NCBI GenBank assembly: GCA_964523705.1
Contig: CAZFYA010000001.1
Span: 121,420 to 185,419, forward strand
DNA: 64,000 bases
Direction: 5' to 3'
DNA from: an uncultured Gammaproteobacteria bacterium
GTDB taxonomy: Bacteria > Patescibacteriota > Microgenomatia > Levybacterales > UBA12049
Shown here: positions 1-64,000 of the stretch, one piece after another
Numbering within the stretch: position 1 is the stretch's first letter
How the letters are laid out: every line of letters starts with the position of its first letter
Notes under the pieces: generated by a model
The model's database searches: none
Seen by the model: only the letters and a program-made list of their open reading frames with translations
What the model was told of the DNA's origin: nothing
Made by a program: the position numbers and the translations under genes

Positions 1-378
1 CATTTTTACGGCAATTTCTTTCTTTATCGCCCCGATTGTTACTCTTTTCCCTCTTTTAGTTCTGGCATTTGATCTTGTTCTCTGTCCCCTTGCAGGAAGA
101 TTTTTACTATGCCTTGTTCCTCTATATGCTCCAATATCCTTAAGTCTTCTGATATTTTCTGAAATTTCAACTCTTAAATCTCCTTCAAGTTTATATGTTT
201 CTAGAACTTTTTGAAGCTTTTTTTGCTCATCTTCAGTTAAGCTTTTTACTTTTTTTGAACCGTCTACTTCTGCTTTTTTTAAAATTTCTCCTACGTTTCC
301 TCTTCCCACACCATAAATATAGGTTAGGGAAACATCTAATCTTTTTTCATCCGGTATTGTAAGTCCTAAAATACGCAT
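1..378 (-). CDS. rpsM: 30S ribosomal protein S13, N-terminal ~126 codons; 3' end beyond window edge
   Basis: Not in ORF track because it runs off the edge. Reverse-strand ATG at 376-378 gives MRILGLTIPDEKRLDVSLTYIYGVGRG..., a typical S13 N-terminus. It sits in the conserved position after rpmJ. Confidence 0.8.
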   Translation of the reverse strand, partial: MRILGLTIPDEKRLDVSLTYIYGVGRGNVGEILKKAEVDGSKKVKSLTEDEQKKLQKVLETYKLEGDLRVEISENIRRLKDIGAYRGTRHSKNLPARGQRTRSNARTKRGKRVTIGAIKKEIAVKM

Positions 379-382
379 AAAA

Positions 383-496
383 TTATCCTTGTCTCTGTTT
401 ATGTCTTGGATTATCACAAGTAACCCTCAACACGCCTTTGCGCTTAATTATTTTGCATTTAACACATCTTTTTTTAACACTTGCTTGTACTTTCAT
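383..496 (-). CDS. rpmJ: 50S ribosomal protein L36 (37 aa, zinc ribbon)
   Basis: Below the ORF-track size cutoff. Reverse translation from ATG at 494-496 to TAA at 383-385 gives [37 protein letters not shown], a canonical L36 with the C..C..C..H ligands. It lies between infA and rpsM. Confidence 0.9.
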
Positions 497-497
497 A

Positions 498-716
498 TTA
501 TTTAATCCTATAAGTTATTCTTCCCTTGGTCCTGTCATATGGCGTCATCTCAACTCTTACCTTGTCTCCAGGCAGGATTTTTATAAAGTGCATGCGCATC
601 TTACCTGATAAATGACAAAGCACAACTTCTCCATTTTCAAGTTCTACTCTAAAAAGAGTATTTGGTAAAGATTCCTTTACCACCCCTTCTATTTCAAATG
701 ATCCTTGATGAGCCAT
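498..716 (-). CDS. infA: translation initiation factor IF-1
   Basis: 72 aa; S1-like IF-1 sequence ([40 protein letters not shown]); position after map. Confidence 0.95.
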
Positions 717-736
717 AAATAAAAATTTCCAATTCC

Positions 737-769
737 AATAAAAACTAATCAGTTATTTTAACTGATTAG
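737..769 (-). terminator. hairpin (perfect 11-bp inverted repeat ctaatcagtta/taactgattag, 3-nt loop) followed on the minus strand by a uuuuuauu run, about 20 nt upstream of infA
   Basis: Inverted repeat read directly at 745-755 and 759-769, with the U-run at 737-744. It lies between map and infA, so it is either the map terminator or a leader attenuator. Confidence 0.5.
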
Positions 770-800
770 TAAATAGCTGGAATAGAAATTTACATCACCT

Positions 801-830
801 ATTATACAAGAAAATAGCCTTAAAAAGCAA
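801..830 (-). promoter_or_regulatory. sigma70-like promoter upstream of the infA leader (-35 TTGCTT, 18-bp spacer, -10 TATAAT preceded by TG)
   Basis: Minus-strand read: ttgctt tttaaggctattttcttg tataat; positioned between the map stop and the hairpin. Confidence 0.4.
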
Positions 831-836
831 GCTTTC

Positions 837-1589
837 TTAGGTTAAAATAATTCCACCTTTTTTACCAACTGTTATTGTTCTCTCAAAAGTTGCAGATAAG
901 CTATTATCTTCTGTTTTAATTGTCCAATTATCTCCCTCTTCTCTAACAACATCATTGCTACCCATGTTATATATAACTTCAATGGCTAAAACCATCCCCT
1001 CTTTTAAAAGCGGTGTTTTTTCTATTTTTTCTGCTATAAACCCTGGAATTTCCGGCTCTTCATGAAGTTTTTTGCCAACACCATGCCCAACTAAAGTTCT
1101 AACAACAGAATAACCACTGCCCTCAACAGTATCTTGAATTGCTTTTGAAATATGTCCAATTCTATTTCCCACACTTGCCTGTTTTATAGCCTTATTTAAG
1201 GCTTTTTTGCCAACTTCTAAAAACTTACTAACTTCCTTATTGTTTTCTTTACCAACTAAAGCGGTTTCTGCCATGTCTGTAAAAAATCCTTGATAAAACA
1301 CACCGCAATCCAATCCAACCAAGTCCCCTTCTTTTAAGACATAATTAGTTGGGATCCCGTGCACTACTTGATTATTAGTTGAAACACAAAGAGTATAATT
1401 ATACCCCTCAACCTTTTTAAAACCAGGCCTAGCTCCCTTTTGAATTATTAATTTTTCTGCCATTTCCTCAAGATCAAGCTCACTTACACCTGGTTTTAAA
1501 TTTCTTACTAATTCCCACATTACACTTGATAGGATTTTTCCACCTTTTTTAATTTTTTCTATATCTTTTTTACTCTTAATTTTAATCAT
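837..1589 (-). CDS. map: methionine aminopeptidase type I
   Basis: 250 aa with the pita-bread metalloprotease signature (DLVGLDCG..., HGVGKKLHEEP, EVIYNMG); conserved spc-operon position. Confidence 0.9.
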   Translation of the reverse strand: MIKIKSKKDIEKIKKGGKILSSVMWELVRNLKPGVSELDLEEMAEKLIIQKGARPGFKKVEGYNYTLCVSTNNQVVHGIPTNYVLKEGDLVGLDCGVFYQGFFTDMAETALVGKENNKEVSKFLEVGKKALNKAIKQASVGNRIGHISKAIQDTVEGSGYSVVRTLVGHGVGKKLHEEPEIPGFIAEKIEKTPLLKEGMVLAIEVIYNMGSNDVVREEGDNWTIKTEDNSLSATFERTITVGKKGGIILT

Positions 1590-1598
1590 AAAGAGGAA

Positions 1599-2735
1599 TT
1601 AAAAGTGAATTCCCAAGCGGGTTAATAAAATATCAATTTTTTTGTGAAAATCTTCTAAGTTATCCCCATTATTCTCAATTAAATAATCGGCAATACTTAT
1701 CGGACCGCCTTTATTTAATTTCTCAAGTTCTGCAACATCCCTTAGTCTTGATTCTTCTTTTGTAAATGGCCTAACTGGTCTTTTACTAAGTCTTTCATAT
1801 CTTTTTTCAGGTTCTGCATAAATTAAAATAAGGATTAAGTTTGGAAATTTTTCTTTAAGATAAATATATTCTTCCCATGAATAAAGACCGTCAATTACAA
1901 TAAGTTCATTTTTGTTAAGCATTTTTTTAATTTCTGGTTCTGCTTTAATTGCATAAGCACCCATTCCCAACTCTTTTCTTAATTTTTCCCTAAATGCTCT
2001 TTCGTTTTCCAGGTTAAGAGGAAGACCCATGTCCTTAACTCCCTTGTCAGTGATCTCACCAAATCTTACAAAAGGAATACCTTTTTCTTTTAAATACAAA
2101 GAGGCTTCACTTTTTCCGGCTCCCGGCATTCCAACAAAAGCTAAAATGTGATTTTCATGGCCGTTTCCATTTAGTTTTGCCCCTTTTGGCATAATTTTTT
2201 TAACCTCTTCCTTCATCTCCTTGTTAATCATACCAATTGAATTCTCTCCGTTTATTTCAGAAAGAAGTCCTTTTTCACTGTAATAATCAATTACCGGTTT
2301 TGAATTCTTATGAAAAAGCTCAATTCTTTTTCTAATTGCAGCTAATGTTTCATCTTCTCTTGAATCGTTTCCATTTCTGTAGGACAGTCTCCATAAAGCT
2401 TCTCTGTCTGAAACTTTAATATAAAATACTTTGTCAATTTCTTCTTTAAACTCTTTTGCCTGATTTAATGTTCTTGGAAAACCATCTAAAATATATCCTT
2501 TTTTGTATTCCGGTCTTGAAAGATAATCACTAACGATTTTTAAAGTTTTATCATCCGGCACTAAATATCCTGCGTTTACAATTTCTTTTATATATCTTCC
2601 AATACTACTTTTTTCTCTTGATAAAACTCTAAAAATATGTCCGGTTGATAAATATGGAACCCCAAGCTTTTTTGAGAGCAAGTTCCCTTGTGTTGATTTT
2701 CCTGATCCTTGAATTCCAATTAAAATTATTTTCAT
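1599..2735 (-). CDS. adk: adenylate kinase fused to a second P-loop NMP-kinase-like domain
   Basis: N-terminal ~190 aa match short-form Adk (GIQGSGKSTQ..., DGFPRT). The C-terminal ~180 aa carry a second Walker A (VGMPGAGKSE), an IDGLYSWEE motif and an RLSKRPVRP lid-like arginine motif. It is one uninterrupted 378-aa ORF. Confidence 0.7.
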   Translation of the reverse strand: MKIILIGIQGSGKSTQGNLLSKKLGVPYLSTGHIFRVLSREKSSIGRYIKEIVNAGYLVPDDKTLKIVSDYLSRPEYKKGYILDGFPRTLNQAKEFKEEIDKVFYIKVSDREALWRLSYRNGNDSREDETLAAIRKRIELFHKNSKPVIDYYSEKGLLSEINGENSIGMINKEMKEEVKKIMPKGAKLNGNGHENHILAFVGMPGAGKSEASLYLKEKGIPFVRFGEITDKGVKDMGLPLNLENERAFREKLRKELGMGAYAIKAEPEIKKMLNKNELIVIDGLYSWEEYIYLKEKFPNLILILIYAEPEKRYERLSKRPVRPFTKEESRLRDVAELEKLNKGGPISIADYLIENNGDNLEDFHKKIDILLTRLGIHF

Positions 2736-4018
2736 TTTTTAAACCCTTCGTAATTTCTCATTACTAATTGTGCTTCAATGGTTTTAATTGTCTCCAAAAC
2801 TACTGAAACAACGATTAAGATTCCTGTTCCTCCAAGTGCCATGTTTTGAACATTAGTGAAATATTTGGCAATTGTTGGGAATATAGCAATTGTACCTAAA
2901 AATAGCGCTCCTGCCAAGGTAATCCTGGTTAAAATGTAATTTAAGTATCCTGCAGTTGGACTACCGGGCCTAATTCCCGGAATAAATCCGCCGTATTTTT
3001 GAATCTCCTCGGCAATCTTTTTAGGATTAAAAATAACAGCTGTATAAAAGTAGGTAAACCCAACTACTAAAAGAAAGTAAATTGTGTTGTAAAGCATTCC
3101 GTCCGGACTAAACCAGGTTGTAATTGTAGTTGCAATTGAGCTTAAAGTAGGATTTTCGGAAACTGATAAGAAATTACCAAGAAGAGATGGCATAAGAACA
3201 AGAGACACTGCAAAAATAATTGGAATTACACCTGCTTGATTTAATCTTAAAGGAAGATGAGTAGATTGCCCTCCATACATCTTATTTCCCCTTACTCTTT
3301 TTGCATAATAAACTGTAATTTGTCTTGTTGCTTCATTAATAAGTACAATTGATGCGATAACAAAAATACCTAAGAGAATAAAGGTAATAATATTAGTAAC
3401 GTTTTGTGCATTTAAGGTTGAAGTTGTTTGACCAATAATAACCGGAATCCTACTGACAATACCGGCAAAAATTAAAAGCGAAATTCCATTCCCAACTCCC
3501 CGCTCGGAAATTAATTCTCCAAGCCAAACTAAAAACATTGTTCCTGCTGTCATTGTTAAAACAAAAGCAACTATACTTATTGGAGCTGTTGTGGCCATAA
3601 TTCCCTGGCTTTTCAAAAGCGCATACATTCCAATTGCCTGAAGAATTGCCAAAGGGACTGTTAAAAATCTTGTGTATTGGTTTATTTTTTTTCTTCCACT
3701 TTCTCCTTCTTTTTGTAATTGCTCAAGTTTTGGAACTACCATTGTTAAAAGTTGGAAGATAATCGATGAGTTAATATACGGGTTAAGACCCAAAGCCATG
3801 ATTGAGAAGTTGGCAAGTGTTCCTCCTGAAAAGATATCAAGTAGGCCTAAAAATTGGTTTTGAGAGAAAAGAACTTTAAGCTGGGCAATATTAACGCCTG
3901 AAACCGGTATATGTGCAAAAAGCCTAAAGATTATAAAGATTACAGCCGTAAATATAAGCTTTTTTTTTACATCAGGTGATTTAATACTGTTTTTAAAAAC
4001 AGCTAAAACATTATTCAT
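2732..4018 (-). CDS. secY: preprotein translocase subunit SecY
   Basis: 428-aa polytopic membrane protein in conserved position after rplO; typical SecY motifs (GLNPYINSSII, plug and TM2 region). Confidence 0.95.
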   Translation of the reverse strand: MNNVLAVFKNSIKSPDVKKKLIFTAVIFIIFRLFAHIPVSGVNIAQLKVLFSQNQFLGLLDIFSGGTLANFSIMALGLNPYINSSIIFQLLTMVVPKLEQLQKEGESGRKKINQYTRFLTVPLAILQAIGMYALLKSQGIMATTAPISIVAFVLTMTAGTMFLVWLGELISERGVGNGISLLIFAGIVSRIPVIIGQTTSTLNAQNVTNIITFILLGIFVIASIVLINEATRQITVYYAKRVRGNKMYGGQSTHLPLRLNQAGVIPIIFAVSLVLMPSLLGNFLSVSENPTLSSIATTITTWFSPDGMLYNTIYFLLVVGFTYFYTAVIFNPKKIAEEIQKYGGFIPGIRPGSPTAGYLNYILTRITLAGALFLGTIAIFPTIAKYFTNVQNMALGGTGILIVVSVVLETIKTIEAQLVMRNYEGFKK

Positions 4019-4025
4019 TTATTAA

Positions 4026-4466
4026 TTAAGCTTCAACTTTGCCGCCTGCTTTTTCAACTTTTTTTAATGCTTGTTTTGAAATTGGCACTTTAATTGTTAA
4101 GGAATTATTAATCTTCCCCTGTCCTAATATTTTAACACCTTGTAATTTTATTTCTTTTTCAGAAATAAGTTTTGCATTGATTAATGCCTTTTCATCTATA
4201 ACACTGTTGTTTTTAAAAACAGCTAATTTGTCGAGGTTAATTGAAATTGCTTTTTTATTAAAAGACTTATTTTTTCCTTTTCCCCTATGGAAAGGCAGTC
4301 TTTTAATAAGGGGAAGCGCTCCGCCTTCAAAGTGAAGAGGAATCTTATATCTTGATTTTTGCCCCTTACTTCCTCTACCAGCAGTTTTAACTCTTCCTGA
4401 ACCATGACCCTGGCCTAGTCTTCTTTTTGTTTTTTTAGTAGTTTTTGCTACTTTATTTAGCTTCAT
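4026..4466 (-). CDS. rplO: 50S ribosomal protein L15
   Basis: 146 aa, Gly/Lys-rich N-terminus (GQGHGSGRVKTAGRGSKGQKSR); operon position. Confidence 0.9.
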   Translation of the reverse strand: MKLNKVAKTTKKTKRRLGQGHGSGRVKTAGRGSKGQKSRYKIPLHFEGGALPLIKRLPFHRGKGKNKSFNKKAISINLDKLAVFKNNSVIDEKALINAKLISEKEIKLQGVKILGQGKINNSLTIKVPISKQALKKVEKAGGKVEA

Positions 4467-4968
4467 TTTTTCCTTTCCTTAAGGCATTTTCCCTATTATA
4501 TCTTTGCGATAATCTTTCTAAAGCTTCAATTGTTGCGTAAACATTGCTTGCTTGATTTTTAGTTCCTAAGACTTTTGATGAGATATTTTCAATTCCTGCT
4601 AAAGATACAACGCTTCTAACTGCACCACCGGCAATTACTCCGCTTCCAAGCGGAGCCGGTTTTAAAAGCACTTTTGCTGCGCCAAGTTTAATAAATACTT
4701 CAAAAGGAATTGTGCTTTTGATAATTGGAACTTCAATTGCTTTTTTCTTAGCAATAGCTACTCCTTTTTTAATCGCAGATGAAACGTCCGGAGCTTTTCC
4801 AAGACCAACTCCTACTTTTCCGTTTTTATTTCCGGCTACAACTAAGACTGAAAACCCAATCTTGTTTCCACCCTTGGTTTTTTTAGAAACTCTGTTAACC
4901 TGAACAATTTCCTCTTTAAATTCATCAACTTTTTGATTTTTTTCCATTTCCGCAATACTTTTATCCAT
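4453..4968 (-). CDS. rpsE: 30S ribosomal protein S5
   Basis: 171 aa; the S5 dsRBD and C-terminal domain (VNRVSKKTKGGNKIGFSVLVVAGNKNGKVGVGLGKA). Directly followed by L15 with no L30 gene. Confidence 0.9.
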   Translation of the reverse strand: MDKSIAEMEKNQKVDEFKEEIVQVNRVSKKTKGGNKIGFSVLVVAGNKNGKVGVGLGKAPDVSSAIKKGVAIAKKKAIEVPIIKSTIPFEVFIKLGAAKVLLKPAPLGSGVIAGGAVRSVVSLAGIENISSKVLGTKNQASNVYATIEALERLSQRYNRENALRKGKNEAK

Positions 4969-5294
4969 TAAAAAACTAAACCTCCTTCTCTTAACCCTTG
5001 AGCAAAAGCTTCTACTCTTCCATGATAAGCATAACTTCCTCTATCAAAAACTACTTCTTTAATTTTTTTAGCAATTGCCTTTTTGGCTAAAATATTTCCA
5101 AGACTTTTTGCCCTTTCTATTTTTGTTCCTTTATCTTTTAATTCTTTTTCAGTTACTGTAATTAATGTTTTTCCGCTTCCATCAACTACCTGTCCTGATA
5201 TGTATTTATTAGATCTAAAAACAGTTACTTTTAATCTTTTTGTGTTTTCCTTAAGTTTTGCTCTTGTTCTTGTTTGTCTTTTATTCTTTTTCAT
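4968..5294 (-). CDS. rplR: 50S ribosomal protein L18
   Basis: 108 aa; RLKVTVFRSNKYISGQVVD. Confidence 0.9.
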   Translation of the reverse strand: MKKNKRQTRTRAKLKENTKRLKVTVFRSNKYISGQVVDGSGKTLITVTEKELKDKGTKIERAKSLGNILAKKAIAKKIKEVVFDRGSYAYHGRVEAFAQGLREGGLVF

Positions 5295-5298
5295 ATTT

Positions 5299-5853
5299 TT
5301 ATTTCACTCCTCCAATTGCTTTTGCTGCTTTTCCGGCTTTTCTTCTTATTCTTTCTCCCTGATACTTTATTCCCTTACCCTTATATGGCTCAGGAGGCCT
5401 AATTCCTCTTATTTTTGCTGCCATATCACCAACTATTGTTTTATCGCTTCCTGAAACTGTAATTACGTTTTCCTCAACTGTAAAGACAATTCCTTCCGGT
5501 GCCTTAATTACAACCGGGTGAGAAAAACCAACCGATAAGGTAATTGAATTGCCAGCTGCTTGCGCCCTATATCCGACACCGACTAATTCTAATTTCTTTT
5601 GAAAATCTTTTGATGCACCGTTTACCATGTTTTTTATATTTGCCCAAGTTAAGCCACATAATGCCTTAAGCGTTCTGTTGTTTTTGTTTTTTGCTGAAAC
5701 AAAAATACCCTCACTCTCAACTATTACTTTTATTCCTTGTGGAATTTTATATGTTTTTTCTCCTTTAGGACCACTAACTTTTATTATGTCTTTATCAAGA
5801 GCTACATTTATTCCTTCTTTTATTTGTATTGGTTTTTTTGCAATTTTTGACAT
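5299..5853 (-). CDS. rplF: 50S ribosomal protein L6
   Basis: 184 aa; two-domain L6 sequence. Confidence 0.9.
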   Translation of the reverse strand: MSKIAKKPIQIKEGINVALDKDIIKVSGPKGEKTYKIPQGIKVIVESEGIFVSAKNKNNRTLKALCGLTWANIKNMVNGASKDFQKKLELVGVGYRAQAAGNSITLSVGFSHPVVIKAPEGIVFTVEENVITVSGSDKTIVGDMAAKIRGIRPPEPYKGKGIKYQGERIRRKAGKAAKAIGGVK

Positions 5854-5854
5854 A

Positions 5855-6259
5855 TTACCAAATCGAAAACAGTATTTCGCCTCCTATTTTTTTCTTTATT
5901 GCTTCTTTTCCAGTCATTACTCCGCTACTTGTTGAAACAATTGCGGTTTTTTTACCTCGCTTTTCAATTTCAATAATTTTTTTAGCTGAACCATAAATTC
6001 TTAATGACGGTTTTGAAATTATTGCAACACCTGCAATTACCGGTAATCTTTTTTCATACCTTACTGTTGCGTTAATAATTTTTTTACCCTTTATGTTTTG
6101 TTCTTTTACGTTTTCAATGTATCCTTGTTTTGCTAAAACCTTAGCAATTTCTTTATTAACTTTTGAAAAAGGTAAAACAACCTCTTTTCTTCTGGCTAAG
6201 GCTGCATTTTTAATTCTAATAATAAGGTCTGAAATCTTGTGATTCATAATTTTTACCAA
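5855..6259 (-). CDS. rpsH: 30S ribosomal protein S8
   Basis: 134 aa; S8 signature; position. Confidence 0.9.
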
Positions 6260-6438
6260 CTTGCTTTAATTACGCCTGGCAATTGCCCTTTTGACGCTAA
6301 TTCTCTAAAACAAATTCTACAAATTCCAAATTTTCTCATATAACCTCTGGACCTACCACATATATTACATCTGTTTTTGGATCTAACAGAATATTTTTGC
6401 TTTTTCTTAAACTTTACAATATCTGATGTTTTTGCCAT
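6253..6438 (-). CDS. rpsN: 30S ribosomal protein S14, type Z (zinc-binding, 61 aa)
   Basis: [23 protein letters not shown] with CxxC...CxxC. Confidence 0.9.
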
Positions 6439-6439
6439 A

Positions 6440-6982
6440 TTATTTCTTTCTAAAAGGCATCCCTAGTGCTTCTAAAAGCGCTATGCCTTCTTCATTATTT
6501 TTTGCCGTTGTAACAATTGCAACCTCTAGTCCTTGAACTCTTTCTATTTTTGACGGGTCAATTTCAGGGAATACGCTACTTTCCGGAAAACCTAAATTAT
6601 AGTTTCCAAGTCCGTCAAAATTTTCTTTTCTTACCCCATGAAAATCCCTAATTCTTGGAAGTACAATTTTAACTAATTTTTCGTAAAAATCATACATTCT
6701 TTTTCCTCTTAAAGTTACCATTGCCCCAATCTCATCTCCTTCTCTTAATTTAAAGGTGGCAATTGATTTTTTCGATTTATTTATCTTTGGTTTTTGTCCG
6801 GTAATTTGAGTTAGAGTTAAAACTGCTCTTTCAATATTTTTTTTATCTAAAACTGCATCTTTTATTCCCATATTAACCACAATTTTTAAAAGCTTTGGTA
6901 CTGCGTTTACATTTTTTACCGAAAGCTTATCCTTTAAATCTTTTACTATTTCTTTTTTAAATTTTTCTTCTAAATTACTCAT
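6440..6982 (-). CDS. rplE: 50S ribosomal protein L5
   Basis: 180 aa; L5 sequence; position. Confidence 0.9.
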
Positions 6983-7332
6983 AGTTCAGCTTTGCATTTT
7001 TTACAAATTCTTTTTTTCTCATCTTTTTCCATCCTAAAACCAACTCTTGTTTTAAGATGACATTTAGGACAAATTAAGATTACGCTTGCAACCGGCAAGG
7101 GCTTTGTTATTGTAATAATTTCGGATGGTTGTTTTTGAGACCTTGCTTTTAAATGTCTTTTATATTGATTAACACCGGCAATTAAAACCTTATTTGTTTT
7201 AGAAAAAACCTTTTCAATTTTTCCCTTTTTACCACTATCTTTTCCTCTAACTATTTCAACCTCATCACCTTTTTTAAATTTTGTTAATTTTATTTTTTTC
7301 ATATTAAACAACCTCTGTTGCCATACTGGCAA
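6979..7332 (-). CDS. rplX: 50S ribosomal protein L24 with C-terminal CxxC...CxxC extension
   Basis: KOW domain (KKGDEVEIVRGKDSGKKGKI) plus a tail [31 protein letters not shown]. The true start may be the internal Met at 7302 (MKKIKL). Confidence 0.85.
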   Translation of the reverse strand: MPVWQQRLFNMKKIKLTKFKKGDEVEIVRGKDSGKKGKIEKVFSKTNKVLIAGVNQYKRHLKARSQKQPSEIITITKPLPVASVILICPKCHLKTRVGFRMEKDEKKRICKKCKAEL

Positions 7333-7678
7333 TTTTTAAATAACCTCTGTCTCTTACCTCTCTTGCAATTGGGCCAAAAATTCTTGTTCCAATTGGGTTT
7401 TTATCCTTTACATTGTCAATTAAAACTCCTGCATTATCAGAAAATCTAATATATGAACCGTCCATTCTTTTATATTCTTTTCTTGATCTTACTAAAACTA
7501 CTTTTACCATATCTCCTTCTTTTACCTGGCCATTTGGATCAGCTTCTTTTACAACACAGTTTAAAACATCACCTAAAAATCCAAACTTTCTTTTAAAACC
7601 TCCATAAGCTTGAATAACCATTAGTGATTTTGCTCCTGAATTATCTGCTACAACTAAAATTGATCTGTGTTGAATCAT
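7304..7678 (-). CDS. rplN: 50S ribosomal protein L14
   Basis: 124 aa; MIQHRSILVVADNSGAK. Confidence 0.9.
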   Translation of the reverse strand: MIQHRSILVVADNSGAKSLMVIQAYGGFKRKFGFLGDVLNCVVKEADPNGQVKEGDMVKVVLVRSRKEYKRMDGSYIRFSDNAGVLIDNVKDKNPIGTRIFGPIAREVRDRGYLKIASMATEVV

Positions 7679-7917
7679 TATTTTATAACCTCCGTAATCT
7701 TAAAGTATTTCCCTTTTGAAACCGGTTTTACTTCACTGATTTTTACCCTATCTCCGATTTTTAATTCAAATTCTCCTTTTTCTACTTTAAAATTCTTGCT
7801 TCTTTTAAGTAGTTTCTTATACAGTTTATGAGGTACATATCTTACAATCTCAACCACTGCGGTTTTTTCCATTTTCAAAGATACAATTTTTCCTTCCATT
7901 GTTTTATGCTTCTTCAT
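7678..7917 (-). CDS. rpsQ: 30S ribosomal protein S17
   Basis: 79 aa; OB-fold S17 sequence; position. Confidence 0.9.
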   Translation of the reverse strand: MKKHKTMEGKIVSLKMEKTAVVEIVRYVPHKLYKKLLKRSKNFKVEKGEFELKIGDRVKISEVKPVSKGKYFKITEVIK

Positions 7918-8116
7918 TTAATAACTCCTTTTCTCTTATAGCCGTTAAAATCCTGGCTATTTCTTTTTTCTTATTAAAAATTGATCTTTTATTTTTAAGT
8001 TTGTCTTGAGCCCTATCAAGATTTAGATTAAATAACGCTTCTTTTGCATCTCTTAAGGCTACTTTTAATTCTTTTAAGTTTTTGCTAAAAATTTCCTTTT
8101 TGTCTTTTGTTTTCAT
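7904..8116 (-). CDS. rpmC: 50S ribosomal protein L29
   Basis: 70 aa helical protein in conserved position between L16 and S17. Confidence 0.85.
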   Translation of the reverse strand: MKTKDKKEIFSKNLKELKVALRDAKEALFNLNLDRAQDKLKNKRSIFNKKKEIARILTAIREKELLNEEA

Positions 8117-8117
8117 A

Positions 8118-8528
8118 TTATTTCATCCTTTCAACTATTTTAGTTTTTATTGGCAATTTATGAGCTGCTAAGCGAAGCGCTGAATAAGCAGTCTCTTTTG
8201 TTACTCCACCCATTTCAAAAAGCATTCTTCCTATTCTAACCGGTGCTACAAACTCTGCTACATCGCCTTTTCCGCTTCCCATTCTTGTTTCTGCTGGTTT
8301 TTTAGTAACCGGTTTATCAGGAAAAATTCTAATCCAAATTCTTCCTCCTCTTTGTGTAAAATGAGTAATTGCTCTTCTGGCTGCTTCAATTTGCCTTGCG
8401 CTTATCCAGCCTGAACCTTCAGAAATAAGGCCATATTCACCAAAAGATACTCTTGAACCTCTACTGGCTACTCCTTTTATTACTCCTCTTTGTTGTTTTC
8501 TATATTTTGCTTTTCTTGGAACTAACAT
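8118..8528 (-). CDS. rplP: 50S ribosomal protein L16
   Basis: 136 aa; [15 protein letters not shown]. Confidence 0.9.
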
Positions 8529-8530
8529 AA

Positions 8531-9181
8531 TTATTTCTTAGGTTTATTTATCCAAACCTTTACTCCGATATATCCTTTTTTTGTTAAAGCCGGAACCGAT
8601 GCAAAATCAATATCTTCTCTAATGGTTGATAAAGGAACAGTCCCTTTATGTAACTTTTCTCTCCTTGAGATTTCAGCTCCACCAATTCTTCCTGAAAGCA
8701 TAATCCTAACCCCCTTAGCTCCTGCATTCATAACCCTATCAACTGTTTGTGCCATTATCTTTCGGTGTGGCATTCTTCTAATTAGTTGATCAGAGATATT
8801 TCTGGCAACTAAGTAAGCATTTAAATTAGGCTCTTTTATTGGTTCAACGTCAATTCTAATATCTAATTTTTGCCCCTTTTTGTTATTCTTGTCTTCAAGA
8901 ATTAATTTATATAGAAATTCTTTTATCTCTTCAAGCCCTGAACCTGCTCGTCCGATAACCATACCGGGTCTTGAAACATAAATTATTACCCTAATGCTAT
9001 TAATTGATCTTTCAATTTCAATATCTGAAACTCCTGCAATCTTTAATTTTTCCATTAAGGCTTTTCTAATATTAAAATCTTCTAAAACTATATCCTTATA
9101 GTTTTTATTATTAAACCAACGACTTCCCCAAGTGTGTAGGGGACCGACTCTAAGTAATTTTGGATTAATTTTTTGTCCCAT
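8531..9181 (-). CDS. rpsC: 30S ribosomal protein S3
   Basis: 216 aa; KH domain and S3 C-terminal domain. Confidence 0.9.
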
Positions 9182-9621
9182 TATTTATTCTCCTTTTCTT
9201 TTACTTCTTTTGTTTCCTTTGTCTTCACTGCTTCTTCTGTTTTTGCTTCTTTTATCTCTTCTTTTTGAGTTAAAACAACTGTAATATTACTGGTTCTTTT
9301 TTTATACGGATGAACCCTACCCCTGGTTGAAGGCCTATACCTTTTAAAGGCTGGTCCTTCTTGTATATTTATTTCTTTAATTAGTAAATTATCCTCACTT
9401 AACTTAGCATTGTTTTTAGCATTGGCAATTGCACTTTTTAAGGTCTTATTAATTGCAACCGCTCCTCTTTGTTTAATAATAGAAAGAGCGCTTAATGCAT
9501 CCTCTATAGACATTTTTCCTATTGCTTTGGCAATAAGTCTTGTCTTTCTTGGACTAACCCTAATTGATTTACTAAATGCTTTAATTTCCATATTTTTAAG
9601 TCTTTGAAATTTCCCTTGCAA
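9181..9621 (-). CDS. rplV: 50S ribosomal protein L22 (K/E-rich C-terminal tail)
   Basis: 146 aa; L22 core plus tail [27 protein letters not shown]. Confidence 0.9.
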
Positions 9622-9880
9622 CTACTCTTCCGTGACTTCTAAATGTTCTGGTTGGAGCAAATTCTCCAAGACGATGCCCAACCATGCCCTCCTGGATAAA
9701 AACACTGACAAAAATTCTTCCGTTATGAACTGCTATTGTATGGCCGACAAATTCAGGCGGAACCTGACTTGCCCTTGCCCATGTTTTTATAGGAGATTTA
9801 TCTCCTGATTGTTTTTGTTTTAAAACCTTTTTTAATAATTTTTGGTCTATATATGGACCCTTTTTACTTGATCTACTCAT
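9596..9880 (-). CDS. rpsS: 30S ribosomal protein S19
   Basis: 94 aa; [10 protein letters not shown] motif. Confidence 0.9.
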
Positions 9881-10620
9881 TATTTTTTCCTTCTCTGTAA
9901 TATATATTTATTTGAATATTTCTTTTTCTTTCTGGTTTTACCAAAAGCCGGTCTTCCGGCATAAGTCTTTGGTATTCTCATTCCAATACCGCTTCTTCCT
10001 TCTCCTCCACCGTGTGGATGAGACTTTGGGTTTTGAGCAACTCCTCTAACTGTTGGCCTAATCCCTAGGCGTCTTTTACTTCCTGCTTTTCCAAAAACCT
10101 TGTTTTTCCATTCAACATTACCTAGATTTCCAACAGTTGCAAAACAAACTTTTCTAATTTTTCTAATTTCTCCTGAAGGAAGTTTTAAATGAACAAAATT
10201 TCCCTCCTTTGCCTGAATAATTGCACCTGTCCCGCTGCCTCTGGCTATTTGTCCACCCTTACCAGGCGTTAATTCAATGTTATGAACTACTGTACCAACT
10301 GGAAAAGTACCAAGCGGGCCTGCATTTCCAAGCTTTGCATCAACTTTTTCTCCAGCAACTACACTTTTTCCAACTCTTAGCCCTTCAGGACACAAGATAT
10401 ATCTTTTATCGCCATCTGCATATTGTATCAAAGCAATCTCACAGGTTCTATTCGGGTCGTATTCAATCGCAATAACCTTACCCAAAATCTCTCTTTTTCC
10501 TCGTTTAAAATCTATTACTCTTAAGAAACGTTTATGCTCTCCTCCCTTGTGTCTTACGACTACTTTTCCTTTTGAGTTTCTGCCTCCCTTTTTCTTTCTG
10601 ATAATTTTAAGTTTTTTCAT
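9880..10620 (-). CDS. rplB: 50S ribosomal protein L2
   Basis: 246 aa; the HPHGGGEG motif. Confidence 0.9.
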
Positions 10621-10624
10621 ATTC

Positions 10625-10924
10625 TTATTTTGACTTTCCTACCTCAAAGAGGTCAATTTTTTGTCCCTCTTTAAGCATCACTATTGCCTTTTTAAAACCA
10701 GATGTTTTAGATTCAATTCTTTTTTGACCAAATCTTTTTGTTTTTCCTTTCATGTTTAAGGTTTTAATCTCAATTACATCTACTTTAAATTTGTCCTGAA
10801 CTGCTTTTTTAATCTGCCCTTTACTAGCTCCTTTATTTACTTTAAAAGTAAATCTCCTTTTTGAAACATCATCCATTGATTTTTCAGAAATTAAAGGTGA
10901 AATTATAATATTTGTGTAATTCAT
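10625..10924 (-). CDS. rplW: 50S ribosomal protein L23
   Basis: 99 aa; operon position between L4 and L2. Confidence 0.85.
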   Translation of the reverse strand: MNYTNIIISPLISEKSMDDVSKRRFTFKVNKGASKGQIKKAVQDKFKVDVIEIKTLNMKGKTKRFGQKRIESKTSGFKKAIVMLKEGQKIDLFEVGKSK

Positions 10925-11667
10925 TATTTATCTTCTCCTTTACCTAAGAATACTTTTTCTAATACTTCAATTGCTGGTTTTGTTAAAAATATTATATTGT
11001 TATTTAAAACCTGATAGGTATTTAAAAGACTGGCATTTAAAATACTTAAGTCTTCAATGTTTTTAGCTGCTTTGTATAAATTTTCAAACTTGTTTTTTGT
11101 TTCAGGAACAACAAGTAATATTTTTTTATTTTCTTTATCATGCCCTAAATGTTTTATTAATTTTGCCATTTCTTTAGTTTTTGGTTCAATTTTTTCTAAA
11201 CCATCAATTACTTTTATCTCCCCATCTCTTAGTTTTACTGAAAGAGCTGAAAACAGGGCATTTTTTTTCATTTTTTTAGTTAATTTTAAGGAATAATCTC
11301 TTGGTCTTGGACCAAAAACTAAGCCTCCACCAACCCAAATTGGAGCTGATTTTGCACCATGTCTTGCCCTGCCTAGTCCTTTTTGTCTCCAGGCTTTTTT
11401 AGTAGTTGCTACTACTTCAGACCTTGTTTTAGTTGAAACAGTTCCTCTTCTTTGGTTTGCCAAATACACTCTTATTGCCTGGGCAATAAGGCTATCGTTA
11501 ATTTTTGCTCCAAAAATTTCCTTAGGTAACTTTATCGTTCCAGCTGCTCTTCCTGTTAGAGTGTACATACTTGCACTTAAACCACTAACTGGCTTCGAAA
11601 CTGCTTTTACAGCAGCTTTTACCACTGGTCTTACTTTTCCTACTGTTTTTGTTTTTTTAGCTGGCAT
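10924..11667 (-). CDS. rplD: 50S ribosomal protein L4 (N-terminal extension)
   Basis: 247 aa; L4 core (GTVSTKTRSEV...KKAWRQKGLGRARHG). Confidence 0.85.
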   Translation of the reverse strand: MPAKKTKTVGKVRPVVKAAVKAVSKPVSGLSASMYTLTGRAAGTIKLPKEIFGAKINDSLIAQAIRVYLANQRRGTVSTKTRSEVVATTKKAWRQKGLGRARHGAKSAPIWVGGGLVFGPRPRDYSLKLTKKMKKNALFSALSVKLRDGEIKVIDGLEKIEPKTKEMAKLIKHLGHDKENKKILLVVPETKNKFENLYKAAKNIEDLSILNASLLNTYQVLNNNIIFLTKPAIEVLEKVFLGKGEDK

Positions 11668-12451
11668 TTTTTACTACCTCCTCTTTTTTCTCTTCTTCAT
11701 TTTTTTCTTCTTCTATTGGGGGAGTTGGTGTAGTTTCTTGAGGTTTTGCTTCTTCAGGTGCTTGTTCTTCTGCCTTTACTTCTTCTTCTTTGACCTCTTT
11801 AAAAAGCGGTACGAATTTTTTGTTTTCTCCTGTTTTTTTAACGGTGACAATTGTATTTACTCCTCCTGGAATTAAACCTTTAATTAATAAGGTTCCATCT
11901 TCTAATATTTCAATTACCTCAAGGTTTTTAATGGTTGCTGTTTGATTGCCCATTCTACCCGCCATTCTTTTACCTTTGTATACTCTTCCCGGTGTAGTTG
12001 ACTGCCCAATTGAACCCGGTGCTCTTTCCCTATCTGATTGACCGTGAGTTCTTGGTCCGCCTCTGAAGTGATGTCTTTTTACAACTCCTGCATAACCTTT
12101 TCCTTTTGAAACTCCGGTAACATCAATAATATCTCCTGGTTTTAAAACATCTGCTAGTAAAACTTCCTTTCCTAATTCAGCTCCTTCCAAATCACTAACT
12201 CTTAATTCTCTTAAAAAGCGGGGTGTATGACCAACTCCCGCTTTCTTGATGTGATTTACTTCTCTTTTTAATGGCTTTTTTTTACTTTCAAAGCCAATTT
12301 GAACTGAATCATACCCCTCTTTATCTTTTGTCTTTGTTTGTGTAATATAATTTCCTTTAGTTGCCACAGCAGTTAACGGAACTCTTGTTCCGTCTTCTAA
12401 AAATCCTGATGTCTGATATATTTTTTTACCGATAATTCCTGATAAACTCAT
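11657..12451 (-). CDS. rplC: 50S ribosomal protein L3 (acidic and Pro-rich C-terminal extension)
   Basis: 264 aa; L3 core (MSLSGIIGKKIYQT...) plus a ~55-aa E/K/P-rich tail. Confidence 0.9.
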   Translation of the reverse strand: MSLSGIIGKKIYQTSGFLEDGTRVPLTAVATKGNYITQTKTKDKEGYDSVQIGFESKKKPLKREVNHIKKAGVGHTPRFLRELRVSDLEGAELGKEVLLADVLKPGDIIDVTGVSKGKGYAGVVKRHHFRGGPRTHGQSDRERAPGSIGQSTTPGRVYKGKRMAGRMGNQTATIKNLEVIEILEDGTLLIKGLIPGGVNTIVTVKKTGENKKFVPLFKEVKEEEVKAEEQAPEEAKPQETTPTPPIEEEKNEEEKKEEVVKNAS

Positions 12452-12460
12452 ATGTTTTAA

Positions 12461-12493
12461 AACAACAAAAAAGCGACTACCTTCGAGTCGCCT
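12461..12493 (-). terminator. terminator-like hairpin plus U-tract ending ~10 nt upstream of the rplC start; candidate attenuator
   Basis: Minus-strand RNA aggcgacu-cgaaggu-agucgcuu (8-bp stem including one G-U pair), followed by uuuuuuguuguuuu and then aaaacAUG. Confidence 0.5.
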
Positions 12494-12573
12494 CTATCTA
12501 CATTTTTTAGCTTCTCGTCTAAGTAGGCAAATTCACCTCCATGTGCATTTTTTTACCTTTTTTGATGTTTTTA

Positions 12574-12602
12574 ATTATATACTGACTTGTGGCTAAATGC
12601 AA
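12574..12602 (-). promoter_or_regulatory. near-consensus internal sigma70-like promoter between rpsJ and rplC (-35 TTGCAT, 17 bp, -10 TATAAT)
   Basis: Minus-strand read: ttgcat ttagccacaagtcagta tataat. Confidence 0.55.
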
Positions 12603-12630
12603 GTGGAGGAAGTTTAGGTTTTTTAGGAGA

Positions 12631-12939
12631 TCACATCCTGATTTCAATGTTTATTCCTGCGGGAAGCTCAAGATGAGTTAAGCTATCAATTGTTTTATCG
12701 GTTGGAGAAACAATATCAATAAGTCTTTTGTGAACCTTCATTTCAAAGTGATCTCTGGCGTTTTTATCAATAAAAGGGGATTGATTTACTGCATAAACTG
12801 TTCTTTTTGTGGGAAGGGGGATTGGACCAACAACCTTAGCACCGGTCCTGATGGCCGTATCTAATATTTGTTGGCAACAAAGGTCAATTACCCTTGCGTC
12901 ATAACTTTTTAAACGTACTCTTATTCTTCCTTTTGGCAT
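12631..12939 (-). CDS. rpsJ: 30S ribosomal protein S10
   Basis: 102 aa; MPKGRIRVRLKSYD... Confidence 0.9.
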   Translation of the reverse strand: MPKGRIRVRLKSYDARVIDLCCQQILDTAIRTGAKVVGPIPLPTKRTVYAVNQSPFIDKNARDHFEMKVHKRLIDIVSPTDKTIDSLTHLELPAGINIEIRM

Positions 12940-13002
12940 TTTATAAACTTAATTAAACACAAATTATACAATACTTGGTGTGTTTAAGCAAATAAAGAGG
13001 TA

Positions 13003-14184
13003 TTAAGCAATAACTTTAGTAATTGCTCCTGCTCCGACTGTTTTTCCGCCCTCTCTGACTGCAAATCTTAGTCCTTCTTCAAGGGCAATTGGAGAAATTA
13101 ACTTTGCAGTTATCTTAGTTGAGTCTCCAGGCATAACCATCTCTACTCCTTGTGGAAGGGCTACTTCTCCTGTAACATCAGTTGTTTGAATATAGAATTG
13201 TGGCCTATATCCTGTAAAGAATGGTGTGTGTCTACCGCCTTCTTCTTTACTTAAAATATAAATTTCAGCTTCAAATTCCTTATGAGGTGTTATACTTCCT
13301 GGTTTTGCAATAACCTGTCCTCTTTCAATGTCTGATTTTTCAACCCCTCTTAAAAGTAATCCAACATTGTCTCCTGCTTGACCTTCATCAAGTGATTTTC
13401 TAAACATCTCAACGCCTGTAACAACTGTTGATTTGGTTGGTTTAATTCCAACTATTTCAACTGTTTCATTTACCTTTACTTTTCCTCTGGTTACTCTTCC
13501 TGTTGCAACTGTTCCTCTTCCTTTAATTGAGAAAACATCCTCAACCGGCATTAAGAAAGGCTTATCAACATCTCTTGTTGGAGTTGGGATATATGTGTCA
13601 ACTGCTTCCATTAAAGCTAGAATTTGTTTTTCCTGTTCTGCATCGCCTTCAAGTGCTTTAAGAGCTGATCCTTTAATAATTGGTACTTCATTTCCTGGAT
13701 AATGGTATTTTGTTAAAAGTTCCCTTACTTCCATTTCAACTAAATCTAAAAGTTCAGCGTCTTGTACCATGTCAGTTTTGTTTAGAAAAACTACCATTGC
13801 CGGAACTCCAACCTGGTGAGCTAAAAGAATGTGCTCTCTGGTTTGTGGCATAGGACCATCAGCTGCTGAAACAACTAAAATTGCTCCGTCCATCTGAGCT
13901 GCACCTGTAATCATGTTTTTAATGTAATCTGCGTGTCCTGGGGCATCAATATGAGCATAATGTCTTTTGTCTGTTTCATATTCAATGTGAGCAATATTAA
14001 TAGTTACTCCTCTTGCTTTTTCTTCAGGAGCATTATCAATATCTTCATATTTATGAGCCTTTGCCTTACCAGACTTTGCTAAAACAGATGTTATAGCTGA
14101 GGTTAATGTTGTTTTACCATGGTCTACGTGCCCAATGGTTCCAACATTTACGTGTGGTTTTGTTCTTTCAAATTTGTCTGCCAT
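13003..14184 (-). CDS. tuf: elongation factor Tu
   Basis: [27 protein letters not shown]... The ORF-track start at 14232 adds 16 non-conserved residues; the start is called at the ATG at 14182-14184. Confidence 0.95.
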
Positions 14185-14223
14185 AATTAGTTCAAAAAAA
14201 ATAAACCCGCTAAGGTTGAATAC

Positions 14224-14252
14224 AATATACAATATATTTTAATAGTCGTCAA
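14224..14252 (-). promoter_or_regulatory. tuf promoter (-35 TTGACG, 17 bp, -10 TATATT)
   Basis: Minus-strand read: ttgacg actattaaaatatattg tatatt, about 35 nt upstream of the tuf ATG. Confidence 0.5.
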
Positions 14253-14269
14253 GGGGGAAAATATGTTTT

Positions 14270-15436
14270 CTAGATTTTTCTAAAGGTTTTTCCATAATAC
14301 AAAACTATTAAGGCTATAATTGCCATTAATGAACCAAAATAAAAGGTTGATGACGGAGAAATCTTAGTCCACAAAATTCCACCGAAAAACGAGGCAAAAA
14401 ACTGACAAATTGACATTCCGGTTTGATAAACTCCAAAATATGTTCCGGAATTCTTCTCAGTTATAAATCTTGCGATATAGGCTTTAGAAACTCCGTCTGT
14501 AAAGGCAATGTATATTCCATAAATTGGGAAAAGTATCCAGATCCAAAAAGGACTTGAAACAAAGCCAAAAACAAAATATACAGCTGCAAAAACAAAAAGT
14601 CCGATTGCAAAAACCTTTCTGGCTCCTATCTTATCTGCTAATTGCCCGGCAGGAGTTGCAAAAAGAGTTTGGGAAGCATTGTATAAAACATATGCTAAGG
14701 TAACAAAAATTATTGATAAGCCCAAATCCTTTGCTCTTAATAACAAAAATGCATCTGAGCTGTTTCCTAAAGCAAAAATAAAGCTGATAATTAAAAACAG
14801 TTTTAGTCTTGGACTAAGTAAACTCCATTTTAAATTTATCTTTACTTTTTTTGCTTTTTTGGCAAGTTTTTTCTCTTTAACAAAAAGAATAAGTAAAATT
14901 ACTCCGATAACTGATGGGATAAAGGCTAAGAAAAAGACAGCTCTAATGTTATCTTGTAAAAGAAAAAGAAGTATCATTGCCAAAAGCGGTCCGATAACTG
15001 CACCAAAAGAATCCATGGCACGATGAACTCCAAAAATAAACCCTTTATTTCTTTTAGTAGTACTTTGTAAAAGCAGTGAGTCTCTTGCAGAAGTTCTAAT
15101 TCCTTTACCAAGCCTGTCAATAAACCTTGCAAAAAGTACAAACCCCCAGGATGATGCAACTCCGATTAAAAGCTTTGACAGCGCGCCAAAGCCATATCCC
15201 CAGTTAACAAAAATTTTTCTTTTTCTAGTTTTATCTGAAATATAGCCTGAGACAAATTTCATTAAACTGGCGGTTGCTTCGGCAACTCCTTCAATAAATC
15301 CAACTAAAGAAACAGGTGCGCCCAAAACTGTGGTTAAAAATATTGGAACAATGGGGTAAATCATTTCCGAGGCAACATCATTGAAAAAGCTAACCAATCC
15401 TAATAAATATACATTCCCCGGAATTTTCTTAAACAT
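14270..15436 (-). CDS. MFS-family transporter
   Basis: 388 aa with about 12 predicted TM helices and MFS-like loop motifs (GYISDKTRKRK, DRLGKGIR). Confidence 0.7.
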   Translation of the reverse strand: MFKKIPGNVYLLGLVSFFNDVASEMIYPIVPIFLTTVLGAPVSLVGFIEGVAEATASLMKFVSGYISDKTRKRKIFVNWGYGFGALSKLLIGVASSWGFVLFARFIDRLGKGIRTSARDSLLLQSTTKRNKGFIFGVHRAMDSFGAVIGPLLAMILLFLLQDNIRAVFFLAFIPSVIGVILLILFVKEKKLAKKAKKVKINLKWSLLSPRLKLFLIISFIFALGNSSDAFLLLRAKDLGLSIIFVTLAYVLYNASQTLFATPAGQLADKIGARKVFAIGLFVFAAVYFVFGFVSSPFWIWILFPIYGIYIAFTDGVSKAYIARFITEKNSGTYFGVYQTGMSICQFFASFFGGILWTKISPSSTFYFGSLMAIIALIVLYYGKTFRKI

Positions 15437-15439
15437 ACC

Positions 15440-16021
15440 TTACCAATCTTTTGTAATATTTATACCAAATTTTTTTAATTCTTGGTATAGGGAAAATATG
15501 GGAAGTCCTACAATATTGAAATAATCTCCTTTAACTTCCTTAATAAACACTCCTGCCTTATCTTGTATTGCATATGCCCCTGCCTTATCTAAAACCTTAT
15601 ATGAATAAACATATGCTTTTATCTCCTCTATTGTTAATTTTTTAAAAGCAACTTTAGTTTTAACGGTTTTGCTGACAAATTTATTTGTTTTTGTATCAAG
15701 AATTGTAAAACCGGTTATAACAAGATGTGTTTTATTACTTAATTTTTTTAAAATTCTTACTGCATCTTTTAAATCTTTTGGTTTTCCAATAATTTCGTTT
15801 CCCAAAACAACAATTGTGTCTGCGCCAATAATTACTTCTTCTTTTTTATTTTTGGAAACTGCTTTTGCCTTTTTAAAAGACAACTTTTTTACAAAATTTA
15901 CTGGGGAAGAGTTATTGTTTTTTTCATCTACCTTACTTACTAAAACCTTAAAATTTAATCCCATTTGCTTCAAAAGCTCTTTTCTTCTTGGAGAATTTGA
16001 GGCTAAAATTATTTTTCTCAT
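15440..16021 (-). CDS. maf: Maf-like nucleoside triphosphate pyrophosphatase
   Basis: 193 aa; MRKIILASNSPRRKELL... with Maf family motifs. Confidence 0.85.
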   Translation of the reverse strand: MRKIILASNSPRRKELLKQMGLNFKVLVSKVDEKNNNSSPVNFVKKLSFKKAKAVSKNKKEEVIIGADTIVVLGNEIIGKPKDLKDAVRILKKLSNKTHLVITGFTILDTKTNKFVSKTVKTKVAFKKLTIEEIKAYVYSYKVLDKAGAYAIQDKAGVFIKEVKGDYFNIVGLPIFSLYQELKKFGINITKDW

Positions 16022-16029
16022 TAATTACC

Positions 16030-16548
16030 TTAGTACTGATTGCCTTTTATCTTAGCTTTAATTGAGTACAACAAACCTAATCCTGAAATACTACCAAGAT
16101 CATTTACAATATCTCTATCAGGTGCAATAAAAGAATCTGGTTCCCCAGGATCTTTATAGAGCTCCTCCAATAACTCTTCATTTAGTTTTTGATTGCCTAT
16201 TGATGATTTTCCAGAATTATATATTAAATCGCAATTTGTAGCACCTTCTTCCATAAATATGGAAATAGTAGAATTTACCCCTGGTTTTTCTTCTTCTGCT
16301 ATGCTATCTGACTCCCCTATAATAGTTATTACTTTACGTGGGTATTTTTCAAAAAAAGGTTGAAGAGCTGATAGTACTTTTTCTCTTAATAAAGAGGTGT
16401 TTTTACTTGCTTGTCTAGGTTTAGAAGAATCTATGGTTCTTAACTCCTTTTCATTTTTACTACCCCATTTTATTAAGTCAATATTGTCTAAAGCCTCTTC
16501 CACAGCTGTTTTTGGCAGGCGTGGGTCTTTTTCAAAAACCTTGTCCAT
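16030..16548 (-). CDS. hypothetical protein
   Basis: 172-aa ORF between fusA and maf with no recognisable motif. Confidence 0.45.
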   Translation of the reverse strand: MDKVFEKDPRLPKTAVEEALDNIDLIKWGSKNEKELRTIDSSKPRQASKNTSLLREKVLSALQPFFEKYPRKVITIIGESDSIAEEEKPGVNSTISIFMEEGATNCDLIYNSGKSSIGNQKLNEELLEELYKDPGEPDSFIAPDRDIVNDLGSISGLGLLYSIKAKIKGNQY

Positions 16549-16595
16549 TGAATTGGATTATAATGAAAAAATCTTAATTTATCAACCCAAAGTGG

Positions 16596-18740
16596 TTAAT
16601 TTCTCTCAACTCTTCCGGTAAAAGTGGACTTTGCAAGCATCTGTTCAACAATATTTTTTGGAACTTCTTCGTAATGAGAAGGCTCCATATAGTAATTTGC
16701 TCTTCCTTGAGACATTGATCTTAAAGCTGTTGCATAACCTGAAAGCTCTGCTAATGGAACCATTGCCAAAACAATTGTTGCCTTTCCTCTCTCTTCAGTT
16801 CCCATAATCTGAGCTCTTTTTGAAGATAAATCACCAATTACATCTCCCATAAATTCAGAAGGGGTAGTTACCTCAACTTTCATAATCGGTTCCAAAAGTG
16901 AAAGCTCTGCTTTTTTACAAGCTGCCTGAAGTGCTTGTGAAGCAGCAATTTTAAAGGCAACATCTGATGAGTCTACTTCGTGAAATGAACCATCATATAC
17001 TGTTACTTTCATATCAACCATTGGATAGCCTAAAAGTATTCCGTTTTCCATGGTTTCTTTAACTCCTTTTCCAACTGAAATAACAAATTCTGCCGGAATT
17101 GCACCACCTTTTATTGCATCAACAAATTCATAACCCTCTCCTCTTGGCATTGGTTCAACCTTAAGCCAACAGTGACCATACTGACCTCTACCACCAGATT
17201 GTCTGATATATTTTCCTTCTCCTTCTGCTAATTGTTTAATAGTTTCCTTATAGGCAACTTGAGGTGCTCCAATGTTTGCCTCAACGTTAAATTCTCTTTT
17301 CATTCTGTCTACCATAATCTCAAGTTGAAGTTCTCCCATCCCAGAAATTATGGTCTGTCCTGTTTCATGATTTACTTTAATAGTAAAGGTCGGATCTTCT
17401 TCAGATAATCTTTTTAGAGCATAGCCTAATTTTTCCTGATCTGCTTTGGTTTTAGGTTCAATCGCCAAGGAAATAACCGGTTCTGGGAAGGTAATTTGCT
17501 CTAAAATAATTGGGTTTTTATCATCACATAAGGTATCTCCGGTAATTGTTTCTTTTAAACCAACCAAAGCTACTATTTCTCCGGCAAAAGCCTCTTTTAT
17601 TTCCTCCCTGTGATTTGCATGCATTAAAAGAATTCTTCCAACTCTTTCGGTTTTGTTTTGGGTTGCATTATATATATATGAGCCGGCAGCAATTTTTCCT
17701 GAATAAACTCTAAAATAGGTTAGCTTTCCAACGTGTGGATCAATTTGGATCTTAAAGGCAAGCCCGGCAAACGGTTCATCATTAGCTGGCTTTCTTTTTT
17801 CATCTGCCTCGGTTTTTGGATTTTTACCAGTGATTTCCCCAACATCTAAGGGGGAAGGTAAATAATCAACTACTGCATCCAGTAATGGTTGAACACCTTT
17901 ATTTCTTAAAGATGAACCTGCAAAAATAGGAACTAATTTATAAGCAATAACTGCTTTTCTTAAAGCATCTTTTAATTCTTGATTTGAAATTTCCTGATTG
18001 TTTAGATATTTTTCTAAAAGTGTATCATCGGTTTCAGCAATCTTCTCAACTAACTTATGCCTGTATTCATCAACTTTAGCTTTCATGTCTTGGGGGATTT
18101 CATCGATTATTTCATACTTTGCACCTAATTGATCTGAACCCCAAATATATGCTTTTTGTTCTAAAAGATGAACAATTCCCTTAAAAGAGCTTTCAGAGCC
18201 AATTGGTAAAACCATGATTAATGGATTTGCACCAAGTCTTTCCTCAATTGATTTTATAGTTGCAAAAAAATCAGCTCCTAATTTGTCCATTTTATTAACA
18301 AAGCAAAGTCTTGGTACTTTGTATTTATCAGCTTGTCTCCAAACAGTTTCAGATTGTGACTGAACCCCTTCTTCTGCATCCAAAACCGTTATTCCACCAT
18401 CTAATACTCTTAAAGATCTTTCAACTTCGGCTGTAAAGTCAACGTGTCCCGGGGTATCAATAATATTGATTCTACAAGAGTCTTCTTGCCCTGAGGAGCG
18501 AAGCGACGAATGGGTCCAAAAAGCGGTTGTTGCAGCTGAAACAATGGTAATTCCTCTTTCTCTTTCCTGGGCCATCCAGTCCATTTGGGTTGTTCCCTCA
18601 TCAATATCTCCGATCTTATATGTTCTTCCTGTATAGAAAAGAATACGCTCTGTAGTAGTGGTTTTACCAGCATCTATATGCGCAATTATTCCGATGTTTC
18701 TAATTTTATCTAATGTATAATCTCTTTTTGTTGCGGCCAT
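16596..18740 (-). CDS. fusA: elongation factor G
   Basis: 714 aa; [20 protein letters not shown]-domain and full EF-G architecture. Confidence 0.95.
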
Positions 18741-18742
18741 AT

Positions 18743-19216
18743 TTAAAATCTAAAGTGGGCAAAGGCCCTGTTTGCTTCGGCCATTCTGTGGACCGTATCA
18801 CGTTTTTTAATTGCATTTCCTTCTTCATTTGCTGCATCCATTAACTCAACTGCTAATTTTTCAGCAAAGGTAGGAAATTCGTTATTTGCTCTTTTTTTAG
18901 CAGCTTCTAAAATCCAGCGAATTGATAAAGATACTTTTCTTTCTCCTCTAACCTCAACCGGTACCTGATATGATGCTCCACCAATTCTTCTTGGTCTTAC
19001 CTCTTGTCTTGGACCAACGTTTTGAATAGCTCTTTCAAAAATCTCTAGGGGATTTTTATCTTTCTTAGAAATTAAATCAAAGGCGGTATAAACTACTTTT
19101 TGAGCGGTAGTTTTTTTACCATCCTTCATTAAAACATTAGTAAACTTAGCAACCAATTTATTTTTATAAATTTTGTCTGCCTCTGTTTGTCTTTTTTGAA
19201 CTTTCTTGTGTCTCAT
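18743..19216 (-). CDS. rpsG: 30S ribosomal protein S7
   Basis: 157 aa; S7 sequence; str-operon position. Confidence 0.9.
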
Positions 19217-19221
19217 ATATT

Positions 19222-19719
19222 TTATTCAGCCGGTGCTGCCGGTGCCTCTGGCGCAGCTGGAGCAGCCGGAGCTTGAGCCTCGGTTGTTCCGGTAGCTACT
19301 CTTCTTGTATTCCCTGATTTTTTAGCTCCATATTTACTTCTTGAGCTTTTTCTTCCTTCAACTCCTAAAAGATCAAATTTTCCTCTAACAATATGGTATT
19401 TAACACCCGGTAAGTCTTTTACTCTTCCACCTCGAACAAGTACAATTCCGTGTTCTGATAATGAATGACCAATTCCTTGAATATATGCTGTTACTTCTGT
19501 TTTATTAGATAATTTAACCCTTGCTACTTTTCTTAAAGCAGAGTTTGGTTTTTTAGGAGTCATTGTTTTAACCAAAGTTACAACTCCTCTTTTTTGAGGA
19601 GCTGTAAGGTTTTTATATCTCCTATCCTTAGCATTAAAAAGGCGTCTTAAAGCCGTTGATCTTGTCTTTTTGGTCTTTCTTTTTCTTCCTTTTTTTGATA
19701 ACTGTGATAATGTTGGCAT
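19222..19719 (-). CDS. rpsL: 30S ribosomal protein S12 with Pro/Ala-rich C-terminal tail
   Basis: 165 aa; S12 core ([17 protein letters not shown]...) plus tail [20 protein letters not shown]. Confidence 0.9.
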
Positions 19720-19738
19720 ATTAAAATTCGACTTTATA

Positions 19739-22700
19739 TTATACTACTTCTTCGTCTTTTTTTTCTTCTTGAATCTCTTCCTCATGTTTTACGCCTTCAA
19801 CCGGAATTAATCTTCCGATAATTACGTTTTCCTTAAGTCCGATTAGAGTATCTTCTGCACCTTCAAGTGAAGCTTCAGTTAGAACTTTAGTTGTTTCCTG
19901 AAATGAAGCTGCTGACAACCAAGAATCTGAGAAAAGTGCTGATTTTGTGATTCCAAGAATTGTTTGTCTGGCTGTTGCCGGTTCTCCTCCTTGAGACAAA
20001 ACTTCTGCATTAATATCTTCAAAAGTTGTTCTGGTAATAAAGTCTCCAGGGATTAAAGCTGTGTCTCCAACTGTTTCAACAATTACCTTATCAGACATTT
20101 TTCGAACAATTGTTTCAAAGTGTTTATCATTAATACTAATTCCCTGGGATTCATAAACTCTTTGTGCTTCTTTAATTACGTATTGCTGTGCTTCAAGTAA
20201 TCCTTTAATTTTTAAAACCTCTTTTGGATCAAGATAACCTTCAGCAAGTTGTGTTCCAATTCTTACTTCATCTCCGTCTTTTACTTTTAAAGTTGAAGCA
20301 AGTGGGATAAAGTATTCTCTTTCCTCAACCGGCTTTACTCTTCCACTTTTTATTCTTAATACATGACCATCTTCAGTTGGCTCAATCTTAACTTTTCCTG
20401 AAATATCTGAAATTGGAGAAAGATTTTTAGGTGTTCTCATTTCAAATAGCTCCTCAACTCTTGGAAGACCTTGGGTTACATCAGACATTACTACTCCTCC
20501 AAAATGTCTAACTCTCATTGTTAACTGGGTTCCCGGTTCTCCAATTGATTGAGCAGCAACTACTCCAACCGGAACACCTGGATTTACAACTTTTTTATTA
20601 CTAAAGTCCCAACCATAACATTTTGCACAAACTCCATACTTTAATTTACAATTTAGAGGAGATCTAACAACCAATTCTTTAATACCGCTATCAACAATTT
20701 CCTTTACCTTTTCTTCGGTTATCTCCTCACCTGCTTTTAGAATTTCTTTTTTATTTTTTGGAGAAGTAACTCTACCAACTACAAATCTTCCTAAAATTCT
20801 ATCTTTAAATAAAGCTGTTCTTCCTTGCTCCTCATCTTTAATTAAAATCCCCTCTGTTGCTCCACAATCTTCCTCTCTAACAATTACATCGTGAGAGACA
20901 TCAACTAATCTTCTGGTTAAATATCCTGCATTAGCTGTTTTTAAAGCAGAGTCGGTTAGTCCTTTTCTTGAACCTCTGGCTGAAGCAACGTATTCAAAAA
21001 TTGATAAACCTTCTCTAAAGTTTGATTTAATTGGAAGTTCAACAATTTTTCCAAGTGGATCTAGAATTAATCCTCTCATTGCTGAAAGCTGTTTTAGCTG
21101 TTCTTTTCCTGCTCTTGCTCCTTCAGAATCAATAATTATTTTAATAACATTCTCGCCTTTTAAGCTATTCCAAGTTAAATCAGCAATCTCATTGGTTGTT
21201 TTAAGCCAGATTTCATTTGATAAACGCTTTTTCTCATCATTTGTAATAAGACCTTCCTGATACTCTTTTTCAACTTCTGTAACTTTTCCTTCAGCTTCTT
21301 TAATTAACTTATCCTTTTCTAAAACTTCTTGATTATCAAATACTGAAACTGAAATCCCAGAAATTGTTGCACCGTAAAAACCAAGCGCTTTAACATTGTC
21401 AATTAGCTTTGCAACCTCATCGTGTGTACAATTAGCCGTTGCAGTTGTAATAATCTTTTTAATTCCTGATGCTTTAACAGGTGTATTAACAAAACCAATA
21501 ATATCTGGAAGTTGTTCGTTAAACATTATTCTGCCTAATGTTGTTTCAATAACTTCTCCGTTAACTTTAACGTTTATTGGTTCTCTTAATTTAATCTTGT
21601 TTAATGATTGAGCAAGATAAGCTTCGTTATTATTCATAAAATTAAGTAGGTTTTCTTTTCTTAAAGAATTATCAATACTGGTTAAGTAGTAAACTCCAAC
21701 TGCCATTTCCTTGTTTGGTAGTGTAATTGGGCTTCCATCTGCCGGTTTTAGTAAGTTGTGCCTTGGCATCATTAACTCAATTGCCTCTTCCTGTGCTTTT
21801 TTAGAAAGTGGGATATGAACTGCCATTTGGTCTCCGTCAAAATCAGCGTTATAGCCTGCGCAAACACAAGGATGAATACTAATTGCTGCTCCTTCAATTA
21901 AAACAGGGTAAAATGCCTGCATACCAAGCTTATGAAGGGTTGGTGCACGATTTAACAGAACCGGATGATCCTTGGTAATTTCTTCTAAAATATCAAAAAC
22001 CTCTGGTGGTCTTTTTTCAATAAATCTTTTTGCACTCTTAATATTTGGAGCAAATCCCCTAACAATTACTTCTCTTAAAACAAACGGCTTAAACATCTCT
22101 AAAGCCATTTCTTTTGGTAATCCACATTCTGAAATCTTAAGTTCAGGTCCAACAACAATAACTGATCTTCCTGAATAGTCAACTCTTTTTCCAAGTAAGT
22201 TTTGTCTAAATCTTCCCTGTTTTCCTCTAAGCATGTCAGAAAGTGATCTTAAAGGAGATGAGACCATTTGTCCTGTTCTTTGTGATGCATCAATTAAAGA
22301 ATCAACAGCTTCCTGAAGCATTCTTTTTTCATTTCTTAAGATAATTTCCGGTGCACCAAGAGAAATTAAGTGCTTAAGCCTGTTATTTCTGTTAATTACT
22401 CTTCTGTATAAATCGTTTAAATCAGAAGTTGCAAATCTTCCACCTGATAACTGAACCATTGGTCGAAGATCCGGTGGGATTACCGGAAGAACTGTAAAAA
22501 TGATATCAGCAGGTGATACTCCTGCTTTTCGCATTACTTCTAAAAGCCTTAATCTTTTTATGATTTTTAAGTATTTTTGTCCTTTTGATTTTTCAGCTTC
22601 TTTTCTTAAATCAACAATTAGTTCATCCAGTTTAATTTTTCCGATTAAATCTGAAATCCCCTCAGCTCCGGTTTTAATGTCAAAAAAGATTGGCAAATTA

Positions 22701-23485
22701 TATTCTAAAATCTTAAAGTATTCATCTTCTGATAAAACACTACCGACTTTTAAGCTTTTAATCAGTTTTCCTAAGGCGTCATATATTTCTTCGAGTTTTT
22801 TATTCTCAGCTGACAATTTTTCCATGAATGAGGCTATTTTTTGTTTTTTCTGAAGTTCAATCTCCTCGGCAATCAGTTCTTTTTGTTCTTTTCTAACTTT
22901 AATTTCTTTTGAATCTTTTTTCTTTTCACTTATTTCTTTTTCAATTCTCTTTTCTTCTTCTTTAAAAAGTTTTTCCTGATCAACTTTTCTTTCTTGAATA
23001 CTTTTCTCCAATGTTTTTATAGCTTCTTTTTTCTCTTCTTCATCAATGTTAGTTACTAAGTAGGCTGCGTAATAAACTACTGACTCAAGGCTTTTTTGAG
23101 ACATGTCCAAAATTAAAGGAAGCGCAGATGATGGACCTTTAAAAAACCAGACATGTCCAACCGGAGCCGCCAAATTAATGTGTCCCATTCGTTCTCTTCT
23201 AACTCTTGATAAAGTAACCTCAACTCCGCACTTATCACAAATTATGCCTCTGTTTCTGATTCTTTTGTATTTTCCACAATAACATTCCCAGTCCTTAGTT
23301 GGTCCAAAAATTCTCTCATCAAAAAGACCGGATTTTTCAGGTCTTAGTGTTCGATAGTTTATGGTTTCAGGTTTTGTGACCTCACCGTATGACCAGTTTA
23401 AAATATCTTCTTTTTTAGCCAGAAGTATTTTTAATGAATTAAAATCTAAAATGTTAATGTCTTTTTGTTTTTTAGTATTATTCAT
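19739..23485 (-). CDS. rpoC: DNA-directed RNA polymerase subunit beta'
   Basis: 1248 aa; zinc-binding CYCGKYKRI...CDKCGVEV and the NADFDGD catalytic motif. Confidence 0.95.
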
Positions 23486-26400
23486 TTATTTTCCCTCTCC
23501 TTCACTGCCGGTTTTTAATCCTTCGGCAACCATTTCGCTTCCGCCAAGCTCTTTTACCATTTCTTCTGCTTCTTTTTCTACTTCTTCCTCAACTTTTTCT
23601 TCTTTCTCTTTTTCAGCTAATGGCTCTTCTTTTTCTTCTTCCTCAACTTGAGCACCAACCGGAGTAACGTTTAAGCCAAGAGCTGCTAATTCTTTAATTA
23701 ATACTTTAAAGCTCTCAGGAATCTTAGGAGTTGGAATATCTGTTCCTTTAACAATTGCCTCAAAGGCTTTTGCTCTTCCAACTACGTCATCTGATTTTAT
23801 AGTTAACATTTCCTGAAGAGTATACCTTGCCCGATGTGATTCAAGAGCCCAAACCTCCATTTCTCCTAGACGCTGTCCTCCCATTTGGGCTTTTCCACCA
23901 AGTGGCTGCTGTGTTACTAAAGAATATGGACCAGTACTTCTTGCGTGAGTTTTATCCTCAACCATGTGAATTAACTTCATCATGTATTCAAGCCCAACTA
24001 CAACCGGTTTTTCATAAGGCTCACCTGTTCTTCCGTCAAAAAGAATCGCTTTTCCATCAACTGGAAGCCCTGCTTTTTTTAAGTCATCAACAATTCTATC
24101 TTCCTCAATTTTTTCAAAAGCCGGAATACCCACCTTTCCTTTTAATCCTTTTTCTGCCCAGCCTAAATGAGCTTCTAATAGCTGTCCTAAATTCATACGG
24201 GCCAGTACTGAAATTGGAGAAATGATAATATCAACCGGTGTTCCATCAGCAAGTCGTGGCATGTCAACTTCAGGTAAGATTCTTGAAATTACACCTTTAT
24301 TTCCGTGTCTTCCGGCTAATTTATCTCCAATTACAACGTGTCGAAGTTGTGCAACCTCAACAATTATTTTTCTAATTGTTCCGGGTTCTAATTCATCGCC
24401 TTTTTTCCTATCTAAAATTTGAACATTAATAACAGTACCCCTCTCTCCATGAGGCATCCTCAAAGATGTATCCCTTACATCTCTTGCCTGTTCTCCAAAG
24501 ATAGCTCTTAATAGTCTTTCCTCTGCTGTTAATTCAGTTTCACCCTTTGGTGCAATTTTTCCAACTAAAATATCTCCTGATGAAACATCTGAGCCGACAA
24601 CTACAATTCCTTCTTCATCTAAGTTTGCCAAGTCCTCCTCTGAAACATTTGGAATATCTCTGGTTGTTTCTTCAGGTCCTAGTTTTGTTTCAACTACTGC
24701 TGCTTCGTGTTTTTCAATGTGAATTGAAGTTAAAACATCTTCTTTTACCAATTTTTCAGAAATGACAATTGCGTCTTCATAGCCTAGTCCGTCAAATGAG
24801 GTATAGGCAATTAAAAGATTTCTACCTAAAGCCAATTCTCCCTCATCTGATGCCGGTCCATCAATTAATAAATCACCTTTTTTAACTTTTTGTCCGGTTT
24901 TAACAACTGTTCTTTGAGTATAGGCAGTTGCTTGAGAAGTTCTTCTAAATGAATCAACTAAATATGTTTCTTCTTCTTTCCCTTTTCCCTTAATTATTAC
25001 TTTTGTTGCATCGGCATATGTAATTGTGCCATCAAATGGAGCAAGAACTACTCTTCCCATAACTTGGGAGATTTCTTTTTCCATACCTGTTCCAACCACC
25101 GGGCTTTCAGGTTTAACAAGTGGTACTGCCTGGCACTGCATGTGGGTTCCCATTAGGGCTCTATTGGCCTCATCATGGCTTACAAATGGAATTAAAGAAG
25201 CTGCTGCTCCAACAACTTGTCTTGGAACAATATCAACATATTCAATTCTCTCTTTTTCAGCCTCTAAAAACTCTCCTCTGTATCTTGCCGGAACACGCTC
25301 GCTTTTAATTGTTCCGTCTTCTCCTAATACTTCAGCATGAGAAATATAGTGTTTTCGCTCATCATCGGCTGTCATGTAGACGATTTCATTGGTTGCTTTA
25401 GAAGTAGTCTTTTTACCCTTTTTAGTATGAACCACTTTTCTATATGGTGTCTCTAAAAAACCAAATGGATTAACCCTTGAATAAAGTGACATGTAAGTTA
25501 CAAGGCCAATATTTGGTCCTTCAGGACTTCTAATAGGACAAATTCTTCCGTATTGGGAAGAATTAATGTCTCTGATTGAAAAGGCTGCTCTTTCTCTTGA
25601 AATTCCACCTGTTCCCATAACAGTTAATCTGTTTAAATTGTCAACTTCTGATAAGGGATTTGTTTGGTCTAAAATTGTGGATAACTGTGAGGTTCTGAAG
25701 AATTCATTAATTGAAGCCATAATTGGTCTGGCATTAATAAGGTTGGCAATTGAAATTGGCGCATCTGCCTGAATTAAACTCATTCTCTCTTTAATGCTTC
25801 GCTCAAGTCTTAAAACTCCGATTCTAAAAGCAGTTGTAGCAACTAATTCTCCAACACATCTAACTCTTCTATTGGCAAGACTGTCAATATCATCAACTCC
25901 GTCTCCGCCTTTGGCAAGCTCAATTAAGGTTGCAATTGTACCAACAATATCATCAATGGTTAAAATCCTGGTATTTTCATCTGCTTGATTAAAACCTGAA
26001 GCATCTTTTAGTTTTTTATTTATCTTATATCTTCCAACAGTTCCTAAATCATACCTTCTGTTATTAAAAAACATGCCGTTAAAGTTTTCTTTTACCTTAT
26101 CAATAACAATTGGTTCTCCTGGGTGCATTTTCTTAAAGATTTCAACAACTGCTTCATCTGAATCAACTGTGTCGTCTTTTTGTAAAGTATTATCAATAAA
26201 GGAGGTTTTTCCATCTGCTTCTAATTCCTTAAATCTCTCCTTAATATCTTCATTTGAGGATAAACCAACTGCTCTTAAAAAGGTTGATGCTAAAAACTTT
26301 CTTCTTCTGTCAATCTTAACCATAATGGTTTCATGCCTGGTGGTTGTAAACTCAAGCCATGAACCATGAACCGGTCTGATTTCTCCCATGTATAAGTTTT

Positions 26401-26878
26401 TTCCGGTTACATTATCCTGAACTGCTGTAAAGTATACTCCTGGAGATCTGACCAATTGATTTACAACTGCTCTTTCAATTCCATTAACAATAAATGTTCC
26501 TCTTTTTGTCATTTGTGGAATATCACCTAGGAATACTTCCTGGCTTATTTCTCCGTTGGTTTTTTTGTTAATTAGGGTTGCGTTTACGTAAAGTGGGGCG
26601 TCAAAGGTTAGTCCTTTAAGAAGACAAGTCTCAGGGGTATTAGAAGGCTTTCCAAACCTGTAGTCCTTAAGAATAAGTGTCCAGTTTTTCTCTGTAAAAT
26701 CTTCAATTGGGGATATTTCACCTAATACATCTTTAATGCCTTTTTCTATAAACAACTTATATGATTCTTTCTGGATTGAAAGAAGATCTAATTTTGGTAA
26801 TGAGGAATATGTTTTGCCCCAATTCTTTCTGACAAGAGTTTTACTCTCTTTGTTGTTTTTATTACTCTTCTTTGGCAT
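23486..26878 (-). CDS. rpoB: DNA-directed RNA polymerase subunit beta
   Basis: 1130 aa; conserved beta-subunit blocks; acidic C-terminal tail. Confidence 0.95.
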   Translation of the reverse strand: MPKKSNKNNKESKTLVRKNWGKTYSSLPKLDLLSIQKESYKLFIEKGIKDVLGEISPIEDFTEKNWTLILKDYRFGKPSNTPETCLLKGLTFDAPLYVNATLINKKTNGEISQEVFLGDIPQMTKRGTFIVNGIERAVVNQLVRSPGVYFTAVQDNVTGKNLYMGEIRPVHGSWLEFTTTRHETIMVKIDRRRKFLASTFLRAVGLSSNEDIKERFKELEADGKTSFIDNTLQKDDTVDSDEAVVEIFKKMHPGEPIVIDKVKENFNGMFFNNRRYDLGTVGRYKINKKLKDASGFNQADENTRILTIDDIVGTIATLIELAKGGDGVDDIDSLANRRVRCVGELVATTAFRIGVLRLERSIKERMSLIQADAPISIANLINARPIMASINEFFRTSQLSTILDQTNPLSEVDNLNRLTVMGTGGISRERAAFSIRDINSSQYGRICPIRSPEGPNIGLVTYMSLYSRVNPFGFLETPYRKVVHTKKGKKTTSKATNEIVYMTADDERKHYISHAEVLGEDGTIKSERVPARYRGEFLEAEKERIEYVDIVPRQVVGAAASLIPFVSHDEANRALMGTHMQCQAVPLVKPESPVVGTGMEKEISQVMGRVVLAPFDGTITYADATKVIIKGKGKEEETYLVDSFRRTSQATAYTQRTVVKTGQKVKKGDLLIDGPASDEGELALGRNLLIAYTSFDGLGYEDAIVISEKLVKEDVLTSIHIEKHEAAVVETKLGPEETTRDIPNVSEEDLANLDEEGIVVVGSDVSSGDILVGKIAPKGETELTAEERLLRAIFGEQARDVRDTSLRMPHGERGTVINVQILDRKKGDELEPGTIRKIIVEVAQLRHVVIGDKLAGRHGNKGVISRILPEVDMPRLADGTPVDIIISPISVLARMNLGQLLEAHLGWAEKGLKGKVGIPAFEKIEEDRIVDDLKKAGLPVDGKAILFDGRTGEPYEKPVVVGLEYMMKLIHMVEDKTHARSTGPYSLVTQQPLGGKAQMGGQRLGEMEVWALESHRARYTLQEMLTIKSDDVVGRAKAFEAIVKGTDIPTPKIPESFKVLIKELAALGLNVTPVGAQVEEEEKEEPLAEKEKEEKVEEEVEKEAEEMVKELGGSEMVAEGLKTGSEGEGK

Positions 26879-26964
26879 TTGAAAAATCTTTAGATAAATT
26901 CTTTAGAAATACAAAAAAAATCAACCAGACTTTCGTCCGTTAATTTTCTAATGAAAGTATTAGG

Positions 26965-26993
26965 TTTATATCACAGCCTATTATAGCTGTCAA
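26965..26993 (-). promoter_or_regulatory. rpoB promoter (-35 TTGACA, 17 bp, extended -10 TGaTATAAA)
   Basis: Minus-strand read: ttgaca gctataataggctgtga tataaa. Confidence 0.5.
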
Positions 26994-27001
26994 GAGGTAA
27001 A

Positions 27002-27030
27002 TTGATATGTGAAAATTATTGCAGTATAAT
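27002..27030 (+). promoter_or_regulatory. divergent promoter for the defence-island gene (-35 TTGATA, 17 bp, -10 TATAAT)
   Basis: Plus-strand read: ttgata tgtgaaaattattgcag tataat. Confidence 0.5.
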
Positions 27031-27045
27031 TACCTTTTAGCATTT

Positions 27046-28071
27046 ATGCCATCACAAGCAGAAATGAAACCGCTGCCTTCTTATCCATCTAAGGAAGGGA
27101 TTATTTTAAACTTCAGCGACCCTGACGTACAAGCAGATTTTTTAACAAGACCAAAAGAAGAACGACAAAAATTTATTAATGAGCAGCAAGAGTTTCAAGA
27201 CAAAGCAAGAAGTGTTTCAGAAGCTGTTTTTAAAAGAACATTGCCGTTTTTTACCCATGTTTATGAGTTTTTGGAAGATGATTTAATTGATAGAAGACAG
27301 CAATTATTTGAAGATAGACTTCTTCATAAAGAAGACTTAGCTATTTTCGAAGAAGAAAACCCAATCTACTCTTTGACAATTTCACTTGTACAAAAAGCGC
27401 TTGAAGCAATTCCTCCTGAATACAGAAAGGGCTTTGATATCAGGGACTACCTGGTTCCTGTCGGAGATAAAGATGAAGCCTTCTTAAGAACAGGAAAAAC
27501 TAAAAAAGATGATTTAAAAGCTTTTCTTTCTAGGGATAATCTAGAAATAATTTGGAATGTTGATACAGAAGACCACGATACAAATAATCATGTAAACCCC
27601 TCTAGCCCTGAATACGAATATATCTTACCTCACACATTTTCATTGCTTTGCGCATCTTTGGATTTAATAACCAGCCAGGAAATTAGAATAAGAAATTATG
27701 GTAAAACTGTTGAAGAAAGACAAGGTTTTTCAATTATTTATACTGATACTAAAACAGGAGAACAGGATATTGTAAATGAGAAACTAAACGAAGCTACAAA
27801 ATTAACACTGGTTTACTCAATGCTTTTAAAATATAGTCCACTTGGAAGATTTATTGATCAAGAAAAAGTTAACAATAGTGAAATGAAAAATCTTTGCTTG
27901 GATATCTCCGAGCTTGTTGATTTTCTCCCGCCTTATCAATTTCAACACTGCTACTTAACCGGTAATTTTGAATTACTACGTGAAAAAATGAAAGAAACCC
28001 AAAAACAAGAAGGAAAACCAGGAGAAAAAGTAATAGCAATTTTTAATAGATATAGCGGTATAAAGATATAG
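27046..28071 (+). CDS. hypothetical protein (about 340 aa), first gene of the defence island
   Basis: The ORF track uses a TTG start at 27019, which lies inside the predicted promoter. First ATG at 27046; alternative at 27064 (MKPLPSYPS). No recognisable domain. Confidence 0.45.
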   Translation: MPSQAEMKPLPSYPSKEGIILNFSDPDVQADFLTRPKEERQKFINEQQEFQDKARSVSEAVFKRTLPFFTHVYEFLEDDLIDRRQQLFEDRLLHKEDLAIFEEENPIYSLTISLVQKALEAIPPEYRKGFDIRDYLVPVGDKDEAFLRTGKTKKDDLKAFLSRDNLEIIWNVDTEDHDTNNHVNPSSPEYEYILPHTFSLLCASLDLITSQEIRIRNYGKTVEERQGFSIIYTDTKTGEQDIVNEKLNEATKLTLVYSMLLKYSPLGRFIDQEKVNNSEMKNLCLDISELVDFLPPYQFQHCYLTGNFELLREKMKETQKQEGKPGEKVIAIFNRYSGIKI

Positions 28072-28076
28072 GATAA

Positions 28077-28733
28077 TTAAGTTTTCTTATGATACACCTT
28101 TTCCCCAAGATGCCTATATTTACACCATGAACAATTAGGATTTTCCACTGGTGGTTTACCTTCTAATAATTTATTTATTTCTCCAATAAATTCTAAAAAG
28201 GAATCTTTTTTAATATCAACCTCTAACCATTGAGGTGGAAAATCAATAATTGCTTTTCCGTTTTCAAATTTTGTTTTATCAGGATACATAATAACAAGAC
28301 CAAGTTTTGTTATCTCTTTTGGTATCCCCCTTGCTGGATTTTCAAAAGCATAATGATATGCTTGAAGCTGTGTTTGGTACTTAGCAATCTTCTCCTCTGT
28401 TGGCTGACTTATTTTAAAATCAATAATTAAATACGTACCGTTCTTTTGTTTTACTAATAAATCATATTTTCCTTTAATATATATTTTTGTTTGGGGAATT
28501 ATCTTTGATTCAACAAAGCCTTCTTGGCTTTCAACAGTTCCCTCTGGTAAAAACTTAGATAATAATCTTAAATCCTGCCCTATTAATGCATTTTGAAGTC
28601 TTGTATTTAAAGCTGTAAAAACTCCTGGGAAAGGAGATGAAGGACGATAAATACCATGTTTTACCTTTAAATAATAACAACATTTACATTCTTCATAAAG
28701 ATAAGCAAAATCTGATGGGGATAGTTTATACAT
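28077..28733 (-). CDS. Cas4-like / RecB-family PD-(D/E)xK nuclease with Cys cluster (DUF83-like), not CRISPR-linked
   Basis: N-terminal LSPSDFAYLYEECKCCYYL resembles the Cas4 ...YLYCPR..YL motif. Nuclease motifs present: GKYDLL, IIDFK and QLQAYHYAF (QhxxY). C-terminal CSWCKYRHL. Confidence 0.65.
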   Translation of the reverse strand: MYKLSPSDFAYLYEECKCCYYLKVKHGIYRPSSPFPGVFTALNTRLQNALIGQDLRLLSKFLPEGTVESQEGFVESKIIPQTKIYIKGKYDLLVKQKNGTYLIIDFKISQPTEEKIAKYQTQLQAYHYAFENPARGIPKEITKLGLVIMYPDKTKFENGKAIIDFPPQWLEVDIKKDSFLEFIGEINKLLEGKPPVENPNCSWCKYRHLGEKVYHKKT

Positions 28734-28886
28734 AGAAAGATTATACGACTTTAATAGGAAAATTTATATAGTAATTTTACGTGGTTATGCCTTGAGAATG
28801 CGGGAATATCCTGTGTGCTCCTAATTCCTAACCTCTAAAAGACTAAAAACACCTAATTGAAATATAGACTTTTTTAAAACAAGGAA

Positions 28887-29444
28887 TCAAGAAGTTTTAG
28901 TTTTGAGTATATTATTAATTAAATCATTTCTATCCCAAAGAGTAATATTGTTTTTTTTAGCTAGATACATAGCTTCATTTGTATAGTTACTATTAGTCAC
29001 AACCATACCTAGATCACAGTTCCTAGGCTTAATAACCGTATTAACCTCTCTTATGGCATCTGGTCCTACTTTATTTTTATATCTTTTTGCTTGAACTGCT
29101 ATTTTTAGGTCATTCATTTCAATAATTAAATCTGAGCCTAAATCTCCTGTTCTCCCAACTTGTTTTACACTATATCCTAATTTAGTAAATAAACTTGTAA
29201 GAAATACCTCAAAATCCACTCCCGACATTTTATCCACCTCAGAGATCCCTGCTTTTCTTATTCTTTGATAGTTATAAATTTTAATAGCTATTATAGTGAT
29301 CATCATGACTAAAAGTAAAACAAATAACCACCAATTTTTAATAATTATTTGAGAATAAAGATTGAGTACTAAAGGAAATGATTGAAGCATCGGTTGAATT
29401 AGTATCTTTTCATAGTCCATTTGAAATGGTGTTGGTGTAGGCAT
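28887..29444 (-). CDS. membrane-anchored Mrr-like restriction endonuclease (Mrr_cat) domain protein
   Basis: TM helix (WWLFVLLLVMMITIIAIKIY) followed by GVDFEVFLTSLFTKLGYSV...GRTGDLGSDLII...IAVQAKRYKNKVGPDAIRE, matching the Mrr catalytic-domain pattern. Confidence 0.65.
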   Translation of the reverse strand: MPTPTPFQMDYEKILIQPMLQSFPLVLNLYSQIIIKNWWLFVLLLVMMITIIAIKIYNYQRIRKAGISEVDKMSGVDFEVFLTSLFTKLGYSVKQVGRTGDLGSDLIIEMNDLKIAVQAKRYKNKVGPDAIREVNTVIKPRNCDLGMVVTNSNYTNEAMYLAKKNNITLWDRNDLINNILKTKTS

Positions 29445-29480
29445 AAATTAATAGAACTACAAATATATTAAGAAGTCAAG

Positions 29481-29548
29481 CTTAAAATCCAAATATTTCG
29501 AGGGCTTTGTAGATAAAAGGGCTGGCCAGACTATTGCTTTAAGAGTTC
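29481..29548. repeat. direct repeat copy 1 (~68 bp); decayed duplicate of the 3' end of gene 31622-31873
   Basis: cttaaaatccaaatatttcgagggctttgtagataaaagggctggccagactattgctttaagagttc, against copy 2 at 31621-31689. Confidence 0.8.
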
Positions 29549-30312
29549 TCTTTTATAAAATCTTTTAATAAAAATGCACTAAAAATCAGTTTATTTGATG
29601 TCTTAATTGTTCTATGCATTTCTGTATTGCTTTCAAACCAAGGAATACCATCTATAATGGTAATTCCTTCTGTTTTTTTAGAATTAATATTTGCTATGCT
29701 AACAGCGCTTCTAAATTGACCTAACTGGGTTCCTCCGTCGTCTGTGATAAACTTTGCTTCAATTATAAAAAAATGCTTATCTGTTTTAAAAAGTGCATCA
29801 ATTCCTTTTTCAAGATAATTTATGCCTAGTTCTTCTTTTGCATATTCCGATAACTTTCTGTCTGAACCTTCTAAAAATCCGTATTTTGTTTTTTTAAAGT
29901 CTCTTTTATTGTAAAAGGGATATTTTTCTTTTTTTAACCAAGCACGAAAACAGGGTCCATATCTCCTGGAATCAGATTTTGGAGTAGAAGAAAGTTTAAT
30001 TATTCCTTTTTCTCCGATTTCAAAAAGCTTTTTAGCAATAATGTTCACAATCTTAGGATTTTTATCCACTAAATGCTTATGCTTTCTCAGTGATGCAACA
30101 TACGAATTATTAAACGGAAATCTTTTAAGAAGAAGCACTTTACTGAGTAATTCGTTTTTATCTTTTTTAAGATAAGCCTTTTTGATCTCATCCCTAAGTG
30201 TTTGATCAATTTTTCTTTCGAGCCCCTCGCCTATTGGGTAAATTTCCAACAATTTGTCTAAATATCCGTTTGAATTTGCTAACTCAAGGCTTTTTTTAGT
30301 CCATTTATTCAT
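29539..30312 (-). CDS. putative type II restriction endonuclease (PD-(D/E)xK-like)
   Basis: 257 aa, 24 nt downstream of and co-oriented with the MTase; ...DKHFFIIEAKF... is a candidate D-x(n)-E-x-K catalytic core. Confidence 0.5.
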   Translation of the reverse strand: MNKWTKKSLELANSNGYLDKLLEIYPIGEGLERKIDQTLRDEIKKAYLKKDKNELLSKVLLLKRFPFNNSYVASLRKHKHLVDKNPKIVNIIAKKLFEIGEKGIIKLSSTPKSDSRRYGPCFRAWLKKEKYPFYNKRDFKKTKYGFLEGSDRKLSEYAKEELGINYLEKGIDALFKTDKHFFIIEAKFITDDGGTQLGQFRSAVSIANINSKKTEGITIIDGIPWFESNTEMHRTIKTSNKLIFSAFLLKDFIKENS

Positions 30313-30336
30313 TGCAATTGCGTATTATACAACAAG

Positions 30337-31542
30337 TTATAAGTTTATTCTTGTTTGCTCGGAGTTAAAATAAGAATTTTTTTTATATACCTTATTAAAA
30401 TAAACGTAATTAATTAATTTATACGAAAAGTCAAAGCTTATTCTTTTTCTATTATTGTCTCTAAAATTAGTCAAGAAAAAAGATAAATGTTCACTTCTTG
30501 CCTTGTTTAATTCATTATTAAAATAGTCAATAATCTTTCGTTGTGTTTGTATATCTAAATCTTTTTTGAACAGCAAATAGGCCATGTTTCGTGAAGTTTG
30601 TTTTCCTACTAATCCTGAAACTTCATATTTTCTGATGTCCTCAAGCATAATCTTATCTTTATTTTTTGTATCAATGGCCTTTAACAGAATTATATTCTTG
30701 CTTATTCTTTTAAATAAACTATCGTCTATTGTGTATTCATTAACCTCTTTTACGTGATTATAGGCTAATTTTATTTTATATTTTCCTTTTTTAAGCATGT
30801 CTTCTGTTAGTCTATAAATTCCAAGTATGTTTTTAACTTTTGAGATCTTATTATCAAACTCGCCACCCATTCTCCATCCATATTTTTTTTCTAGTTTTAA
30901 TTTAATTTCCTTTTTTTCTGGAAAAATCAATGCATCTATTTCATTTGTCTCGCTATCATCTTTTTTCAATTTATAATAAAAAGATATTACATTATATGTT
31001 GTATCCTCAAAAACTTTTTCATAAAAAATATTTAATTTTTCTATTTTAAATTTTTTAAAAAATAAATCTCTAATTTTCTTCGAATTTTTAGCAGACAAAA
31101 AATTTAGTGGCACTATCATAATTCCCTCTTCTGAATCAAGAACTGAATTTATAGAAACTTGGTATAAATCTTCAAAGCTACTGTTTAAGCCGGAAAAATA
31201 ATCAATTTTTGTTTTTTGGGAAGCTTTATTTTTGTGAAGATATGGCGGATTAGTTAATAAAAATTTGTATTTCTTAGGATATTTAATTCCATCATTTAAA
31301 AATACCTCTTTGTTATCAACTAAATTTTTAGCTATTTCGTATCCAACTATTGAAGAAGCACCATGTTTTTTTGCCCATTTTATTAGATCTCTATTTCCAG
31401 CAAAAGGATCTACTACTATTTTTCCCTTAATAAACTTACCTAAGCCAAATAAAACATAATCTGATTTTTTTGTAAAAAACTGACCTAATTGTCTTTTTTC
31501 ATCTTTTTTAAAATATGATTCTTTTAAGGCCTGTTTTTTCAT
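30337..31542 (-). CDS. N6-adenine DNA methyltransferase, gamma class
   Basis: Motif I VVDPFAGNRDL (about aa 45) then motif IV LLTNPPY (about aa 98), with a long C-terminal target-recognition region. Confidence 0.8.
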   Translation of the reverse strand: MKKQALKESYFKKDEKRQLGQFFTKKSDYVLFGLGKFIKGKIVVDPFAGNRDLIKWAKKHGASSIVGYEIAKNLVDNKEVFLNDGIKYPKKYKFLLTNPPYLHKNKASQKTKIDYFSGLNSSFEDLYQVSINSVLDSEEGIMIVPLNFLSAKNSKKIRDLFFKKFKIEKLNIFYEKVFEDTTYNVISFYYKLKKDDSETNEIDALIFPEKKEIKLKLEKKYGWRMGGEFDNKISKVKNILGIYRLTEDMLKKGKYKIKLAYNHVKEVNEYTIDDSLFKRISKNIILLKAIDTKNKDKIMLEDIRKYEVSGLVGKQTSRNMAYLLFKKDLDIQTQRKIIDYFNNELNKARSEHLSFFLTNFRDNNRKRISFDFSYKLINYVYFNKVYKKNSYFNSEQTRINL

Positions 31543-31620
31543 CTTAATTTCAAATTTATAATACCACTTTAATTAAATCTCGTAAAGAAATTTATTAAAT
31601 AATATAAAGAGGTTTTTGTA

Positions 31621-31689
31621 CTTAAAATCCAAATACTTCGAGGGCCTTGTAGATAAGAAAGGCGGGCCAGACTATTGCTTTAAGAATTC
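31621..31689. repeat. direct repeat copy 2 (intact; encodes the C-terminus ...GILKAIVWPAFLIYKALEVFGF*)
   Basis: About 88% identical to copy 1, with one 1-bp indel. Confidence 0.8.
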
Positions 31690-31873
31690 CTAGGACTCCT
31701 GCTCCAAAGGTTTCTGCATGTTGAATAAAGTAAATTGCTGCTCCGACAAATCCCAAACCATATACTGCACTTCCACCACCATGATTGTGGTTTTTGCAAA
31801 CATACTTTTTATAATCCTTTTTCTCTTTTTCTGCCATCAAAATGAATATATCACCTGTTTTTAGGCAATGCAA
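31622..31873 (-). CDS. small membrane protein (likely start at the internal Met, MAEKEKKD...)
   Basis: 83-aa ORF; hydrophobic GLGFVGAAIYF and WPAFLIY segments. Its 3' end is duplicated as the flanking repeat. Confidence 0.45.
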   Translation of the reverse strand: MHCLKTGDIFILMAEKEKKDYKKYVCKNHNHGGGSAVYGLGFVGAAIYFIQHAETFGAGVLGILKAIVWPAFLIYKALEVFGF

Positions 31874-31905
31874 ATAGTAAGCTTAATCGTGATATAATTT
31901 AGCTA

Positions 31906-33642
31906 ATGACAGCAAGAGAATTAATTGATATCTACATTTCTTTTTTTGAAAAAAGAGGACATAAAAGAATTCCTAACTCCCCTTTAGTTCCTGAAAACGA
32001 CCCAACTACCCTTTTTACCTCATCCGGAATGCAACCCTTAGTAAACTACCTTTTAGGAGAAGCTCATCCTTTAGGAAAAAGATTAGTTAATGTACAAAAT
32101 TGCTTTAGAGCACAAGACATTGATGAAGTTGGTGACAGCTCTCATACAACCTTTTTTAGAATGCTTGGAACTTGGTCTTTAGGAGATTATTTTAAAAAAG
32201 AAGAAATCCCCTGGTTTTGGGAATTTTTAACTAAAGAATTAAAACTACCAAAAGAAAAGCTATATATCTCAATTTTTAAAGGCTTTGAAAACATTCAAAG
32301 AGATACCTTGTCTGAAGAGATTTGGACAGAGATATTAAACATCGAAGGATTAAATCCAAAGGATAGAATTCTTGTTTATGGAACAGATAAGAATTGGTGG
32401 TCAAGATCCGGAGAACCAAAGAATATGCCAATTGGAGAAATTGGCGGACCGGACACTGAAGTATTTTATGATTTTGGAAATAACAATCTATTAGAAATTG
32501 GAAACGCTGTCTTTATTCAATACCAAAAGACAGATAGTGGTTTTAAAGAATTGCCACAAAAAAACGTCGACTTTGGTGGAGGAGTTGAAAGACTACTTGC
32601 CTCAATTGAGGGAAAAGATGATATTTTTCAAACCTCTTTATTTTCTCCAATAATTTTAGCAATTGAAAAGGAAACTAGTAAAAAATATGAGGAACATAAA
32701 AAAGAAATGAGAATAATTACAGATCATTTAGTAGCCTCTTGTTTTATCATTTCATCAAATATTAAACCTTCAAAAACAGAACACGGATATATTTTAAGAA
32801 GATTATTAAGACGCTCTTTTGATAATTTTAAAACTTTAGGTGGAAAAGATATAACTAAACTTTTAGAAGCAATAATTGAGCAATACAAAGAGACTGACCC
32901 CTTCTTGATCGAAAAATGGGGAGAAATAAAATTAACGGTTTTAGAAGAAGAAGGAGGATATAAAAAGACAATTGATGAAGCAGTAAAACTACTTCATAAA
33001 ACAAAAGATGACTCAACTTCTGAAGTTAGAGAAATATCAGCTAGTGAGGCATTTAAAATGTATTCAACCCATGGCCTATCCCCAACTCAAATTAGAAGCT
33101 TAGGCTTTGTCTTTGATGAAAAGGAATTCTCAAAGAAAATGGAAGAACACCAAAAGCTTTCTAAAAAAGGCGCTGAGAAAAGATTTAAGGGAGGACTTGC
33201 CGACTCCTCAAAAAAAACAATTGCCGGACATACAGCAACTCATTTGCTTCATATTGCTTTAAGAAATGTTTTAGGAGAAGAGGTATCACAGAAGGGCTCA
33301 AACATAACCGATGAAAGAGTTAGATTTGATTTTAACTATTCTGATAAATTAACAGATGAAGAGATTAAAGCGGTTGAAGATGAGGTAAATAAGATTATTA
33401 AACAAAACTTAAAAGTAACCTATGAGGTTTTAGCATTAGAAGAAGCAAAAAAAATAGGGGCTTTGGGTAGTTTTAGCAAGAAATATGAGGACAGGGTAAA
33501 AGTATATTCAGTTGGAGACTATTCTAAAGAAATCTGTGGTGGACCTCATGTTGATTTTACAGGAAAGTTAAAAAGCTTTAAGATAATAAAGCAGGAGAAT
33601 ATTGGCAAGGGCCTTAGAAGAATTTACGCAAAAGTCGATTAA
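31906..33642 (+). CDS. alaS: alanyl-tRNA synthetase, short form (catalytic + tRNA-recognition + editing domains, no C-Ala domain)
   Basis: 578 aa; N-terminal class II AlaRS core (FTSSGMQPLVNYL..., NCFRAQDIDEVGDSSHTTFFRMLG), editing-domain HTATHLLH and CGGPHV motifs. Ends right after the editing domain. Confidence 0.9.
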   Translation: MTARELIDIYISFFEKRGHKRIPNSPLVPENDPTTLFTSSGMQPLVNYLLGEAHPLGKRLVNVQNCFRAQDIDEVGDSSHTTFFRMLGTWSLGDYFKKEEIPWFWEFLTKELKLPKEKLYISIFKGFENIQRDTLSEEIWTEILNIEGLNPKDRILVYGTDKNWWSRSGEPKNMPIGEIGGPDTEVFYDFGNNNLLEIGNAVFIQYQKTDSGFKELPQKNVDFGGGVERLLASIEGKDDIFQTSLFSPIILAIEKETSKKYEEHKKEMRIITDHLVASCFIISSNIKPSKTEHGYILRRLLRRSFDNFKTLGGKDITKLLEAIIEQYKETDPFLIEKWGEIKLTVLEEEGGYKKTIDEAVKLLHKTKDDSTSEVREISASEAFKMYSTHGLSPTQIRSLGFVFDEKEFSKKMEEHQKLSKKGAEKRFKGGLADSSKKTIAGHTATHLLHIALRNVLGEEVSQKGSNITDERVRFDFNYSDKLTDEEIKAVEDEVNKIIKQNLKVTYEVLALEEAKKIGALGSFSKKYEDRVKVYSVGDYSKEICGGPHVDFTGKLKSFKIIKQENIGKGLRRIYAKVD

Positions 33643-33648
33643 AAAATT

Positions 33649-36078
33649 ATGAAACTTCCGTTTTCAAAAATGTTTGAAAAAAAAGAAAAGCCAGAGTTTT
33701 ATTTAGCGTTTTTACTTCGCCATGAAAAAGCAATTGCTGTAATCTTTGAACAGACAGGAACAGCAGCTAAAGTTGTTGGTGAGGGGGAAGCATCTTTTGA
33801 AAAAAATATTGAAGAGGCTACTTTTGAAGAACTACTTAGTGTTTCAGATAAAGCAATTTCAAAAGCAGAGGAGAATGTTCCGGAAGACAGTAGTACTTTA
33901 AAAACACTCTTTGGTTTAAAAGAAGGTTGGATAGCAGAAGATAAGATAAAAAAAGAGTATCTTGAAAGACTTAAAAAAATTAGTGACGAATTAGGCCTTT
34001 CTCCAATTGGCTTTATAACTATAACTGAGGCAATTACTGACTTTTTAAAAAAAGAAGAAGGAATTCCCCTATCTGCAATTTTAGCTGAAGTTGGAAAAGC
34101 TTATGTTTCAGTATCTTTGGTTAAGGCCGGGAAAATTTTAGAGACAAAATCATCTGAAATTCATGAAAACCCTGCCTTTACCACTGATGTACTTCTTAAA
34201 CATTTAGAAATACCAGATGTACTCCCATCAAAAGTAATTTTATACAACGGAGAAGATGAAGACTTATCGCAAAAATTTATCCATCATAAATGGAGCAAAG
34301 CTCTTCCCTTTTTACATCTCCCACAAATTATTTCTCTTCCTAAAGGCTTTGATGCCAAAGCAATCTTGCAGGGTGCAGCAAGCAAGATGGGTTTTGAAAT
34401 AATATCTGAAGGTCCTCTTAAAAGTACAGAAGAAAAAGAGGAACTTCCCTCTTTTGAAAAAATGGAATATAAAGATGAAGCATCTCCTAAAAAAGACGAA
34501 GAAGAAAAAAAAGAAGAGAGTGAGGAAAAAGAAGAGGAGAAAGAAGGAGAAGAGAAAGAGGAAGAAATAAACTTTGTTGAAAATGAAGATTCAATTGAAA
34601 AATTCGGCTTTATTGAAAATGAAGACGTAGTAAACATACCTCCTGCTAAAAAGGGACTTGAAAAAGAGGAAGAAGAAAAAGAAAAGGAAGAATTAAAAGA
34701 AGAAGACAAGGATAAAAAAGAAGAACAAAAAGAAAGTAAAGAAGAATTAAAAATCCACCAAGCTCCCCTAACCGCAGTTGAGCAACATGATGAAGAAGAT
34801 GAAGAAGAATATGGTATTGAAAGAAAAAGAGGAAAAAATATTTTTACAAAAATACTTACTGTTATTCCTCTTTTCTTTTCCTCTATTTTTAAAAAATTAA
34901 GACTTCCCGGAAATAAAGGAGCACTACTTTTGTTAAGAAATAAATTTATTGCAATTCCCCTTTTAGTAATCCTTGCCATTATTGCAGTTTATGTAATTTC
35001 TTTCTTCACTTTAAAAACAGAAGTAGTTTTAACGTTAAATCCAAAACTTGAGGAGGAAAAACAAGATGTTACTTTTTCAGCAGAAACAACAGACGTTGAT
35101 GAAAAAATAATTTTTGGTAAGTTTATTGAAGCCTCTCTTAAAGATTCAGTCTCAACCTCAACAACCGGTAAAAAAGAAACCGGAGAAAAAGCAAAAGGAG
35201 AAGTAACTTTTTTCAGTCGTTTTACTTCTAAAAAAACAATTGCTAAGGGAACTGTACTTACTTCATCAAATGATATTGATTTTACTCTTGATGAAGATGT
35301 TTCAGTTGCATCTTCATCTGCTGATGCCAGTGAAGACCCGGCAACTGCTAAGGGAAAAGTAACTGCTAAAAATATTGGTAAGGAAAGTAATCTTCCATCA
35401 GGTGCTAAATTTTCAGTTGGCAATTTATCCCCGGGAGATATTATTGCCAAAAACGAAAGTGCATTTTCAGGCGGAACTAAAAAAGAAATAACCGTAGTAG
35501 CAGAAGAAGACAGTGAAAAACTACTAACAGAAATTGTTGAAAAACTGAAAGAAGAGGCATTAGAAGAATTAACTAAAAAAATTAATAGCGAAAAAGAGGT
35601 TTTACTTCCGGTTGTAATTTCATCTGAAGTTGATGAAGAAAACTTTGATAAGGAAGTTGGAGATGAGTCTTCAAAGCTTAATCTTGAAGCAACGGTTCTT
35701 TTTCAGGGACTATCCTATTCAAAAGAAGATTTATTATCTTTTACCAAATCTCTTCTTGATAAAGAGCTTTTAGGAAAAATGGAAATAGATGAAAAAAACA
35801 TTAAAGTGGATGTTGAAGACATTAAAGAAAAAGATGAAGATAGCGACACTGTTTCTGCAACTTTAAAGATTAAAGCTCCTCTTTTACCAAGTCTTAAAAA
35901 AGAAGAACTTGCTAAAAACATCAGCGGTAAATCAAAAGAAGAAGCAAAAAATATGCTTTTAGACATTTCTCAAGTTGTTGATGTAGATATTAATCCTTCT
36001 CTTCCTCTTCCGTTTCTAACCAACTATCTGCCCAAGTTTTCCAATAATATAGAAATTGTCACCAAAGTTAATGAGTAA
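33649..36078 (+). CDS. large bitopic membrane protein: cytoplasmic domain with possible actin-like (PilM/FtsA-like) fold, E/K-rich low-complexity linker, one TM helix, ~370-aa extracytoplasmic domain
   Basis: 809 aa. N-terminal segments (AIAVIFEQTGTAAKVVGEG; LSPIGFITITEAITD...LAEVGKAYVSVSLVKAGKI) resemble the phosphate-1 and phosphate-2 regions of PilM/FtsA. TM helix IAIPLLVILAIIAVYVISFF. Starts 6 nt after alaS and overlaps the sortase gene by 23 nt. Confidence 0.4.
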   Translation: MKLPFSKMFEKKEKPEFYLAFLLRHEKAIAVIFEQTGTAAKVVGEGEASFEKNIEEATFEELLSVSDKAISKAEENVPEDSSTLKTLFGLKEGWIAEDKIKKEYLERLKKISDELGLSPIGFITITEAITDFLKKEEGIPLSAILAEVGKAYVSVSLVKAGKILETKSSEIHENPAFTTDVLLKHLEIPDVLPSKVILYNGEDEDLSQKFIHHKWSKALPFLHLPQIISLPKGFDAKAILQGAASKMGFEIISEGPLKSTEEKEELPSFEKMEYKDEASPKKDEEEKKEESEEKEEEKEGEEKEEEINFVENEDSIEKFGFIENEDVVNIPPAKKGLEKEEEEKEKEELKEEDKDKKEEQKESKEELKIHQAPLTAVEQHDEEDEEEYGIERKRGKNIFTKILTVIPLFFSSIFKKLRLPGNKGALLLLRNKFIAIPLLVILAIIAVYVISFFTLKTEVVLTLNPKLEEEKQDVTFSAETTDVDEKIIFGKFIEASLKDSVSTSTTGKKETGEKAKGEVTFFSRFTSKKTIAKGTVLTSSNDIDFTLDEDVSVASSSADASEDPATAKGKVTAKNIGKESNLPSGAKFSVGNLSPGDIIAKNESAFSGGTKKEITVVAEEDSEKLLTEIVEKLKEEALEELTKKINSEKEVLLPVVISSEVDEENFDKEVGDESSKLNLEATVLFQGLSYSKEDLLSFTKSLLDKELLGKMEIDEKNIKVDVEDIKEKDEDSDTVSATLKIKAPLLPSLKKEELAKNISGKSKEEAKNMLLDISQVVDVDINPSLPLPFLTNYLPKFSNNIEIVTKVNE

Positions 36079-36808
36079 AAAATACTACCGAAAGCAAAGG
36101 TTTTTTAAAAAAGGTATTAATGTTTTTAAAACATTAAGTGTTTTAATAGTACTTCTTGGCATTTTTATTTTAATTTATGTATTTTTCCCTTTTATTTCCT
36201 GGCAAATATATTTTGCCCCTGTTTTTGCAAGCCAAAACATTGCCTCACCAATTCCTAAGGTAAATATTGTGAGCAATCAAACAATTAACAGTTTATTAAC
36301 TGAAGCATCACATAATTTAACCGGCGTTAATTATCAAAATGCTCAAAACTGGTTTCCAACCTATAATCCAAATATTAAAGATGATGAGCGAAAAATTGAT
36401 AGTTATACAATTTCTATTCCAAAGCTTAATTTAAAAGATTTAGTAGTTTCAACTAATGATTATGACTTAAGTAAGCACTTGGTAAATTATCAGGGAACAG
36501 CAATTCCACCAAGTAAAGGGAATGCCGTTATTTTTGGACATTCAACTCTTCCCCAGTTATATAATCCAAAAGATTATAAAACAGTTTTTGCCAATGCCTA
36601 TAAATTAGAAGTTGGAGATGAAATTAAAGTAACAGTTGAAAACATAACCTACAGTTATAAAATTATTAATACCATTGTTACAGACCCTGAGGATACTTCA
36701 ATTTTTGAGCAAAACTATTCTGATAGTTATTTAAGCTTAGTTACCTGTACGCCACCCGGAACAACCTGGAAAAGATTAATTATTAAAGCAATGATACAAA
36801 AATTATGA
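36056..36808 (+). CDS. sortase family transpeptidase (sortase 1)
   Basis: N-terminal TM anchor; catalytic His (NAVIFGHST), Cys (LSLVTCTPPG, the TLxTC motif) and Arg (WKRLIIKA). Confidence 0.85.
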   Translation: MSPKLMSKKYYRKQRFFKKGINVFKTLSVLIVLLGIFILIYVFFPFISWQIYFAPVFASQNIASPIPKVNIVSNQTINSLLTEASHNLTGVNYQNAQNWFPTYNPNIKDDERKIDSYTISIPKLNLKDLVVSTNDYDLSKHLVNYQGTAIPPSKGNAVIFGHSTLPQLYNPKDYKTVFANAYKLEVGDEIKVTVENITYSYKIINTIVTDPEDTSIFEQNYSDSYLSLVTCTPPGTTWKRLIIKAMIQKL

Positions 36809-36951
36809 GAGAAGAAAATAAATTCATAACTTTTTTAAAACAAATCGCACCGTTTGTCTATCGGGCAATTTACACTGTTTTGTATTTTCTTTTAAAATCA
36901 ATAAAATCAATTATAAAAATGATAATTGAGCAAGTAAAAGGAGGATATTAA

Positions 36952-38226
36952 ATGACCCAAGAAGCTTTAGCGCTAAGCGCAATTAGAAAAAAATTAATTG
37001 GTAAAAGACTAAATTATAAGGAAATTTTTGCCATTATGGATGAAATGGCACATGAAAGGCTTAGTCCTGTTTTAACTACCTATTTTGCAGCTTCAGGTTA
37101 TTCAAAAGGCTTTACCAGTAAAGAACTATACTATTTAACTAAAGCCATGGTTGAAACAGGAGAAAAACTTGATTTTAAAGGAATTGTTGCTGATAAACAT
37201 TCAATTGGCGGAGTCCCAGGAACCAGAACAACTCTAATTGTAGTTCCAATTGTTGCCGCTGCCGGATTTAAAATTCCTAAAAGTTCATCAAGAGCAATTA
37301 CAACACCAGGTGGAACAGCTGATGACATGGAGGTTTTAGCACCGGTTGAATTAACAATTGAAAAAATCTACAAAATTGTTAGAAAAACCAATGGCTGTAT
37401 TGTCTGGGGAGGAAGTTTTAATTTAGCTCCGGCAGATGATATTTTAATCAGGGTTGAAAAACCGCTTCTTTTTGAAAGCTATGATAAGATTTTAGTTTCA
37501 ATAATGGCAAAAAAAATTGCCTTTGGTTCAAACCATGTAGTAATTGATCTTCCCTATGGAGACATGGTAAAGGTAGAAAATTTAAAAGACGCTGAAATCT
37601 TAAAAGATAGATTTATGGATCTTGCCAAAAGATTTAAGATAAAAATAAAAGTATTAATCCACAAAACCGATCAGCCGGCAGGACGAGGAATTGGACCGAT
37701 TTTAGAAGTAAAAGAATCACTTAAGGTTTTACAGCAGAAAAAAGATAGGCCCCTAGATTTAGAAATTAGAAGCATTAATCTTGCCGGATCACTTTTAGAC
37801 CTTTGCTTAAAAGACGCTCCTAAAAAAACCCAAGTTGATGTTAAGAAAAAATACGGAAATGGTTTTGGTTTTGCAACCGAACTTTTAAAAAGCGGTAAGG
37901 CTTTTAAAAAATTTGAAGAGATTGTTAAAGCCCAGGGAGGAAAAAAAGCGGTTGATGCTGAAAAATTAAAACCTGGGAAACACCTTTTTCATATTAAAGC
38001 ACAAAAAAAAGGAATAATAAAAAGAATTAATAGTAAAAACATTACCTATATTGTTAAAATCTTAGGTGCTCCTACTCAAAAAGGGGCAGGAATTTACTTA
38101 AATAAAAAAATTGGTGAAAAAGTTGAAAAAGGAGAAATAGTCTATACAATATACAGTGAAAGCATGTATAATCTTAAAGAAGGAAAAGAGTCTGTCAAAA
38201 ACTTTCCTGTTGAGACAATAGAATGA
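36952..38226 (+). CDS. thymidine phosphorylase / AMP phosphorylase family protein
   Basis: 424 aa; DKHSIGGVPGTRTTLIVVPIVAAAG and TTPGGTADDMEVL match the DeoA-family phosphate and nucleoside-binding motifs. SD AAGGAGGA 7 nt upstream. Confidence 0.75.
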   Translation: MTQEALALSAIRKKLIGKRLNYKEIFAIMDEMAHERLSPVLTTYFAASGYSKGFTSKELYYLTKAMVETGEKLDFKGIVADKHSIGGVPGTRTTLIVVPIVAAAGFKIPKSSSRAITTPGGTADDMEVLAPVELTIEKIYKIVRKTNGCIVWGGSFNLAPADDILIRVEKPLLFESYDKILVSIMAKKIAFGSNHVVIDLPYGDMVKVENLKDAEILKDRFMDLAKRFKIKIKVLIHKTDQPAGRGIGPILEVKESLKVLQQKKDRPLDLEIRSINLAGSLLDLCLKDAPKKTQVDVKKKYGNGFGFATELLKSGKAFKKFEEIVKAQGGKKAVDAEKLKPGKHLFHIKAQKKGIIKRINSKNITYIVKILGAPTQKGAGIYLNKKIGEKVEKGEIVYTIYSESMYNLKEGKESVKNFPVETIE

Positions 38227-39182
38227 AGAGAATTTTAATTTTAATTGTATTAATAGCAGTTATTGCCGGAGGACTTGCTTCTTGGTGGAGAAACGGATTA
38301 GCTTCTGTTAATAAACAAGATAATACCGCAAAAATCTTTGTCATCGAAAAAGGAGCAGGTTTAAGGGAAATTGCTAATAATTTAAAAACAGAGGGTTTAA
38401 TAAGAGATGCCACTGTTTTTTTTCTTCTTACCAAGCAATTAAATTACGATAAAAAAATTGAAGCCGGCTCATTTAGGCTTAATCCCTCTATGACAACTGA
38501 AGAGATTATAAAAGCTCTAACTCATGGAACTTTAGATATTTGGGTTACAATTCCTGAGGGTAAAAGAGCAGATGAAATTGCTGATATATTTAAAGAAACT
38601 CTTCCTACCTTTGATGAATCATGGAGAACATCTCTTAAGGCAAAAGAGGGTTATTTATTTCCGGACACTTACCTTTTTGCCAGGGAATCAACTATTGATC
38701 AAATAATTGAAAAAATGACAGAAAACTTTGAAGTAAAATACCAGGAGCTTTCAGGACCAAGCCTTAAAAGCTTTACCAAAGATGAAATAGTTACTATTGC
38801 CTCTATGGTTGAGCGGGAGGCAAGACATGATAGCGATAGAGCTTTAGTTGCTTCAGTTATCTTAAACCGCTTAGAAATTGGCATGGCTCTTCAAATAGAT
38901 GCTACTGTTCAATATGCACTTGGATTTCAGGAAGATGAAAACAGATGGTGGAAAAAAAGCTTAACCTCAACTGATTTAAAACTTAATTCCCCATATAATA
39001 CATATAAAAATGCCGGGCTTCCTCCAACACCAATTGCAAATCCCGGGTTTTTAGCGCTTGAAGCGGTTGTAAATCCAGCAAACACTAATTACCTCTATTA
39101 TCTTTCAGATAAAGATGGTAATAATCATTACGCAGAAACTCTTGAGGAACATAACGCCAACAGGCAAAAATACGGAATTTAA
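38223..39182 (+). CDS. mltG: endolytic murein transglycosylase MltG (YceG-like)
   Basis: N-terminal TM, then YceG motifs (YLFPDTYLF, MVEREAR, NSPYNTYKNAGLPPTPIANPG). Confidence 0.85.
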   Translation: MKRILILIVLIAVIAGGLASWWRNGLASVNKQDNTAKIFVIEKGAGLREIANNLKTEGLIRDATVFFLLTKQLNYDKKIEAGSFRLNPSMTTEEIIKALTHGTLDIWVTIPEGKRADEIADIFKETLPTFDESWRTSLKAKEGYLFPDTYLFARESTIDQIIEKMTENFEVKYQELSGPSLKSFTKDEIVTIASMVEREARHDSDRALVASVILNRLEIGMALQIDATVQYALGFQEDENRWWKKSLTSTDLKLNSPYNTYKNAGLPPTPIANPGFLALEAVVNPANTNYLYYLSDKDGNNHYAETLEEHNANRQKYGI

Positions 39183-39664
39183 CCCTTAAAAAATATTCTT
39201 GCTTCTCCAATATAAGCTGAATTTTCTCTTGATCCAATAATCAATTGCTCATCTTTCTCTTCTACTCTAACAAGGGCATCTAATTCCGGTAAGCAAAAAC
39301 TTGCTTTATCAACCTTTATTATTATTTCTCCGTTTTCTAAGCCTATTTCTTCCAGTTTTCCCATGTGGTAATTTCCTAAAGGAGATACGGTTTCAACCCA
39401 ATTTCCCCTTAGTATACCTTGATGCTCCATTATAAACCCAATAACTCCATTACAAGCAGCTCCTTTTTCTTTGCTTTCTAGGCTCTCTTTATCACTTGTT
39501 ATATCCGCTAATTCTCTTAATGGTCCGTATTTTTGACAAGTATGATTATTGCCTTCTTTTTGAAGATACATACAGCTTTTACCATTGCTAAGCTTGCATT
39601 GTTTATTTACATATCGTTCCGATGGAAAAATAGAAAAAATAAATTGCTCTGCGCTTTTTGGCAT
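39179..39664 (-). CDS. hypothetical Cys-containing protein
   Basis: 161-aa ORF; Cys-rich N-terminus (CKLSNGKSCMYLQKEGNNHTCQKYG); no confident family. Confidence 0.4.
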   Translation of the reverse strand: MPKSAEQFIFSIFPSERYVNKQCKLSNGKSCMYLQKEGNNHTCQKYGPLRELADITSDKESLESKEKGAACNGVIGFIMEHQGILRGNWVETVSPLGNYHMGKLEEIGLENGEIIIKVDKASFCLPELDALVRVEEKDEQLIIGSRENSAYIGEARIFFKG

Positions 39665-39722
39665 AAATTAAATATATTAGAGGCAGTTGCAATATTATAT
39701 TCCCTAAGGTTTTTTTGTCAAG

Positions 39723-40064
39723 CTATTTAACTCTTCTGAAGAATCTTTTTTTACTTTTTTTTACCGGGGCTTCTTTCTCTTGTTTTATATTTTTAGGTTC
39801 CTCAACAACCTCTTCAACCGGCTCTACTTCTTCTAAAACTTCATCTGATAAATCGTCTTCTTCAATATATTCTGTAATATTTCTTAATCCCTCATCTGCA
39901 ATTAGTTTTAAAACCTTTTTTCCCTTTTCTGTTCCTACCAAAAAAACCACAGCAGCACCAATAATTGCACCTAACAAAAAACCGCTTGAAAAATGACTAC
40001 TCTTGTGTTCCATAAGCTTATTCTTTTTTATCTTTGTCTTTCTTTTTCTTAAAAAGACTGGCAA
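39723..40064 (-). CDS. hypothetical small membrane protein with acidic C-terminal region
   Basis: 113-aa ORF with one TM helix. Confidence 0.35.
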   Translation of the reverse strand: MPVFLRKRKTKIKKNKLMEHKSSHFSSGFLLGAIIGAAVVFLVGTEKGKKVLKLIADEGLRNITEYIEEDDLSDEVLEEVEPVEEVVEEPKNIKQEKEAPVKKSKKRFFRRVK

Positions 40065-40287
40065 CTGATGCCCCTGTTTTTATTCCCATCATAATACTTG
40101 AGAGTGAGGAAACAGGACCTGAAACACTTTCAGTTATTACGCCTGTATCATCTAAGACTTTATTTGCCTTAGATACTGTATTTCTTAGTTCTCTTAAGAT
40201 AAAGAAGACCTGAACTCCTAAAATCACCAGAAGAATTGCTAAAACAATGATGATTATAAATAAGGCTAATTGGGCAGGATCTGTCAT
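40018..40287 (-). CDS. small membrane protein (possibly DUF948-like)
   Basis: 89 aa; N-terminal TM then a helical region, ending with a KKKKDKDKKE tail. Confidence 0.35.
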   Translation of the reverse strand: MTDPAQLALFIIIIVLAILLVILGVQVFFILRELRNTVSKANKVLDDTGVITESVSGPVSSLSSIMMGIKTGASVASLFKKKKDKDKKE

Positions 40288-40318
40288 ATGTATAAATTAC
40301 CTTAATTACCAATTTAAG

Positions 40319-40960
40319 TCAAGGACTTTCTTTTACTTCAACCTCTCTTTTAATAATTGTCTCCTTTCCAAAGCTATTAACTGCCTTTATTTCAATGGTT
40401 GTTTTTCCTGAAAGCACAACTACGTTTTTCTTAAAAGCACCGTCTTTATCAACGCTTACGGCTGTATCATCAACAAAAACCGTAACATCAGGATCTGTTT
40501 TTCCACTTACTAAAATTACAGATGATTGAAAAACAGTTTTTTCCTGAGGTGAAAAGATGTCTAACGAGGGATTAAAAATTGCATTTTTGTATTGGTAAAA
40601 TAAAAAGGAGAAAAGAGATACAAAAATTAAAATAATAATTATTAAAGACTGTTTCATTCTAATTTTTGAAAGAGAAAACTTATTGTTCTTACCAAAACCT
40701 GAAGGCAAAACCTTATAACTTTTATTAGTATCAAACTCTCTTCTAAATAAGGCTAGGGTTTCTTTTTCAGGAAGGCCTAAAAACTTTATGTAGTTTCTAA
40801 CAAATCCTTGTGCGTAGGCAGCTGATGGAAGTTTATCGTATTCACCATTTTCTATTGCCGATAAAAAGACAGCTTTAATTTTGGTGATCTCTGAAATCTG
40901 ATCAATTGTTAATCCTTTTTCTAAGCGAGCATCTTTTATTCTTTGGCCTATCTTTATCAT
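40319..40960 (-). CDS. rodZ: RodZ-like cytoskeleton protein (XRE-family HTH + TM + C-terminal domain)
   Basis: N-terminal HTH (IGQRIKDARLEKGLTIDQISEITKIK...), a TM at about aa 105-125, and a C-terminal beta-rich domain. Confidence 0.65.
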   Translation of the reverse strand: MIKIGQRIKDARLEKGLTIDQISEITKIKAVFLSAIENGEYDKLPSAAYAQGFVRNYIKFLGLPEKETLALFRREFDTNKSYKVLPSGFGKNNKFSLSKIRMKQSLIIIILIFVSLFSFLFYQYKNAIFNPSLDIFSPQEKTVFQSSVILVSGKTDPDVTVFVDDTAVSVDKDGAFKKNVVVLSGKTTIEIKAVNSFGKETIIKREVEVKESP

Positions 40961-40965
40961 AAACT

Positions 40966-43119
40966 TTATTCATTAGTTGTATTTTCTGTATTTATAGAAT
41001 TGAAGTAATCATCGGGGTTTTTTATCATTACATCTCTTGGTTTTGAACCCTCTGCCGGCCCAACTAAACCGTCAGCCTCCAATTGATCTAAAATCCTGGC
41101 AGCTCTTGAATAACCAATAGACAATCTTCTTTGAAGAAGAGATGCTGATGCTTTATCAAATTGACAAATAAGTCTGACTACATCTTGATAAAGTGGGTCT
41201 TTACCATCACTTCCTGTTGCCAAATTTCCTTTTTTCAAAAGCATTGGTTCTGCTGTAACTTCTGATGTGTATTGAACAGCCGGGGCTTTTTGCTTTAGAA
41301 AATCAACTAATCTTTTTACTTCTTTTTCCGAAACAAAAGCTCCTTGAATACGGGTTGGCTTTGCCTGATCCGGTGGAGTATATAACATATCTCCTCTTCC
41401 TAGAAGTTTTTCTGCTCCAGGAGTATCTAAAATTACTCTTGAATCAATCATTGATGATACGTTAAAGGCAATTCTACAAGGAATATTTGCTTTAATAAGA
41501 CCGGTTATAACATCAACTGATGGTCTTTGGGTTGAAACAACTAAATGAATTCCGGTTGCTCTGGCCATTTGAGCAAGGCGTGCAATTGCATCTTCAACCT
41601 GAACAGGAGCAAAAGCCATAAGATCAGCTAATTCATCAATTAAGATAACAATATATGGCATTGCCTGAAATCCGGATAATTCATTATATGAATCAATGTT
41701 TCTTACTCCGCTTTCAGCAAAAGTCTTATACCTTCTGTCCATCTCATCCATTGCCCACTTTAAGGATGCTAAGATTTTTTCAACATCAACAATTACCTCT
41801 GTCATTAAGTGCGGAATACCGTTATACATTGTCAGCTCAACTCTTTTTGGATCAATTAAAATTAATTTTAATTCTTCAGGTGAGGTTCTAAAAAGAAGCG
41901 ATGAAATAAAAGAGTTGATAAGAACTGATTTTCCAGAACCGGTTGTTCCGGCAACTAAAACATGGGGCATTTTGGCAATATCTGCAACTAATGGATTTCC
42001 TGAAACATCAAGACCTAAAGATACCGCAAGCTTAGACTTATGTTTTCGCATACTTTCTGAGCCAAGCATTGTTTTTAAAGTAACAATCTCTAAACTTCTG
42101 TTTGGAATTTCAATACCAATTAAATTTCTTCCCGGTATTGGTGCTTCAATTCTGATTTGTCCGGTTGGGGCTTCTGTTGCCAAGGCTAAATTGTTTGAAA
42201 GGGAAGTAATTTTTGAAATTTTTGTTCCTTGGGCAATTTCCAAGGCATATTGAGTAACAGCCGGACCCAAGTTTACTTCAGCAACCTTAGCATTAATTCC
42301 AAAACTGCCCAACGTCTTCTCAATCGTATTTGCTATTTTTTTAACATCTCCTCTATCAGCCTTATGTCCTGATGAATCTGATAAAAGACTAAGTGGGGGG
42401 TATTCCCAAATCCCCTCTTTCATTGGTGCATTAGTAACTAATTTATCTGAAATAAAGGGAACTTCTTTTTTACTGATTTGAATTTTCCCTGAATCTTTTC
42501 CTGATAATTGGTCAAAATCTTTTTCTCCTCCTTTAATTTTCATTTGAGTGTCTTTAAAAGGAGATTTTTTAACTTTAAAGTAATTAACTACAAAATTTGG
42601 AATAAGTCTTCTTATGTTTTTACCCAAAACAGAAAACATGTGTGCCAGCTCATCAATTGAAGTATCAAAAAAGACAACAAGACCGACAAAAACTCCAACT
42701 ACATAAACAATATTTGCTCCAAGACTGGCAATTATGTCTTCTAAAATCCCAAAAAGGTATTTCCCAATTATTCCTCCCTTTAAAAGAGCTAGAAAAGAAA
42801 TAAAAAAGATTAAAAAACCAACAGAAACATTTGGTCTTGATAAAAAGAATTTAAGGCGTAAAAACAAAAAGCCAAGAAAGATTAAAAGAAAGGGGAAAAG
42901 ATACGATGCTACTCCAAAATATGTTTCCTGAAAATTGCTAATTGATATAAAGGTAGGTTCACTTTTACTAAAGGAAAGTAAAAGTATAACACCTGCCAAA
43001 AGAAGCCCAAAAGAAAAAATTGAATAAACCGTACTATTTCTAAGTTTTAGGTTAAATTTAACTTTTCTTTTTCGATAATGTCTTTTTCTGGGCATGAAAC
43101 AATTATATACACTACTCAA
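40966..43119 (-). CDS. ftsK: DNA translocase FtsK/SpoIIIE
   Basis: 717 aa; N-terminal TM segments; motor domain with Walker A VAGTTGSGKSV, Walker B ILIDELADL and a C-terminal gamma-domain wHTH. Confidence 0.9.
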   Translation of the reverse strand: MSSVYNCFMPRKRHYRKRKVKFNLKLRNSTVYSIFSFGLLLAGVILLLSFSKSEPTFISISNFQETYFGVASYLFPFLLIFLGFLFLRLKFFLSRPNVSVGFLIFFISFLALLKGGIIGKYLFGILEDIIASLGANIVYVVGVFVGLVVFFDTSIDELAHMFSVLGKNIRRLIPNFVVNYFKVKKSPFKDTQMKIKGGEKDFDQLSGKDSGKIQISKKEVPFISDKLVTNAPMKEGIWEYPPLSLLSDSSGHKADRGDVKKIANTIEKTLGSFGINAKVAEVNLGPAVTQYALEIAQGTKISKITSLSNNLALATEAPTGQIRIEAPIPGRNLIGIEIPNRSLEIVTLKTMLGSESMRKHKSKLAVSLGLDVSGNPLVADIAKMPHVLVAGTTGSGKSVLINSFISSLLFRTSPEELKLILIDPKRVELTMYNGIPHLMTEVIVDVEKILASLKWAMDEMDRRYKTFAESGVRNIDSYNELSGFQAMPYIVILIDELADLMAFAPVQVEDAIARLAQMARATGIHLVVSTQRPSVDVITGLIKANIPCRIAFNVSSMIDSRVILDTPGAEKLLGRGDMLYTPPDQAKPTRIQGAFVSEKEVKRLVDFLKQKAPAVQYTSEVTAEPMLLKKGNLATGSDGKDPLYQDVVRLICQFDKASASLLQRRLSIGYSRAARILDQLEADGLVGPAEGSKPRDVMIKNPDDYFNSINTENTTNE

Positions 43120-43131
43120 AAATACTACAAG

Positions 43132-43159
43132 TTGACAAGAGCAAAAAAAATCTTATAAT
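43132..43159 (+). promoter_or_regulatory. promoter (-35 TTGACA, 16 bp, -10 TATAAT) placing the TSS 1-2 nt before the ATG at 43168 (leaderless mRNA)
   Basis: Plus-strand read: ttgaca agagcaaaaaaaatct tataat atgcaaac ATG. Confidence 0.5.
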
Positions 43160-43167
43160 ATGCAAAC

Positions 43168-43566
43168 ATGTCAAAAGAAGCACCAAGACCAATGCCTGAA
43201 GCAACAACTATCCATCCTAAGTTTGAAGATGGGATTGAAGCATTAAGAGGACATAAACCTCATAAAGCAATTGCTGAAAGAGGTAGTAGACTATTTACTC
43301 ACAAAAAACCAACAAAAATATGGATAGATGAAGAATCAACAAACAATATTTTTAAAAACGAGTATTTTGAAAAAGACTTTAAAACTGATAGCATTGCTTA
43401 TGCAATAACTTTTACCAGTGAACCTTCATATAATAAAGACGGAGGCGTTGAAGCTTTTGACGGAATTGCAGAATTTAATGGAAAAAAGTTACCCACTAGA
43501 GTAATATCTGTTTATGGAAGACTCTTCGTATTAAGTCCCAGTTCAGCTGCGCCTAAACTTCAATAA
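43168..43566 (+). CDS. hypothetical protein
   Basis: 132-aa ORF, convergent with and 14 nt overlapping rnj. Confidence 0.45.
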   Translation: MSKEAPRPMPEATTIHPKFEDGIEALRGHKPHKAIAERGSRLFTHKKPTKIWIDEESTNNIFKNEYFEKDFKTDSIAYAITFTSEPSYNKDGGVEAFDGIAEFNGKKLPTRVISVYGRLFVLSPSSAAPKLQ

Positions 43567-45208
43567 CTACCGGTAAAACAAGTGGGTTTTTACCAATATT
43601 TTTATTAATAAATTCTTCTGTTAAGCTTCCAATTTTCTTTCTAATATAAAACCTATCTGTAACCTTATCTTTTTTAACTAACCCTCTTTTTAGTTCTTCT
43701 GTTAATCTTTGTGAAATAAGACCGCTATCCTCTGCTCCCATTCCTCGTATAACAATTGTTGGATTATTAACTATCTGTCCGTTAGTTGAATCAATTTCTG
43801 TTAAAACTATAACTACTCCGTCTTTGGCAATTTTTTGCCTGTCTCTTAAAACAAAATGCTCAACTTCTTCACCTGAAATTTGATCAACATAAATATTTTT
43901 CGCTTCAATTTTTTTACCAAAATTAACATTTTCTTTAGTAAAAATTACTTCTTGTCCATCATCTGGTAAAAGTATTTGATTATCCTGATATCCTTGTCTT
44001 TTGGCTAAGTGTTTATAGGCAACCATCTGTTTATACGTTCCGCCAATTGGTAATACTCTTTTTGGTTTTAAAAGAGCCATCATTAACATCAACTCCATTG
44101 AGGCTCCGTGTCCTGAAACATGAAAATCATCACTAATTTCTGAATAAACAACTCTTGCTCCTCTTTTTGAAATCGTATCAATTAAAGCATTAATTGTTAC
44201 TTCATTTCCAGGAATTGGATCTGATGAAAAGACAACTACATCTGCTGGGTTTAATTTTATTTCCCTAAATTCTCCTTGAGCAATTCTTGATAATGCTGAA
44301 TTTTCCTGCCCCTGACTTCCGGCAACAAATAATACCAGTTGATTGTCTTTAAATCTTTTTAGTTGACTAACCGGTACTTCGATGTTTTTATCAAGCTTCA
44401 TATAACCTAAATTGCAGGCAACTTCTTTTGCCTTAAGTAAAGAGCGTCCAACAAAACAAACTTTTCTACCTAATTTTTTAGCAACCTCAATTGCCTGATT
44501 AAGCCTTGAAATATTTGAAGAATAAGTAGTTAGAAGAAACTTTCCCTGGCATTTCCTCATTTCAGTTTCAAAACTATCAAAAAGAGTCATTTCCGATGGG
44601 GTATACCCATCTTTTTCAGCCCTTAAACAATCAGACATTAAACATAAAACGCCTTGTTTTGAAGCTTCTGAAATTTTATTAAACTCTACTTTTTTACCAT
44701 CAACCGGAGTTAAATCAAACTTATAATCACTGCCGTGGTAAAAATTACCAATCGGTGTTTTTATAAAAATATTTGCCGTATCAGGTACAGAATGAGTAAT
44801 TCTAATAAATGAAGCCTTAAAAGAACCAAGACTAATTTCTCCTCCATCAAAAGTAACTGTTTTAACTCTTGAATTTACGTTAAATTCCTTTAATTTCTCA
44901 TTGGCAAAAGCAGCGGCTAAGGGGCTTGCGTAAATTGGAAATGAGGGGAGTTGAGGCAAAATATACGGAAGAGCACCTAAGTGATCTTCATGTCCATGGG
45001 TAATTATCATACCGACAATTTTTTTATTTGTTTTTAAAAGATAGGAAATATCAGGTAAAAGTAAATCAACGCCAAGCATTGTTTCATCGGCAAAGCCTAA
45101 TCCACAATCAACAATAAGAATTTCATCTTTATATTCATAAAGATACATATTTTTGGTAACTCCTGTAATTCCACCTAGGGGAATAAATTTAATTTGACTA
45201 TTATCCAT
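43553..45208 (-). CDS. rnj: ribonuclease J (metallo-beta-lactamase / beta-CASP)
   Basis: 551 aa; IITHGHEDHLGALPYIL HxHxDH motif and beta-CASP region. Confidence 0.9.
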   Translation of the reverse strand: MDNSQIKFIPLGGITGVTKNMYLYEYKDEILIVDCGLGFADETMLGVDLLLPDISYLLKTNKKIVGMIITHGHEDHLGALPYILPQLPSFPIYASPLAAAFANEKLKEFNVNSRVKTVTFDGGEISLGSFKASFIRITHSVPDTANIFIKTPIGNFYHGSDYKFDLTPVDGKKVEFNKISEASKQGVLCLMSDCLRAEKDGYTPSEMTLFDSFETEMRKCQGKFLLTTYSSNISRLNQAIEVAKKLGRKVCFVGRSLLKAKEVACNLGYMKLDKNIEVPVSQLKRFKDNQLVLFVAGSQGQENSALSRIAQGEFREIKLNPADVVVFSSDPIPGNEVTINALIDTISKRGARVVYSEISDDFHVSGHGASMELMLMMALLKPKRVLPIGGTYKQMVAYKHLAKRQGYQDNQILLPDDGQEVIFTKENVNFGKKIEAKNIYVDQISGEEVEHFVLRDRQKIAKDGVVIVLTEIDSTNGQIVNNPTIVIRGMGAEDSGLISQRLTEELKRGLVKKDKVTDRFYIRKKIGSLTEEFINKNIGKNPLVLPVVIEV

Positions 45209-45210
45209 AT

Positions 45211-46278
45211 TTAACTTGGCAAAAACTGTTTATAATTTTCCGCCGTTATCTTATATACTTGTTCTTTTTGTATTTTTCCCTCAACTATTAGCCTTGCTAC
45301 TTTTCGACAAATCCCCTCAATTGTTCGCTCCAAGCTTCTAATTCCCGAGTCAAAACCTAAAGGTCTTATGATATTTGGCCATAAACTATCATCAATTGCT
45401 AATTGATTATCCAAAAGGCCTGTATTTTTTCTAATTTTTGGGAATAGATAACTTTTGGCAATAACAATTTTTTCATCATCTGTATAGGATGGCATCTGAA
45501 CAATTTCCAATCTATCTAAAACTGCTGTTGAGATATTGGTAGTATTATTAGCGGTTGCAATAAAAAGGGTGTGTGACAAATCAAATGGATAATCTATATA
45601 ATGATCCATAAAAGTTCTGTTTTGCTCAGGATCTAAAAGTTCAACTAAAACACCCATAATATCTGCTCTTGCCGACTCTGTAACTCTATCTAGTTCATCA
45701 AGAAGAATTACTGAGTTTTTGCTTTGTGTATTTACTAGTTTTTTAACAATTAACCCCGGCTCTGCATCGGCAAAGGCACGAGATTGTCCCCTTAGTGCTC
45801 TGGCATCTCCCATTCCACCAAAGGGGATACGCTCAAATTTTCTTCCCAAACTTTCAGCAATTGAATAGGCAAGTGTTGTTTTACCTGTTCCTACAAGTCC
45901 AATTAAACAAAGTATTGGGGCTCTAATAACCTTGTCTTGTGCTCCGTTTTGCATACTAAGCATAATTGCTGCTAAGTATTCCAAAATTCTGTTTTTTACA
46001 CTTTCTAAGCCATAATGATTTTTATCTAAAATTTGTTTGGCTTTGTTTAAATCCAGTAAATCATTAGTTTCCTTATTAAAAGGAAGAGATGAAACCCAAT
46101 CAATGTACCTTGAAACACTTTCATAGCTTATAAAAGTGCCGGAGTTATTTTTTAAGCTTATTTTAAGAATGGAGAGCATTCCGTTTATTTTTTCAAGCAA
46201 ATCCGAGGGGAAATTAGCTGCTTTTATTTTTTCTTCAAGCTTTTGAACTTGCGTGTCAGATGATTGGGCAGTATCCAT
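45211..46278 (-). CDS. Lon-family AAA+ ATPase module without a protease domain
   Basis: 355 aa colinear with the Lon ATPase region: DKNHYGLESVKNRILEYLAA; Walker A GLVGTGKTTLAYSIAESLGRKFERIPFGGMGDARALRG; Walker B VILLDELDRV; LLDPEQNRTFMDHYIDYPFDLSHTLFIATAN; sensor-2 region SGIRSLERTIEGICRKVA. It ends where Lon's S16 protease domain would begin, and rnj starts 2 nt later. Confidence 0.8.
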   Translation of the reverse strand: MDTAQSSDTQVQKLEEKIKAANFPSDLLEKINGMLSILKISLKNNSGTFISYESVSRYIDWVSSLPFNKETNDLLDLNKAKQILDKNHYGLESVKNRILEYLAAIMLSMQNGAQDKVIRAPILCLIGLVGTGKTTLAYSIAESLGRKFERIPFGGMGDARALRGQSRAFADAEPGLIVKKLVNTQSKNSVILLDELDRVTESARADIMGVLVELLDPEQNRTFMDHYIDYPFDLSHTLFIATANNTTNISTAVLDRLEIVQMPSYTDDEKIVIAKSYLFPKIRKNTGLLDNQLAIDDSLWPNIIRPLGFDSGIRSLERTIEGICRKVARLIVEGKIQKEQVYKITAENYKQFLPS

Positions 46279-46288
46279 GACTTTAGTA

Positions 46289-46330
46289 TACTAAATACTA
46301 AATACTAGATGCTAGATACTAAATACTAAT
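46289..46330. repeat. six tandem heptamers (tactaaa tactaaa tactaga tgctaga tactaaa tactaat) between the pnp stop and the Lon-like start
   Basis: Read directly from the sequence. Confidence 0.8.
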
Positions 46331-48634
46331 TTAATAGCGATCTTTTCTAAAGCCAGAGCGGTTTCGAAAATCTCTTTTATTTTTATCTCTCCAGCTACCG
46401 CTACCAATTGATCTTTCTCTTCTTAATTGCATTGATAAGGGATGAATTTTTTTTTCTTTGAAGTTTCTTCCTCCGCCTTGCTCATCCTGCCCTCGCCTGT
46501 CAGGCAGGCGACCTCGTCCTTCGGACTCCGGTCCAAACTTCATGGTTAAATTAATTCTTCCCTGCTCATCAATTTCAATTACTTTTACTTTTACTTTTTG
46601 ACCAATAGTCAAAACATCACCCGGGTCTTTTATAAAGTCACCTGAAATTTTTGAAACATGAACCATTCCTTCTTTTCCGGGAAGAAGCTCAACAAATGCA
46701 CCAAACGGTAAAATTCTTTTTACCTCTCCCTCAAAAACCTCACCAGACATAATTTCTCTGGTTAATCCTTTTACCCAGTCAACTGCTTTTTGAACTATTT
46801 CTTCAGAGCTTGAAGAAATTGCAACTGTTCCATCATCATCAACATCAACTGTTGCTCCTGTTTGAGCAATAATGTTTTTAATGGTTTTTCCACCAGGACC
46901 GATTAATTCTCCGATTTTATCAACCGGAATTTGAATAAGTTCAATTTTTGGTGCAAATTCTGAAACTTCTTCTCTTGAAGATGGAATTACAGATAATATT
47001 TTATCCAAAACAAAAAGTCTGGCTGTTTTTGCTTTTATTAAGGTTTCCTCAATTTGTTTTATGGTTAAACCCTGGTTTTTAACATCTAATTGAATTGCAG
47101 TTACTCCATCTGTTGTTCCGGCAACTTTAAAGTCCATATCTCCTGAAAAATCTTCAAGGCCTAAAATATCAGTTAGGATTACATAATTTTGATCATCACT
47201 CATCATTCCCATGGCAATTCCCGTAACCGGCTTTTTAATAGGAACTCCTGCATCCATTAAAGCAAGAGTTGAACCACAGGTTGCTGCCATTGAAGTTGAA
47301 CCATTAGATGATAAAATTTCAGAAACTACCCTTATTGTATATGGAAAAACATTTTGCTTTGGAATTACTGCTAAAAGTGCTCTTTCAGCTAATGCACCAT
47401 GTCCGATTTCTCTTCTTGATGGTGTTCCTATTCTTCCTGTTTCACCAACGGAATAAGGAGGCATTGAATAATGATGAATATATTTTTTAACCTCTTCTCC
47501 TTCTGCTGACTCAATTAATTGCTCAAGCTTTGGTGAGCCAAGTGTAACAACAGTTAAGGCTTGTGTATCTCCTCTTTGAAAAACTGCAGAACCATGAGTT
47601 CTTGGCAGAACTGAAACCTTTCCTGAAATTTCTCTTACTTCATCAATTTTTCTTCCGTCAGGTCTTTTGCTTTTCTTTAAGACATCTTCTCTTATGCTTT
47701 TAAATAATACTGTCTCTAAAGCCTTGGCTATTGTTTTTTTATCTATTTCTTCTTCCGGGTTTTTAATTTTTTCATCTTCAAAAATTTTATCAACCAAAGC
47801 TTCTTCATCCTTGTATCCGGATTCCTTATTTACTCTTTTTAAAATTAAAGCTATTACTTCTTCATTGTAATTTTTCTCGATTTTTTGAATTTGTTCATAA
47901 AGCTTTGTGTTTTGAGTAACGCCTTCTTTTTTCTCTCCTACTTCTTTGGTGAATTTTTCAATAAAATCAATTATTTTTTTGTTTTCCTCATGTGCTCTTT
48001 TAATACTTTCTAAGACTACTTCTTCCGGTGCTTCAAGTCCGTCAGCTTCAATCATTAAGGATTTTTCTTTTGTTTGAGAAACTACTAAATCCAGTTCTGA
48101 AAATTCAGACTCTGCCATTCCGGGATTAATTACATATTCTGCATTTCCATTTCCTTGTTCCTTAACAAAACCAACTCTTACTGCTGCAATTGGCCCATTC
48201 CAGGGAATCTTTGAAATTGCCAAAGCTGCACTTACTGCATTAAGAGATAAAATATCCGGTTCGTTTTCTCCATCAACTGAGAGTACGGTAATTACTATTT
48301 GAACTTCCTTTTTGTATTCCTTTGGAAACAATGGCCTTATTGATCTATCAATTAATCTTCCAATTAAGATTGAATCATCAGATGGTCTTCCTTCTCTTTT
48401 TACCCAGCGGCTTCCTTTAATTCTTCCACCTGCATAAAGTCTTTCAACATATTCAACAGTTAAAGGAAAGTAGTCAATATCTTCTCTTTCTTTTCCTTCT
48501 GTCACAGCAACCAAAACCATAGTATCTCCAAGTCTTGCTAAAACGGATGACGTTGCCTGCTTGGCAAGTTCTCCAACTTGAAGCGATAAGGTTTTACCTG
48601 CTAATTCTAATTCTGTTTGTGAGGTTTTCTTCAT
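46331..48634 (-). CDS. pnp: polyribonucleotide nucleotidyltransferase (PNPase) with RG-rich C-terminal tail
   Basis: 767 aa; two RNase PH domains, KH and S1 domains, and the tail GRGRLPDRRGQDEQGGGRNF... Confidence 0.95.
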   Translation of the reverse strand: MKKTSQTELELAGKTLSLQVGELAKQATSSVLARLGDTMVLVAVTEGKEREDIDYFPLTVEYVERLYAGGRIKGSRWVKREGRPSDDSILIGRLIDRSIRPLFPKEYKKEVQIVITVLSVDGENEPDILSLNAVSAALAISKIPWNGPIAAVRVGFVKEQGNGNAEYVINPGMAESEFSELDLVVSQTKEKSLMIEADGLEAPEEVVLESIKRAHEENKKIIDFIEKFTKEVGEKKEGVTQNTKLYEQIQKIEKNYNEEVIALILKRVNKESGYKDEEALVDKIFEDEKIKNPEEEIDKKTIAKALETVLFKSIREDVLKKSKRPDGRKIDEVREISGKVSVLPRTHGSAVFQRGDTQALTVVTLGSPKLEQLIESAEGEEVKKYIHHYSMPPYSVGETGRIGTPSRREIGHGALAERALLAVIPKQNVFPYTIRVVSEILSSNGSTSMAATCGSTLALMDAGVPIKKPVTGIAMGMMSDDQNYVILTDILGLEDFSGDMDFKVAGTTDGVTAIQLDVKNQGLTIKQIEETLIKAKTARLFVLDKILSVIPSSREEVSEFAPKIELIQIPVDKIGELIGPGGKTIKNIIAQTGATVDVDDDGTVAISSSSEEIVQKAVDWVKGLTREIMSGEVFEGEVKRILPFGAFVELLPGKEGMVHVSKISGDFIKDPGDVLTIGQKVKVKVIEIDEQGRINLTMKFGPESEGRGRLPDRRGQDEQGGGRNFKEKKIHPLSMQLRRERSIGSGSWRDKNKRDFRNRSGFRKDRY

Positions 48635-48640
48635 TTATAT

Positions 48641-48910
48641 TTAACTTTTAAGTCCTACTTTTTTTGTAATTCCGAAGGAGCGTTCTTTACTTACTTTTCC
48701 TAAGAAATTAACTAATCTTCTTCTTTTTGCAATCATTGATAAAAGACCACGTCTTGAATGATTATCATGCTGATGATCTTTTAGATGATCAGTTAATCTT
48801 TCAATTCTTCTTGTTAAAAGCGCAATTTGAACTTCAGGACTTCCTGTGTCGCCCTTAACTGTTTGAAATTCTTCAATAATCTTTTGTTTTTGCGAAGAAC
48901 TAAGTGGCAT
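48641..48910 (-). CDS. rpsO: 30S ribosomal protein S15
   Basis: 89 aa; GDTGSPEVQIALLTRRIERLTDHLKDHQHDNHSRRGLL. Confidence 0.9.
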   Translation of the reverse strand: MPLSSSQKQKIIEEFQTVKGDTGSPEVQIALLTRRIERLTDHLKDHQHDNHSRRGLLSMIAKRRRLVNFLGKVSKERSFGITKKVGLKS

Positions 48911-48956
48911 ATATATTATTTCTTTCTTATTTAGTTATTTTGGTATTATACCAGAT

Positions 48957-49217
48957 TTATTTATGGTTTACAATCCTTGTTATAGCCCTACCTATTTTTT
49001 GACCATTGCTTCCTTGATGGATATCTTCTAAGGCTTTTTCCACGGCTACACATTTACGTAAAGGAGCATCTAATTTACCGCCTATTCTAGGGGAAACACA
49101 CATACCGCCATCTCGAAAAAACTTACACTTAACAATTATTTTTCCATCTTTCACTTCTACTTCATTTGCTACCCCGCTTGATAAATCGCATTCATATCCT
49201 TCTTTGAGGTTTTTCAT
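48957..49217 (-). CDS. hypothetical small Cys-containing protein
   Basis: 86-aa ORF between the DHH-family gene and rpsO. Confidence 0.4.
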   Translation of the reverse strand: MKNLKEGYECDLSSGVANEVEVKDGKIIVKCKFFRDGGMCVSPRIGGKLDAPLRKCVAVEKALEDIHQGSNGQKIGRAITRIVNHK

Positions 49218-49219
49218 GT

Positions 49220-50134
49220 TTAAAAATTAGTTGATCCTTTATAGATTTTTGGCATTAGCCATTCATCTGGAGGATTTTCATCTGATTTTTTTGTATCTTC
49301 TTTTTTTTCAACTTCCTCTATTTTTCTTATTGGCTCCTCCATTCCTGCTTCTTGAAAGGATGGTTTCTCGCTTTTTGCAAATGCGCTGGTTAAGCTTTGA
49401 TCATAGGCTTTTCTTGATGCGCCGTTTCTGATTAAAAAACCGGCCATTTCAAAAGCTAAAGGACTGGTGTTTGGATTTTGAAAATTTCCGGTTCCGTTTT
49501 GAATTCCCTGCATTAAGTTTTGAGCAATATCATTATCAATTTTTAAATTTAATCCTAAAATTAAGTTAGCTATCATTTCTGAAACAGATGAGAATTTTTC
49601 TGATACTAAAACCATATCTCCAAATTTTTGATTTTCTCTGCTGTTATCTATATTTACAACCGCTGTGTTTTTAAATGCTTGAGGGTTGAAAAGATTTCCT
49701 AAATCAGAAAGTCTTGGTGTCCCAATTATAAAGATAAGCTCTGGAAAACTTCCTGATCTTGTGAATTTAACGTCTTTTTCGCTAAAAGATAACCCTTGTT
49801 CACTTGCTTTTACAATAATGTTTAAGTAACCGTTTTCTAAAGTATATGAAGCTTTTTCAATTTCTCCTTCTTTATATGGAAAAGATACTGTTAAATCTCC
49901 GCCTTCGCCTGAAAAATTTGTTTTTATCTTGTTAATTCCAACTAAATGAGAAAACTCAACAATCGGATTTGTACTTGCTACAATTGAAACGCTTTTACCA
50001 AGATTTACTAAAGAAAGATAAAAACTTAAAGCAGAAGCCATACTATCAAGGCTGGGGTTTTGACCAACAACAATACCTATATTATTATATTTACTAAGGG
50101 CATCTTTGACCTGTCTTAAGGCTAAATTATCCAT
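49220..50134 (-). CDS. DHH-family NrnA-like protein lacking the DHH catalytic triad
   Basis: Colinear with NrnA/YtqI (MVLVSEKFSSVSEMIANLILG versus NrnA ...SASSVSEMIYELY; IQNGTGNFQNPNTS versus IVGDTGRFLFPNTT). The DHH motif is replaced by NIDNSREN, and motif I is degenerate. Confidence 0.6.
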   Translation of the reverse strand: MDNLALRQVKDALSKYNNIGIVVGQNPSLDSMASALSFYLSLVNLGKSVSIVASTNPIVEFSHLVGINKIKTNFSGEGGDLTVSFPYKEGEIEKASYTLENGYLNIIVKASEQGLSFSEKDVKFTRSGSFPELIFIIGTPRLSDLGNLFNPQAFKNTAVVNIDNSRENQKFGDMVLVSEKFSSVSEMIANLILGLNLKIDNDIAQNLMQGIQNGTGNFQNPNTSPLAFEMAGFLIRNGASRKAYDQSLTSAFAKSEKPSFQEAGMEEPIRKIEEVEKKEDTKKSDENPPDEWLMPKIYKGSTNF

Positions 50135-50142
50135 ATTATTAA

Positions 50143-51624
50143 TTATGAGTGGGATATTAACATATCGCCTATAGTAAAGTCAAGGAAAGGCGAGAGTAGA
50201 ATTCCGCCCTCTTCACCTTTTTCAATTTTTGAGGTCTGTTCCTTTCCTTTTCGAACAGAAGTAATTGAACTTTCACCTAAAACATTGTCATCCCTTAATA
50301 GTCTTATCTTATCCCCTTTGGCAATTCTTCCCTCAAGCACTCCTATTCCTAAAACTTCTGTTTTTTCAAAAGGAAACCTGGCTAAAATTTTTGCTTTACC
50401 AAAGATTTTCTCCTGCATTGCTAAAGCTTTTCCCTCAATTAAATCATTTACCTCATCAATCATTTCGTAAATTACAGTGTAGTTTTTAAACAAGACTTTT
50501 TCTGCCTCCGCAAGTTTTACTACCTCCGGTTTTACTTTAATATTAAAACCTAAAACTACAGAATTGGCTGATTTTGCCGTTAAAATATCAGAAGACTCAA
50601 TGTGTCCTGTTTTTTGAAGAATTATTCTTATCTTATCCTTTGGCAAGCTATTACTGATTGCCTCTAGCGACCCTAGGGTATCTGCACAAAGAACAATTGA
50701 TAATATTTTTTCATCTTTACTCATGTTCAAAAAGTCTTCTTTGGAAAATGAAGATTCAACTTGTTTTATTTCTTCTTTTTCAACTAAGGGCTTACTTCCT
50801 TTTGGTCTTACTACTTCTCCTACCTTTGGTGCTTTTTCAAAACCTAAAACCTCAACTGCATCTCCAACGGTTGCTGATTTTAATTGTTTTCCACTTGAGC
50901 TTAAAATACTTCTTACTCTGGCATCAGTATCATGACAGGTAAGTTCATCTTTTAAGTTTATTACTCCGTTTTTGATAACAATAGTTGCTTTGGGTCCTGC
51001 TTTTGGATCAAGTTTTGATTCAATAACAACTGCTTCTAAAGGGTTATCTTTAGTATATGAATAGAAATTTGCTTGTCTTTTTAAGTCATAAACCAAAAGA
51101 ATTAAGTCTAATAATTCTTTAACATTGGTGTTTGTTTTAGCAGATACTTCAATTAGAGGAACTTCTCCGCCGTATTCTTCTAAGAGTACTTCTTCTTTTT
51201 CTAACTGCTTTTTTACCTTCTCAATTTGTTTTTCTACAAGATCTACTTTTGTTATGGCAACAATAAAGGGGATTTTTGAAGTCTTTAAAAGACTAATACT
51301 TTCCTTTGTTTGAGGCATTACTCCATCAGTTGCTGAAATTACTAAAATTCCAATATCTGCTGCCTGAACACCTCTTCCTCGCATTAAGGAAAATGCCTCA
51401 TGTCCAGGAGTGTCAATAAAAGTAATTCTTCTTATCTTTCCATCATGCATTATTTCAATTTCCGAAGCACCGATTTTTTGGGTAATTCCACCATGTTCAC
51501 CTTGAGCAATATCAGTTTTTCTAATTGCGTCCAAAAGAGTAGTTTTTCCATGATCAACATGACCCAAAACCGTAACAACGGGTGGAAAAATATTCTCGTT
51601 TATATTCTTATCTTTGTTTTTCAT
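50143..51624 (-). CDS. infB: translation initiation factor IF-2, minimal form
   Basis: 493 aa starting immediately at the G-domain ([17 protein letters not shown]), with no N-terminal extension. Confidence 0.9.
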   Translation of the reverse strand: MKNKDKNINENIFPPVVTVLGHVDHGKTTLLDAIRKTDIAQGEHGGITQKIGASEIEIMHDGKIRRITFIDTPGHEAFSLMRGRGVQAADIGILVISATDGVMPQTKESISLLKTSKIPFIVAITKVDLVEKQIEKVKKQLEKEEVLLEEYGGEVPLIEVSAKTNTNVKELLDLILLVYDLKRQANFYSYTKDNPLEAVVIESKLDPKAGPKATIVIKNGVINLKDELTCHDTDARVRSILSSSGKQLKSATVGDAVEVLGFEKAPKVGEVVRPKGSKPLVEKEEIKQVESSFSKEDFLNMSKDEKILSIVLCADTLGSLEAISNSLPKDKIRIILQKTGHIESSDILTAKSANSVVLGFNIKVKPEVVKLAEAEKVLFKNYTVIYEMIDEVNDLIEGKALAMQEKIFGKAKILARFPFEKTEVLGIGVLEGRIAKGDKIRLLRDDNVLGESSITSVRKGKEQTSKIEKGEEGGILLSPFLDFTIGDMLISHS

Positions 51625-51701
51625 AAAATAATATTTCAGAAGAGGTTTAAAGAAGATTTATGAAGATTTAGGTTAATTAAACAAAAATTCTCATAGTAAA
51701 T

Positions 51702-52727
51702 TTAGCTATTGGCATTATCTTCTTTTTTCTCTTCCTTTTTTTCTTCTACTGTTTCTTCTTTTACTTCTTCCTTTGGTTCTTCTTTTCCTTCTATTTCAAT
51801 TCTATAACCGGTTAGTTTTGAAGCAAGTCTTACATTTTGCCCATCTTTTCCAATTGCTAAAGATAATTCACTTTCAGGAACTAAAACATGAGCACTTTTT
51901 TCCTCTTCATTTAAATCAACTTTTAATTCCTTAGCCGGAGATAGGGCTTGGGTAATATAGCTTTTGGGATCTTCTTGCCATTGAATAACATCTATTTTTT
52001 CAAGACCATTAAATTCTTGAATAATTGATTGGATTCTAACTCCTTTTTGTCCAACACAGCTTCCAACCGGATCAATCCCTGATTGATTTGAAAAAACTGC
52101 AATTTTACTTCTGTTTCCAGCTTCTCTAACAATTGCTTTTACTTCAACTGACCCTTGTGCAACCTCTGGGACTTCTCTTTTTAAAAGTCCTTCTAAAAGC
52201 CCTGTACTGGCTCTTGAAACAATTATTTCTTCTCCCTTTAAGCCTTCTTTAATTTCAGTAATATATACTGAAAGTTTTTGATTTAAGAAATATTTTTCGT
52301 TTTGAATTTGTTCCTGTGGTGGCATTATTCCCTCGGTTTTACCAATATCAACAATAATGTTTGGACCTGCAAATCTTAAAATCATTCCATTAACAACTGT
52401 TCCAATTCTGTGTTTGTAATCTGACATTATTGCCTCTTTTTCTTTTTCTCTAATTTTTTGAAGGATTACCTGTTTTGCTGTTTGAGCAGCAATTCTTCCA
52501 AATCCGGGCGGAGTTATATCTTTTCCTTTATCTAAAATTCTTGCTTCACCGGTATTTGCATCTAGTGATACTTCGTATTCCTCAACTTCTTCTTCCGGGT
52601 GATCTTTTCTGTAGGCTGCAAGGATAGCATTTTTAACTGTATCTAAGATAATAGAAACATCAATCCCCCTTTCGGCGGCTACTTGATTTAATGCTAATGC
52701 GAATTCACTTCTTTGTATTGCCGGCAT
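51702..52727 (-). CDS. nusA: transcription termination/antitermination factor NusA (no C-terminal AR repeats)
   Basis: 341 aa; N-terminal domain, S1 domain and two KH domains. Confidence 0.9.
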   Translation of the reverse strand: MPAIQRSEFALALNQVAAERGIDVSIILDTVKNAILAAYRKDHPEEEVEEYEVSLDANTGEARILDKGKDITPPGFGRIAAQTAKQVILQKIREKEKEAIMSDYKHRIGTVVNGMILRFAGPNIIVDIGKTEGIMPPQEQIQNEKYFLNQKLSVYITEIKEGLKGEEIIVSRASTGLLEGLLKREVPEVAQGSVEVKAIVREAGNRSKIAVFSNQSGIDPVGSCVGQKGVRIQSIIQEFNGLEKIDVIQWQEDPKSYITQALSPAKELKVDLNEEEKSAHVLVPESELSLAIGKDGQNVRLASKLTGYRIEIEGKEEPKEEVKEETVEEKKEEKKEDNANS

Positions 52728-52759
52728 ATTTTTTTAATAAAAAGGTGGGCTTACCCCAC
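52728..52759 (-). terminator. hairpin (gguggg-guaag-cccacc) plus uuuuuauu ending ~15 nt upstream of the nusA AUG; candidate autoregulatory leader attenuator
   Basis: Minus-strand read: uuggugggguaagcccaccuuuuuauuaaaaaaauAUG. Confidence 0.5.
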
Positions 52760-52785
52760 CAAACAAATTACTCTTAAGTTTTAGT

Positions 52786-52814
52786 AATTCTAGCAGAAAA
52801 TTAGCTATTCGTCA
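52786..52814 (-). promoter_or_regulatory. nusA promoter (-35 TTGACG, 17 bp, -10 TAGAAT)
   Basis: Minus-strand read: ttgacg aatagctaattttctgc tagaat. Confidence 0.5.
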
Positions 52815-52831
52815 ATTAAGCTTAGGGGAAT

Positions 52832-55800
52832 TTAAGCTTCTTTATTTTTATCTTTTTTCCTTCTGAAGAAAAGTAAATATAACAAAGCTACTACAACAAT
52901 TGCGATAATTATTATTAACCATCTATAAAATGTATTTTGCCAAATAGATGAGTCTGTATCCGTAGCTTCACCTAAAACATCTTTTCCTGCTTCATTAATT
53001 GTTTCATTATTTATTTCATTTTCTTCTGTTTCAGATTCTAAATCCTTATCTTCCTCTTGCGTTTCAACTCCTAATACTTCTCCGCCGCCAAGTCCTCCAT
53101 ATGCTAAGGTTGAAACTCCAAGCACAGCTGGTGAGACAGCTGAAGGACCTCCTGTTGACCCACCATCAGATTTACCATCACTTCCTCCATCTGATAAACC
53201 ATCTCCCGGAAGACCAAAAATATAATGCGGAGTAAATGACAGTTCTTTTCCTATTGCTTCAGGAGAACCATGAGAAATTGGTCTGAAATAATATGTTGTT
53301 CCAACAGTTAAACCCGTAACAGTAACACTGTGTGAAGTTACTTTTGCAGAATCCTCACTCGTTGAATAGGCATAACCAAAGTTTGGAGAAGTTCCAAGAG
53401 TAGGATGAGACACAGTGTCATAAACTACTCTACTTGTAGATGGATCATCTGTGCTCCAGGTAATTATTGCAATAGTATCATCAACCCTTGATTGTGTTTC
53501 TCCAAAAATAACCGGAGGAACTCCATAATGAGCACTTAAAACAGTGCTTGCATTTCCAAGCTTATCATAAGCAATGGCTTTAAGCGTTAAATCATGATCA
53601 ATAGTAATAGCGCCTGTATGTTCTGTTTTTGTATTATCTGGTTCTGTTCCATCAAGAGTATAATAGATTTTATCCAAACCACTTCCAGCATCTGAACTTG
53701 ATAAAGTAACTATTTGATCACTATCGTAATCTCCTGCGCCAGGACTTGCAGTCGGCTCAACCGGCTCAGTGTTATCAACTTCAACTGTTTTTGTTTCTAA
53801 GGATCTAATCCAATTTCCGCCCGTTTTATCTCTTGCTGCAACTTTAATATACATTATTCCATCATTCCATGATGAAGGAACAGTATAACTTACCTCATAA
53901 ATATCTCCTGTTGTATGAGACATGCTGACAGATGTTGGGCTTGGTCTGTTTGTATAAGAAGCATTATATGAGAAATCAGCTGAAACAGCAGTTATTCCTG
54001 ATGCATCTGTTACGTCTGCGTTAATTACAATTACATCTCCTGCTTTTACAAAAGCTTTATCTACGTTTAAATTAGTAATTGTCGGCGATGTCCAATCAGA
54101 AGTATATTTACAACTATTATTAAAGCCTTGAGCTCCTCCGCTCCATTCTGATTTATTTCCTGCTTTATCAACAGCTCTTACTTGAACACCATAGGTTCCT
54201 TCTATTGGCACTGTCCACCATGATGCATTAAAATATGCTGTAGTAAACTCCCTAATAGGACCTGTGCTTCCATCAGCGTTATAAGAAATATACTCATAAT
54301 GATGAAAATCGGGCTCCGTGTTTTCATCCCAGTAAACATCAAAATTCCTAGCAGATGTTAAACCGCCGCAATAGATATTCTTATTATTTTTTGTATCCTT
54401 AAAATAAATGCCTGTTGGTGTGCTCGGAGGAGTATTATTAATTGTAACTTTAATAACATGTTGAGAATCATCTCCTCCTGTGTATTCTTTTCCAGCTACT
54501 AAATCTCTATTTCCAGCCTTATCTCTTGCAGCTAAACGAATTAGATATTTTCCATCCTCTTCTGTAGTTGAATCCCAGTTAAATATTAACTCATTATTAA
54601 TATTTGAAGTGAGGTAAACAGTAGATTGGGCTATTCTTTTACTGAAATCATTAAAATCAGCATCGCCTGGATATACAGAGATATTATAATGACTTAAAAG
54701 ATAGTCATCTAATACGGTGCCATATATTTTAACCTCACCAGATACAACATCATCTTTGTTTGGACTTTCAATAGTTACTAATGGAGCTTTTGTATCATTT
54801 AGAGTAAACTCACTAGTTTCTCTAATAGGCGTATCTTCTGCGCTTTCTGTTGGATTAAAAATGAAACAATAATCACCAGGAATCCAAGAAGAAGTATCTG
54901 CTGAAGCATGGAAAGCATATCCATCCCAATCATAAGCATCATGCTTACCATCTACATTTCCAAATACAGTATTTGTACCAGCAGTACATGTTCCTTTTCT
55001 AACTGCCCATTGAATATTATCATCGCCATCTTTATCAACTAATGTAGCATCAAAAGAAACAGTTCCTGAAACATTGGTTCCTGCTAAAGGAGAAGTTATT
55101 GTAGCGCTCCTTTCAAATGGTGCAGGTAAAACATCAAATCTTGTCCAATCAAATCTTTCGTCTCTTTCAGCACCAAATACCATACGAACTTCAACATACT
55201 CATTAGCAGGAATAGTTAATATCTCATTGCTATTATTTTCGCAAACATAAGGATATAAACCGTCAGTTATATCAGTATTATAATTGACGCCTCCATTTTC
55301 GCTAAGCACCTGACTTGTATCTCCATCAGTCCTATATTCGAAACAACTATAAAAACCTCTTGTACTTATAAACTGTAAATCGGTTGTTCCTACTCCTTGA
55401 CTAAGTTGGTCAACATGAGCCCAGCTATTTGTTCTGTTTATATCATTTGTACTTGGTGTAACTGCATTAACACCTGTTGATGAACTAGTTACAACATTGT
55501 CAGTAATAATAAATATAGTAAGATGGTCAAGGTTTGATACGGAAACTGAAGTGTCTGTTTTCGTAAGATTATTTTCTACTTTTTTAGCTTCTTCTATTTT
55601 TGAAAGTTCTTCTGCAAATTTTACTTCAACTTCTTTTCCTCTTGAGGATTCAGGAATAGGAAGAGACAAGGCGTAGTTAAACTCTCCATCTTTCATGTCC
55701 GAAGTTATATCATACGCCTTATCTGATAAAGCACCTGTTTTTTCTATTTGTTCTTCTGTAAGCGTTATTTCTTCAATCTTTATATTTCCAGCAGGATCTG

Positions 55801-56155
55801 GAAGTTTTGTAAAAATTATTTTTACGCCGCTATTTTGAGGTGCCACATATTCTTTGTTTAATTCTACTTTTTCAAAAGTCCATTGTGAAAGAGGCTGAGA
55901 TGATTGAGGCTCTAAACTAATTGTTGGTTCTACAATTTCATTGTTTACAATTTCCGGTGTTGGGGTAATTGTTAACTCCGGAATTGTAGTTGTGGTACTT
56001 GTAGTTGTTTCTTCTAAAATAGGGGTTTCTGTTGGTGTTAAATCTTCTGCATAAGCAAGGTTTTTAGACAAAAAAGAAAAAGGGGAAAGCGATTGGACAA
56101 GAATCGCTCCTATGGAAAAATATGTAAATAATTTCTTTAGTATTTTTTTCTTCAC
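52832..56155 (-). CDS. large secreted surface protein (FN3/Ig-like beta-domains) with C-terminal GDGLSDGxSDG-VLGxxT-TM-basic module; GTG start
   Basis: 1107 aa; signal peptide (...SKNLAYA/ED); FN3-like segments; C-terminus ...GLPGDGLSDGGSDGKSDGGS...AVLGVST...EVLGVET...DVLGEAT...WLIIIIAIVVVALLYLLFFRRKKDKNKEA. Confidence 0.6.
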   Translation of the reverse strand: MKKKILKKLFTYFSIGAILVQSLSPFSFLSKNLAYAEDLTPTETPILEETTTSTTTTIPELTITPTPEIVNNEIVEPTISLEPQSSQPLSQWTFEKVELNKEYVAPQNSGVKIIFTKLPDPAGNIKIEEITLTEEQIEKTGALSDKAYDITSDMKDGEFNYALSLPIPESSRGKEVEVKFAEELSKIEEAKKVENNLTKTDTSVSVSNLDHLTIFIITDNVVTSSSTGVNAVTPSTNDINRTNSWAHVDQLSQGVGTTDLQFISTRGFYSCFEYRTDGDTSQVLSENGGVNYNTDITDGLYPYVCENNSNEILTIPANEYVEVRMVFGAERDERFDWTRFDVLPAPFERSATITSPLAGTNVSGTVSFDATLVDKDGDDNIQWAVRKGTCTAGTNTVFGNVDGKHDAYDWDGYAFHASADTSSWIPGDYCFIFNPTESAEDTPIRETSEFTLNDTKAPLVTIESPNKDDVVSGEVKIYGTVLDDYLLSHYNISVYPGDADFNDFSKRIAQSTVYLTSNINNELIFNWDSTTEEDGKYLIRLAARDKAGNRDLVAGKEYTGGDDSQHVIKVTINNTPPSTPTGIYFKDTKNNKNIYCGGLTSARNFDVYWDENTEPDFHHYEYISYNADGSTGPIREFTTAYFNASWWTVPIEGTYGVQVRAVDKAGNKSEWSGGAQGFNNSCKYTSDWTSPTITNLNVDKAFVKAGDVIVINADVTDASGITAVSADFSYNASYTNRPSPTSVSMSHTTGDIYEVSYTVPSSWNDGIMYIKVAARDKTGGNWIRSLETKTVEVDNTEPVEPTASPGAGDYDSDQIVTLSSSDAGSGLDKIYYTLDGTEPDNTKTEHTGAITIDHDLTLKAIAYDKLGNASTVLSAHYGVPPVIFGETQSRVDDTIAIITWSTDDPSTSRVVYDTVSHPTLGTSPNFGYAYSTSEDSAKVTSHSVTVTGLTVGTTYYFRPISHGSPEAIGKELSFTPHYIFGLPGDGLSDGGSDGKSDGGSTGGPSAVSPAVLGVSTLAYGGLGGGEVLGVETQEEDKDLESETEENEINNETINEAGKDVLGEATDTDSSIWQNTFYRWLIIIIAIVVVALLYLLFFRRKKDKNKEA

Positions 56156-56206
56156 AAAGTACTTACAAATACAATAATATTTGTATAGCTAAATACACTT
56201 GGCTGG

Positions 56207-56235
56207 ATAGTAGCACTCGTCCTATAAAAAGTCAA
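56207..56235 (-). promoter_or_regulatory. candidate promoter for the 1107-aa gene (-35 TTGACT, 17 bp, -10 TACTAT)
   Basis: Minus-strand read: ttgact ttttataggacgagtgc tactat. The leader contains an AT-rich hairpin (tacaaata/tatttgta). Confidence 0.35.
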
Positions 56236-56274
56236 TATACCTCTTCTATATAAAACTGGCAAGTAAAAAAACAA

Positions 56275-58395
56275 TTATAGAAGAAACATTTTTAGCGCTG
56301 TTAACCTAGCCATTAAAGGTATTCCACGAGTGAAAATTTGTCTAATTTTTTCCTTTTGTCTTAAAATTCTAAGCAAGATATAAAGTTCAAGAAGAATTAA
56401 AAAGGCAAAAAACGCTGCCATACTATTTGCTCCTCCTGTTATTCCTCTTGTATTTGTTGATGCACCCAAAACCGGTGGAATATCCTTAGTTTTTTCTCCT
56501 AAAACCTCCTCAATTGGTGCGTAGACACCAAATACTTTAAATGTACTGTCAGCAAAGGATGAAACATCATCCTCTTCTTCTCCGGCTTTTCCTATGGCAT
56601 AAGCTCTGGCTATATATTGTCCACCTGGAGTATTAGGTGATAGGACAAGTCCTGTTGATACTTTTACCATTTTCCCTGGTTCTATTACTCCTAAATCAAA
56701 CTCTGTTCCACCAACATTTACACCATCTTTAATTAAAAACAATGCTAATTTTGATTCATAAACTTTACCAGTTCCTGTATTTTTAATTTTTACAAAGAAA
56801 GTTACCGTATCGCCTGGTAACACATATTCTCCAACATTGTTTGTCTGTTCAACCTCAAGTTTTCCACCATTTTCTCTTAAATATGAATTATCCAAGCTAT
56901 TACCAGCTAGAATATTTTCATCTTTCTTTGTTTGATTATCTTCATTATTATTATCAGTGTTATCTTCAACCGCAAGTGCTTCAAATTCTGCTTTTCCACC
57001 AATGTCTCCGTTTAATCTTCCAAAAATATTAATAAAGCCAAAAAAACCAATTGAATTAATAATATTGGTGTTTATAAAATTAAGTATAGAAACCGTACTA
57101 TACGCATTACCTGTTTTAATATTTGAATCATCCCCATTAATTAAATTTCCACCAGTGTTTGCCGAAGATAAAATGTTGTTTGAGACAATTGCATTGTTCT
57201 TAAGATACATGTCTCCAGTGCACAAATCACAATCTTCATTTCCTGATCCCGCTGTTACATAATTTATGTCTAATGATCCTCCTCCTAATTGAGGACCAAT
57301 TGCTCCCCAGCCAATAAAGTCTCCGTTCCACTCACCATAAGTATTAATGTATAAAGTTTGTATCCCAACTCCTAAATAATTTGAATTAACTATGTTTAAA
57401 TTATCAACTAAACTTCCTGCATCTCCTGTTTCAATACTTGCGCTTCCTGAAGCAGTGACAATTGTGTTTTCCCCAGTATTAGCTTCTGATTTAACATTAT
57501 TCTCAACTACTGCGTTATTGTCAGCGAGGATTGAAACGCCACATGTATCACAAGTGGTATCTTCTGTTTGAATATTAGGTAAAATTATGTCTCCATTAAT
57601 ATCTCCGTAGATATTTATCATTACTACGTGAACCACTGAATTAATAGTAATAAAATTAACTTTATTTAAAAGAAGTGTTGTGGCGTAAGCATCTCCTGTA
57701 TCAATACTGGCACTTCCTGAAGCAGTGGTAATACTGTTTTCTCCGCTTTGAGCTGTTGTAATAATGTCATTTGAAACATAAGCAAAATTACTAATCCCGG
57801 TTGCCTTAACTGTAATTATTTCTTCATTTGGTTTTTCGCTTAATGCTTTAGTTGCAATTGCGATTGGATCTGATAAGTCAACATCTCCTTCTTGATCGTA
57901 AATGATATTAATTATCTGATATTCAACCTCTGAATTTATAGATGTTGAATTAACATCGTTTTCAACAACAGTAGTAGAAACAGCGTCTCCTGTTTCAATG
58001 GAATTTGAATCTTCATCTTCATTGTTTTCTTCATTCTCTTCTTCTTGTTGACAAGTTGAATTAACGCTTGCAGATTCCGTTGCCGTAGCTGTATCTAATT
58101 CTGGTGTTGGAGTTGGGGAAGCTGAAGTAGAACTTAAATCAGCTACTTTATCTGCTTCAGTTGTTGGAGTTGGTGTTGGTTCAGTAATTTCATTTTCTCC
58201 TGTGTTTGAATCTGTAACAACAGTTGTTTCTACTACTGTAGAATTATCAATTTCTGTTTGTGTCTCAACCGGGGTTGGGGTTGGATCAACAATTTCTTCT
58301 TCATCAGCAAAAATAGCTACAGGTTGTAAAACGTAGACTAATAAAAGACTTGTTATTAACAACTTTGCCAATGTTTTTTTAGTTTTTTCAATCAT
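56275..58395 (-). CDS. secreted repeat protein (three ~95-aa CxxC-ANTGxN-TGxA repeats) with C-terminal VLGxxT-TM-basic module
   Basis: 706 aa; signal peptide (AIFA/DEEE); the three repeats are quoted in the findings; C-terminus EEVLGEKTKDIPPVLGASTNTRG...MAAFFAFLILLELYILLRILRQKEK. Confidence 0.6.
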   Translation of the reverse strand: MIEKTKKTLAKLLITSLLLVYVLQPVAIFADEEEIVDPTPTPVETQTEIDNSTVVETTVVTDSNTGENEITEPTPTPTTEADKVADLSSTSASPTPTPELDTATATESASVNSTCQQEEENEENNEDEDSNSIETGDAVSTTVVENDVNSTSINSEVEYQIINIIYDQEGDVDLSDPIAIATKALSEKPNEEIITVKATGISNFAYVSNDIITTAQSGENSITTASGSASIDTGDAYATTLLLNKVNFITINSVVHVVMINIYGDINGDIILPNIQTEDTTCDTCGVSILADNNAVVENNVKSEANTGENTIVTASGSASIETGDAGSLVDNLNIVNSNYLGVGIQTLYINTYGEWNGDFIGWGAIGPQLGGGSLDINYVTAGSGNEDCDLCTGDMYLKNNAIVSNNILSSANTGGNLINGDDSNIKTGNAYSTVSILNFINTNIINSIGFFGFINIFGRLNGDIGGKAEFEALAVEDNTDNNNEDNQTKKDENILAGNSLDNSYLRENGGKLEVEQTNNVGEYVLPGDTVTFFVKIKNTGTGKVYESKLALFLIKDGVNVGGTEFDLGVIEPGKMVKVSTGLVLSPNTPGGQYIARAYAIGKAGEEEDDVSSFADSTFKVFGVYAPIEEVLGEKTKDIPPVLGASTNTRGITGGANSMAAFFAFLILLELYILLRILRQKEKIRQIFTRGIPLMARLTALKMFLL

Positions 58396-58454
58396 ACCTA
58401 CATCCTTTCTTCTGCCCCAGGGAGAGTCCTGAAATTAGAAACCCTCCCCAGGAC

Positions 58455-58483
58455 AAAAAGAAAAAAACAGACTTATTAGTCTG
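58455..58483 (-). terminator. intrinsic terminator (cagacu-aaua-agucug + U-run) overlapping the stop codon of gene 58476-58970
   Basis: Minus-strand read: cagactaataagtctg tttttttcttttt. Confidence 0.55.
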
Positions 58484-58970
58484 CTGTTCCACCTAAAATA
58501 TTTGTGTTAACAACACTTGTTACATATGAACCAGCTGTTGCTGCTCCTGTTGTAAGAGCGCTGCCACCAACACATTTACCGGAAACTTTGTTAATACCGG
58601 TGTTTGCTAAACTACCTGTTAAGTTTAGAACTGTTCCAGAGTTTTTAATAGTTTCTCTTGATCCTCCAAAACAGGTATTACATTGTATATTTGTGTAGTT
58701 AGCCTGTGTTGTAACCTCAGATGTTGCTCTTGCTGCTCCTGTTGTAAGAGCTCCGCCGCTAACATATTTACCAGAAACTTTGTTAACACCGGTATTTGCA
58801 ACTGTTAAGGTTAAATTACCAACAAATGCATGGTTATCAATATATGTTGACCCACTTTGTTGTGGCATAGGAGGCATAAAACAACCACCGCCAATACATT
58901 GAGCGTTTGCTGGTAGGGCAAATGCCAATGCTAAAGCTAATGTTATTCCTCCAAATAAAAGTTTTTTCAT
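58476..58970 (-). CDS. small secreted protein with two ANTG(V/I)NKVSGK...ALTTGAA repeats
   Basis: 164 aa; signal peptide (ALPANA/QC); internal tandem ~45-aa repeat. Perfect SD AGGAGGTGA 7 nt upstream. Confidence 0.6.
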   Translation of the reverse strand: MKKLLFGGITLALALAFALPANAQCIGGGCFMPPMPQQSGSTYIDNHAFVGNLTLTVANTGVNKVSGKYVSGGALTTGAARATSEVTTQANYTNIQCNTCFGGSRETIKNSGTVLNLTGSLANTGINKVSGKCVGGSALTTGAATAGSYVTSVVNTNILGGTAD

Positions 58971-59092
58971 TTATTTTTCACCTCCTCTCGTTATAAGCTT
59001 ATAACTAAAAAAACCGACGCGCGTCTAGTTTACACATCGGTTTTCTAAAAGAAATATAAAAAAATATATTTTTCTCCATATGCCTAAGGAAC

Positions 59093-59124
59093 AAAAAAAG
59101 CGCTCCGCCTTATTTGGCGAGCGC
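59093..59124 (-). terminator. strong GC-rich intrinsic terminator (ggcgcucgcc-aaauaa-ggcggagcgc + U7) ending the DUF2292-like transcript
   Basis: Minus-strand read: ggaggcgctcgccaaataaggcggagcgc ttttttt; a GC island in AT-rich context. Confidence 0.7.
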
Positions 59125-59195
59125 CTCCGTTAACGGCCAGCGTTAATTTATGATACATTTTTAAACTTTTTAACTTAACCTGTCAATAAGTCAAA

Positions 59196-59366
59196 CTATA
59201 TCTTTCTTACGCTGTTTGGTTTTTTAATATTTTTCTCTGTAATTTGAGTTACACAATGGTTTTGAATAAAAACCTCAATACTTCCCCAACCGTCAATTTT
59301 TTTTATCGATTCTGAAAGTTCTTTTAGAAGACCGTCTGAAATATTTTTAGTAGAGTATTTATTCAT
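59196..59366 (-). CDS. DUF2292/YezD-like small protein (56 aa)
   Basis: Below the ORF-track cutoff. Translation: MNKYSTKNISDGLLKELSESIKKIDGWGSIEVFIQNHCVTQITEKNIKKPNSVRKI. The core ...GWGSIEVFIQNHCVTQITEK... resembles the DUF2292 G-S-V-x-hhhxDGK-V-x-I motif. Confidence 0.55.
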   Translation of the reverse strand: MNKYSTKNISDGLLKELSESIKKIDGWGSIEVFIQNHCVTQITEKNIKKPNSVRKI

Positions 59367-59370
59367 TTTT

Positions 59371-59404
59371 AGAGGCAGGTTTTAGAGGCAGGTTTTAGAG
59401 GCAG
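59371..59404. repeat. 2.6 tandem copies of a 13-bp unit (agaggcaggtttt) in the 5' leader of the DUF2292-like gene
   Basis: Read directly from the sequence. Confidence 0.8.
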
Positions 59405-59422
59405 CTGTTTCTTACACCGCTA

Positions 59423-59451
59423 TATATAGTACAAACAAAATACTTTGTCAA
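59423..59451 (-). promoter_or_regulatory. promoter for the DUF2292-like gene (-35 TTGACA overlapping the upstream gene's stop codon, 17 bp, -10 TATATA)
   Basis: Minus-strand read: ttgaca aagtattttgtttgtac tatata. Confidence 0.45.
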
Positions 59452-59816
59452 TACTGGTTAAAAAAATTAAGACTATCTAATAAGTTTATAATCCAGTTTT
59501 TAAAATTTTCCACTATTAAATTTATCCCTTGTTTTTCTTTTTTAACATCTTCCTCTTCTTTTTTTGGGGTTATTGTTGCAGAAGGGGTAACTTCTTTATT
59601 CGAGTTAACTTCAACCTTATGCACTCCCGGTTCTGTAGTTTCTAAAATCTCCTTTTCTCCATTTGCTTCTACTTCAATTTTTGTATATACATCTCCCCCT
59701 GAAACATTTGTTTCAACTATTGCTTCTGCTTTTGCATCTCCTGTTTGAATAGTTTGAGCAAAAGCAGGATTAGCTAAAAAAAGAAAAGCAAAAAGGACTA
59801 AAAATTTTTTTATCAT
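59448..59816 (-). CDS. small secreted protein (TGDA motif; related to repeats of the neighbouring proteins)
   Basis: 122 aa; signal peptide (ANPAFA/QT); QTGDAKAEAIVETNVSGGDV. Confidence 0.5.
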   Translation of the reverse strand: MIKKFLVLFAFLFLANPAFAQTIQTGDAKAEAIVETNVSGGDVYTKIEVEANGEKEILETTEPGVHKVEVNSNKEVTPSATITPKKEEEDVKKEKQGINLIVENFKNWIINLLDSLNFFNQY

Positions 59817-60391
59817 TATTTATTAATAGGTATTGCAGTTACTATTAATCGTTTTTCATCAAAAAAACCTGTACAAGTATAAAGAGTTAATGTTTCGGTC
59901 TTTGTTGGCTGAATTACTTCTTTTTGATTAGGGAAAACCTCTGTTATTTTATTTACTCTATATTGATACCATTTATCTTTTGTTAAAACATAAATTAAAT
60001 CTTTTTCTTTTACATCTTTTAAATTATGAAAAAATCCTTCTTTTGCATGAGCAAAAATAACAATGTTTCCATTCTCCCCTGGATATCCACTACCAAGTCC
60101 ATAGGACGCAGTTTTTTCGGAAAGTTCCCAATAACCATTTACTATTTTTGATTCAGTAATTGGTAAATCAATATCTACTTTTGGAATAATAATTCTAATT
60201 GGGGTATTTTCACTTTTTTTATTTGAATAAAGGCTTGAATCAACTTGAATTGGGCTTTTGCTTTCTTTTTCAGGGGAAAATTTTGGATAACCTGTTAGAA
60301 GTGTAAAAGCAAGAACAATGAAAATAAGGGCAATAACTTTATTAAGAATATTTTTTCTTTCTTTGGAGATTTTTTTCTTTTTGCGGGGCAT
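59816..60391 (-). CDS. sortase family transpeptidase (sortase 2)
   Basis: N-terminal TM anchor; catalytic His (NIVIFAHAKEG), Cys (LTLYTCTG) and Arg (KRLIVTA). Confidence 0.8.
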   Translation of the reverse strand: MPRKKKKISKERKNILNKVIALIFIVLAFTLLTGYPKFSPEKESKSPIQVDSSLYSNKKSENTPIRIIIPKVDIDLPITESKIVNGYWELSEKTASYGLGSGYPGENGNIVIFAHAKEGFFHNLKDVKEKDLIYVLTKDKWYQYRVNKITEVFPNQKEVIQPTKTETLTLYTCTGFFDEKRLIVTAIPINK

Positions 60392-60402
60392 GATTTATTA
60401 TT

Positions 60403-61275
60403 TTAAGCGCTTTTTTTATAAAACGCTAATCCAAACATACTTAAAACAAATGAACCAAATATTTGAGCAAGTTTTACTAATTCATTTTCACCACTGGTTG
60501 TTGAAAGACCTAAAACTGCTTTAGTTGGACCAGTTGATGCACCTAAAACTTGCCCTCCTCCAATACCTGATGCTTGTGTACATTCCGGGCAACTTGATCC
60601 TCCATCACTTCTACCATCTGATAACCCATCTCCATGACCAGCCGGTGGAACAATGGGAGTTGGAGTTAAAGTAACAGTTGGACAAGCTTGTTCATTGCAA
60701 GTTTGTGGTTCAGTCGGACAACTTAATCCTCCATTCTCTGCAGGAACATCAACTATTACTGGCTGAGTGCCACCGCCACAAGCTACAGAACAATCACCAT
60801 AGTGATATACGCAGTCTATTGGAGTCGGTGGAGTATCTTTGCAATCTGTTGGACAACTCCATTCACCACAATCTCTTACATCGCATCCATCAGTTTCAAA
60901 ATCGCAGCTATATTCTTTTTTACAATAATCCCATTTTGTAACAAAACATTTATCATCCTTTGGGTCTGGTCCTTTTAAGCAGGATTCGCAACTCCAGGTA
61001 GTAGTTTCGCAGCATTCCCCATTGCAAGGTGTTGTCGTTGTAGTAGTTGATGTGCTTCTCTCACATTTTCCATTTTCTGAAGATGGATTATATGGAACGC
61101 AAGTTAGACCTGGACAACATGGCTTATCACTTTCATTTACAGTACATTCTGCGTTTTCGTGTTTACAATCGTCGTCAGCCGTAGCAGTATTGTGAAAATT
61201 AAATAAATCGCTTCCGCCAATTAGAAGAACTGTCAATAATAGTGTGGATAAAAATAATGTAATTTTTGTCTTCAT
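60403..61275 (-). CDS. Cys-rich secreted protein with thrombospondin-type-1-like repeat and C-terminal GDGLSDGxSDG-VLGxxT-TM-basic module
   Basis: 290 aa; signal peptide; about 36 Cys residues; ...WSCPTDC...CSVACGGGTQPVIVDVPAENGGLSCPTEPQTCNEQAC; C-terminus ...PAGHGDGLSDGRSDGGS...QVLGASTGPTKAVLGLST...TM...YKKSA. Confidence 0.6.
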   Translation of the reverse strand: MKTKITLFLSTLLLTVLLIGGSDLFNFHNTATADDDCKHENAECTVNESDKPCCPGLTCVPYNPSSENGKCERSTSTTTTTTPCNGECCETTTWSCESCLKGPDPKDDKCFVTKWDYCKKEYSCDFETDGCDVRDCGEWSCPTDCKDTPPTPIDCVYHYGDCSVACGGGTQPVIVDVPAENGGLSCPTEPQTCNEQACPTVTLTPTPIVPPAGHGDGLSDGRSDGGSSCPECTQASGIGGGQVLGASTGPTKAVLGLSTTSGENELVKLAQIFGSFVLSMFGLAFYKKSA

Positions 61276-61283
61276 TATACTTA

Positions 61284-61312
61284 AACAAAAAAACTGCCTT
61301 TTCGGGCAGTTT
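61284..61312 (-). terminator. leader hairpin (aaacugcc-cgaaaa-ggcaguuu) plus U7, about 9 nt upstream of the AUG at 61275
   Basis: Minus-strand read: aaactgcccgaaaaggcagtttttttgtttaagtaATG. Confidence 0.45.
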
Positions 61313-61329
61313 CTAGTTTTGTGTCGAGG

Positions 61330-61358
61330 ATTGTATCCTATAAATATTTAGTTGTCAA
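61330..61358 (-). promoter_or_regulatory. promoter (-35 TTGACA overlapping the clp-like TGA stop, 17 bp, -10 TACAAT)
   Basis: Minus-strand read: ttgaca actaaatatttatagga tacaat. Confidence 0.5.
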
Positions 61359-63736
61359 GCCCCAATAATTAATTGATTATTTTGATCTATAGAAACATTT
61401 ATCTTATCTCCTCGCTTTAATTGATCCTCAATAATCTTTTTGGCGATCTTGTCTTCAATATTATCCTGTATAAATCTTCTTAAGGGCCTTGCTCCAAAAT
61501 CTTTATCAAATCCTTCTTTAGCAATTTTTTCAATAATTTCTTGTCCAAAGTTTATTGAAATCCCTTGTTCATCAAGTTTTTTATATACATCGTTTAACAT
61601 TAGTTTTACAATTTCTATCACTTCTTTTTCTCCTAAAGGTTTAAAAACAATTACCTCATCAAACCTATTTAAAAGCTCTGGTTTTAAAATTCCTTTTGTT
61701 TGTAAAAATTCATATAGGGTTTCTTGAAACTTTTTATCAACTACTTCACCTTTATTTATTTTCTCTCTAATAAATTCCGATGCCGCATTTGAAGTGGCAA
61801 TGATAATTGCGTTTGAGAATGAAACTGTTTTTCCTTTATTATCAGTTAATCTTCCATCATCTAAGACTTGTAAAAATAAATCCATTATTCTTGGATTTGC
61901 TTTTTCAAACTCATCTAATAAAACTAAAGAAAAAGGATTGTCATATATTTTTTCGGTTAATTCTCCTTTTTCATCTCCCTCTCCCGGAGTTGAACCAAGT
62001 AGTCTTTTAACGCCCTGACTATCTTGATACTCACTCATATCAAGCCTAATCATCCTGTCTTCACTTTTAAAATAACAAAACGCTAAAGCTTTTGCAGTTT
62101 CTGTTTTACCTACTCCTGTTGGTCCTAAGAAAAGAAAGGAAATCGGTTTCTCTTTATTTGCCAAGCCACTTCTTATTCTTCTAATGCTTTCTGCTATTGC
62201 TGAAACTGCTTCATCTTGATCAATTACTCTTTTATGAATTTCTTTTTCCATGTTTAAAAGTAGTTCTTTCTCCGCCTTTTTTGGCTGCCCTACAGCAATT
62301 GCAGTTTTTCTCTCTACCTGATTAATAACGTCTTCTTCCTCAAGAATTTTCTTTCCAGACATCACAACGGCCCCTATAGAATCTTCTAAAAGATTAACTG
62401 CAGAGCCTGGTAGAACCTTACCTTTAGAATATTTATCAGCATAAGTTAAAGCGGCTAGTATTGCTCTATAACTTAAAGAAATATTATTGTATTTTTCTAT
62501 TTCTGCTGCTTTTTCAAAAAGCATTTCTAGGGCTAAGGCAGGAAGCGGAGTTTCAAGTTTTACTGTTTCAAAAGATTTTAGAAGCACTGCTTTTGGTTCA
62601 ACAAATTTCTTATACGCTCCATTGGTAACTGTTGCAACAATTCGAATTACTCCTTTTTCAATATATGGAATTAAAGCTCCTGATAAATCAAGCTTAAAAC
62701 TGGAGCTACCTAAAACATTTTCAAAATTTGGAATATATAAGATTACATCCTTTGCATGAGCAATTTCTGTTACTATCGCGTTTAATCTTTTTTCAAGTTC
62801 TCCTTGATCGTTTGCTCCTGCTAAAAGTGAATCAACTAATAATTGTAAAAATCTTTGGTGATATAAATTACCACTTAGATTTCCTGAATAACTTTCAAAC
62901 GCTAAGGAATCAATCAGTGTTTTTTTACCACTTCCCGGATCACCAACTAAAATTATACTTTGATTTCTAACTAAACCCTCTATTGTTTGCTTAAGCTCAT
63001 TTTCTCTTCCTAAAAGCATTGGTTCTTTTAAAACCACTTCAGATGTTATATCTATGGTGTATTTTTTAGTTTCTAAAGTCCAACCTGAAACCCAATCCTC
63101 TGCAAGTCCTTTTCCAAAGAATTTAACTCTTATCGGGTCTATCTTTTCAAATTGAGGATAGTGAACATGAGACCAGTAAACAATATGCAAAAACTCTTCT
63201 TTTTTAATCTTTTTATTAAATAAAAACTTTGTCTTATCTTCAGTTAATAAAAGATAGGCGGCAAAAATATCAGATGTTGTTATATAATTTACCTTTATTT
63301 CCCTTGCAATATCATAGGCTTTTTTTAAAACATCCTCTTTTGGTATTTCAATTATTTTTATTTCATTAGCTTTAGCATCTATTTTCCCTAAAATGAACTT
63401 AACTGATTTTGTATTTAATGTCTTTTTTAAAACATTAGCTATTTTTTTATTTGCCCAAATACCAAGACACCTAATTGTTAAGGATTCTAAAATATCTTTT
63501 GTTTTTTTTGCCTGATTTTCTAAAACCGTAATTCTTGGCAGTGTTCTTCCTATCTTAAAGGTAATAAATATTTCAAGAATTAAATAAAGACAAAGTAAAA
63601 ATAAGGGAAGATTTGAAAAGACATTATGGATATATGAGTCATAACTCATAAAAAGAACTATTAATAAAAACAGAATCCTAACAATTCTTAATGGTATTGA
63701 GTTATAAAAATGAAATATTTTTGAATAATGATACAT
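61355..63736 (-). CDS. ClpC/ClpB-like double-AAA+ ATPase with N-terminal TM helices and a degenerate first ATPase domain
   Basis: 793 aa; two N-terminal hydrophobic helices; D1 Walker A is GDPGSGKKT (non-canonical) with no Walker B DE; D2 is intact (FLGPTGVGKTETAKALA, LVLLDEFEKA, ATSN, GARPLRR). Confidence 0.75.
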   Translation of the reverse strand: MYHYSKIFHFYNSIPLRIVRILFLLIVLFMSYDSYIHNVFSNLPLFLLCLYLILEIFITFKIGRTLPRITVLENQAKKTKDILESLTIRCLGIWANKKIANVLKKTLNTKSVKFILGKIDAKANEIKIIEIPKEDVLKKAYDIAREIKVNYITTSDIFAAYLLLTEDKTKFLFNKKIKKEEFLHIVYWSHVHYPQFEKIDPIRVKFFGKGLAEDWVSGWTLETKKYTIDITSEVVLKEPMLLGRENELKQTIEGLVRNQSIILVGDPGSGKKTLIDSLAFESYSGNLSGNLYHQRFLQLLVDSLLAGANDQGELEKRLNAIVTEIAHAKDVILYIPNFENVLGSSSFKLDLSGALIPYIEKGVIRIVATVTNGAYKKFVEPKAVLLKSFETVKLETPLPALALEMLFEKAAEIEKYNNISLSYRAILAALTYADKYSKGKVLPGSAVNLLEDSIGAVVMSGKKILEEEDVINQVERKTAIAVGQPKKAEKELLLNMEKEIHKRVIDQDEAVSAIAESIRRIRSGLANKEKPISFLFLGPTGVGKTETAKALAFCYFKSEDRMIRLDMSEYQDSQGVKRLLGSTPGEGDEKGELTEKIYDNPFSLVLLDEFEKANPRIMDLFLQVLDDGRLTDNKGKTVSFSNAIIIATSNAASEFIREKINKGEVVDKKFQETLYEFLQTKGILKPELLNRFDEVIVFKPLGEKEVIEIVKLMLNDVYKKLDEQGISINFGQEIIEKIAKEGFDKDFGARPLRRFIQDNIEDKIAKKIIEDQLKRGDKINVSIDQNNQLIIGA

Positions 63737-63737
63737 A

Positions 63738-63995
63738 TTAAATATATAAAACCCAAATAGTTAAAATTGGCCAGATAACAAAACCTAAAATTACCATAAA
63801 TTCAATTACTAAAAGCAAGAAAAACAATAAAAGATCAGCTAGGATTACAAATGTTTTAACAAACATTCCCATACCAATTGAAAAACCAACCAATCCTTCT
63901 CTATATTCGCTTTTCCAGGGTTTAAAGTATGTCTTTACAACAAGGGGTAGTGAAAAGGCATTTAAAAACGCATCATTTAAAGAGGAAAAAAACAA
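63738..63995 (-). CDS. small polytopic membrane protein
   Basis: 85-aa ORF with 2-3 TM helices, immediately upstream of the Clp-like gene. Confidence 0.35.
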   Translation of the reverse strand: MFFSSLNDAFLNAFSLPLVVKTYFKPWKSEYREGLVGFSIGMGMFVKTFVILADLLLFFLLLVIEFMVILGFVIWPILTIWVLYI

Positions 63996-64000
63996 AATCA

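Follow-up and report, generated by a model that had tools for sequence, protein, structure and literature searches.

The gene for a 218-aa Cas4-like nuclease and the gene for a 341-aa orphan protein that meets it tail-to-tail are probably unrelated, adjacent through inherited gene order in the window (the whole 64-kb stretch of DNA analysed here), the nuclease belonging to the genomic backbone beside a recurrent landing site and the orphan being weakly constrained. The nuclease is part of the vertically inherited backbone of many Patescibacteria and flanks this landing site rather than serving as an island effector, and across 63 loci its immediate upstream neighbours show a strong excess of restriction-modification and Fic genes. 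The original prediction had offered two readings, a two-gene defence module with the nuclease as effector or a solo Cas4-like nuclease beside an unrelated gene. It is the second that the missing co-occurrence of the two genes and the stand-alone status of the nuclease support, and a false lead is removed in that the pair is not a new two-gene defence system. The nuclease can instead be placed in an already noted, uncharacterised solo Cas4-like group that is widespread in small-genome bacteria belonging to the Candidate Phyla Radiation (CPR), with two testable additions: its CxxC…CxxC cysteines and a restriction-modification/Fic landing site at its start codon. Should the landing-site pattern prove true in a controlled survey, the gene could serve in practice to mark variable defence cargo in Patescibacteria genomes and would offer a clue to the way these bacteria trade genes for defence.

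The nuclease and its place in the genome

The features of the gene pair are as follows:
27002..27030, plus strand: sigma-70-like promoter TTGATA-17-TATAAT ahead of the 341-aa gene (11/12 matches, top site in 26700-29600)
27046..28071, plus strand: 341-aa orphan gene (P0001), fast-evolving, from a family of four representative members
27649..27663, plus strand: C-A-S-L-D (C202-A-S-L-D206), at the HExxH position of all known relatives
28077..28733, minus strand: 218-aa stand-alone Cas4-like / RecB-family PD-(D/E)XK nuclease, conserved backbone gene (PDDEXK_1)
28110..28133, minus strand: C-terminal C201-S-W-C204-K-Y-R-H208 of the nuclease, from a 30-sequence alignment
28677..28688, minus strand: N-terminal C16-x-x-C19 of the nuclease, C16 and C19 being invariant in 30 sequences

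The Cas4/RecB hallmarks claimed for the 218-aa protein are borne out, as its translation contains every motif that had been quoted (SPSDFAYLYEEC, GKYDLL, IIDFK, QLQAYHYAF, CKCC and CSWC) and passes the gathering threshold of Pfam PDDEXK_1 (PF12705; 45.7 bits against a cut-off of 22, E 9.9e-12), a family also found in 120/120 of its relatives among the matches listed. PDDEXK_1 was the only Pfam family found, Cas_Cas4 giving no match at E<=1; the score against TIGR00372 (31.6 bits) fell below the 65-bit cut-off for Cas4 proper, and the PADLOC Cas4 models matched at only 1e-7 to 3e-9. Alignment of 30 nuclease sequences shows the RecB-type motifs to be intact (D91, D105, K107, Q122 and Y126 invariant), together with invariant C16, C19, C201 and C204 and the residues Y206, R207 and H208. 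Both of the predicted cysteine clusters, CKCC and CSWC, are thus present, but C18 of the former varies (C, L or H) and the pattern is C16-x2-C19 … C201-x2-C204 rather than the C…CX2CX5C of Cas4, with Gly at position 210 where the last Cas4 cysteine would stand. The predicted model (pLDDT 85.8) matched AdnA (1e-6), the Cas4 structure 4ic1 (4.5e-6) and EXO5 (5e-6) in Foldseek, as well as MGME1 and ACE1. The four cysteines would be expected to hold an Fe-S or Zn 'staple' tying the N- and C-terminal helices. By analogy with its family, the protein is putatively a metal-dependent enzyme that processes DNA ends for repair or recombination, with imported or restriction-cut DNA as further possible substrates.

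Relatives of the nuclease form 733 database clusters at 62-92% identity across Patescibacteria, and the gene was located at 69 genome loci in Microgenomates, Berkelbacteria, WWE3 and Paceibacterota. Selection on it is strongly purifying (dN/dS 0.07 and 0.05). No neighbour family recurs on either side at the 69 loci, the one or two genes downstream being varied housekeeping genes, and the neighbour census revealed no conserved helicase partner. As predicted, cas genes were absent from the window ORFs examined and no CRISPR-like repeat array was found in the 64 kb; cas families were likewise absent among the neighbours of 63 nuclease loci and from the annotated contigs. Viral contigs contained no nuclease relatives.

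The original prediction had further described the region as an insertion that breaks the usual rplKAJL-rpoBC synteny, for which, as a recent event, the analysis gave no support. The rpoB-rpoC-rpsL-rpsG-fusA order is intact in the window, and no rplJ or rplL was found among the window ORFs between rpoB and the upstream alaS. The ORFs at 59.4-60.4 kb, considered as candidates for rplJ and rplL, were rejected, being a sortase and proteins without a family match. The same alaS...nuclease...rpoB-rpoC order is present in a distant relative (L054; nuclease 56% identical), so that the arrangement is an ancient feature of the backbone rather than a disruption made by the island. Other genes lie between the nuclease and rpoB in L054, and neither a hidden 341-aa homologue nor a structured RNA was detected in that gap.

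The orphan gene and the pair

The ORF list gives the pair as 27019..28071 (plus strand, 350 aa from a TTG) and 28077..28733 (minus strand, 218 aa), the two stop ends being separated by 5 bp (28072-28076), tail-to-tail as predicted. The orphan's own promoter was also correctly foreseen, and since it covers the TTG at 27019 the real start is the ATG at 27046; the 350-aa ORF is real, but its product is 341 aa long, the length of the database protein P0001, which agrees with this start.

An exhaustive HMMER search of 1.84 billion representative proteins recovered only P0122 (37%), P0123 (30%) and P0124 (27%) besides P0001, so that the family has four representative members; word-indexed searches with the single sequence or a three-sequence profile recovered only the query and P0122, and scans of metagenome and viral contigs found no relatives. 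A phage origin of either gene was rejected, no relatives of either being found in viral contigs. Its orthologue shares 35% identity with it (dN 0.58, dN/dS 0.49; range of dN/dS 0.38-0.49), in a genome in which the genes on either side reach 83-92%. Profile and fold searches, which had been proposed for both proteins, placed the nuclease but gave no family or fold for the orphan: no family scored above threshold in Pfam, NCBIfam, PADLOC or PHROGs, and Foldseek against the PDB found no match. A YjeJ match, restricted to the window copy, reached 21.6 bits, below the 27-bit cut-off, and eL22 (PDB profile search, E 0.012) was treated as a chance match.

In the alignments P0122, P0123, P0124 and the L003 copy carry HE[AS][LV]H (HEALH, HESVH, HESLH), and the window copy has no HExxH; the downstream residues N244, L247 and E249 are invariant in all family members. 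The HExxH lost from the window copy is likely the catalytic motif of the family, whose members may be zincin-like metallohydrolases, as suggested by one short motif, known from four or five sequences and with no profile or fold match, and the window copy would then be a catalytically dead or repurposed derivative. The gene is lineage-restricted and weakly constrained, with no demonstrable link to the nuclease. It offers a clear example of a very fast-evolving orphan beside rpoB, and gives no present handle on function.

Homologues of the two genes had been expected to recur as a conserved pair if they formed a module, and they do not: the 341-aa gene adjoins the nuclease only in the window and its nearest relatives (L001-L004), a confinement that reflects inherited synteny, none of its homologues was adjacent in 63 other nuclease loci (hmmsearch), and on the P0123 and P0124 contigs the homologue adjoins no nuclease. 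That the two genes form a module for defence, abortive infection or a toxin-antitoxin-like function, if only in this lineage, with the 341-aa protein as sensor, inhibitor or regulator, would accord with the convergent arrangement (a 5-bp gap in the window, a 4-bp overlap of the two genes in L001 and L003), with fast evolution of the kind often seen in arms-race genes, and with the strong promoter that the orphan has to itself. We nevertheless consider it extremely improbable, and the model is largely refuted because co-occurrence is lacking. More than 700 nuclease homologues are without a 341-aa partner, the nuclease family as a whole has no conserved neighbour, the intervening genes of L054 separate the nuclease from rpoB, and convergent genes cannot share one transcript. 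The PADLOC check suggested with the original prediction gave no match for the 341-aa protein, the dN/dS of the nuclease (0.05-0.07) is housekeeping-like, and neither gene is found in viral contigs.

The restriction island and the recurrent landing site

Upstream of the nuclease, the window contains:
28738..31621, minus strand: inserted restriction island of 2.9 kb (Mrr-like, Tsp45I-like, NPPY methyltransferase), between the membrane-protein gene and the nuclease start codon
28887..29444, minus strand: Mrr-like restriction endonuclease, hydrophobic segment at the N terminus (Mrr_cat 4e-30)
29481..29548, no strand: 68-nt direct repeat, first copy, duplicated from the small membrane-protein gene at its 3' end
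29539-30312, minus strand: Tsp45I-type type II restriction enzyme (Tsp45I 7.8e-59; PADLOC REase_II 9e-45)
30337-31542, minus strand: probable N6-adenine methyltransferase of the Tsp45I-type enzyme (DPFAGN and NPPY in translation)
31621..31689, no strand: 68-nt direct repeat, second copy, the genuine 3' end of the gene for the 83-aa membrane protein
31622..31873, minus strand: 83-aa membrane-protein gene, conserved and bounding the variable site at its far side (orthologues in L001, L003 and L060)

The Mrr-like endonuclease and restriction-modification system reported next to the pair are thus both there, the NPPY methyltransferase giving no match in Pfam. Mrr homologues also lie beside the nuclease gene in L041 and beside a 5' fragment of it in L078. 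The pair had been placed at the head of a defence island, which is right as to position but not as to membership. In L060 the site is empty, with the membrane-protein gene and the nuclease 47 nt apart, and homology between the window and L060 stops at 31622 and restarts at 28737; the Mrr and Tsp45I block (28738-31621) therefore entered 4 nt ahead of the start codon of the nuclease, and the nuclease is a conserved flank of the island, not a member. Other cargo occupies the same site in L001 (a racemase and two unknown genes) and L003 (NmeDI-like and HNH genes). The window block was inserted in at least two events, and the two 68-nt copies (94% and 91% identity, 2140 nt apart) bracket the Tsp45I restriction-modification cassette. 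No integrase or transposase is among the three island genes, and at the far end of the island tblastn detected neither a piece of the nuclease 5' end nor an att-like repeat. As the window island lacks such a 5' fragment, the recombination mechanism proposed below is drawn from other loci.

The same position is occupied by similar cargo well beyond the close relatives. In a census of 63 loci, based on simple ORF calls and giving totals rather than per-locus counts for the 25 most frequent families, with no genome-wide baseline, the two genes upstream of the nuclease matched the Pfam families ResIII (5), Fic (4), N6_Mtase (3), Methylase_S (3), Eco57I (3) and GmrSD (2), none of which is in the downstream 25 most frequent families. 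The PADLOC models matched numbered 490 upstream and 55 downstream, methyltransferase families persist at positions -3 to -7, and the upstream cargo as a whole comprises type I, II and IIG systems, GmrSD, Mrr, Fic, Bro-N and a protease. No integrase or recombinase family appears in the 25 most frequent at -1/-2 or at -3 to -7, where single cases may exist. A single mobile Fic cassette was rejected, as the nearby Fic genes fall in several distant subfamilies.

Several loci keep duplicated fragments of the nuclease gene's 5' end. In L024, L055 and L073 a truncated second copy of this end, 85-115 bp long and 92-95% identical, borders cargo of the Fic, Bro-N or protease kind, and orphan 5' fragments are present in L074-L078. 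Att-site-like constraint on the DNA of the 5' end was rejected, the normalised synonymous codon entropy being 0.88 over the first 25 codons and 0.87 over the rest of the gene (p = 0.81).

The short spacer right before the start codon thus repeatedly receives restriction-modification, Fic and similar cargo. We propose that this exchange would proceed by homologous or homology-facilitated recombination, with the 5' coding block of the gene, which is nearly invariant, as one anchor. A broader version, in which the 5' block of the solo Cas4-like gene is a homology anchor shared across Patescibacteria, allowing integrase-free swapping of restriction-modification, Fic and other defence cassettes and leaving duplicated 5' fragments, and in which the nuclease works with the restriction system that has landed (for instance through resection or recycling of the cut DNA in hosts dependent on imported nucleotides), is conceivable, and we put it forward tentatively.

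Restriction genes are co-directional and tightly spaced with the nuclease in the window, in L003, in L005 and in the P0035 contig, and a functional link between the nuclease and restriction-modification systems is therefore possible. The nuclease could on this basis be an accessory of the neighbouring restriction systems, resecting or degrading fragments as RecBCD/AddAB do or recycling nucleotides, with selection as well as insertion bias keeping the genes adjacent. The enrichment of restriction-modification genes upstream, mostly on the strand of the nuclease (43/54 genes at position -1), the gap of only 10 bp after hsdR in the P0035 contig and the nearest folds of the nuclease, which are the end-resecting nucleases AdnA/AddAB, EXO5 and Cas4, are consistent with such a role, as are Cas4-like PF12705 domains fused to UvrD that are tied to type III restriction-modification systems (PMC5704561). 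We think it unlikely, however, given that the nuclease has no adjacent restriction-modification genes in L060 (empty) and L007 (HflX upstream), that the cargo is so heterogeneous, that duplicated 5' fragments of the nuclease point to insertion events, and that the nuclease protein stays 92% identical as island content turns over entirely.

DNA homology between moderately related loci is limited to the nuclease ORF on both sides, ending within about 25 nt of it where the genes are 80-88% identical, which would also fit a nuclease gene that moves by itself, whether as a single-gene cassette or at the end of restriction-modification islands that are mobile. The 5' fragments found on contigs other than that of the intact gene (L078 compared with L012, from one genome) could be read in the same way. 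Such mobility seems very unlikely, the position between alaS and rpoBC being stable from the window to L054, selection being strongly purifying with no extra synonymous-site constraint, and the nuclease being absent from viral contigs; most of the compared loci moreover come from very distant lineages, so that loss of synteny is expected, and published analysis describes solo-cas4 as mostly vertically inherited (PMC5704561).

Comparison with known systems

Solo Cas4 genes are common in the CPR (= Patescibacteria), and solo-cas4 is in general mostly vertically inherited, according to Hudaiberdiev et al. 2017 (PMC5704561). The window nuclease resembles the solo Cas4 / PF12705 proteins of the CPR described there in being a stand-alone protein of about 220 aa without cas genes or CRISPR, with RecB motifs and four cysteines, in small-genome hosts, under purifying selection, mostly vertical and of no known function. 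It differs in that its best model is PF12705 and not Cas4, and in its CxxC…CxxC cysteines, and the recurrent restriction-modification/Fic cargo upstream is not met with in the available part of PMC5704561. A Cas4-family nuclease recruited to non-CRISPR defence is ACE1 (PMC12094033; PDB 9iab, 9iac), a structural match at E ~1e-4, but at a TM of only 0.35; ACE1 is co-encoded with a long-A pAgo, whereas the window nuclease is without a specific partner.

The best matches by structure (E 1e-6 to 1e-4) include the nuclease domains of AdnAB and AddAB, human EXO5 and MGME1, which share the D…DxK…QxxxY core and act in DNA-end resection or as 5'-flap exonucleases. The domains of AdnA and AddB, however, belong to helicase-nucleases of ~1000 aa, and the window protein has no helicase. 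The Cas4 protein SSO0001 (PDB 4ic1) is likewise a metal-dependent RecB-type nuclease with a cysteine 'staple' and has a similar fold (E 4.5e-6, TM 0.50/0.52), with weak core similarity (E 0.048). Cas4, as reportedly described by Lemak in 2013 and Zhang in 2012, has one N-terminal cysteine and a C-terminal CX2CX5C. The window protein is 17% identical to SSO0001, lacks a cas1/cas2 context, and has Gly at 210 and an invariant C19 instead.

Defence-island hotspots flanked by conserved core genes are a general concept, and the site upstream of the nuclease resembles them in its empty state in one relative, different cargo in others, conserved flanks and a dominance of restriction-modification genes. 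Unlike such hotspots, it has no integrase or tRNA gene, its junction lies a few nucleotides from a start codon, and it is marked by partial duplications of the 5' end and by recurrence across very divergent Patescibacteria.

The gene pair and the 341-aa orphan

Our analysis places the two open reading frames where the original prediction had them, tail to tail with 5 bp separating their stop codons, and the promoter claimed for the plus-strand gene is the top-scoring promoter-like site of the region (11/12 matches). This site overlaps the TTG at 27019, and the true start is therefore the ATG at 27046, giving 341 aa, the length of the database entry (P0001). Of the claimed neighbours, the Mrr-like endonuclease and the restriction enzyme were recovered by Pfam and the methyltransferase by its motifs, and the window holds no CRISPR-like repeat array, as claimed, and no tRNA genes.

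The gene pair and the adjoining restriction genes (window positions)
27002-27030: promoter-like site TTGATA-17-TATAAT
27019-28071, plus strand: open reading frame of the 341-aa protein
28077-28733, minus strand: Cas4-like nuclease
28887-29444, minus strand: Mrr_cat protein (Pfam 4e-30)
Minus strand: Tsp45I-type restriction enzyme (Pfam 7.8e-59)
30337-31542, minus strand: 401-aa protein with methyltransferase motifs DPFAGN and NPPY (no Pfam match)

The other flank is rpoB-rpoC-rpsL-rpsG-fusA. RpoB (23486-26878) has an acidic, Glu/Lys-rich C-terminal tail of ~60 residues (…EEEEKEEPLAEKEKEEKVEEEVEKEAEEMVKELGG…), similar to that of RpoB in another nuclease locus, L054.

The two genes had been proposed as a defence module, and this pair is not real: homologues were adjacent only in the window and in loci L001-L004, where a single narrow lineage has kept the order by descent. 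When 1.84 billion representative proteins were searched exhaustively with HMMER, only four were returned, the query, P0122 (37%), P0123 (30%) and P0124 (27%), and a family profile search of the other 63 nuclease loci found no member. P0122 is convergent with a 92%-identical nuclease orthologue (L001/L079), a DUF8412/OmdA gene converges on P0123, which has no nuclease beside it, and the neighbours of P0124 are small unrelated genes. In L054 the nuclease is separated from rpoB by two further small genes, and our 63-locus census found no recurrent neighbour of the nuclease, upstream or downstream. With no recurrent partner, and P0123 and P0124 situated elsewhere, the alternative offered originally, a solo Cas4-like nuclease beside an unrelated gene, is favoured. 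The 341-aa protein matched no family in Pfam, NCBIfam, PHROGs or PADLOC, the last of which gives no backing to its suggested role as a defence protein.

The 341-aa gene is best explained as an unrelated, fast-evolving orphan that has lost its family motif. Between the window and the L001/L079 genome its protein is 35% identical, with dN 0.58, dS 1.18 and dN/dS 0.49, whereas flanking proteins are 83-92% identical (dN 0.04-0.11, dN/dS 0.07-0.18). In the closer pair L001/L003 its dS equals that of its neighbours (0.14), yet dN/dS is 0.38, and the gene is therefore orthologous and weakly constrained. All relatives carry HE[AS][LV]H, with an invariant N-x-x-L-x-E ~44 residues further on, and judged by this motif the family may be zincins; the window copy lacks it and has C-A-S-L-D in its place (27649-27663). 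AlphaFold gave a model of moderate quality (pLDDT 71), to which Foldseek found no match in the PDB. The sole PDB profile match, to eL22 (E 0.012, 18 bits), is probably due to chance; it covers family profile positions 65-159 (window ~27240-27520), around a conserved Y-R-K-x-F-N-I-R-D-Y-L. In three independent assemblies a contig breaks off at the 341-aa orthologue, either 68 bp ahead of it or inside it (L079/L080 1-68; L003 9541), which suggests population-level heterogeneity or assembly-breaking sequence.

Cargo in front of the nuclease

In L060, whose nuclease is 93% identical to that of the window in protein and 84.6% in DNA, the site is empty (1397-1443), with 47 nt from a small membrane-protein gene to the nuclease start codon. 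Homology with the window breaks off at 31622 and resumes at 28737, and 28738-31621 is therefore an insertion. The L060 spacer holds a TTGACT-17-TATTTT promoter-like element that the window lost to the insertion. The same site is occupied in L001 by a racemase and two unknown genes, and in L003 by NmeDI-like and HNH genes with a racemase remnant. In the window a direct repeat of 68 nt (29481-29548 and 31621-31689; 94% and 91% identical), duplicating the 3' end of this small membrane-protein gene (83 aa), encloses just the Tsp45I enzyme with its methyltransferase and leaves Mrr outside, so that the island was built by at least two insertions. The insertion had been said to break rpoBC synteny, but the order alaS...nuclease...rpoB-rpoC is old, being common to L054 (nuclease 56% identical), and no recent break has occurred.

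At its N-terminus the Mrr-like endonuclease carries a hydrophobic segment, probably membrane-spanning (NWWLFVLLLVMMITIIAIKIY). Homologues of it adjoin the nuclease gene at L041 and, at L078, a fragment of that gene. The 401-aa protein, the partner of the Tsp45I enzyme, with no Pfam or NCBIfam match and a weak PADLOC match to PglX, would on its two motifs be a very divergent N6-adenine methyltransferase. Adjoining alaS is an 809-aa protein (33649-36078) with a long Glu/Lys-rich low-complexity stretch (repeats 34493-34830), whose orthologues bear a faint Baseplate_J annotation; a sortase gene follows, and a second lies at 59816-60391.

Families beside the nuclease at 63 non-redundant loci (ORFs called by a simple, crude script; raw counts from the 25 most frequent families)
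Upstream -1, -2, Pfam: ResIII 5, Fic 4, N6_Mtase 3, Methylase_S 3, Eco57I 3, GmrSD 2, HSDR_N 2, HNH 2, Bro-N 2
Downstream +1, +2, Pfam: assorted housekeeping genes
Upstream -1 to -3, PADLOC: 490 models matched; type I methyltransferase 6 proteins, specificity subunit 5, SoFic 4
Downstream +1 to +3, PADLOC: 55 models matched, 1-2 proteins each
Upstream -3 to -7, Pfam: further methyltransferases and DUF3800

The best-supported reading is that the nuclease flanks a recurrent landing site for restriction-modification and Fic genes, a new observation of modest weight that needs a controlled survey. Among annotated contigs, a type I system stops 10 bp short of the nuclease on the P0035 contig, EcoRI-methylase, GmrSD, Dcm and HATPase genes precede it in L005, and L007 has no such restriction-type genes ahead of it. 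In the window, L003, L005 and the P0035 contig the restriction genes are co-directional with the nuclease and tightly spaced, as they would be were it functionally linked to these systems, which we consider unlikely. No recombinase family was among the 25 most frequent Pfam families at -3 to -7; in the islands of L010-L073 these positions hold DUF3800 (5/140 proteins) and EcoRI-type methylases (4/140). Genes with a Fic domain, drawn from several distant subfamilies, were counted 12 times no more than 10 kb from the nuclease gene or one of its fragments.

Partial copies of the nuclease gene (its first 17-73 codons overall) also occur, upstream of the intact gene or as orphans.

Copies of the nuclease 5' end (locus, positions)
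L024 245-340: upstream of intact gene
L055 7957-8214: upstream of intact gene
L073 9236-9307: upstream of intact gene
L074 10001-10084: orphan, adjoining UvrD-like helicase and ATPase
L075 873-959: orphan, adjoining Fic gene
L076 5564-5632: orphan, adjoining type IIG restriction-modification gene
L077 6981-7031: orphan
L078 10004-10093: orphan, adjoining Mrr homologue

The first three, truncated at codon ~24, 33 or 43 (85-115 bp; 92-95% identical to the intact gene), share the strand of that gene, lie 0.7-2 kb upstream of it and enclose cargo of Fic, of Bro-N plus Fic, or of an aspartyl protease. The orphans stand alone beside defence-type genes, and one genome has a fragment (L078) and an intact gene (L012) on separate contigs. 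The first 25 codons show no extra synonymous constraint relative to the rest of the gene, which rules out a dedicated att element and makes the conserved 5' DNA a by-product of the invariant peptide. Most economically, cargo would be exchanged at the nuclease 5' end by homology-based recombination.

The nuclease and known Cas4-like proteins

The large, strongly conserved nuclease family comprises 733 database clusters, the best 120 of which are 62-92% identical and ~220 aa each. It occurs at 69 loci of species-representative genomes (Gottesman-, Woese-, Ames-, Roizman-, Shapiro-, Levy- and Beckwithbacteria, Berkelbacteria, WWE3 and Paceibacterota). Compared with the nearest relative its dN/dS is 0.07, and for the sister pair L001/L003 it is 0.05. 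Of the Cas4/RecB hallmarks originally claimed, the catalytic residues hold (D91, D105, K107, Q122 and Y126 are invariant in a 30-sequence alignment). The protein clears the Pfam PDDEXK_1 threshold (45.7 bits vs 22), matches PADLOC Cas4 models only weakly and scores under the NCBIfam cut-off for Cas4 (31.6 bits vs 65). Its AlphaFold model (pLDDT 85.8) matches the AdnA nuclease domain, Cas4 SSO0001 (TM 0.50/0.52), human EXO5, MGME1, ACE1 and AddAB. On the best-supported reading the protein is a solo nuclease, Cas4-like and part of the conserved backbone, with predicted activity and a predicted Fe-S/Zn site.

In the same alignment C16, C19, C201, C204 and H208 are invariant and C18 is variable, so the cysteines form CxxC…CxxC, whereas Cas4, AddB and EXO5 have one N-terminal cysteine and CX2CX5C. 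For an archaeal solo Cas4, metal-dependent DNase activity and a [4Fe-4S] cluster have been demonstrated (PMC12501428). According to Hudaiberdiev et al. (PMC5704561), solo Cas4 is common in the Candidate Phyla Radiation (Patescibacteria), solo-cas4 genes in general are for the most part inherited vertically, evolve under ordinary purifying selection and have no known function, and Cas4-like proteins of PF12705 type stand as a group apart from CRISPR-associated Cas4. The nuclease adds a member to this known but uncharacterised group, one whose cysteines are arranged in a variant way.

What the first reader, a model, noticed from the sequence alone, without database searches (positions are those of the whole stretch)
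29481..31689. R-M gene pair bracketed by ~68-bp direct repeats that duplicate the 3' end of a host gene
Two direct repeats of about 68 bp (about 88% identical, one 1-bp indel) bracket exactly two genes: a gamma-class N6A methyltransferase and a PD-(D/E)xK-like endonuclease. They lie at 29481-29548 and 31621-31689.
- Copy 2 encodes the last 22 codons and the stop of the 83-aa membrane-protein gene (...GILKAIVWPAFLIYKALEVFGF*).
- Copy 1 is a frameshifted, decayed copy of the same gene end (LKAIVWPALLSTKPSKYLDFKL...).
- Copy 1 overlaps the REase stop codon and lies in the upstream region of the Mrr-like gene.
The simplest history is insertion of an R-M unit at the 3' end of the small gene with a long target duplication. 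That insertion split a formerly adjacent pair, the small membrane protein and the TM-Mrr endonuclease. Long target duplications flanking R-M units have been described in comparative studies of R-M mobility.
Basis: seen in the sequence. Interest (0 to 1): 0.65.

Follow-up and report, generated by a model that had tools for sequence, protein, structure and literature searches.

The report
Restriction-modification cassette with 68-bp target duplication
A two-gene restriction-modification cassette sits just after a small membrane-protein gene in a Levybacteria (candidate phyla radiation) genome, flanked by a duplicated 68-bp copy of that gene's end; this mode of insertion is already documented in other bacteria, so it is a clean but ordinary example.

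Summary
Two direct repeats lie at 29481-29548 and 31621-31689. They match at 63 of 69 aligned columns with one 1-nt indel, have sharp edges, and are the best self-match in the 64-kb window (E 1e-19).

They bracket exactly two genes: a Tsp45I-family restriction endonuclease (Pfam E 8e-59) and a gamma-type N6-adenine methyltransferase with intact DPFAG and NPPY motifs. The 2,072-bp insert has the lowest GC of any window of that size (0.264 against 0.334).

Two related Levybacteria lineages (83-88% nt identity) keep the small gene and alaS. Each has one copy of the 68-bp sequence and no restriction-modification (R-M) genes. This meets the published criteria for "R-M insertion with long target duplication" (Nobusato 2000; Furuta 2010).

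The insertion is old. Copy 2 has two synonymous changes and one Leu-to-Phe change. Copy 1 has two substitutions and a frameshift.

No relative has the Mrr-like gene. In the empty-site relatives the small gene is followed directly by the PD-(D/E)XK (Cas4-like) gene, and in another lineage by unrelated cargo. The rpoB-alaS gap is a general variable region in Levybacteria.

Verdict: a new member of a known kind, of low to moderate interest.

The parts
29481..29548 (-). Repeat copy 1. It is the distal, decaying copy of the small gene's last about 22 codons plus stop plus 1 nt, frameshifted by a 1-nt deletion. Its inner 10 nt supply the last two codons and the stop of the REase.
31621..31689 (-). 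Repeat copy 2. It is the functional 3' end of the small membrane-protein gene (GILKAIVWPAFLIYKALEVFGF*).
29549..31620 (-). Inserted segment between the repeats (2,072 bp). It holds only the REase and MTase genes and their 78-nt upstream region. GC is 0.264, the lowest 2,072-nt window in the 64 kb.
29539..30312 (-). Type II restriction endonuclease of the Tsp45I family (257 aa). It is full length, with D172...E185-x-K187 in columns conserved across homologues.
   Evidence: Pfam PF06300 E 7.8e-59 over 2-254 of 257; PADLOC REase_II 9e-45; alignment A2
30337..31542 (-). N6-adenine DNA methyltransferase (401 aa) with gamma-type motif order: DPFAGNRDL at about residues 45-53, then NPPY at 98-101, then a C-terminal variable region.
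   Evidence: No direct Pfam or PDB hit. A family profile hits the adenine MTases CamA (3.7e-8) and M.TaqI (0.01). Of 35 homologues, 23 match Pfam Eco57I and 10 match N6_Mtase. Motifs shown. Weak PglX hit.
31543..31620 (-). Upstream region of the MTase inside the insert. It has one sigma-70-like site (TTTACG-17-TATTAT, 31586 to 31558).
   Evidence: a consensus match only; the count in the region is not above chance
31622..31837 (-). Small membrane-protein gene (71 aa from the ATG; the ORF extends to a TTG at 31873, giving 83 aa). It is the target gene and has stayed intact.
   Evidence: 839 homologues, no Pfam family
28887..29444 (-). Mrr-like nuclease with an N-terminal TM segment. It neighbours the insert, is absent from all relatives found, and is probably a separate acquisition.
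   Evidence: Pfam Mrr_cat 4e-30; closest homologue 67%; absent from L001-L084
28077..28733 (-). PD-(D/E)XK / Cas4-like nuclease gene. This is the gene that directly follows the small gene in the empty-site relatives.
   Evidence: Pfam PDDEXK_1 1e-11; PADLOC Cas4; 85-88% nt identity to L084, L065 and L081

Best explanation
A horizontally acquired Type II R-M cassette (MTase then REase, 2,072 bp, carrying its own upstream region) was inserted right at the end of a small membrane-protein gene, in the variable rpoB-alaS gap of a Levybacteria genome. The insertion duplicated 68 bp of target: the last about 22 codons, the stop and 1 more nt. Because of the duplication the small gene stayed intact (copy 2). 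The displaced copy (copy 1) became non-coding, picked up a frameshift, and now supplies the REase's last two codons and stop.

Shown: the repeat; the identity of the two genes; a single-copy target and no R-M in relatives; the compositional oddity of the insert; and the different substitution patterns of the two copies.

Inferred: the direction of the event (insertion, not deletion in the relatives) and its age. Each copy has about 3 private changes against about 4 on the L081 branch, so the event is old, not recent.

Not resolved: the molecular route that makes a 68-bp duplication. Candidates are widely staggered breaks with fill-in, or integration of a circular intermediate that carried a copy of the target. 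The literature on this class has not settled this either.

The cassette presumably works as an ordinary restriction barrier with m6A self-protection. Both ORFs and their motifs are intact.
For: - Repeat: 63/69 identical, E 1e-19, sharp edges.
- Only two ORFs lie between the copies, a Tsp45I-family REase and an N6-adenine MTase.
- Relatives at 83-88% nt identity are colinear on the alaS/small-gene side and at the PD-(D/E)XK gene. They have one copy of the 68-bp sequence and no R-M.
- L081 has no repeat of the gene end.
- Insert GC is 0.264, the minimum of all 2,072-nt windows.
- Copy 2's private changes are two synonymous (CCA>CCC, AAA>AAG) and one Leu>Phe. Copy 1's are two substitutions and a 1-nt deletion. 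c1 and c2 share derived bases against L081 and L065.
- No integrase or transposase lies in the insert or within about 12 kb; the neighbours are rpoBC, rpsLG, fusA, alaS, sortase, YceG and FtsK.
- No terminal inverted repeats sit at the insert ends.
- The case meets the criteria of Furuta et al. 2010 (R and M in the insert, insert under 20 kb, duplication over 30 bp, target single-copy in a related genome; PMC2853133). That paper also reports repeats overlapping a gene's 3' end.
Against: - No relative has the exact pre-insertion arrangement. Against L065/L084 the indel is 2,884 nt and includes Mrr, so at least two events, or one composite import, are needed.
- The relatives are other species-level lineages (about 15% nt divergence), not strains.
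- c1 and c2 are only slightly more alike (63/69) than either is to L081 (61/69), so the phylogenetic signal rests on very few sites.
- GC3 of the R-M genes does not deviate.
- The nearest R-M pair elsewhere (L085: M 75%, R 59% aa) has no flanking long repeats.
Confidence: 0.7

Rival explanations
1. The repeats are attL/attR-like products of a single-crossover (Campbell-type) integration. A circular DNA carried the R-M pair plus a copy of the small gene's 3' end. It recombined with the chromosomal gene end, either by homologous recombination or by a site-specific recombinase acting in trans.
For: It gives the same final structure: an intact gene, a displaced 3' end and the cargo between direct repeats. 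Integration into gene 3' ends with restoration of the gene is the classical island and prophage pattern (general knowledge; discussed in PMC2853133). The junction of variable DNA falls 0-4 nt after the stop codon in all three lineages.
Against: No integrase or other recombinase lies in the insert or within about 12 kb. Furuta et al. use the 30-bp threshold to exclude typical site-specific recombination repeats, and 68 bp is well above it. Both copies share lineage-specific bases, so the 'element' copy would have had to come from the same lineage.
Confidence: 0.15
2. The whole 2.9-kb block (Mrr, copy 1, REase, MTase; 28738-31620) entered this lineage in one step by homologous replacement from a related strain. 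The duplication already existed in that strain, so the window lineage never had the small gene and Mrr as direct neighbours.
For: Against L065/L084 the difference is one 2,884-nt versus 47-nt indel. Mrr is absent from every relative. Levybacteria show heavy turnover in this gap.
Against: It only moves the duplication event to a donor; it does not replace the target-duplication explanation. Window 28731-28811 is homologous to L081's racemase upstream region, which suggests several local events rather than one.
Confidence: 0.1
3. Chance or relic repeats. The small gene, or its end, was already duplicated in tandem, the R-M landed between the copies, and most of the distal copy was then deleted.
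For: Furuta et al. list 'chance insertions between repeated sequences' as one class of R-M flanked by direct repeats.
Against: All relatives found have a single copy of the small-gene end. The repeat edge coincides exactly with the insert edges on both sides. There is no third copy beyond Mrr.
Confidence: 0.05

Closest known systems
R-M insertion with long target duplication (Nobusato et al. 2000, Gene 259:99; Furuta, Abe & Kobayashi 2010, NAR 38:2428, PMC2853133)
   Same: A small insert holding R and M genes with no mobility gene. It is flanked by direct repeats longer than 30 bp that are single-copy in a related genome. The repeat overlaps the 3' end of a host gene, as in the H. influenzae cases. 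The insert GC is below the genome average.
   Different: The host is a CPR/Patescibacteria (Levybacteria) genome, a group not among the taxa listed in that survey. The comparison genomes are about 15% diverged rather than conspecific strains. The repeats are older (91% identity, one copy frameshifted). The distal flank is not colinear with the empty sites because of an extra Mrr-like gene.
Tsp45I-type Type IIP restriction-modification systems (Pfam PF06300; Tsp45I recognises GTSAC, from my own knowledge of REBASE)
   Same: The REase matches the family model end to end (E 8e-59). An adjacent co-oriented m6A-type MTase precedes it.
   Different: Specificity is unknown. GTSAC is depleted against dinucleotide shuffles (14 vs 38) but not against a maximal-order Markov expectation, so there is no clear avoidance signal. 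The closest homologue is only 59% identical.
Integrase-mediated genomic islands inserted in the 3' end of tRNA or small genes
   Same: Cargo between direct repeats that duplicate a gene's 3' end, with the gene kept intact.
   Different: No integrase. The cargo is only two genes. The repeat is imperfect and longer than a typical recombination core.

Membership tests
R-M insertion with long target duplication (criteria of Furuta et al. 2010) | Both R and M gene homologues lie inside the inserted sequence | tested here: met
   REase Pfam Tsp45I 7.8e-59. MTase family profile hits adenine MTases, and 23/35 homologues match Eco57I MTase. NPPY and DPFAG motifs present.
R-M insertion with long target duplication (criteria of Furuta et al. 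2010) | Insert shorter than 20 kb and without other mobile-element genes | tested here: met
   The insert is 2,072 bp with two ORFs only. No integrase or transposase within about 12 kb.
R-M insertion with long target duplication (criteria of Furuta et al. 2010) | Direct duplication longer than 30 bp at both borders | tested here: met
   68/69 bp, 63/69 identical, sharp edges
R-M insertion with long target duplication (criteria of Furuta et al. 2010) | A related genome without the insert has one copy of the repeat, with both flanks aligned | tested here: inconclusive
   A single copy and no R-M are seen in L065/L084 and L081-L083. The alaS/small-gene flank aligns right up to the repeat. On the other side, homology resumes only at the PD-(D/E)XK gene, because Mrr is absent from the relatives.
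Type II restriction-modification system | A cognate, active endonuclease and methyltransferase with the same specificity | not testable with these tools
   Both ORFs are intact with conserved motifs and the M-R pair is conserved as a unit in L085. Activity and specificity need methylome or biochemical data. The GTSAC avoidance test was inconclusive.
Integrase-mediated integrative island | A tyrosine or serine recombinase gene in or next to the element | tested here: not met
IS or transposon-borne R-M | Terminal inverted repeats and a short (2-15 bp) target duplication | tested here: not met
   No inverted repeat joins the insert ends. The duplication is 68 bp.

The most novel reading that the evidence does not exclude
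The position just after the stop codon of this small gene may be a recurrent, integrase-free insertion site in this Levybacteria clade. Three lineages at about 85% identity carry three different contents at exactly that junction: R-M plus Mrr; three unrelated genes; nothing. The 68-bp duplication would then be the footprint of the mechanism that loads it. If so, the same mechanism might be traceable across CPR genomes, which rely heavily on R-M defence.
Probability: 0.12. Interest if true: 0.5.

Novelty: new member of a known kind. Interest (0 to 1): 0.3.

Why it matters
It extends a documented but mechanistically unexplained mode of R-M gene mobility to a candidate-phyla-radiation bacterium. 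[quoted passage not shown] It also shows such a footprint can stay recognisable long after the event. It does not change how R-M mobility is understood. Its practical value is as a dated example: it has an intact target gene, a decaying duplicate and an empty site in relatives, and could be added to comparative surveys. The corrected neighbourhood history matters for anyone tempted to read the small-protein/Mrr adjacency as a functional pair, because the evidence here does not support that.

Tried and rejected
- Exact-sequence look-ups of the window's small protein and Mrr found nothing.
- The MTase gave no direct Pfam or PDB hit. A single-sequence AlphaFold model was unusable (pLDDT 34). The fold class was instead reached with a family profile.
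- GTSAC avoidance was inconclusive. There are 14 sites against 37.9±6.1 in dinucleotide shuffles, but the site ranks 43 of 77 under a maximal-order Markov model.
- Homology between the DNA beyond copy 1 and the relatives' DNA downstream of the small gene is only a TTGACTTCT 9-mer (p = 0.31). I do not use it as evidence that Mrr was the original neighbour.
- The repeat does not extend into either flank above chance.
- There is no third, decayed copy beyond Mrr.
- The closest R-M pair (L085) has no flanking long repeats.
- A viral-contig scan with the REase family found no relative.
- A JGI metagenome scan with the repeat core found only distant small-gene homologues at 46-67% aa.
- The closest Mrr homologues are not linked to the small gene.
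- The rpoB-alaS gap cargo in other Levybacteria is mixed (DUF763, MFS transporters, subtilase, NUDIX). It is not a dedicated defence island.

Full report
**1. Observation**

The repeat finder reports 29481-29516/31621-31656 (94%) and 29517-29548/31658-31689 (91%), displaced by 1 nt. MAFFT and blastn join them into one 69-column match with 63 identities and a single 1-nt gap. In a self-comparison of the whole 64-kb window this is the top hit (E about 1e-19).

The 20-40 nt outside either end are no more similar than shuffled sequence, so both edges are sharp.

Read on the minus strand, copy 2 encodes GILKAIVWPAFLIYKALEVFGF*, the end of the small ORF at 31622-31873. That ORF is 71 aa from the ATG at 31837. 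Copy 1 reads TLKAIVWPALLSTKPSKYLDFKL..., the same peptide frameshifted by a 1-nt deletion.

Copy 1 overlaps the last 10 nt of ORF 29539-30312, covering its stop and two codons. It ends 36 nt upstream of the ATG of ORF 28887-29444.

**2. What lies between the repeats**

There are exactly two ORFs, both on the minus strand.

- **Endonuclease, 29539-30312 (257 aa).** It matches Pfam Tsp45I (PF06300) end to end (E 7.8e-59) and a PADLOC Type II REase model. Aligned with 11 homologues it is full length. It keeps every invariant column, including D172 and E185-A-K187. Homologue C-termini vary by 2-10 residues after LLK(D/E)FI, so ending in the repeat costs it nothing.
- **Methyltransferase, 30337-31542 (401 aa).** It has no direct Pfam or PDB hit, and a single-sequence AlphaFold model failed (pLDDT 34).
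  - HMMER found 688 relatives among cluster representatives.
  - A profile of 35 of them hits the adenine-specific DNA MTase CamA (8cxz/7lni, E 3.7e-8), M.TaqI (E 0.01) and Type I M subunits.
  - Of those 35 members, 23 match Pfam Eco57I methylase and 10 match N6_Mtase.
  - The window protein has DPFAGNRDL followed by NPPY. The Arg at the second Gly position is shared with its closest relatives, so it is not a defect.
  - Motif I before motif IV with a C-terminal variable region is the gamma arrangement, as in M.TaqI (my own knowledge of the class).
- **The unit elsewhere.** M followed by R is conserved as a unit in the closest relative found (L085: M 75%, R 59% aa). There it has a different genomic context and no long flanking repeats.

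**3. Composition**

The segment between the repeats (29549-31620) has GC 0.264 against 0.334 for the window. It is the minimum of all 2,072-nt windows (profile). GC3 is not unusual, at 0.20-0.23 against 0.17-0.29 in the neighbours. The deviation therefore lies in codon positions 1 and 2. The donor was probably similarly AT-rich, or the genes have had time to ameliorate.

**4. Relatives**

AlaS-anchored loci show the window comes from a Levybacteria (Patescibacteria/CPR) genome. Two lineages are close enough to compare at the DNA level (83-88% nt identity).

- **L065/L084** (identical to each other where they overlap). L065 1-389 aligns with window 28349-28737, the PD-(D/E)XK gene. L065 437-1832 aligns with window 31622-33011, the small gene and alaS. 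Only 47 nt lie between them, against 2,884 nt in the window.
- **L081-L083.** The small gene is followed by genes of 293 aa, 191 aa and an Asp/Glu racemase, then the PD-(D/E)XK gene. There is no repeat of the small-gene end.
- **L001** (AlaS 74%). The small gene abuts rpoB directly.

None of the 84 loci held at that point (80 AlaS-anchored plus L081-L084) has the REase, the MTase or the Mrr-like gene. In the 5.8-billion-protein collection the nearest REase is 59% identical and the nearest Mrr 67% identical, apart from the source contig itself. Every relative has one copy of the 68-bp sequence, inside its small gene.

**5. History read from the repeat**

Identities over the 69 columns are:

| Pair | Identical / columns |
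|---|---|
| c1 vs c2 | 63/69 |
| c1 vs L081 | 61/69 |
| c2 vs L081 | 61/69 |
| c1 or c2 vs L065 | 55-56/69 |

I polarised the six c1/c2 differences using L081 and L065 (sequences).

- Copy 2 has three private changes: CCA>CCC and AAA>AAG, both synonymous, and CTT>TTT, Leu>Phe.
- Copy 1 has two private substitutions and the 1-nt deletion.
- The two copies share one or two derived bases against both relatives.

This is what one expects if the sequence was duplicated within this lineage, with one copy kept under purifying selection and the other drifting. About three changes per copy, against about four on the L081 branch, means the event is old, not recent. The numbers are small, so the dating is rough. 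Both R-M ORFs have nevertheless stayed intact.

**6. Comparison with the known class**

Furuta, Abe and Kobayashi (NAR 2010, PMC2853133), following Nobusato et al. (Gene 2000), define "R-M insertion with long target duplication" by four features:

- R and M homologues lie in the insert.
- The insert is shorter than 20 kb and has no other mobile element.
- The duplication is longer than 30 bp.
- A single copy of the target is present in a related genome.

They list cases in Helicobacter, Haemophilus, Campylobacter, Neisseria, Microcystis and others. Some have repeats overlapping a gene's 3' end and insert GC below the genome average.

The first three features are met here. The fourth is met for copy number and for the alaS-side flank, but not cleanly for the other flank. 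No integrase or transposase is present in the insert or within about 12 kb. The neighbours are fusA, rpsG, rpsL, rpoC, rpoB, alaS, a sortase, a nucleoside phosphorylase, YceG and FtsK. No inverted repeat joins the insert ends.

The mechanism that produces such long duplications is unresolved in the literature. The authors suggest it involves double-strand breakage, and they propose a life cycle with amplification between the repeats. I cannot add to that from sequence alone.

**7. The Mrr claim**

The Mrr-like identity is sound (Mrr_cat E 4e-30). The adjacency is not supported, for four reasons.

- Relatives without the R-M also lack Mrr.
- The DNA beyond copy 1 (29445-29480) shares only a 9-mer (TTGACTTCT) with the L065/L084 intergenic region. 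That is within chance for these AT-rich sequences (p = 0.31).
- Window 28731-28811, just upstream of the PD-(D/E)XK gene, is homologous to the racemase upstream region of L081. This shows further local rearrangement.
- Homologues of this Mrr sit next to T4SS pilin genes or other defence genes, never next to the small gene.

Mrr may have arrived before, after or with the R-M unit. There is no decayed third copy of the repeat beyond Mrr.

**8. Context**

Across Levybacteria the divergent rpoB-alaS gap ranges from 159 nt to about 9.6 kb; it is 5,027 nt here. Its cargo is mixed: DUF763, MFS transporters, a subtilase, a NUDIX fusion and others. It is a general variable region next to core genes, not a dedicated defence island.

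**9. Specificity**

GTSAC, the Tsp45I site (my own knowledge), occurs 14 times against 37.9±6.1 in dinucleotide shuffles. Under a maximal-order Markov expectation it is unremarkable, ranking 43 of 77 palindromes. This test is inconclusive.

**10. Verdict**

- The secondary interpretation, a split small-gene/Mrr pair, is not supported.

It is a new member of a known kind in an under-studied phylum. Interest is about 0.3.

Noticed in passing
window 26879-31905; loci L001-L080: The divergent rpoB-alaS gap is a variable region across Levybacteria. It ranges from 159 nt to about 9.6 kb (5,027 nt here) and carries unrelated cargo in different species: DUF763, MFS transporters, subtilase, NUDIX fusion.
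   Followed up: partly
window 28731-28811 vs L081 12092-12173: The 80 nt upstream of the window's PD-(D/E)XK gene, start codon included, match the region upstream of an Asp/Glu racemase gene in L081. That racemase overlaps the PD-(D/E)XK gene in L081. The racemase ORF seems to have been precisely lost here, or gained there, while the same upstream region was kept.
   Followed up: partly
L081 10380-11964: In the L081 lineage the same junction after the small gene's stop codon carries two ORFs (293 aa and 191 aa) with no Pfam or PADLOC match.
   Followed up: partly
whole window: CTAG, CTSAG, GATC, GTAC and GGCC are the most under-represented palindromes under a maximal-order Markov model (O/E 0.43-0.64). 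They may reflect other R-M specificities in this genome or lineage.
   Followed up: no
window 29539-31542 vs L085 2323-4294: Against the nearest R-M pair, the methyltransferase is much better conserved (75% aa) than the endonuclease (59% aa).
   Followed up: no
window 56275-58395 and 58476-58970: Internal direct repeats (57419/57689 and 58534/58726, 82-86% identity) fall inside two predicted secreted or surface proteins with repeated NTG.N...SG...TGxA motifs.
   Followed up: partly
window 34655-34734 vs 51720-51802, and 23569-23615 vs 34659-34705: Inverted self-matches of 47-84 nt (77-85%) involve the acidic, Glu/Lys-rich tail of rpoB and the low-complexity middle of the 809-aa protein. They are probably low-complexity coding sequence.
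   Followed up: no
L086 5001-7330: The closest homologue of the TM-Mrr protein (67% aa) lies directly upstream of TrbC/T4SS-pilin genes in another metagenomic contig.
   Followed up: no

Follow-up and report, generated by a model that had tools for sequence, protein, structure and literature searches.

A surface-protein locus of Microgenomates with a dedicated sortase and a candidate substrate bearing a likely variant of the LPXTG sorting tag

Gene content of the locus

A dedicated sortase forms the core of this region, a surface-protein locus conserved in Microgenomates (Levybacteria-like CPR bacteria, which are ultra-small). Table 1 gives the features, with positions counted in the window, that is, the whole 64-kb stretch of DNA that was analysed. 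Three genes of the locus encode proteins of 1107, 706 and 290 aa, each of which has a segment resembling a signal peptide at the N-terminus, a hydrophobic stretch towards the C-terminus and a tail rich in Lys and Arg. No other protein of the window unites a signal peptide with a TM helix and basic tail at the C-terminus. The motif VLG..T occurs seven times within genes of the whole window, every copy inside the C-terminal tails of these three proteins, against 0.54 expected from composition; none of 2000 within-protein shuffles reached seven (maximum 4). The copies use different codons, so it is the protein sequence that is conserved. A GDGLSDG(G/R)SDG stretch recurs in the 1107-aa and the 290-aa protein, and its two DNA copies agree at 29 of 32 nt. 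The initial annotation had claimed the shared C-terminal layout with its VLGxxT copies, the Gly/Asp/Ser stretch in two proteins and two sortase genes, all of which are borne out. It had also described a basic ending, and each protein does have a Lys/Arg-rich tail, but the 706-aa protein continues for about 20 conserved residues beyond its basic stretch.

Table 1 Positions of genes and tail features in the window.
Feature	Position	Strand	Remark
Second sortase, 250 aa, motif LVTCTPPGTTWKRL	36056-36808	+	PF04203 74.5 bits
1107-aa protein	52832-56155	-	ORF
1107-aa tail: GDGLSDGGSDGKSDGGS	53156-53206	-	shared stretch
1107-aa tail: three VLGxxT copies	53108-53125, 53060-53077, 52961-52978	-	motif scan
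1107-aa tail: TM helix	52865-52921	-
1107-aa tail: RRKKDKNKEA	52835-52864	-
706-aa protein	56275-58395	-	ORF
706-aa tail: VLGEKT	56488-56505	-	motif scan
706-aa tail: VLGAST	56455-56472	-	motif scan
706-aa tail: TM helix	56362-56421	-	then basic RQKEKIRQ
706-aa conserved cytoplasmic end RLTALKMFLL	56278-56307	-	tail alignment
164-aa secreted protein, two ANTG.N.V.G...TG.A repeat units	58476-58970	-	internal 134-nt repeat D1
56-aa small protein resembling DUF2292/YezD, without signal peptide	59196-59366	-	PF10055 19.9 bits, cut-off 22
122-aa secreted protein, mature N-terminus Q-T-I-Q-TGDA, directly downstream of sortase	59448-59816	-
Membrane-anchored sortase, 191 aa	59816-60391	-	PF04203 86.4 bits
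TM helix of sortase, with N-terminal basic segment	60287-60349	-
290-aa protein	60403-61275	-	ORF
GDGLSDGRSDGGS, upstream conserved part of module	60595-60633	-	GPGDG[RKL]SDG family-wide
CPEC loop after GDGLSDGRSDGGS	60580-60591	-	CPxC or CxxHDC kept across family
Upstream VLGAST copy (QVLGASTGP)	60532-60549	-	motif scan; present in most family members
Second VLG..T copy, 290-aa protein	60499-60516	-	motif scan
Terminal motif VLG-LSTTS-GE	60487-60516	-	family counts after last VLG
LSTTS, proposed LPXTG-equivalent pentapeptide	60493-60507	-	family conservation pattern
C-terminal TM helix (LVKLAQIFGSFVLSMFGLAF) and short basic tail YKKSA at extreme C-terminus	60406-60480	-

Among the loci fetched for comparison, homologues of the 122-aa protein directly follow the sortase in 13, homologues of the 164-aa protein occur in seven, and a counterpart of the 56-aa protein occurs in two; all three are conserved in the locus. 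The 706-aa exported protein contains four to five NTGEN...I.TGDA repeat units and has homologues in at least 15 sortase loci. The 1107-aa protein is an adhesin-like surface protein with Ig-like, Fn3-associated and CHB_HEX_C domains (Pfam), and homologues with the same module order were found in seven loci. MltG/YceG is encoded in the window, which points to a peptidoglycan wall.

A conserved C-terminal module in the 290-aa protein

The 290-aa protein consists, in this order, of a signal peptide, a Cys-rich passenger domain, a T/P linker and a conserved C-terminal sorting module. None of the fetched loci encodes a homologue of the passenger domain, which is thus variable, and the tail matches the profile of the module family. 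AF2 gave pLDDT values below 50 over the GDGLSDGRSDGGS/CPEC region, which is therefore predicted to be unstructured, and a helix at residues 265-289 (pLDDT 74-94), with the LSTTS pentapeptide four residues ahead of it.

In a profile search (E<=1e-3) the module was found in 121 cluster representatives, and the match ends 0-33 residues from the C-terminus in every case. These proteins are 100-489 aa long, nearly all with a signal-peptide-like start (a few are N-terminally truncated), and carry passengers unrelated to each other (Fn3, TSP1, Cys-rich, TGDA). The module runs from GDGxSDG through the Cys loop, VLGAST, VLG-L-S-x-T-S/G-G-E/D and the TM helix to KKxA as the last residues of the protein. 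Neither Pfam nor NCBIfam has a model for it, in agreement with the earlier claim that the motif is none of the named ones, and 0 of 104 tail proteins reach the level of TIGR01167 or PF00746.

Within the module VLG varies least; 71 of 122 tails have two copies, and 34-58 aa (median 38) separate the last copy from the C-terminus. In the positions after this last VLG, the 122 tails have Leu (109), Ser (113), a variable residue, Thr (108), Ser (93; Gly or Ala in 10 each) and Gly (93; Ser in 23), followed by E/D. Position 3 alone varies, as in LPXTG, and the conserved Thr of the terminal copy stands at +4 after VLG, not at +3. Variants of the pentapeptide region include LPTTSGE and LSTTGGE, a few relatives lack even the Thr (LSAAG, LAAAS), and relatives with more distant sortases have LAXTG-like MAGTG, LAATG or YAATG in its place. 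Because only position 3 varies and LAXTG-like pentapeptides hold the same place in relatives, LSxT(S/G) rather than VLGxxT is the likely cleavage motif, and the tail of the 290-aa protein is likely an uncatalogued variant of the LPXTG sortase tag. The family consensus ends in ...FFKKNA, and the conservation of this end is partly forced, as the tail gene overlaps the start codon of the sortase.

The adjacent sortase and its pairing with the module

Sortases are reported to be near-ubiquitous in Microgenomates (PMC6744442). The sortase next to the 290-aa gene has His115, a TLYTC motif with Cys173, and Arg181, all three invariant in 23 homologues, and on these residues the enzyme looks competent. 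It has 533 homologues at E<=1e-10, reaches 55.5 bits with TIGR01076 and stays below each class A-F/GN cut-off; by these profile scores it is a member of an unclassified Microgenomates subfamily. Its AF2 model (pLDDT 50) is unusable for reasoning on the substrate pocket.

The 290-aa protein is presumed from the gene arrangement to be the cognate substrate of this sortase, as one sortase subfamily nearly always comes next after the module gene, whether the search starts from the sortase or from the tail. In loci seeded by the sortase, the tail gene lies directly upstream in 23 of the 30 genome loci with upstream DNA, with diverged versions in two more. Metagenome loci seeded by the VLGLSTTSG tail have the sortase directly downstream in 26 of 27 cases, the 27th ending 195 nt past the tail gene, and all seven variant tails that were looked up are likewise followed by the sortase. 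The junction is typically an 8-nt overlap, AATGCCTAA. Furthermore, the motif type tracks the sortase clade: sortases at least 50% identical to the window enzyme have partner tails of the type V(L/M/I)G-L(S/A/P)x(T/A)(S/G)G, and those 27-41% identical are paired with tails having VLGAST and then (M/L/F/Y)A.TG. A non-catalytic partnership could also account for the strict adjacency of the two genes.

No pentapeptide is present in the alignment of 706-type tails. The closest (Levybacteria) homologues keep VLG, the TM helix, the basic stretch and the RL..L[KR]MFLL end, and more distant ones lack VLG or the MFLL end. Given its conserved cytoplasmic segment (...RLTALKMFLL), the 706-type is most likely a resident type-I membrane protein. 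The 1107-type tails, including those of the homologues in seven loci, also have no pentapeptide, and among homologues 14 to about 35 aa separate the last VLG-like motif from the TM helix. Both proteins are conserved members of the same sortase locus, and in both a stalk with VLG copies is followed by a TM helix and a basic tail.

Comparison with known sorting systems

The system resembles LPXTG and class A sortases (TIGR01167/PF00746; PF04203) in the signal peptide, Thr at position 4, variable position 3, about 20 hydrophobic residues and basic C-terminus of the substrate, and in a membrane-anchored enzyme with a His/Cys/Arg triad. It differs in its pentapeptide L-S-x-T-S/G, with Ser where LPXTG has Pro and mostly Ser where LPXTG has Gly, in the invariant VLG always ahead of it, and in the extra conserved upstream part (GDGxSDG, Cys loop, VLGAST). 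The LPXTG-anchor HMMs miss the module, the window sortase falls below the class A cut-off, and here a single sortase gene overlaps the single substrate gene that it is paired with.

LAXTG is the signal of class E sortases in Actinobacteria (PMC5148588). As in LAXTG, position 2 of the module is small (Ala/Ser) and not Pro, and relatives of the module hold literal LAATG, LASTG, YAATG or MAGTG beside related sortases. However, the window sortase scores 53.6 bits against a class E cut-off of 160 bits, and the Levybacteria form has Ser/Gly at P1' and then Gly. To our knowledge, a VLG(AST) prefix is no described feature of class E substrates. Dedicated sortase-substrate pairs include the class GN 'marine' sortase with LP[QK]T[AS]T and SrtB-IsdC with NPQTN, in which, as here, a specialised sortase adjoins its own substrate gene and a non-canonical pentapeptide tolerates Ser/Ala after Thr. 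The window sortase belongs to neither group (TIGR03784 30.6 bits, cut-off 158; TIGR03064 9.5 bits), and it comes from a CPR lineage, with a variable passenger instead of a fixed protein. The PEP-CTERM/exosortase, GlyGly-CTERM/rhombosortase, PGF-CTERM/archaeosortase and MYXO-CTERM systems share the succession of C-terminal signature, TM helix and basic cluster (10.1101/2023.06.07.544157), whereas the enzyme adjoining the module gene here is a sortase and neither an exosortase nor a rhombosortase. None of the HMMs of such CTERM systems matched significantly; PEF-CTERM (10.2 bits, cut-off 23) and Heimdall-CTERM (13.7 bits, cut-off 24) covered the TM part only.

Proposed mechanism and alternatives

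We favour, with a probability of roughly 0.6, a Microgenomates surface locus with a dedicated sortase in which the 290-aa protein is the substrate, LSxT(S/G) the signal and VLGxST a general linker motif. The 290-aa protein would be exported by its signal peptide, and its C-terminal helix and KKxA tail would keep it in the membrane. The extended signal VLG-L-S-x-T-(S/G)-G-(E/D) would be displayed a few residues outside the membrane. The sortase, anchored N-terminally, would then cut after the conserved Thr (between T260 and S261) via Cys173 and pass the passenger on to an amine acceptor, for which a peptidoglycan precursor is the most likely candidate. LSxT(S/G) would be a lineage-specific variant of LPXTG/LAXTG, and the invariant VLG ahead of it may serve as an added recognition or positioning element.

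The initial annotation had taken VLGxxT itself as a new sorting signature, cleaved by the sortases of the cluster in all three proteins. Such a role would fit the confinement of all seven window copies to the three tails, the invariance of VLG, its retention in most 706- and 1107-type tails of other genomes, which are without the pentapeptide, and a 330-aa protein of a sortase/SpaA locus in which VLGRQT is accompanied by a TM helix and RKK. Nevertheless, it is quite unlikely, as VLGAST stands immediately ahead of canonical LPxTG (LPATG, LPDTG, LPSTG) in other proteins of Microgenomates and of LAXTG-like signals in related tails. VLGAST also lies in internal linkers of N-terminally anchored envelope proteins (GT2-LysM-beta-helix, YkuD-like), where cleavage would anchor nothing; the internal occurrence which the annotation had named as evidence against itself is found in part, namely for VLGAST. 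Moreover, the number of copies varies from 1 to 3 and their separation from the TM helix from about 12 to 45 aa, the Thr of the terminal copy is displaced to +4, and the sequence conservation of the 706-type cytoplasmic tail is unexpected for a segment discarded after cleavage. On this evidence VLGxST is a general motif of exported linkers in Microgenomates, not the sorting signal itself, and the idea of a lineage-specific sorting signal survives for the 290-aa tail, whose C-terminal module is locked to the adjacent sortase, but not for the 1107- and 706-aa tails.

It is unlikely, although less so, that the tails are simply a shared linker and membrane anchor of type-I membrane proteins, with a sortase that has other substrates or a non-transpeptidase role. 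Anchoring by a C-terminal TM helix is common among envelope proteins of CPR bacteria, such as Pam pilus chaperones (10.64898/2026.03.03.709456), and the lack of a literal LPXTG, the failure of all 104 tail proteins with the anchor models and the conserved 706-type cytoplasmic tail are in line with this. Against it, several traits of the 290-type far exceed the needs of a plain anchor: it has a 10-residue conserved block, VLGLSxTSGE, which lies at a fixed distance from the C-terminus and varies in an LPXTG-like pattern, its gene overlaps the sortase gene near-obligately, and the motif co-varies with the sortase clade. A search of all 64 kb also found no other, LPXTG-bearing candidate substrate. 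Finally, a sortase-polymerised pilus-like fibre, in which the tail protein would be a pilin joined to the TGDA-motif 122-, 164- and 706-aa proteins and not to the wall, is very unlikely. The conserved order of tail gene, sortase and several small secreted proteins is consistent with a fibre, as are the Q-x-I-x-TGDA mature N-terminus that some tail proteins share with the 122-aa protein and the 706-aa repeats, and a related locus, seen twice, which adds a giant SpaA-domain protein and a second sortase. However, Pfam finds no SpaA, pilin-motif or E-box match in the three window proteins, the module has no conserved Lys (the GDG(R/K/L)SDG positions are mostly Arg), the passenger is highly variable, unlike a shaft pilin, and the 122- and 164-aa proteins are without sorting signals.

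The second sortase of the window belongs to a different clade, matching the first with only 35 bits, and it too remains below all class cut-offs (TIGR01076 64.9 bits). No candidate substrate adjoins it in the window; its relatives in the two loci with the giant protein adjoin this SpaA-domain protein of about 2400 aa, which ends in VLGASTELPSTG.

Results and Discussion

The three minus-strand reading frames and their tails are as the initial annotation described them, and within the window it is these proteins only, of 1107, 706 and 290 aa, that combine a signal peptide with a C-terminal transmembrane (TM) helix and a basic tail. The concentration of VLG..T in them was also borne out, since a six-frame scan of the 64-kb window gave seven matches inside genes, all in the C-terminal 97 residues of these proteins, against 0.54 expected from amino-acid composition, and the number seven was reached in none of 2000 within-protein shuffles. 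The codons of the copies are unlike one another, which argues for selection on the peptide and rules out a DNA-level repeat or recombination cassette behind VLG conservation. The window is AT-rich (~33% G+C), and its ribosomal, RNA-polymerase and translation genes are of the kind typical for a small CPR genome; a YceG/MltG gene (288 bits) indicates that a peptidoglycan wall is present. As read from the sequence, a dip in G+C (0.275-0.30) elsewhere in the window covers an islet of restriction-modification/defence-like genes. Among these are small nuclease-like ORFs and a gene whose 401-aa product contains an NPPY methyltransferase motif.

The tail of the 290-aa protein belongs to a family of C-terminal modules. 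A profile built from this tail and a few relatives found by word search was run against 1.84 billion cluster representatives and returned 121 proteins at E<=1e-3, 65 of them at E<=1e-10; the word-index search was poor for such a short module (6 matches with the tail sequence, 4 with the tail alignment). In all 121 proteins, which are 100-489 aa long, the profile match ends 0-33 residues from the C-terminus, and nearly all have a signal-peptide-like N-terminus, a few being N-terminally truncated. They carry unrelated passenger domains, of Fn3, TSP1-like, Cys-rich or small TGDA type. The module itself runs from a T/P-rich linker through GPGDG(R/K/L)SDG..., a Cys loop (CPxC or CxxHDC) and QVLGASTGP to xVLG-L-S-x-T-S-G-E/D, about 20 hydrophobic residues and a terminal FFKKNA. 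Like LPXTG-type substrates, the 290-aa protein starts with a signal peptide and closes, at its very C-terminus, with a hydrophobic segment and a basic tail. Its AF2 model, of use only for a small beta domain at the N-terminus and the helix at the C-terminus, has this helix with confidence at residues 265-289 (pLDDT 74-94), while residues 213-259, with the motifs, are predicted to be unstructured. Whole proteins, isolated tails and 104 family members were scanned with Pfam and NCBIfam, and none of the models covers the tail; the matches were to low-complexity linkers and TM segments only.

Small secreted proteins (P0006 and P0003, also P0002 and P0005) have the same PPAGHGDGLSDGRSDG stretch and Cys-loop module. 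They end in ...GAPATGKGL or ...GAPNTGRGK, without a TM helix, and are encoded in phage-like neighbourhoods (HNH and nuclease-like genes) where no sortase is found.

The residues that follow the last VLG, which lies 34-58 residues from the C-terminus (median 38), were compared in 122 tails. They are Leu in 109, Ser in 113, a variable position (T84, A13, S11, Y8) and Thr in 108, after which come S/G/A (93/10/10), G/S (93/23) and E/D. The terminal motif therefore shows the LPXTG pattern, with one free position between constrained ones and a near-invariant Thr4, and in the 290-aa protein LSTTS(G) stands four residues before the helix predicted by AF2. LPTTSGE, LSTTGGE and similar variants are intermediate between the tail motif and LPXTG, and in 11 representatives VLGAST is followed by an LAXTG-like MAGTG, FAGTG, LAATG, YAATG, YAKTG or LASTG. 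The 290-aa protein has no literal LPXTG, and neither it nor any of the 104 family members scanned matches TIGR01167 or PF00746. The treatment of VLGxxT as one motif in the initial annotation does not hold, as it conflates the terminal copy, with its conserved Thr at +4 after VLG, with an upstream VLGAST, where Thr is at +3.

Both sortase genes of the window, proposed earlier as the processing enzymes, are recognised as such by Pfam and TIGR01076, and neither product reaches an NCBIfam class cut-off. The sortase beside the 290-aa gene scores 86.4 bits with PF04203 (cut-off 26.6) and 55.5 with TIGR01076 (cut-off 39.35), and H115, C173 (the Cys of TLxTC) and R181 are invariant across 23 homologues. 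A membrane anchor is provided by hydrophobic residues 15-35, preceded by a basic N-terminus. This sortase belongs to no named class (A-F, GN; NCBIfam NF033745-8, NF058671, TIGR03064, TIGR03784) by the class-specific cut-offs, with best scores of 53-54 bits for C, D and E (cut-offs 140-166; for class C, 53.3 bits against 160), followed by F (37.4), GN (30.6) and B (9.5). PDB profile matches were weak (<=45 bits) and scattered over classes A, C and D, and an AF2 model based on 23 close homologues was unusable (pLDDT 50). Its closest relatives come from metagenome-assembled genomes labelled Candidatus Levybacteria/Levyibacteriota, and more distant ones from Gottesmanbacteria and Amesbacteria, all Microgenomates.

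Tail and sortase genes are paired. From the 23-sequence alignment of the sortase we obtained 31 species-representative genome loci, 30 of them with upstream DNA, and in 23 of these 30 a tail gene lies directly upstream of the sortase; two further loci (L026, L029) have visibly diverged tails, and the remainder are those of the most distant sortases. Seeding instead with the tail (VLGLSTTSG, 27 metagenome loci) gave a sortase immediately downstream in 26, the DNA of the 27th ending 195 nt past the tail gene. A sortase also follows all seven variant tails examined individually, as well as that of P0004, another tail-bearing protein. The two genes usually overlap by 8 nt (AATGCCTAA), so that ...AAG AAT GCC TAA is also read as ATG CCT AAA, and conservation of the ...KKNA substrate end and the MPKK sortase start is partly due to this overlap. 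The window differs in having an 11-nt spacer between the two genes. Moreover, sortases at least 50% identical to the core domain of the window enzyme pair with V(L/M/I)G-L(S/A/P)x(T/A)(S/G)(G/S)(E/D), and those 27-41% identical with VLGAST followed by (M/L/F/Y)A.TG, so that motif type follows sortase clade, as a specific relationship between enzyme and signal predicts.

Coordinates of the features discussed (window positions unless a locus is named)
Feature	Number	Position	Strand	Remark
Restriction-modification/defence-like islet		28077-31542	-	
809-aa protein gene		33649-36078	+	
Second sortase gene		36056-36808	+	
YceG/MltG gene		38223-39182		
1107-aa protein gene		52832-56155	-	
706-aa protein gene		56275-58395	-	
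164-aa secreted protein gene		58476-58970		
56-aa ORF		59196-59366	-	
122-aa secreted protein gene		59448-59816		
Window sortase gene (191 aa)		59816-60391	-	
Spacer, tail gene to sortase gene		60392-60402		
290-aa (tail) protein gene		60403-61275	-	
Overlap of tail stop and sortase start		L009 9866-9873		also at most other tail/sortase junctions
GT2-LysM-beta-helix membrane proteins (~966 aa)	4	L004 5282-8188; L010 664-2934; L018 2208-5108; L021 2377-5265		
N-terminally anchored YkuD-like proteins	2	L031 101-826; L033 3133-3861		motif just before catalytic domain
Fn3/multi-TM protein	1	L005 14107-15099		internal VLGxST
Second sortase type beside two proteins		L062 5097-8454; L065 1-7810		another CPR lineage
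P0006, P0003; also P0002, P0005		L068 3545-4000; L069 475-861; L070 500-886		

The architecture, restriction to the C-terminus, gene pairing and co-variation of motif and sortase are features of the system as observed. By analogy with sortase A and the general sortase mechanism, the tail protein would be exported via Sec and retained by its TM helix and KKxA tail, the membrane-anchored sortase would recognise VLG-LSxT(S/G)G, Cys173 would attack the T-S/G bond and the passenger would be passed to a peptidoglycan amine. It is less likely that the tail protein is polymerised into a fibre, since the module has no conserved Lys and no SpaA fold, SpaA-type Pfam matches are absent among the window proteins and the passenger domain is variable. 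The marks of a sortase-assembled pilus are likewise missing, as no SpaA/Cna-B domain or pilin-motif Lys was found and the class C score is below its cut-off; the Lys of GDG(K/R)SDG is ruled out as a pilin nucleophile because this position is mostly Arg. Attachment to the wall is the preferred reading. The system resembles LPXTG/LAXTG sorting with a dedicated sortase, but by curated thresholds it falls in none of the named sortase classes or CTERM domains. Exosortase, rhombosortase and archaeosortase signals (PEP-, GlyGly-, PGF/PEF-CTERM) gave sub-threshold matches only, on the TM part, and the enzyme neighbouring the 290-aa gene is a sortase, not an exosortase or rhombosortase.

The 1107- and 706-type proteins are also part of the conserved locus, which in Levybacteria has the order tail gene, sortase, p122, a DUF2292-like small ORF, p164 and 706-type (p122 and p164 being the secreted 122- and 164-aa proteins), with the 1107-type gene before or after this block. 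In the 1107-type tail the module order is that of the 290-aa tail, GDGxSDG and then three VLG copies, after which a variable spacer of 14 to ~35 aa leads to a conserved (N)W, TM helix and Lys/Arg tail. The 706-type tail keeps VLG, TM helix and basic stretch, and in Levybacteria a cytoplasmic end of ~20 residues (RL..L[KR]MFLL) as well; some tails of Gottesmanbacteria and Amesbacteria lack VLG or have it far from the helix. The pattern [LIVMFY][PAS]xT[GASN] has no match in the last 70 residues of the 1107- and 706-aa proteins, and alignments of their homologues' tails contain VLG copies, variable spacer, TM helix and basic tail but no pentapeptide. TIGR01167 matched the isolated 1107 tail at 17.7 bits, over the TM and basic part only. 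Sequence conservation of its cytoplasmic end speaks for retention of this segment, and so for the 706-type as a probable resident membrane protein.

The 706-, 164- and 122-aa proteins share a repeat unit, ..NTG.N.I..G.A..I.TGDA......N.VN.., which has no match among Pfam/NCBIfam families and which is reflected in the nucleotide repeats D1-D3 of the window; some tail-bearing substrates in other genomes also have Q-x-I-x-TGDA as mature N-terminus. The 56-aa ORF, without a signal peptide, bears a weak likeness to DUF2292/YezD (19.9 bits, cut-off 22) and is conserved between the p122 and p164 genes in the window and in two fetched loci (L001, L002).

Of the sorting signal proposed initially, the part that stands is that the 290-aa-type module is always C-terminal and almost always paired with a sortase; VLGxST, however, also occurs in internal linkers. 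In the fetched loci VLG..T has 41 matches in 156,000 residues, where ~3 are expected, 33 of them no more than 100 residues from a C-terminus. VLGAST precedes canonical signals by one or two residues in L019 (EVLGASTELPATGA), in L022 (SVLGAATSDLPDTGA), in L024 (AVLGTASFAPTGNQ) and in the SpaA-domain proteins of ~2400 aa that L062 and L065 encode next to the other sortase type (EVLGASTELPSTGAS). Of the eight internal matches, seven are in exported linkers of other envelope proteins, always at an extramembrane domain boundary, and the eighth is within the L019 surface protein, which has LPATG at its end. In the GT2-LysM-beta-helix proteins the motif is ~38 aa past the last TM helix, just ahead of a LysM-like segment. 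A signal-peptidase-I site is ruled out by the distance of 38-90 aa to the nearest TM helix in the internal cases.

Since sortase cleavage at an internal VLGxST would anchor nothing, the motif is broader than a sorting signal and punctuates exported linkers of these organisms in general; it could be a site of proteolysis or shedding, a site of glycosylation, or a docking strand. Its recurrence in envelope proteins of unrelated kinds points to an envelope process so far unrecognised. We entertain, as a tentative reading to which we give less than even odds by some distance, that VLGx(S)T is targeted by a second envelope process general to Microgenomates, rather than being a decoration of one sorting signal. 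Such a process could involve a protease for shedding or maturation or an enzyme of glycosylation, or the motif could be a strand on which sortases or wall polymers dock; it would then mark sortase substrates, canonical LPXTG giants and C-terminally anchored adhesins, as well as N-terminally anchored L,D-transpeptidase-like and GT2-LysM-beta-helix proteins. The role of VLGxST is the question of real interest here.

Sortases are near-ubiquitous in Microgenomates (PMC6744442), and other CPR papers refer to sortase in passing only; the Pam pilus of a 2026 CPR preprint is an unrelated donor-strand-exchange system with no sortase role (10.64898/2026.03.03.709456). Our literature search found no description of the tail motif, nor of Microgenomates sortase substrates or recognition motifs. 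VLG-LSxT[S/G]G with TM helix and KKNA forms a searchable candidate sorting domain with a one-to-one sortase partner. It would be an uncatalogued addition to the C-terminal sorting signals of Pfam/NCBIfam, and would allow surface-displayed proteins to be predicted from sequence in uncultured, probably host-attached bacteria. For ligation work the enzyme would offer a sortase of putative non-LPXTG specificity.

The second sortase gene of the window, of another clade, overlaps the end of the gene for an 809-aa protein. The N-terminal part of this protein is cytoplasmic; it also contains a low-complexity region rich in acidic residues, a single TM helix and an extracellular part that matches Baseplate_J-like at 31 bits. 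In L062 and L065 this second type ('TCWPPGTT') lies beside two proteins, a ~2400-aa SpaA/SdrD_B-domain giant ending in EVLGASTELPSTGAS, a TM helix and KKGKRK, and one of 330 aa in which NVLGRQT is followed, after a 45-aa spacer, by a TM helix and RKK. A sortase of the first type and its tail gene directly adjoin both.
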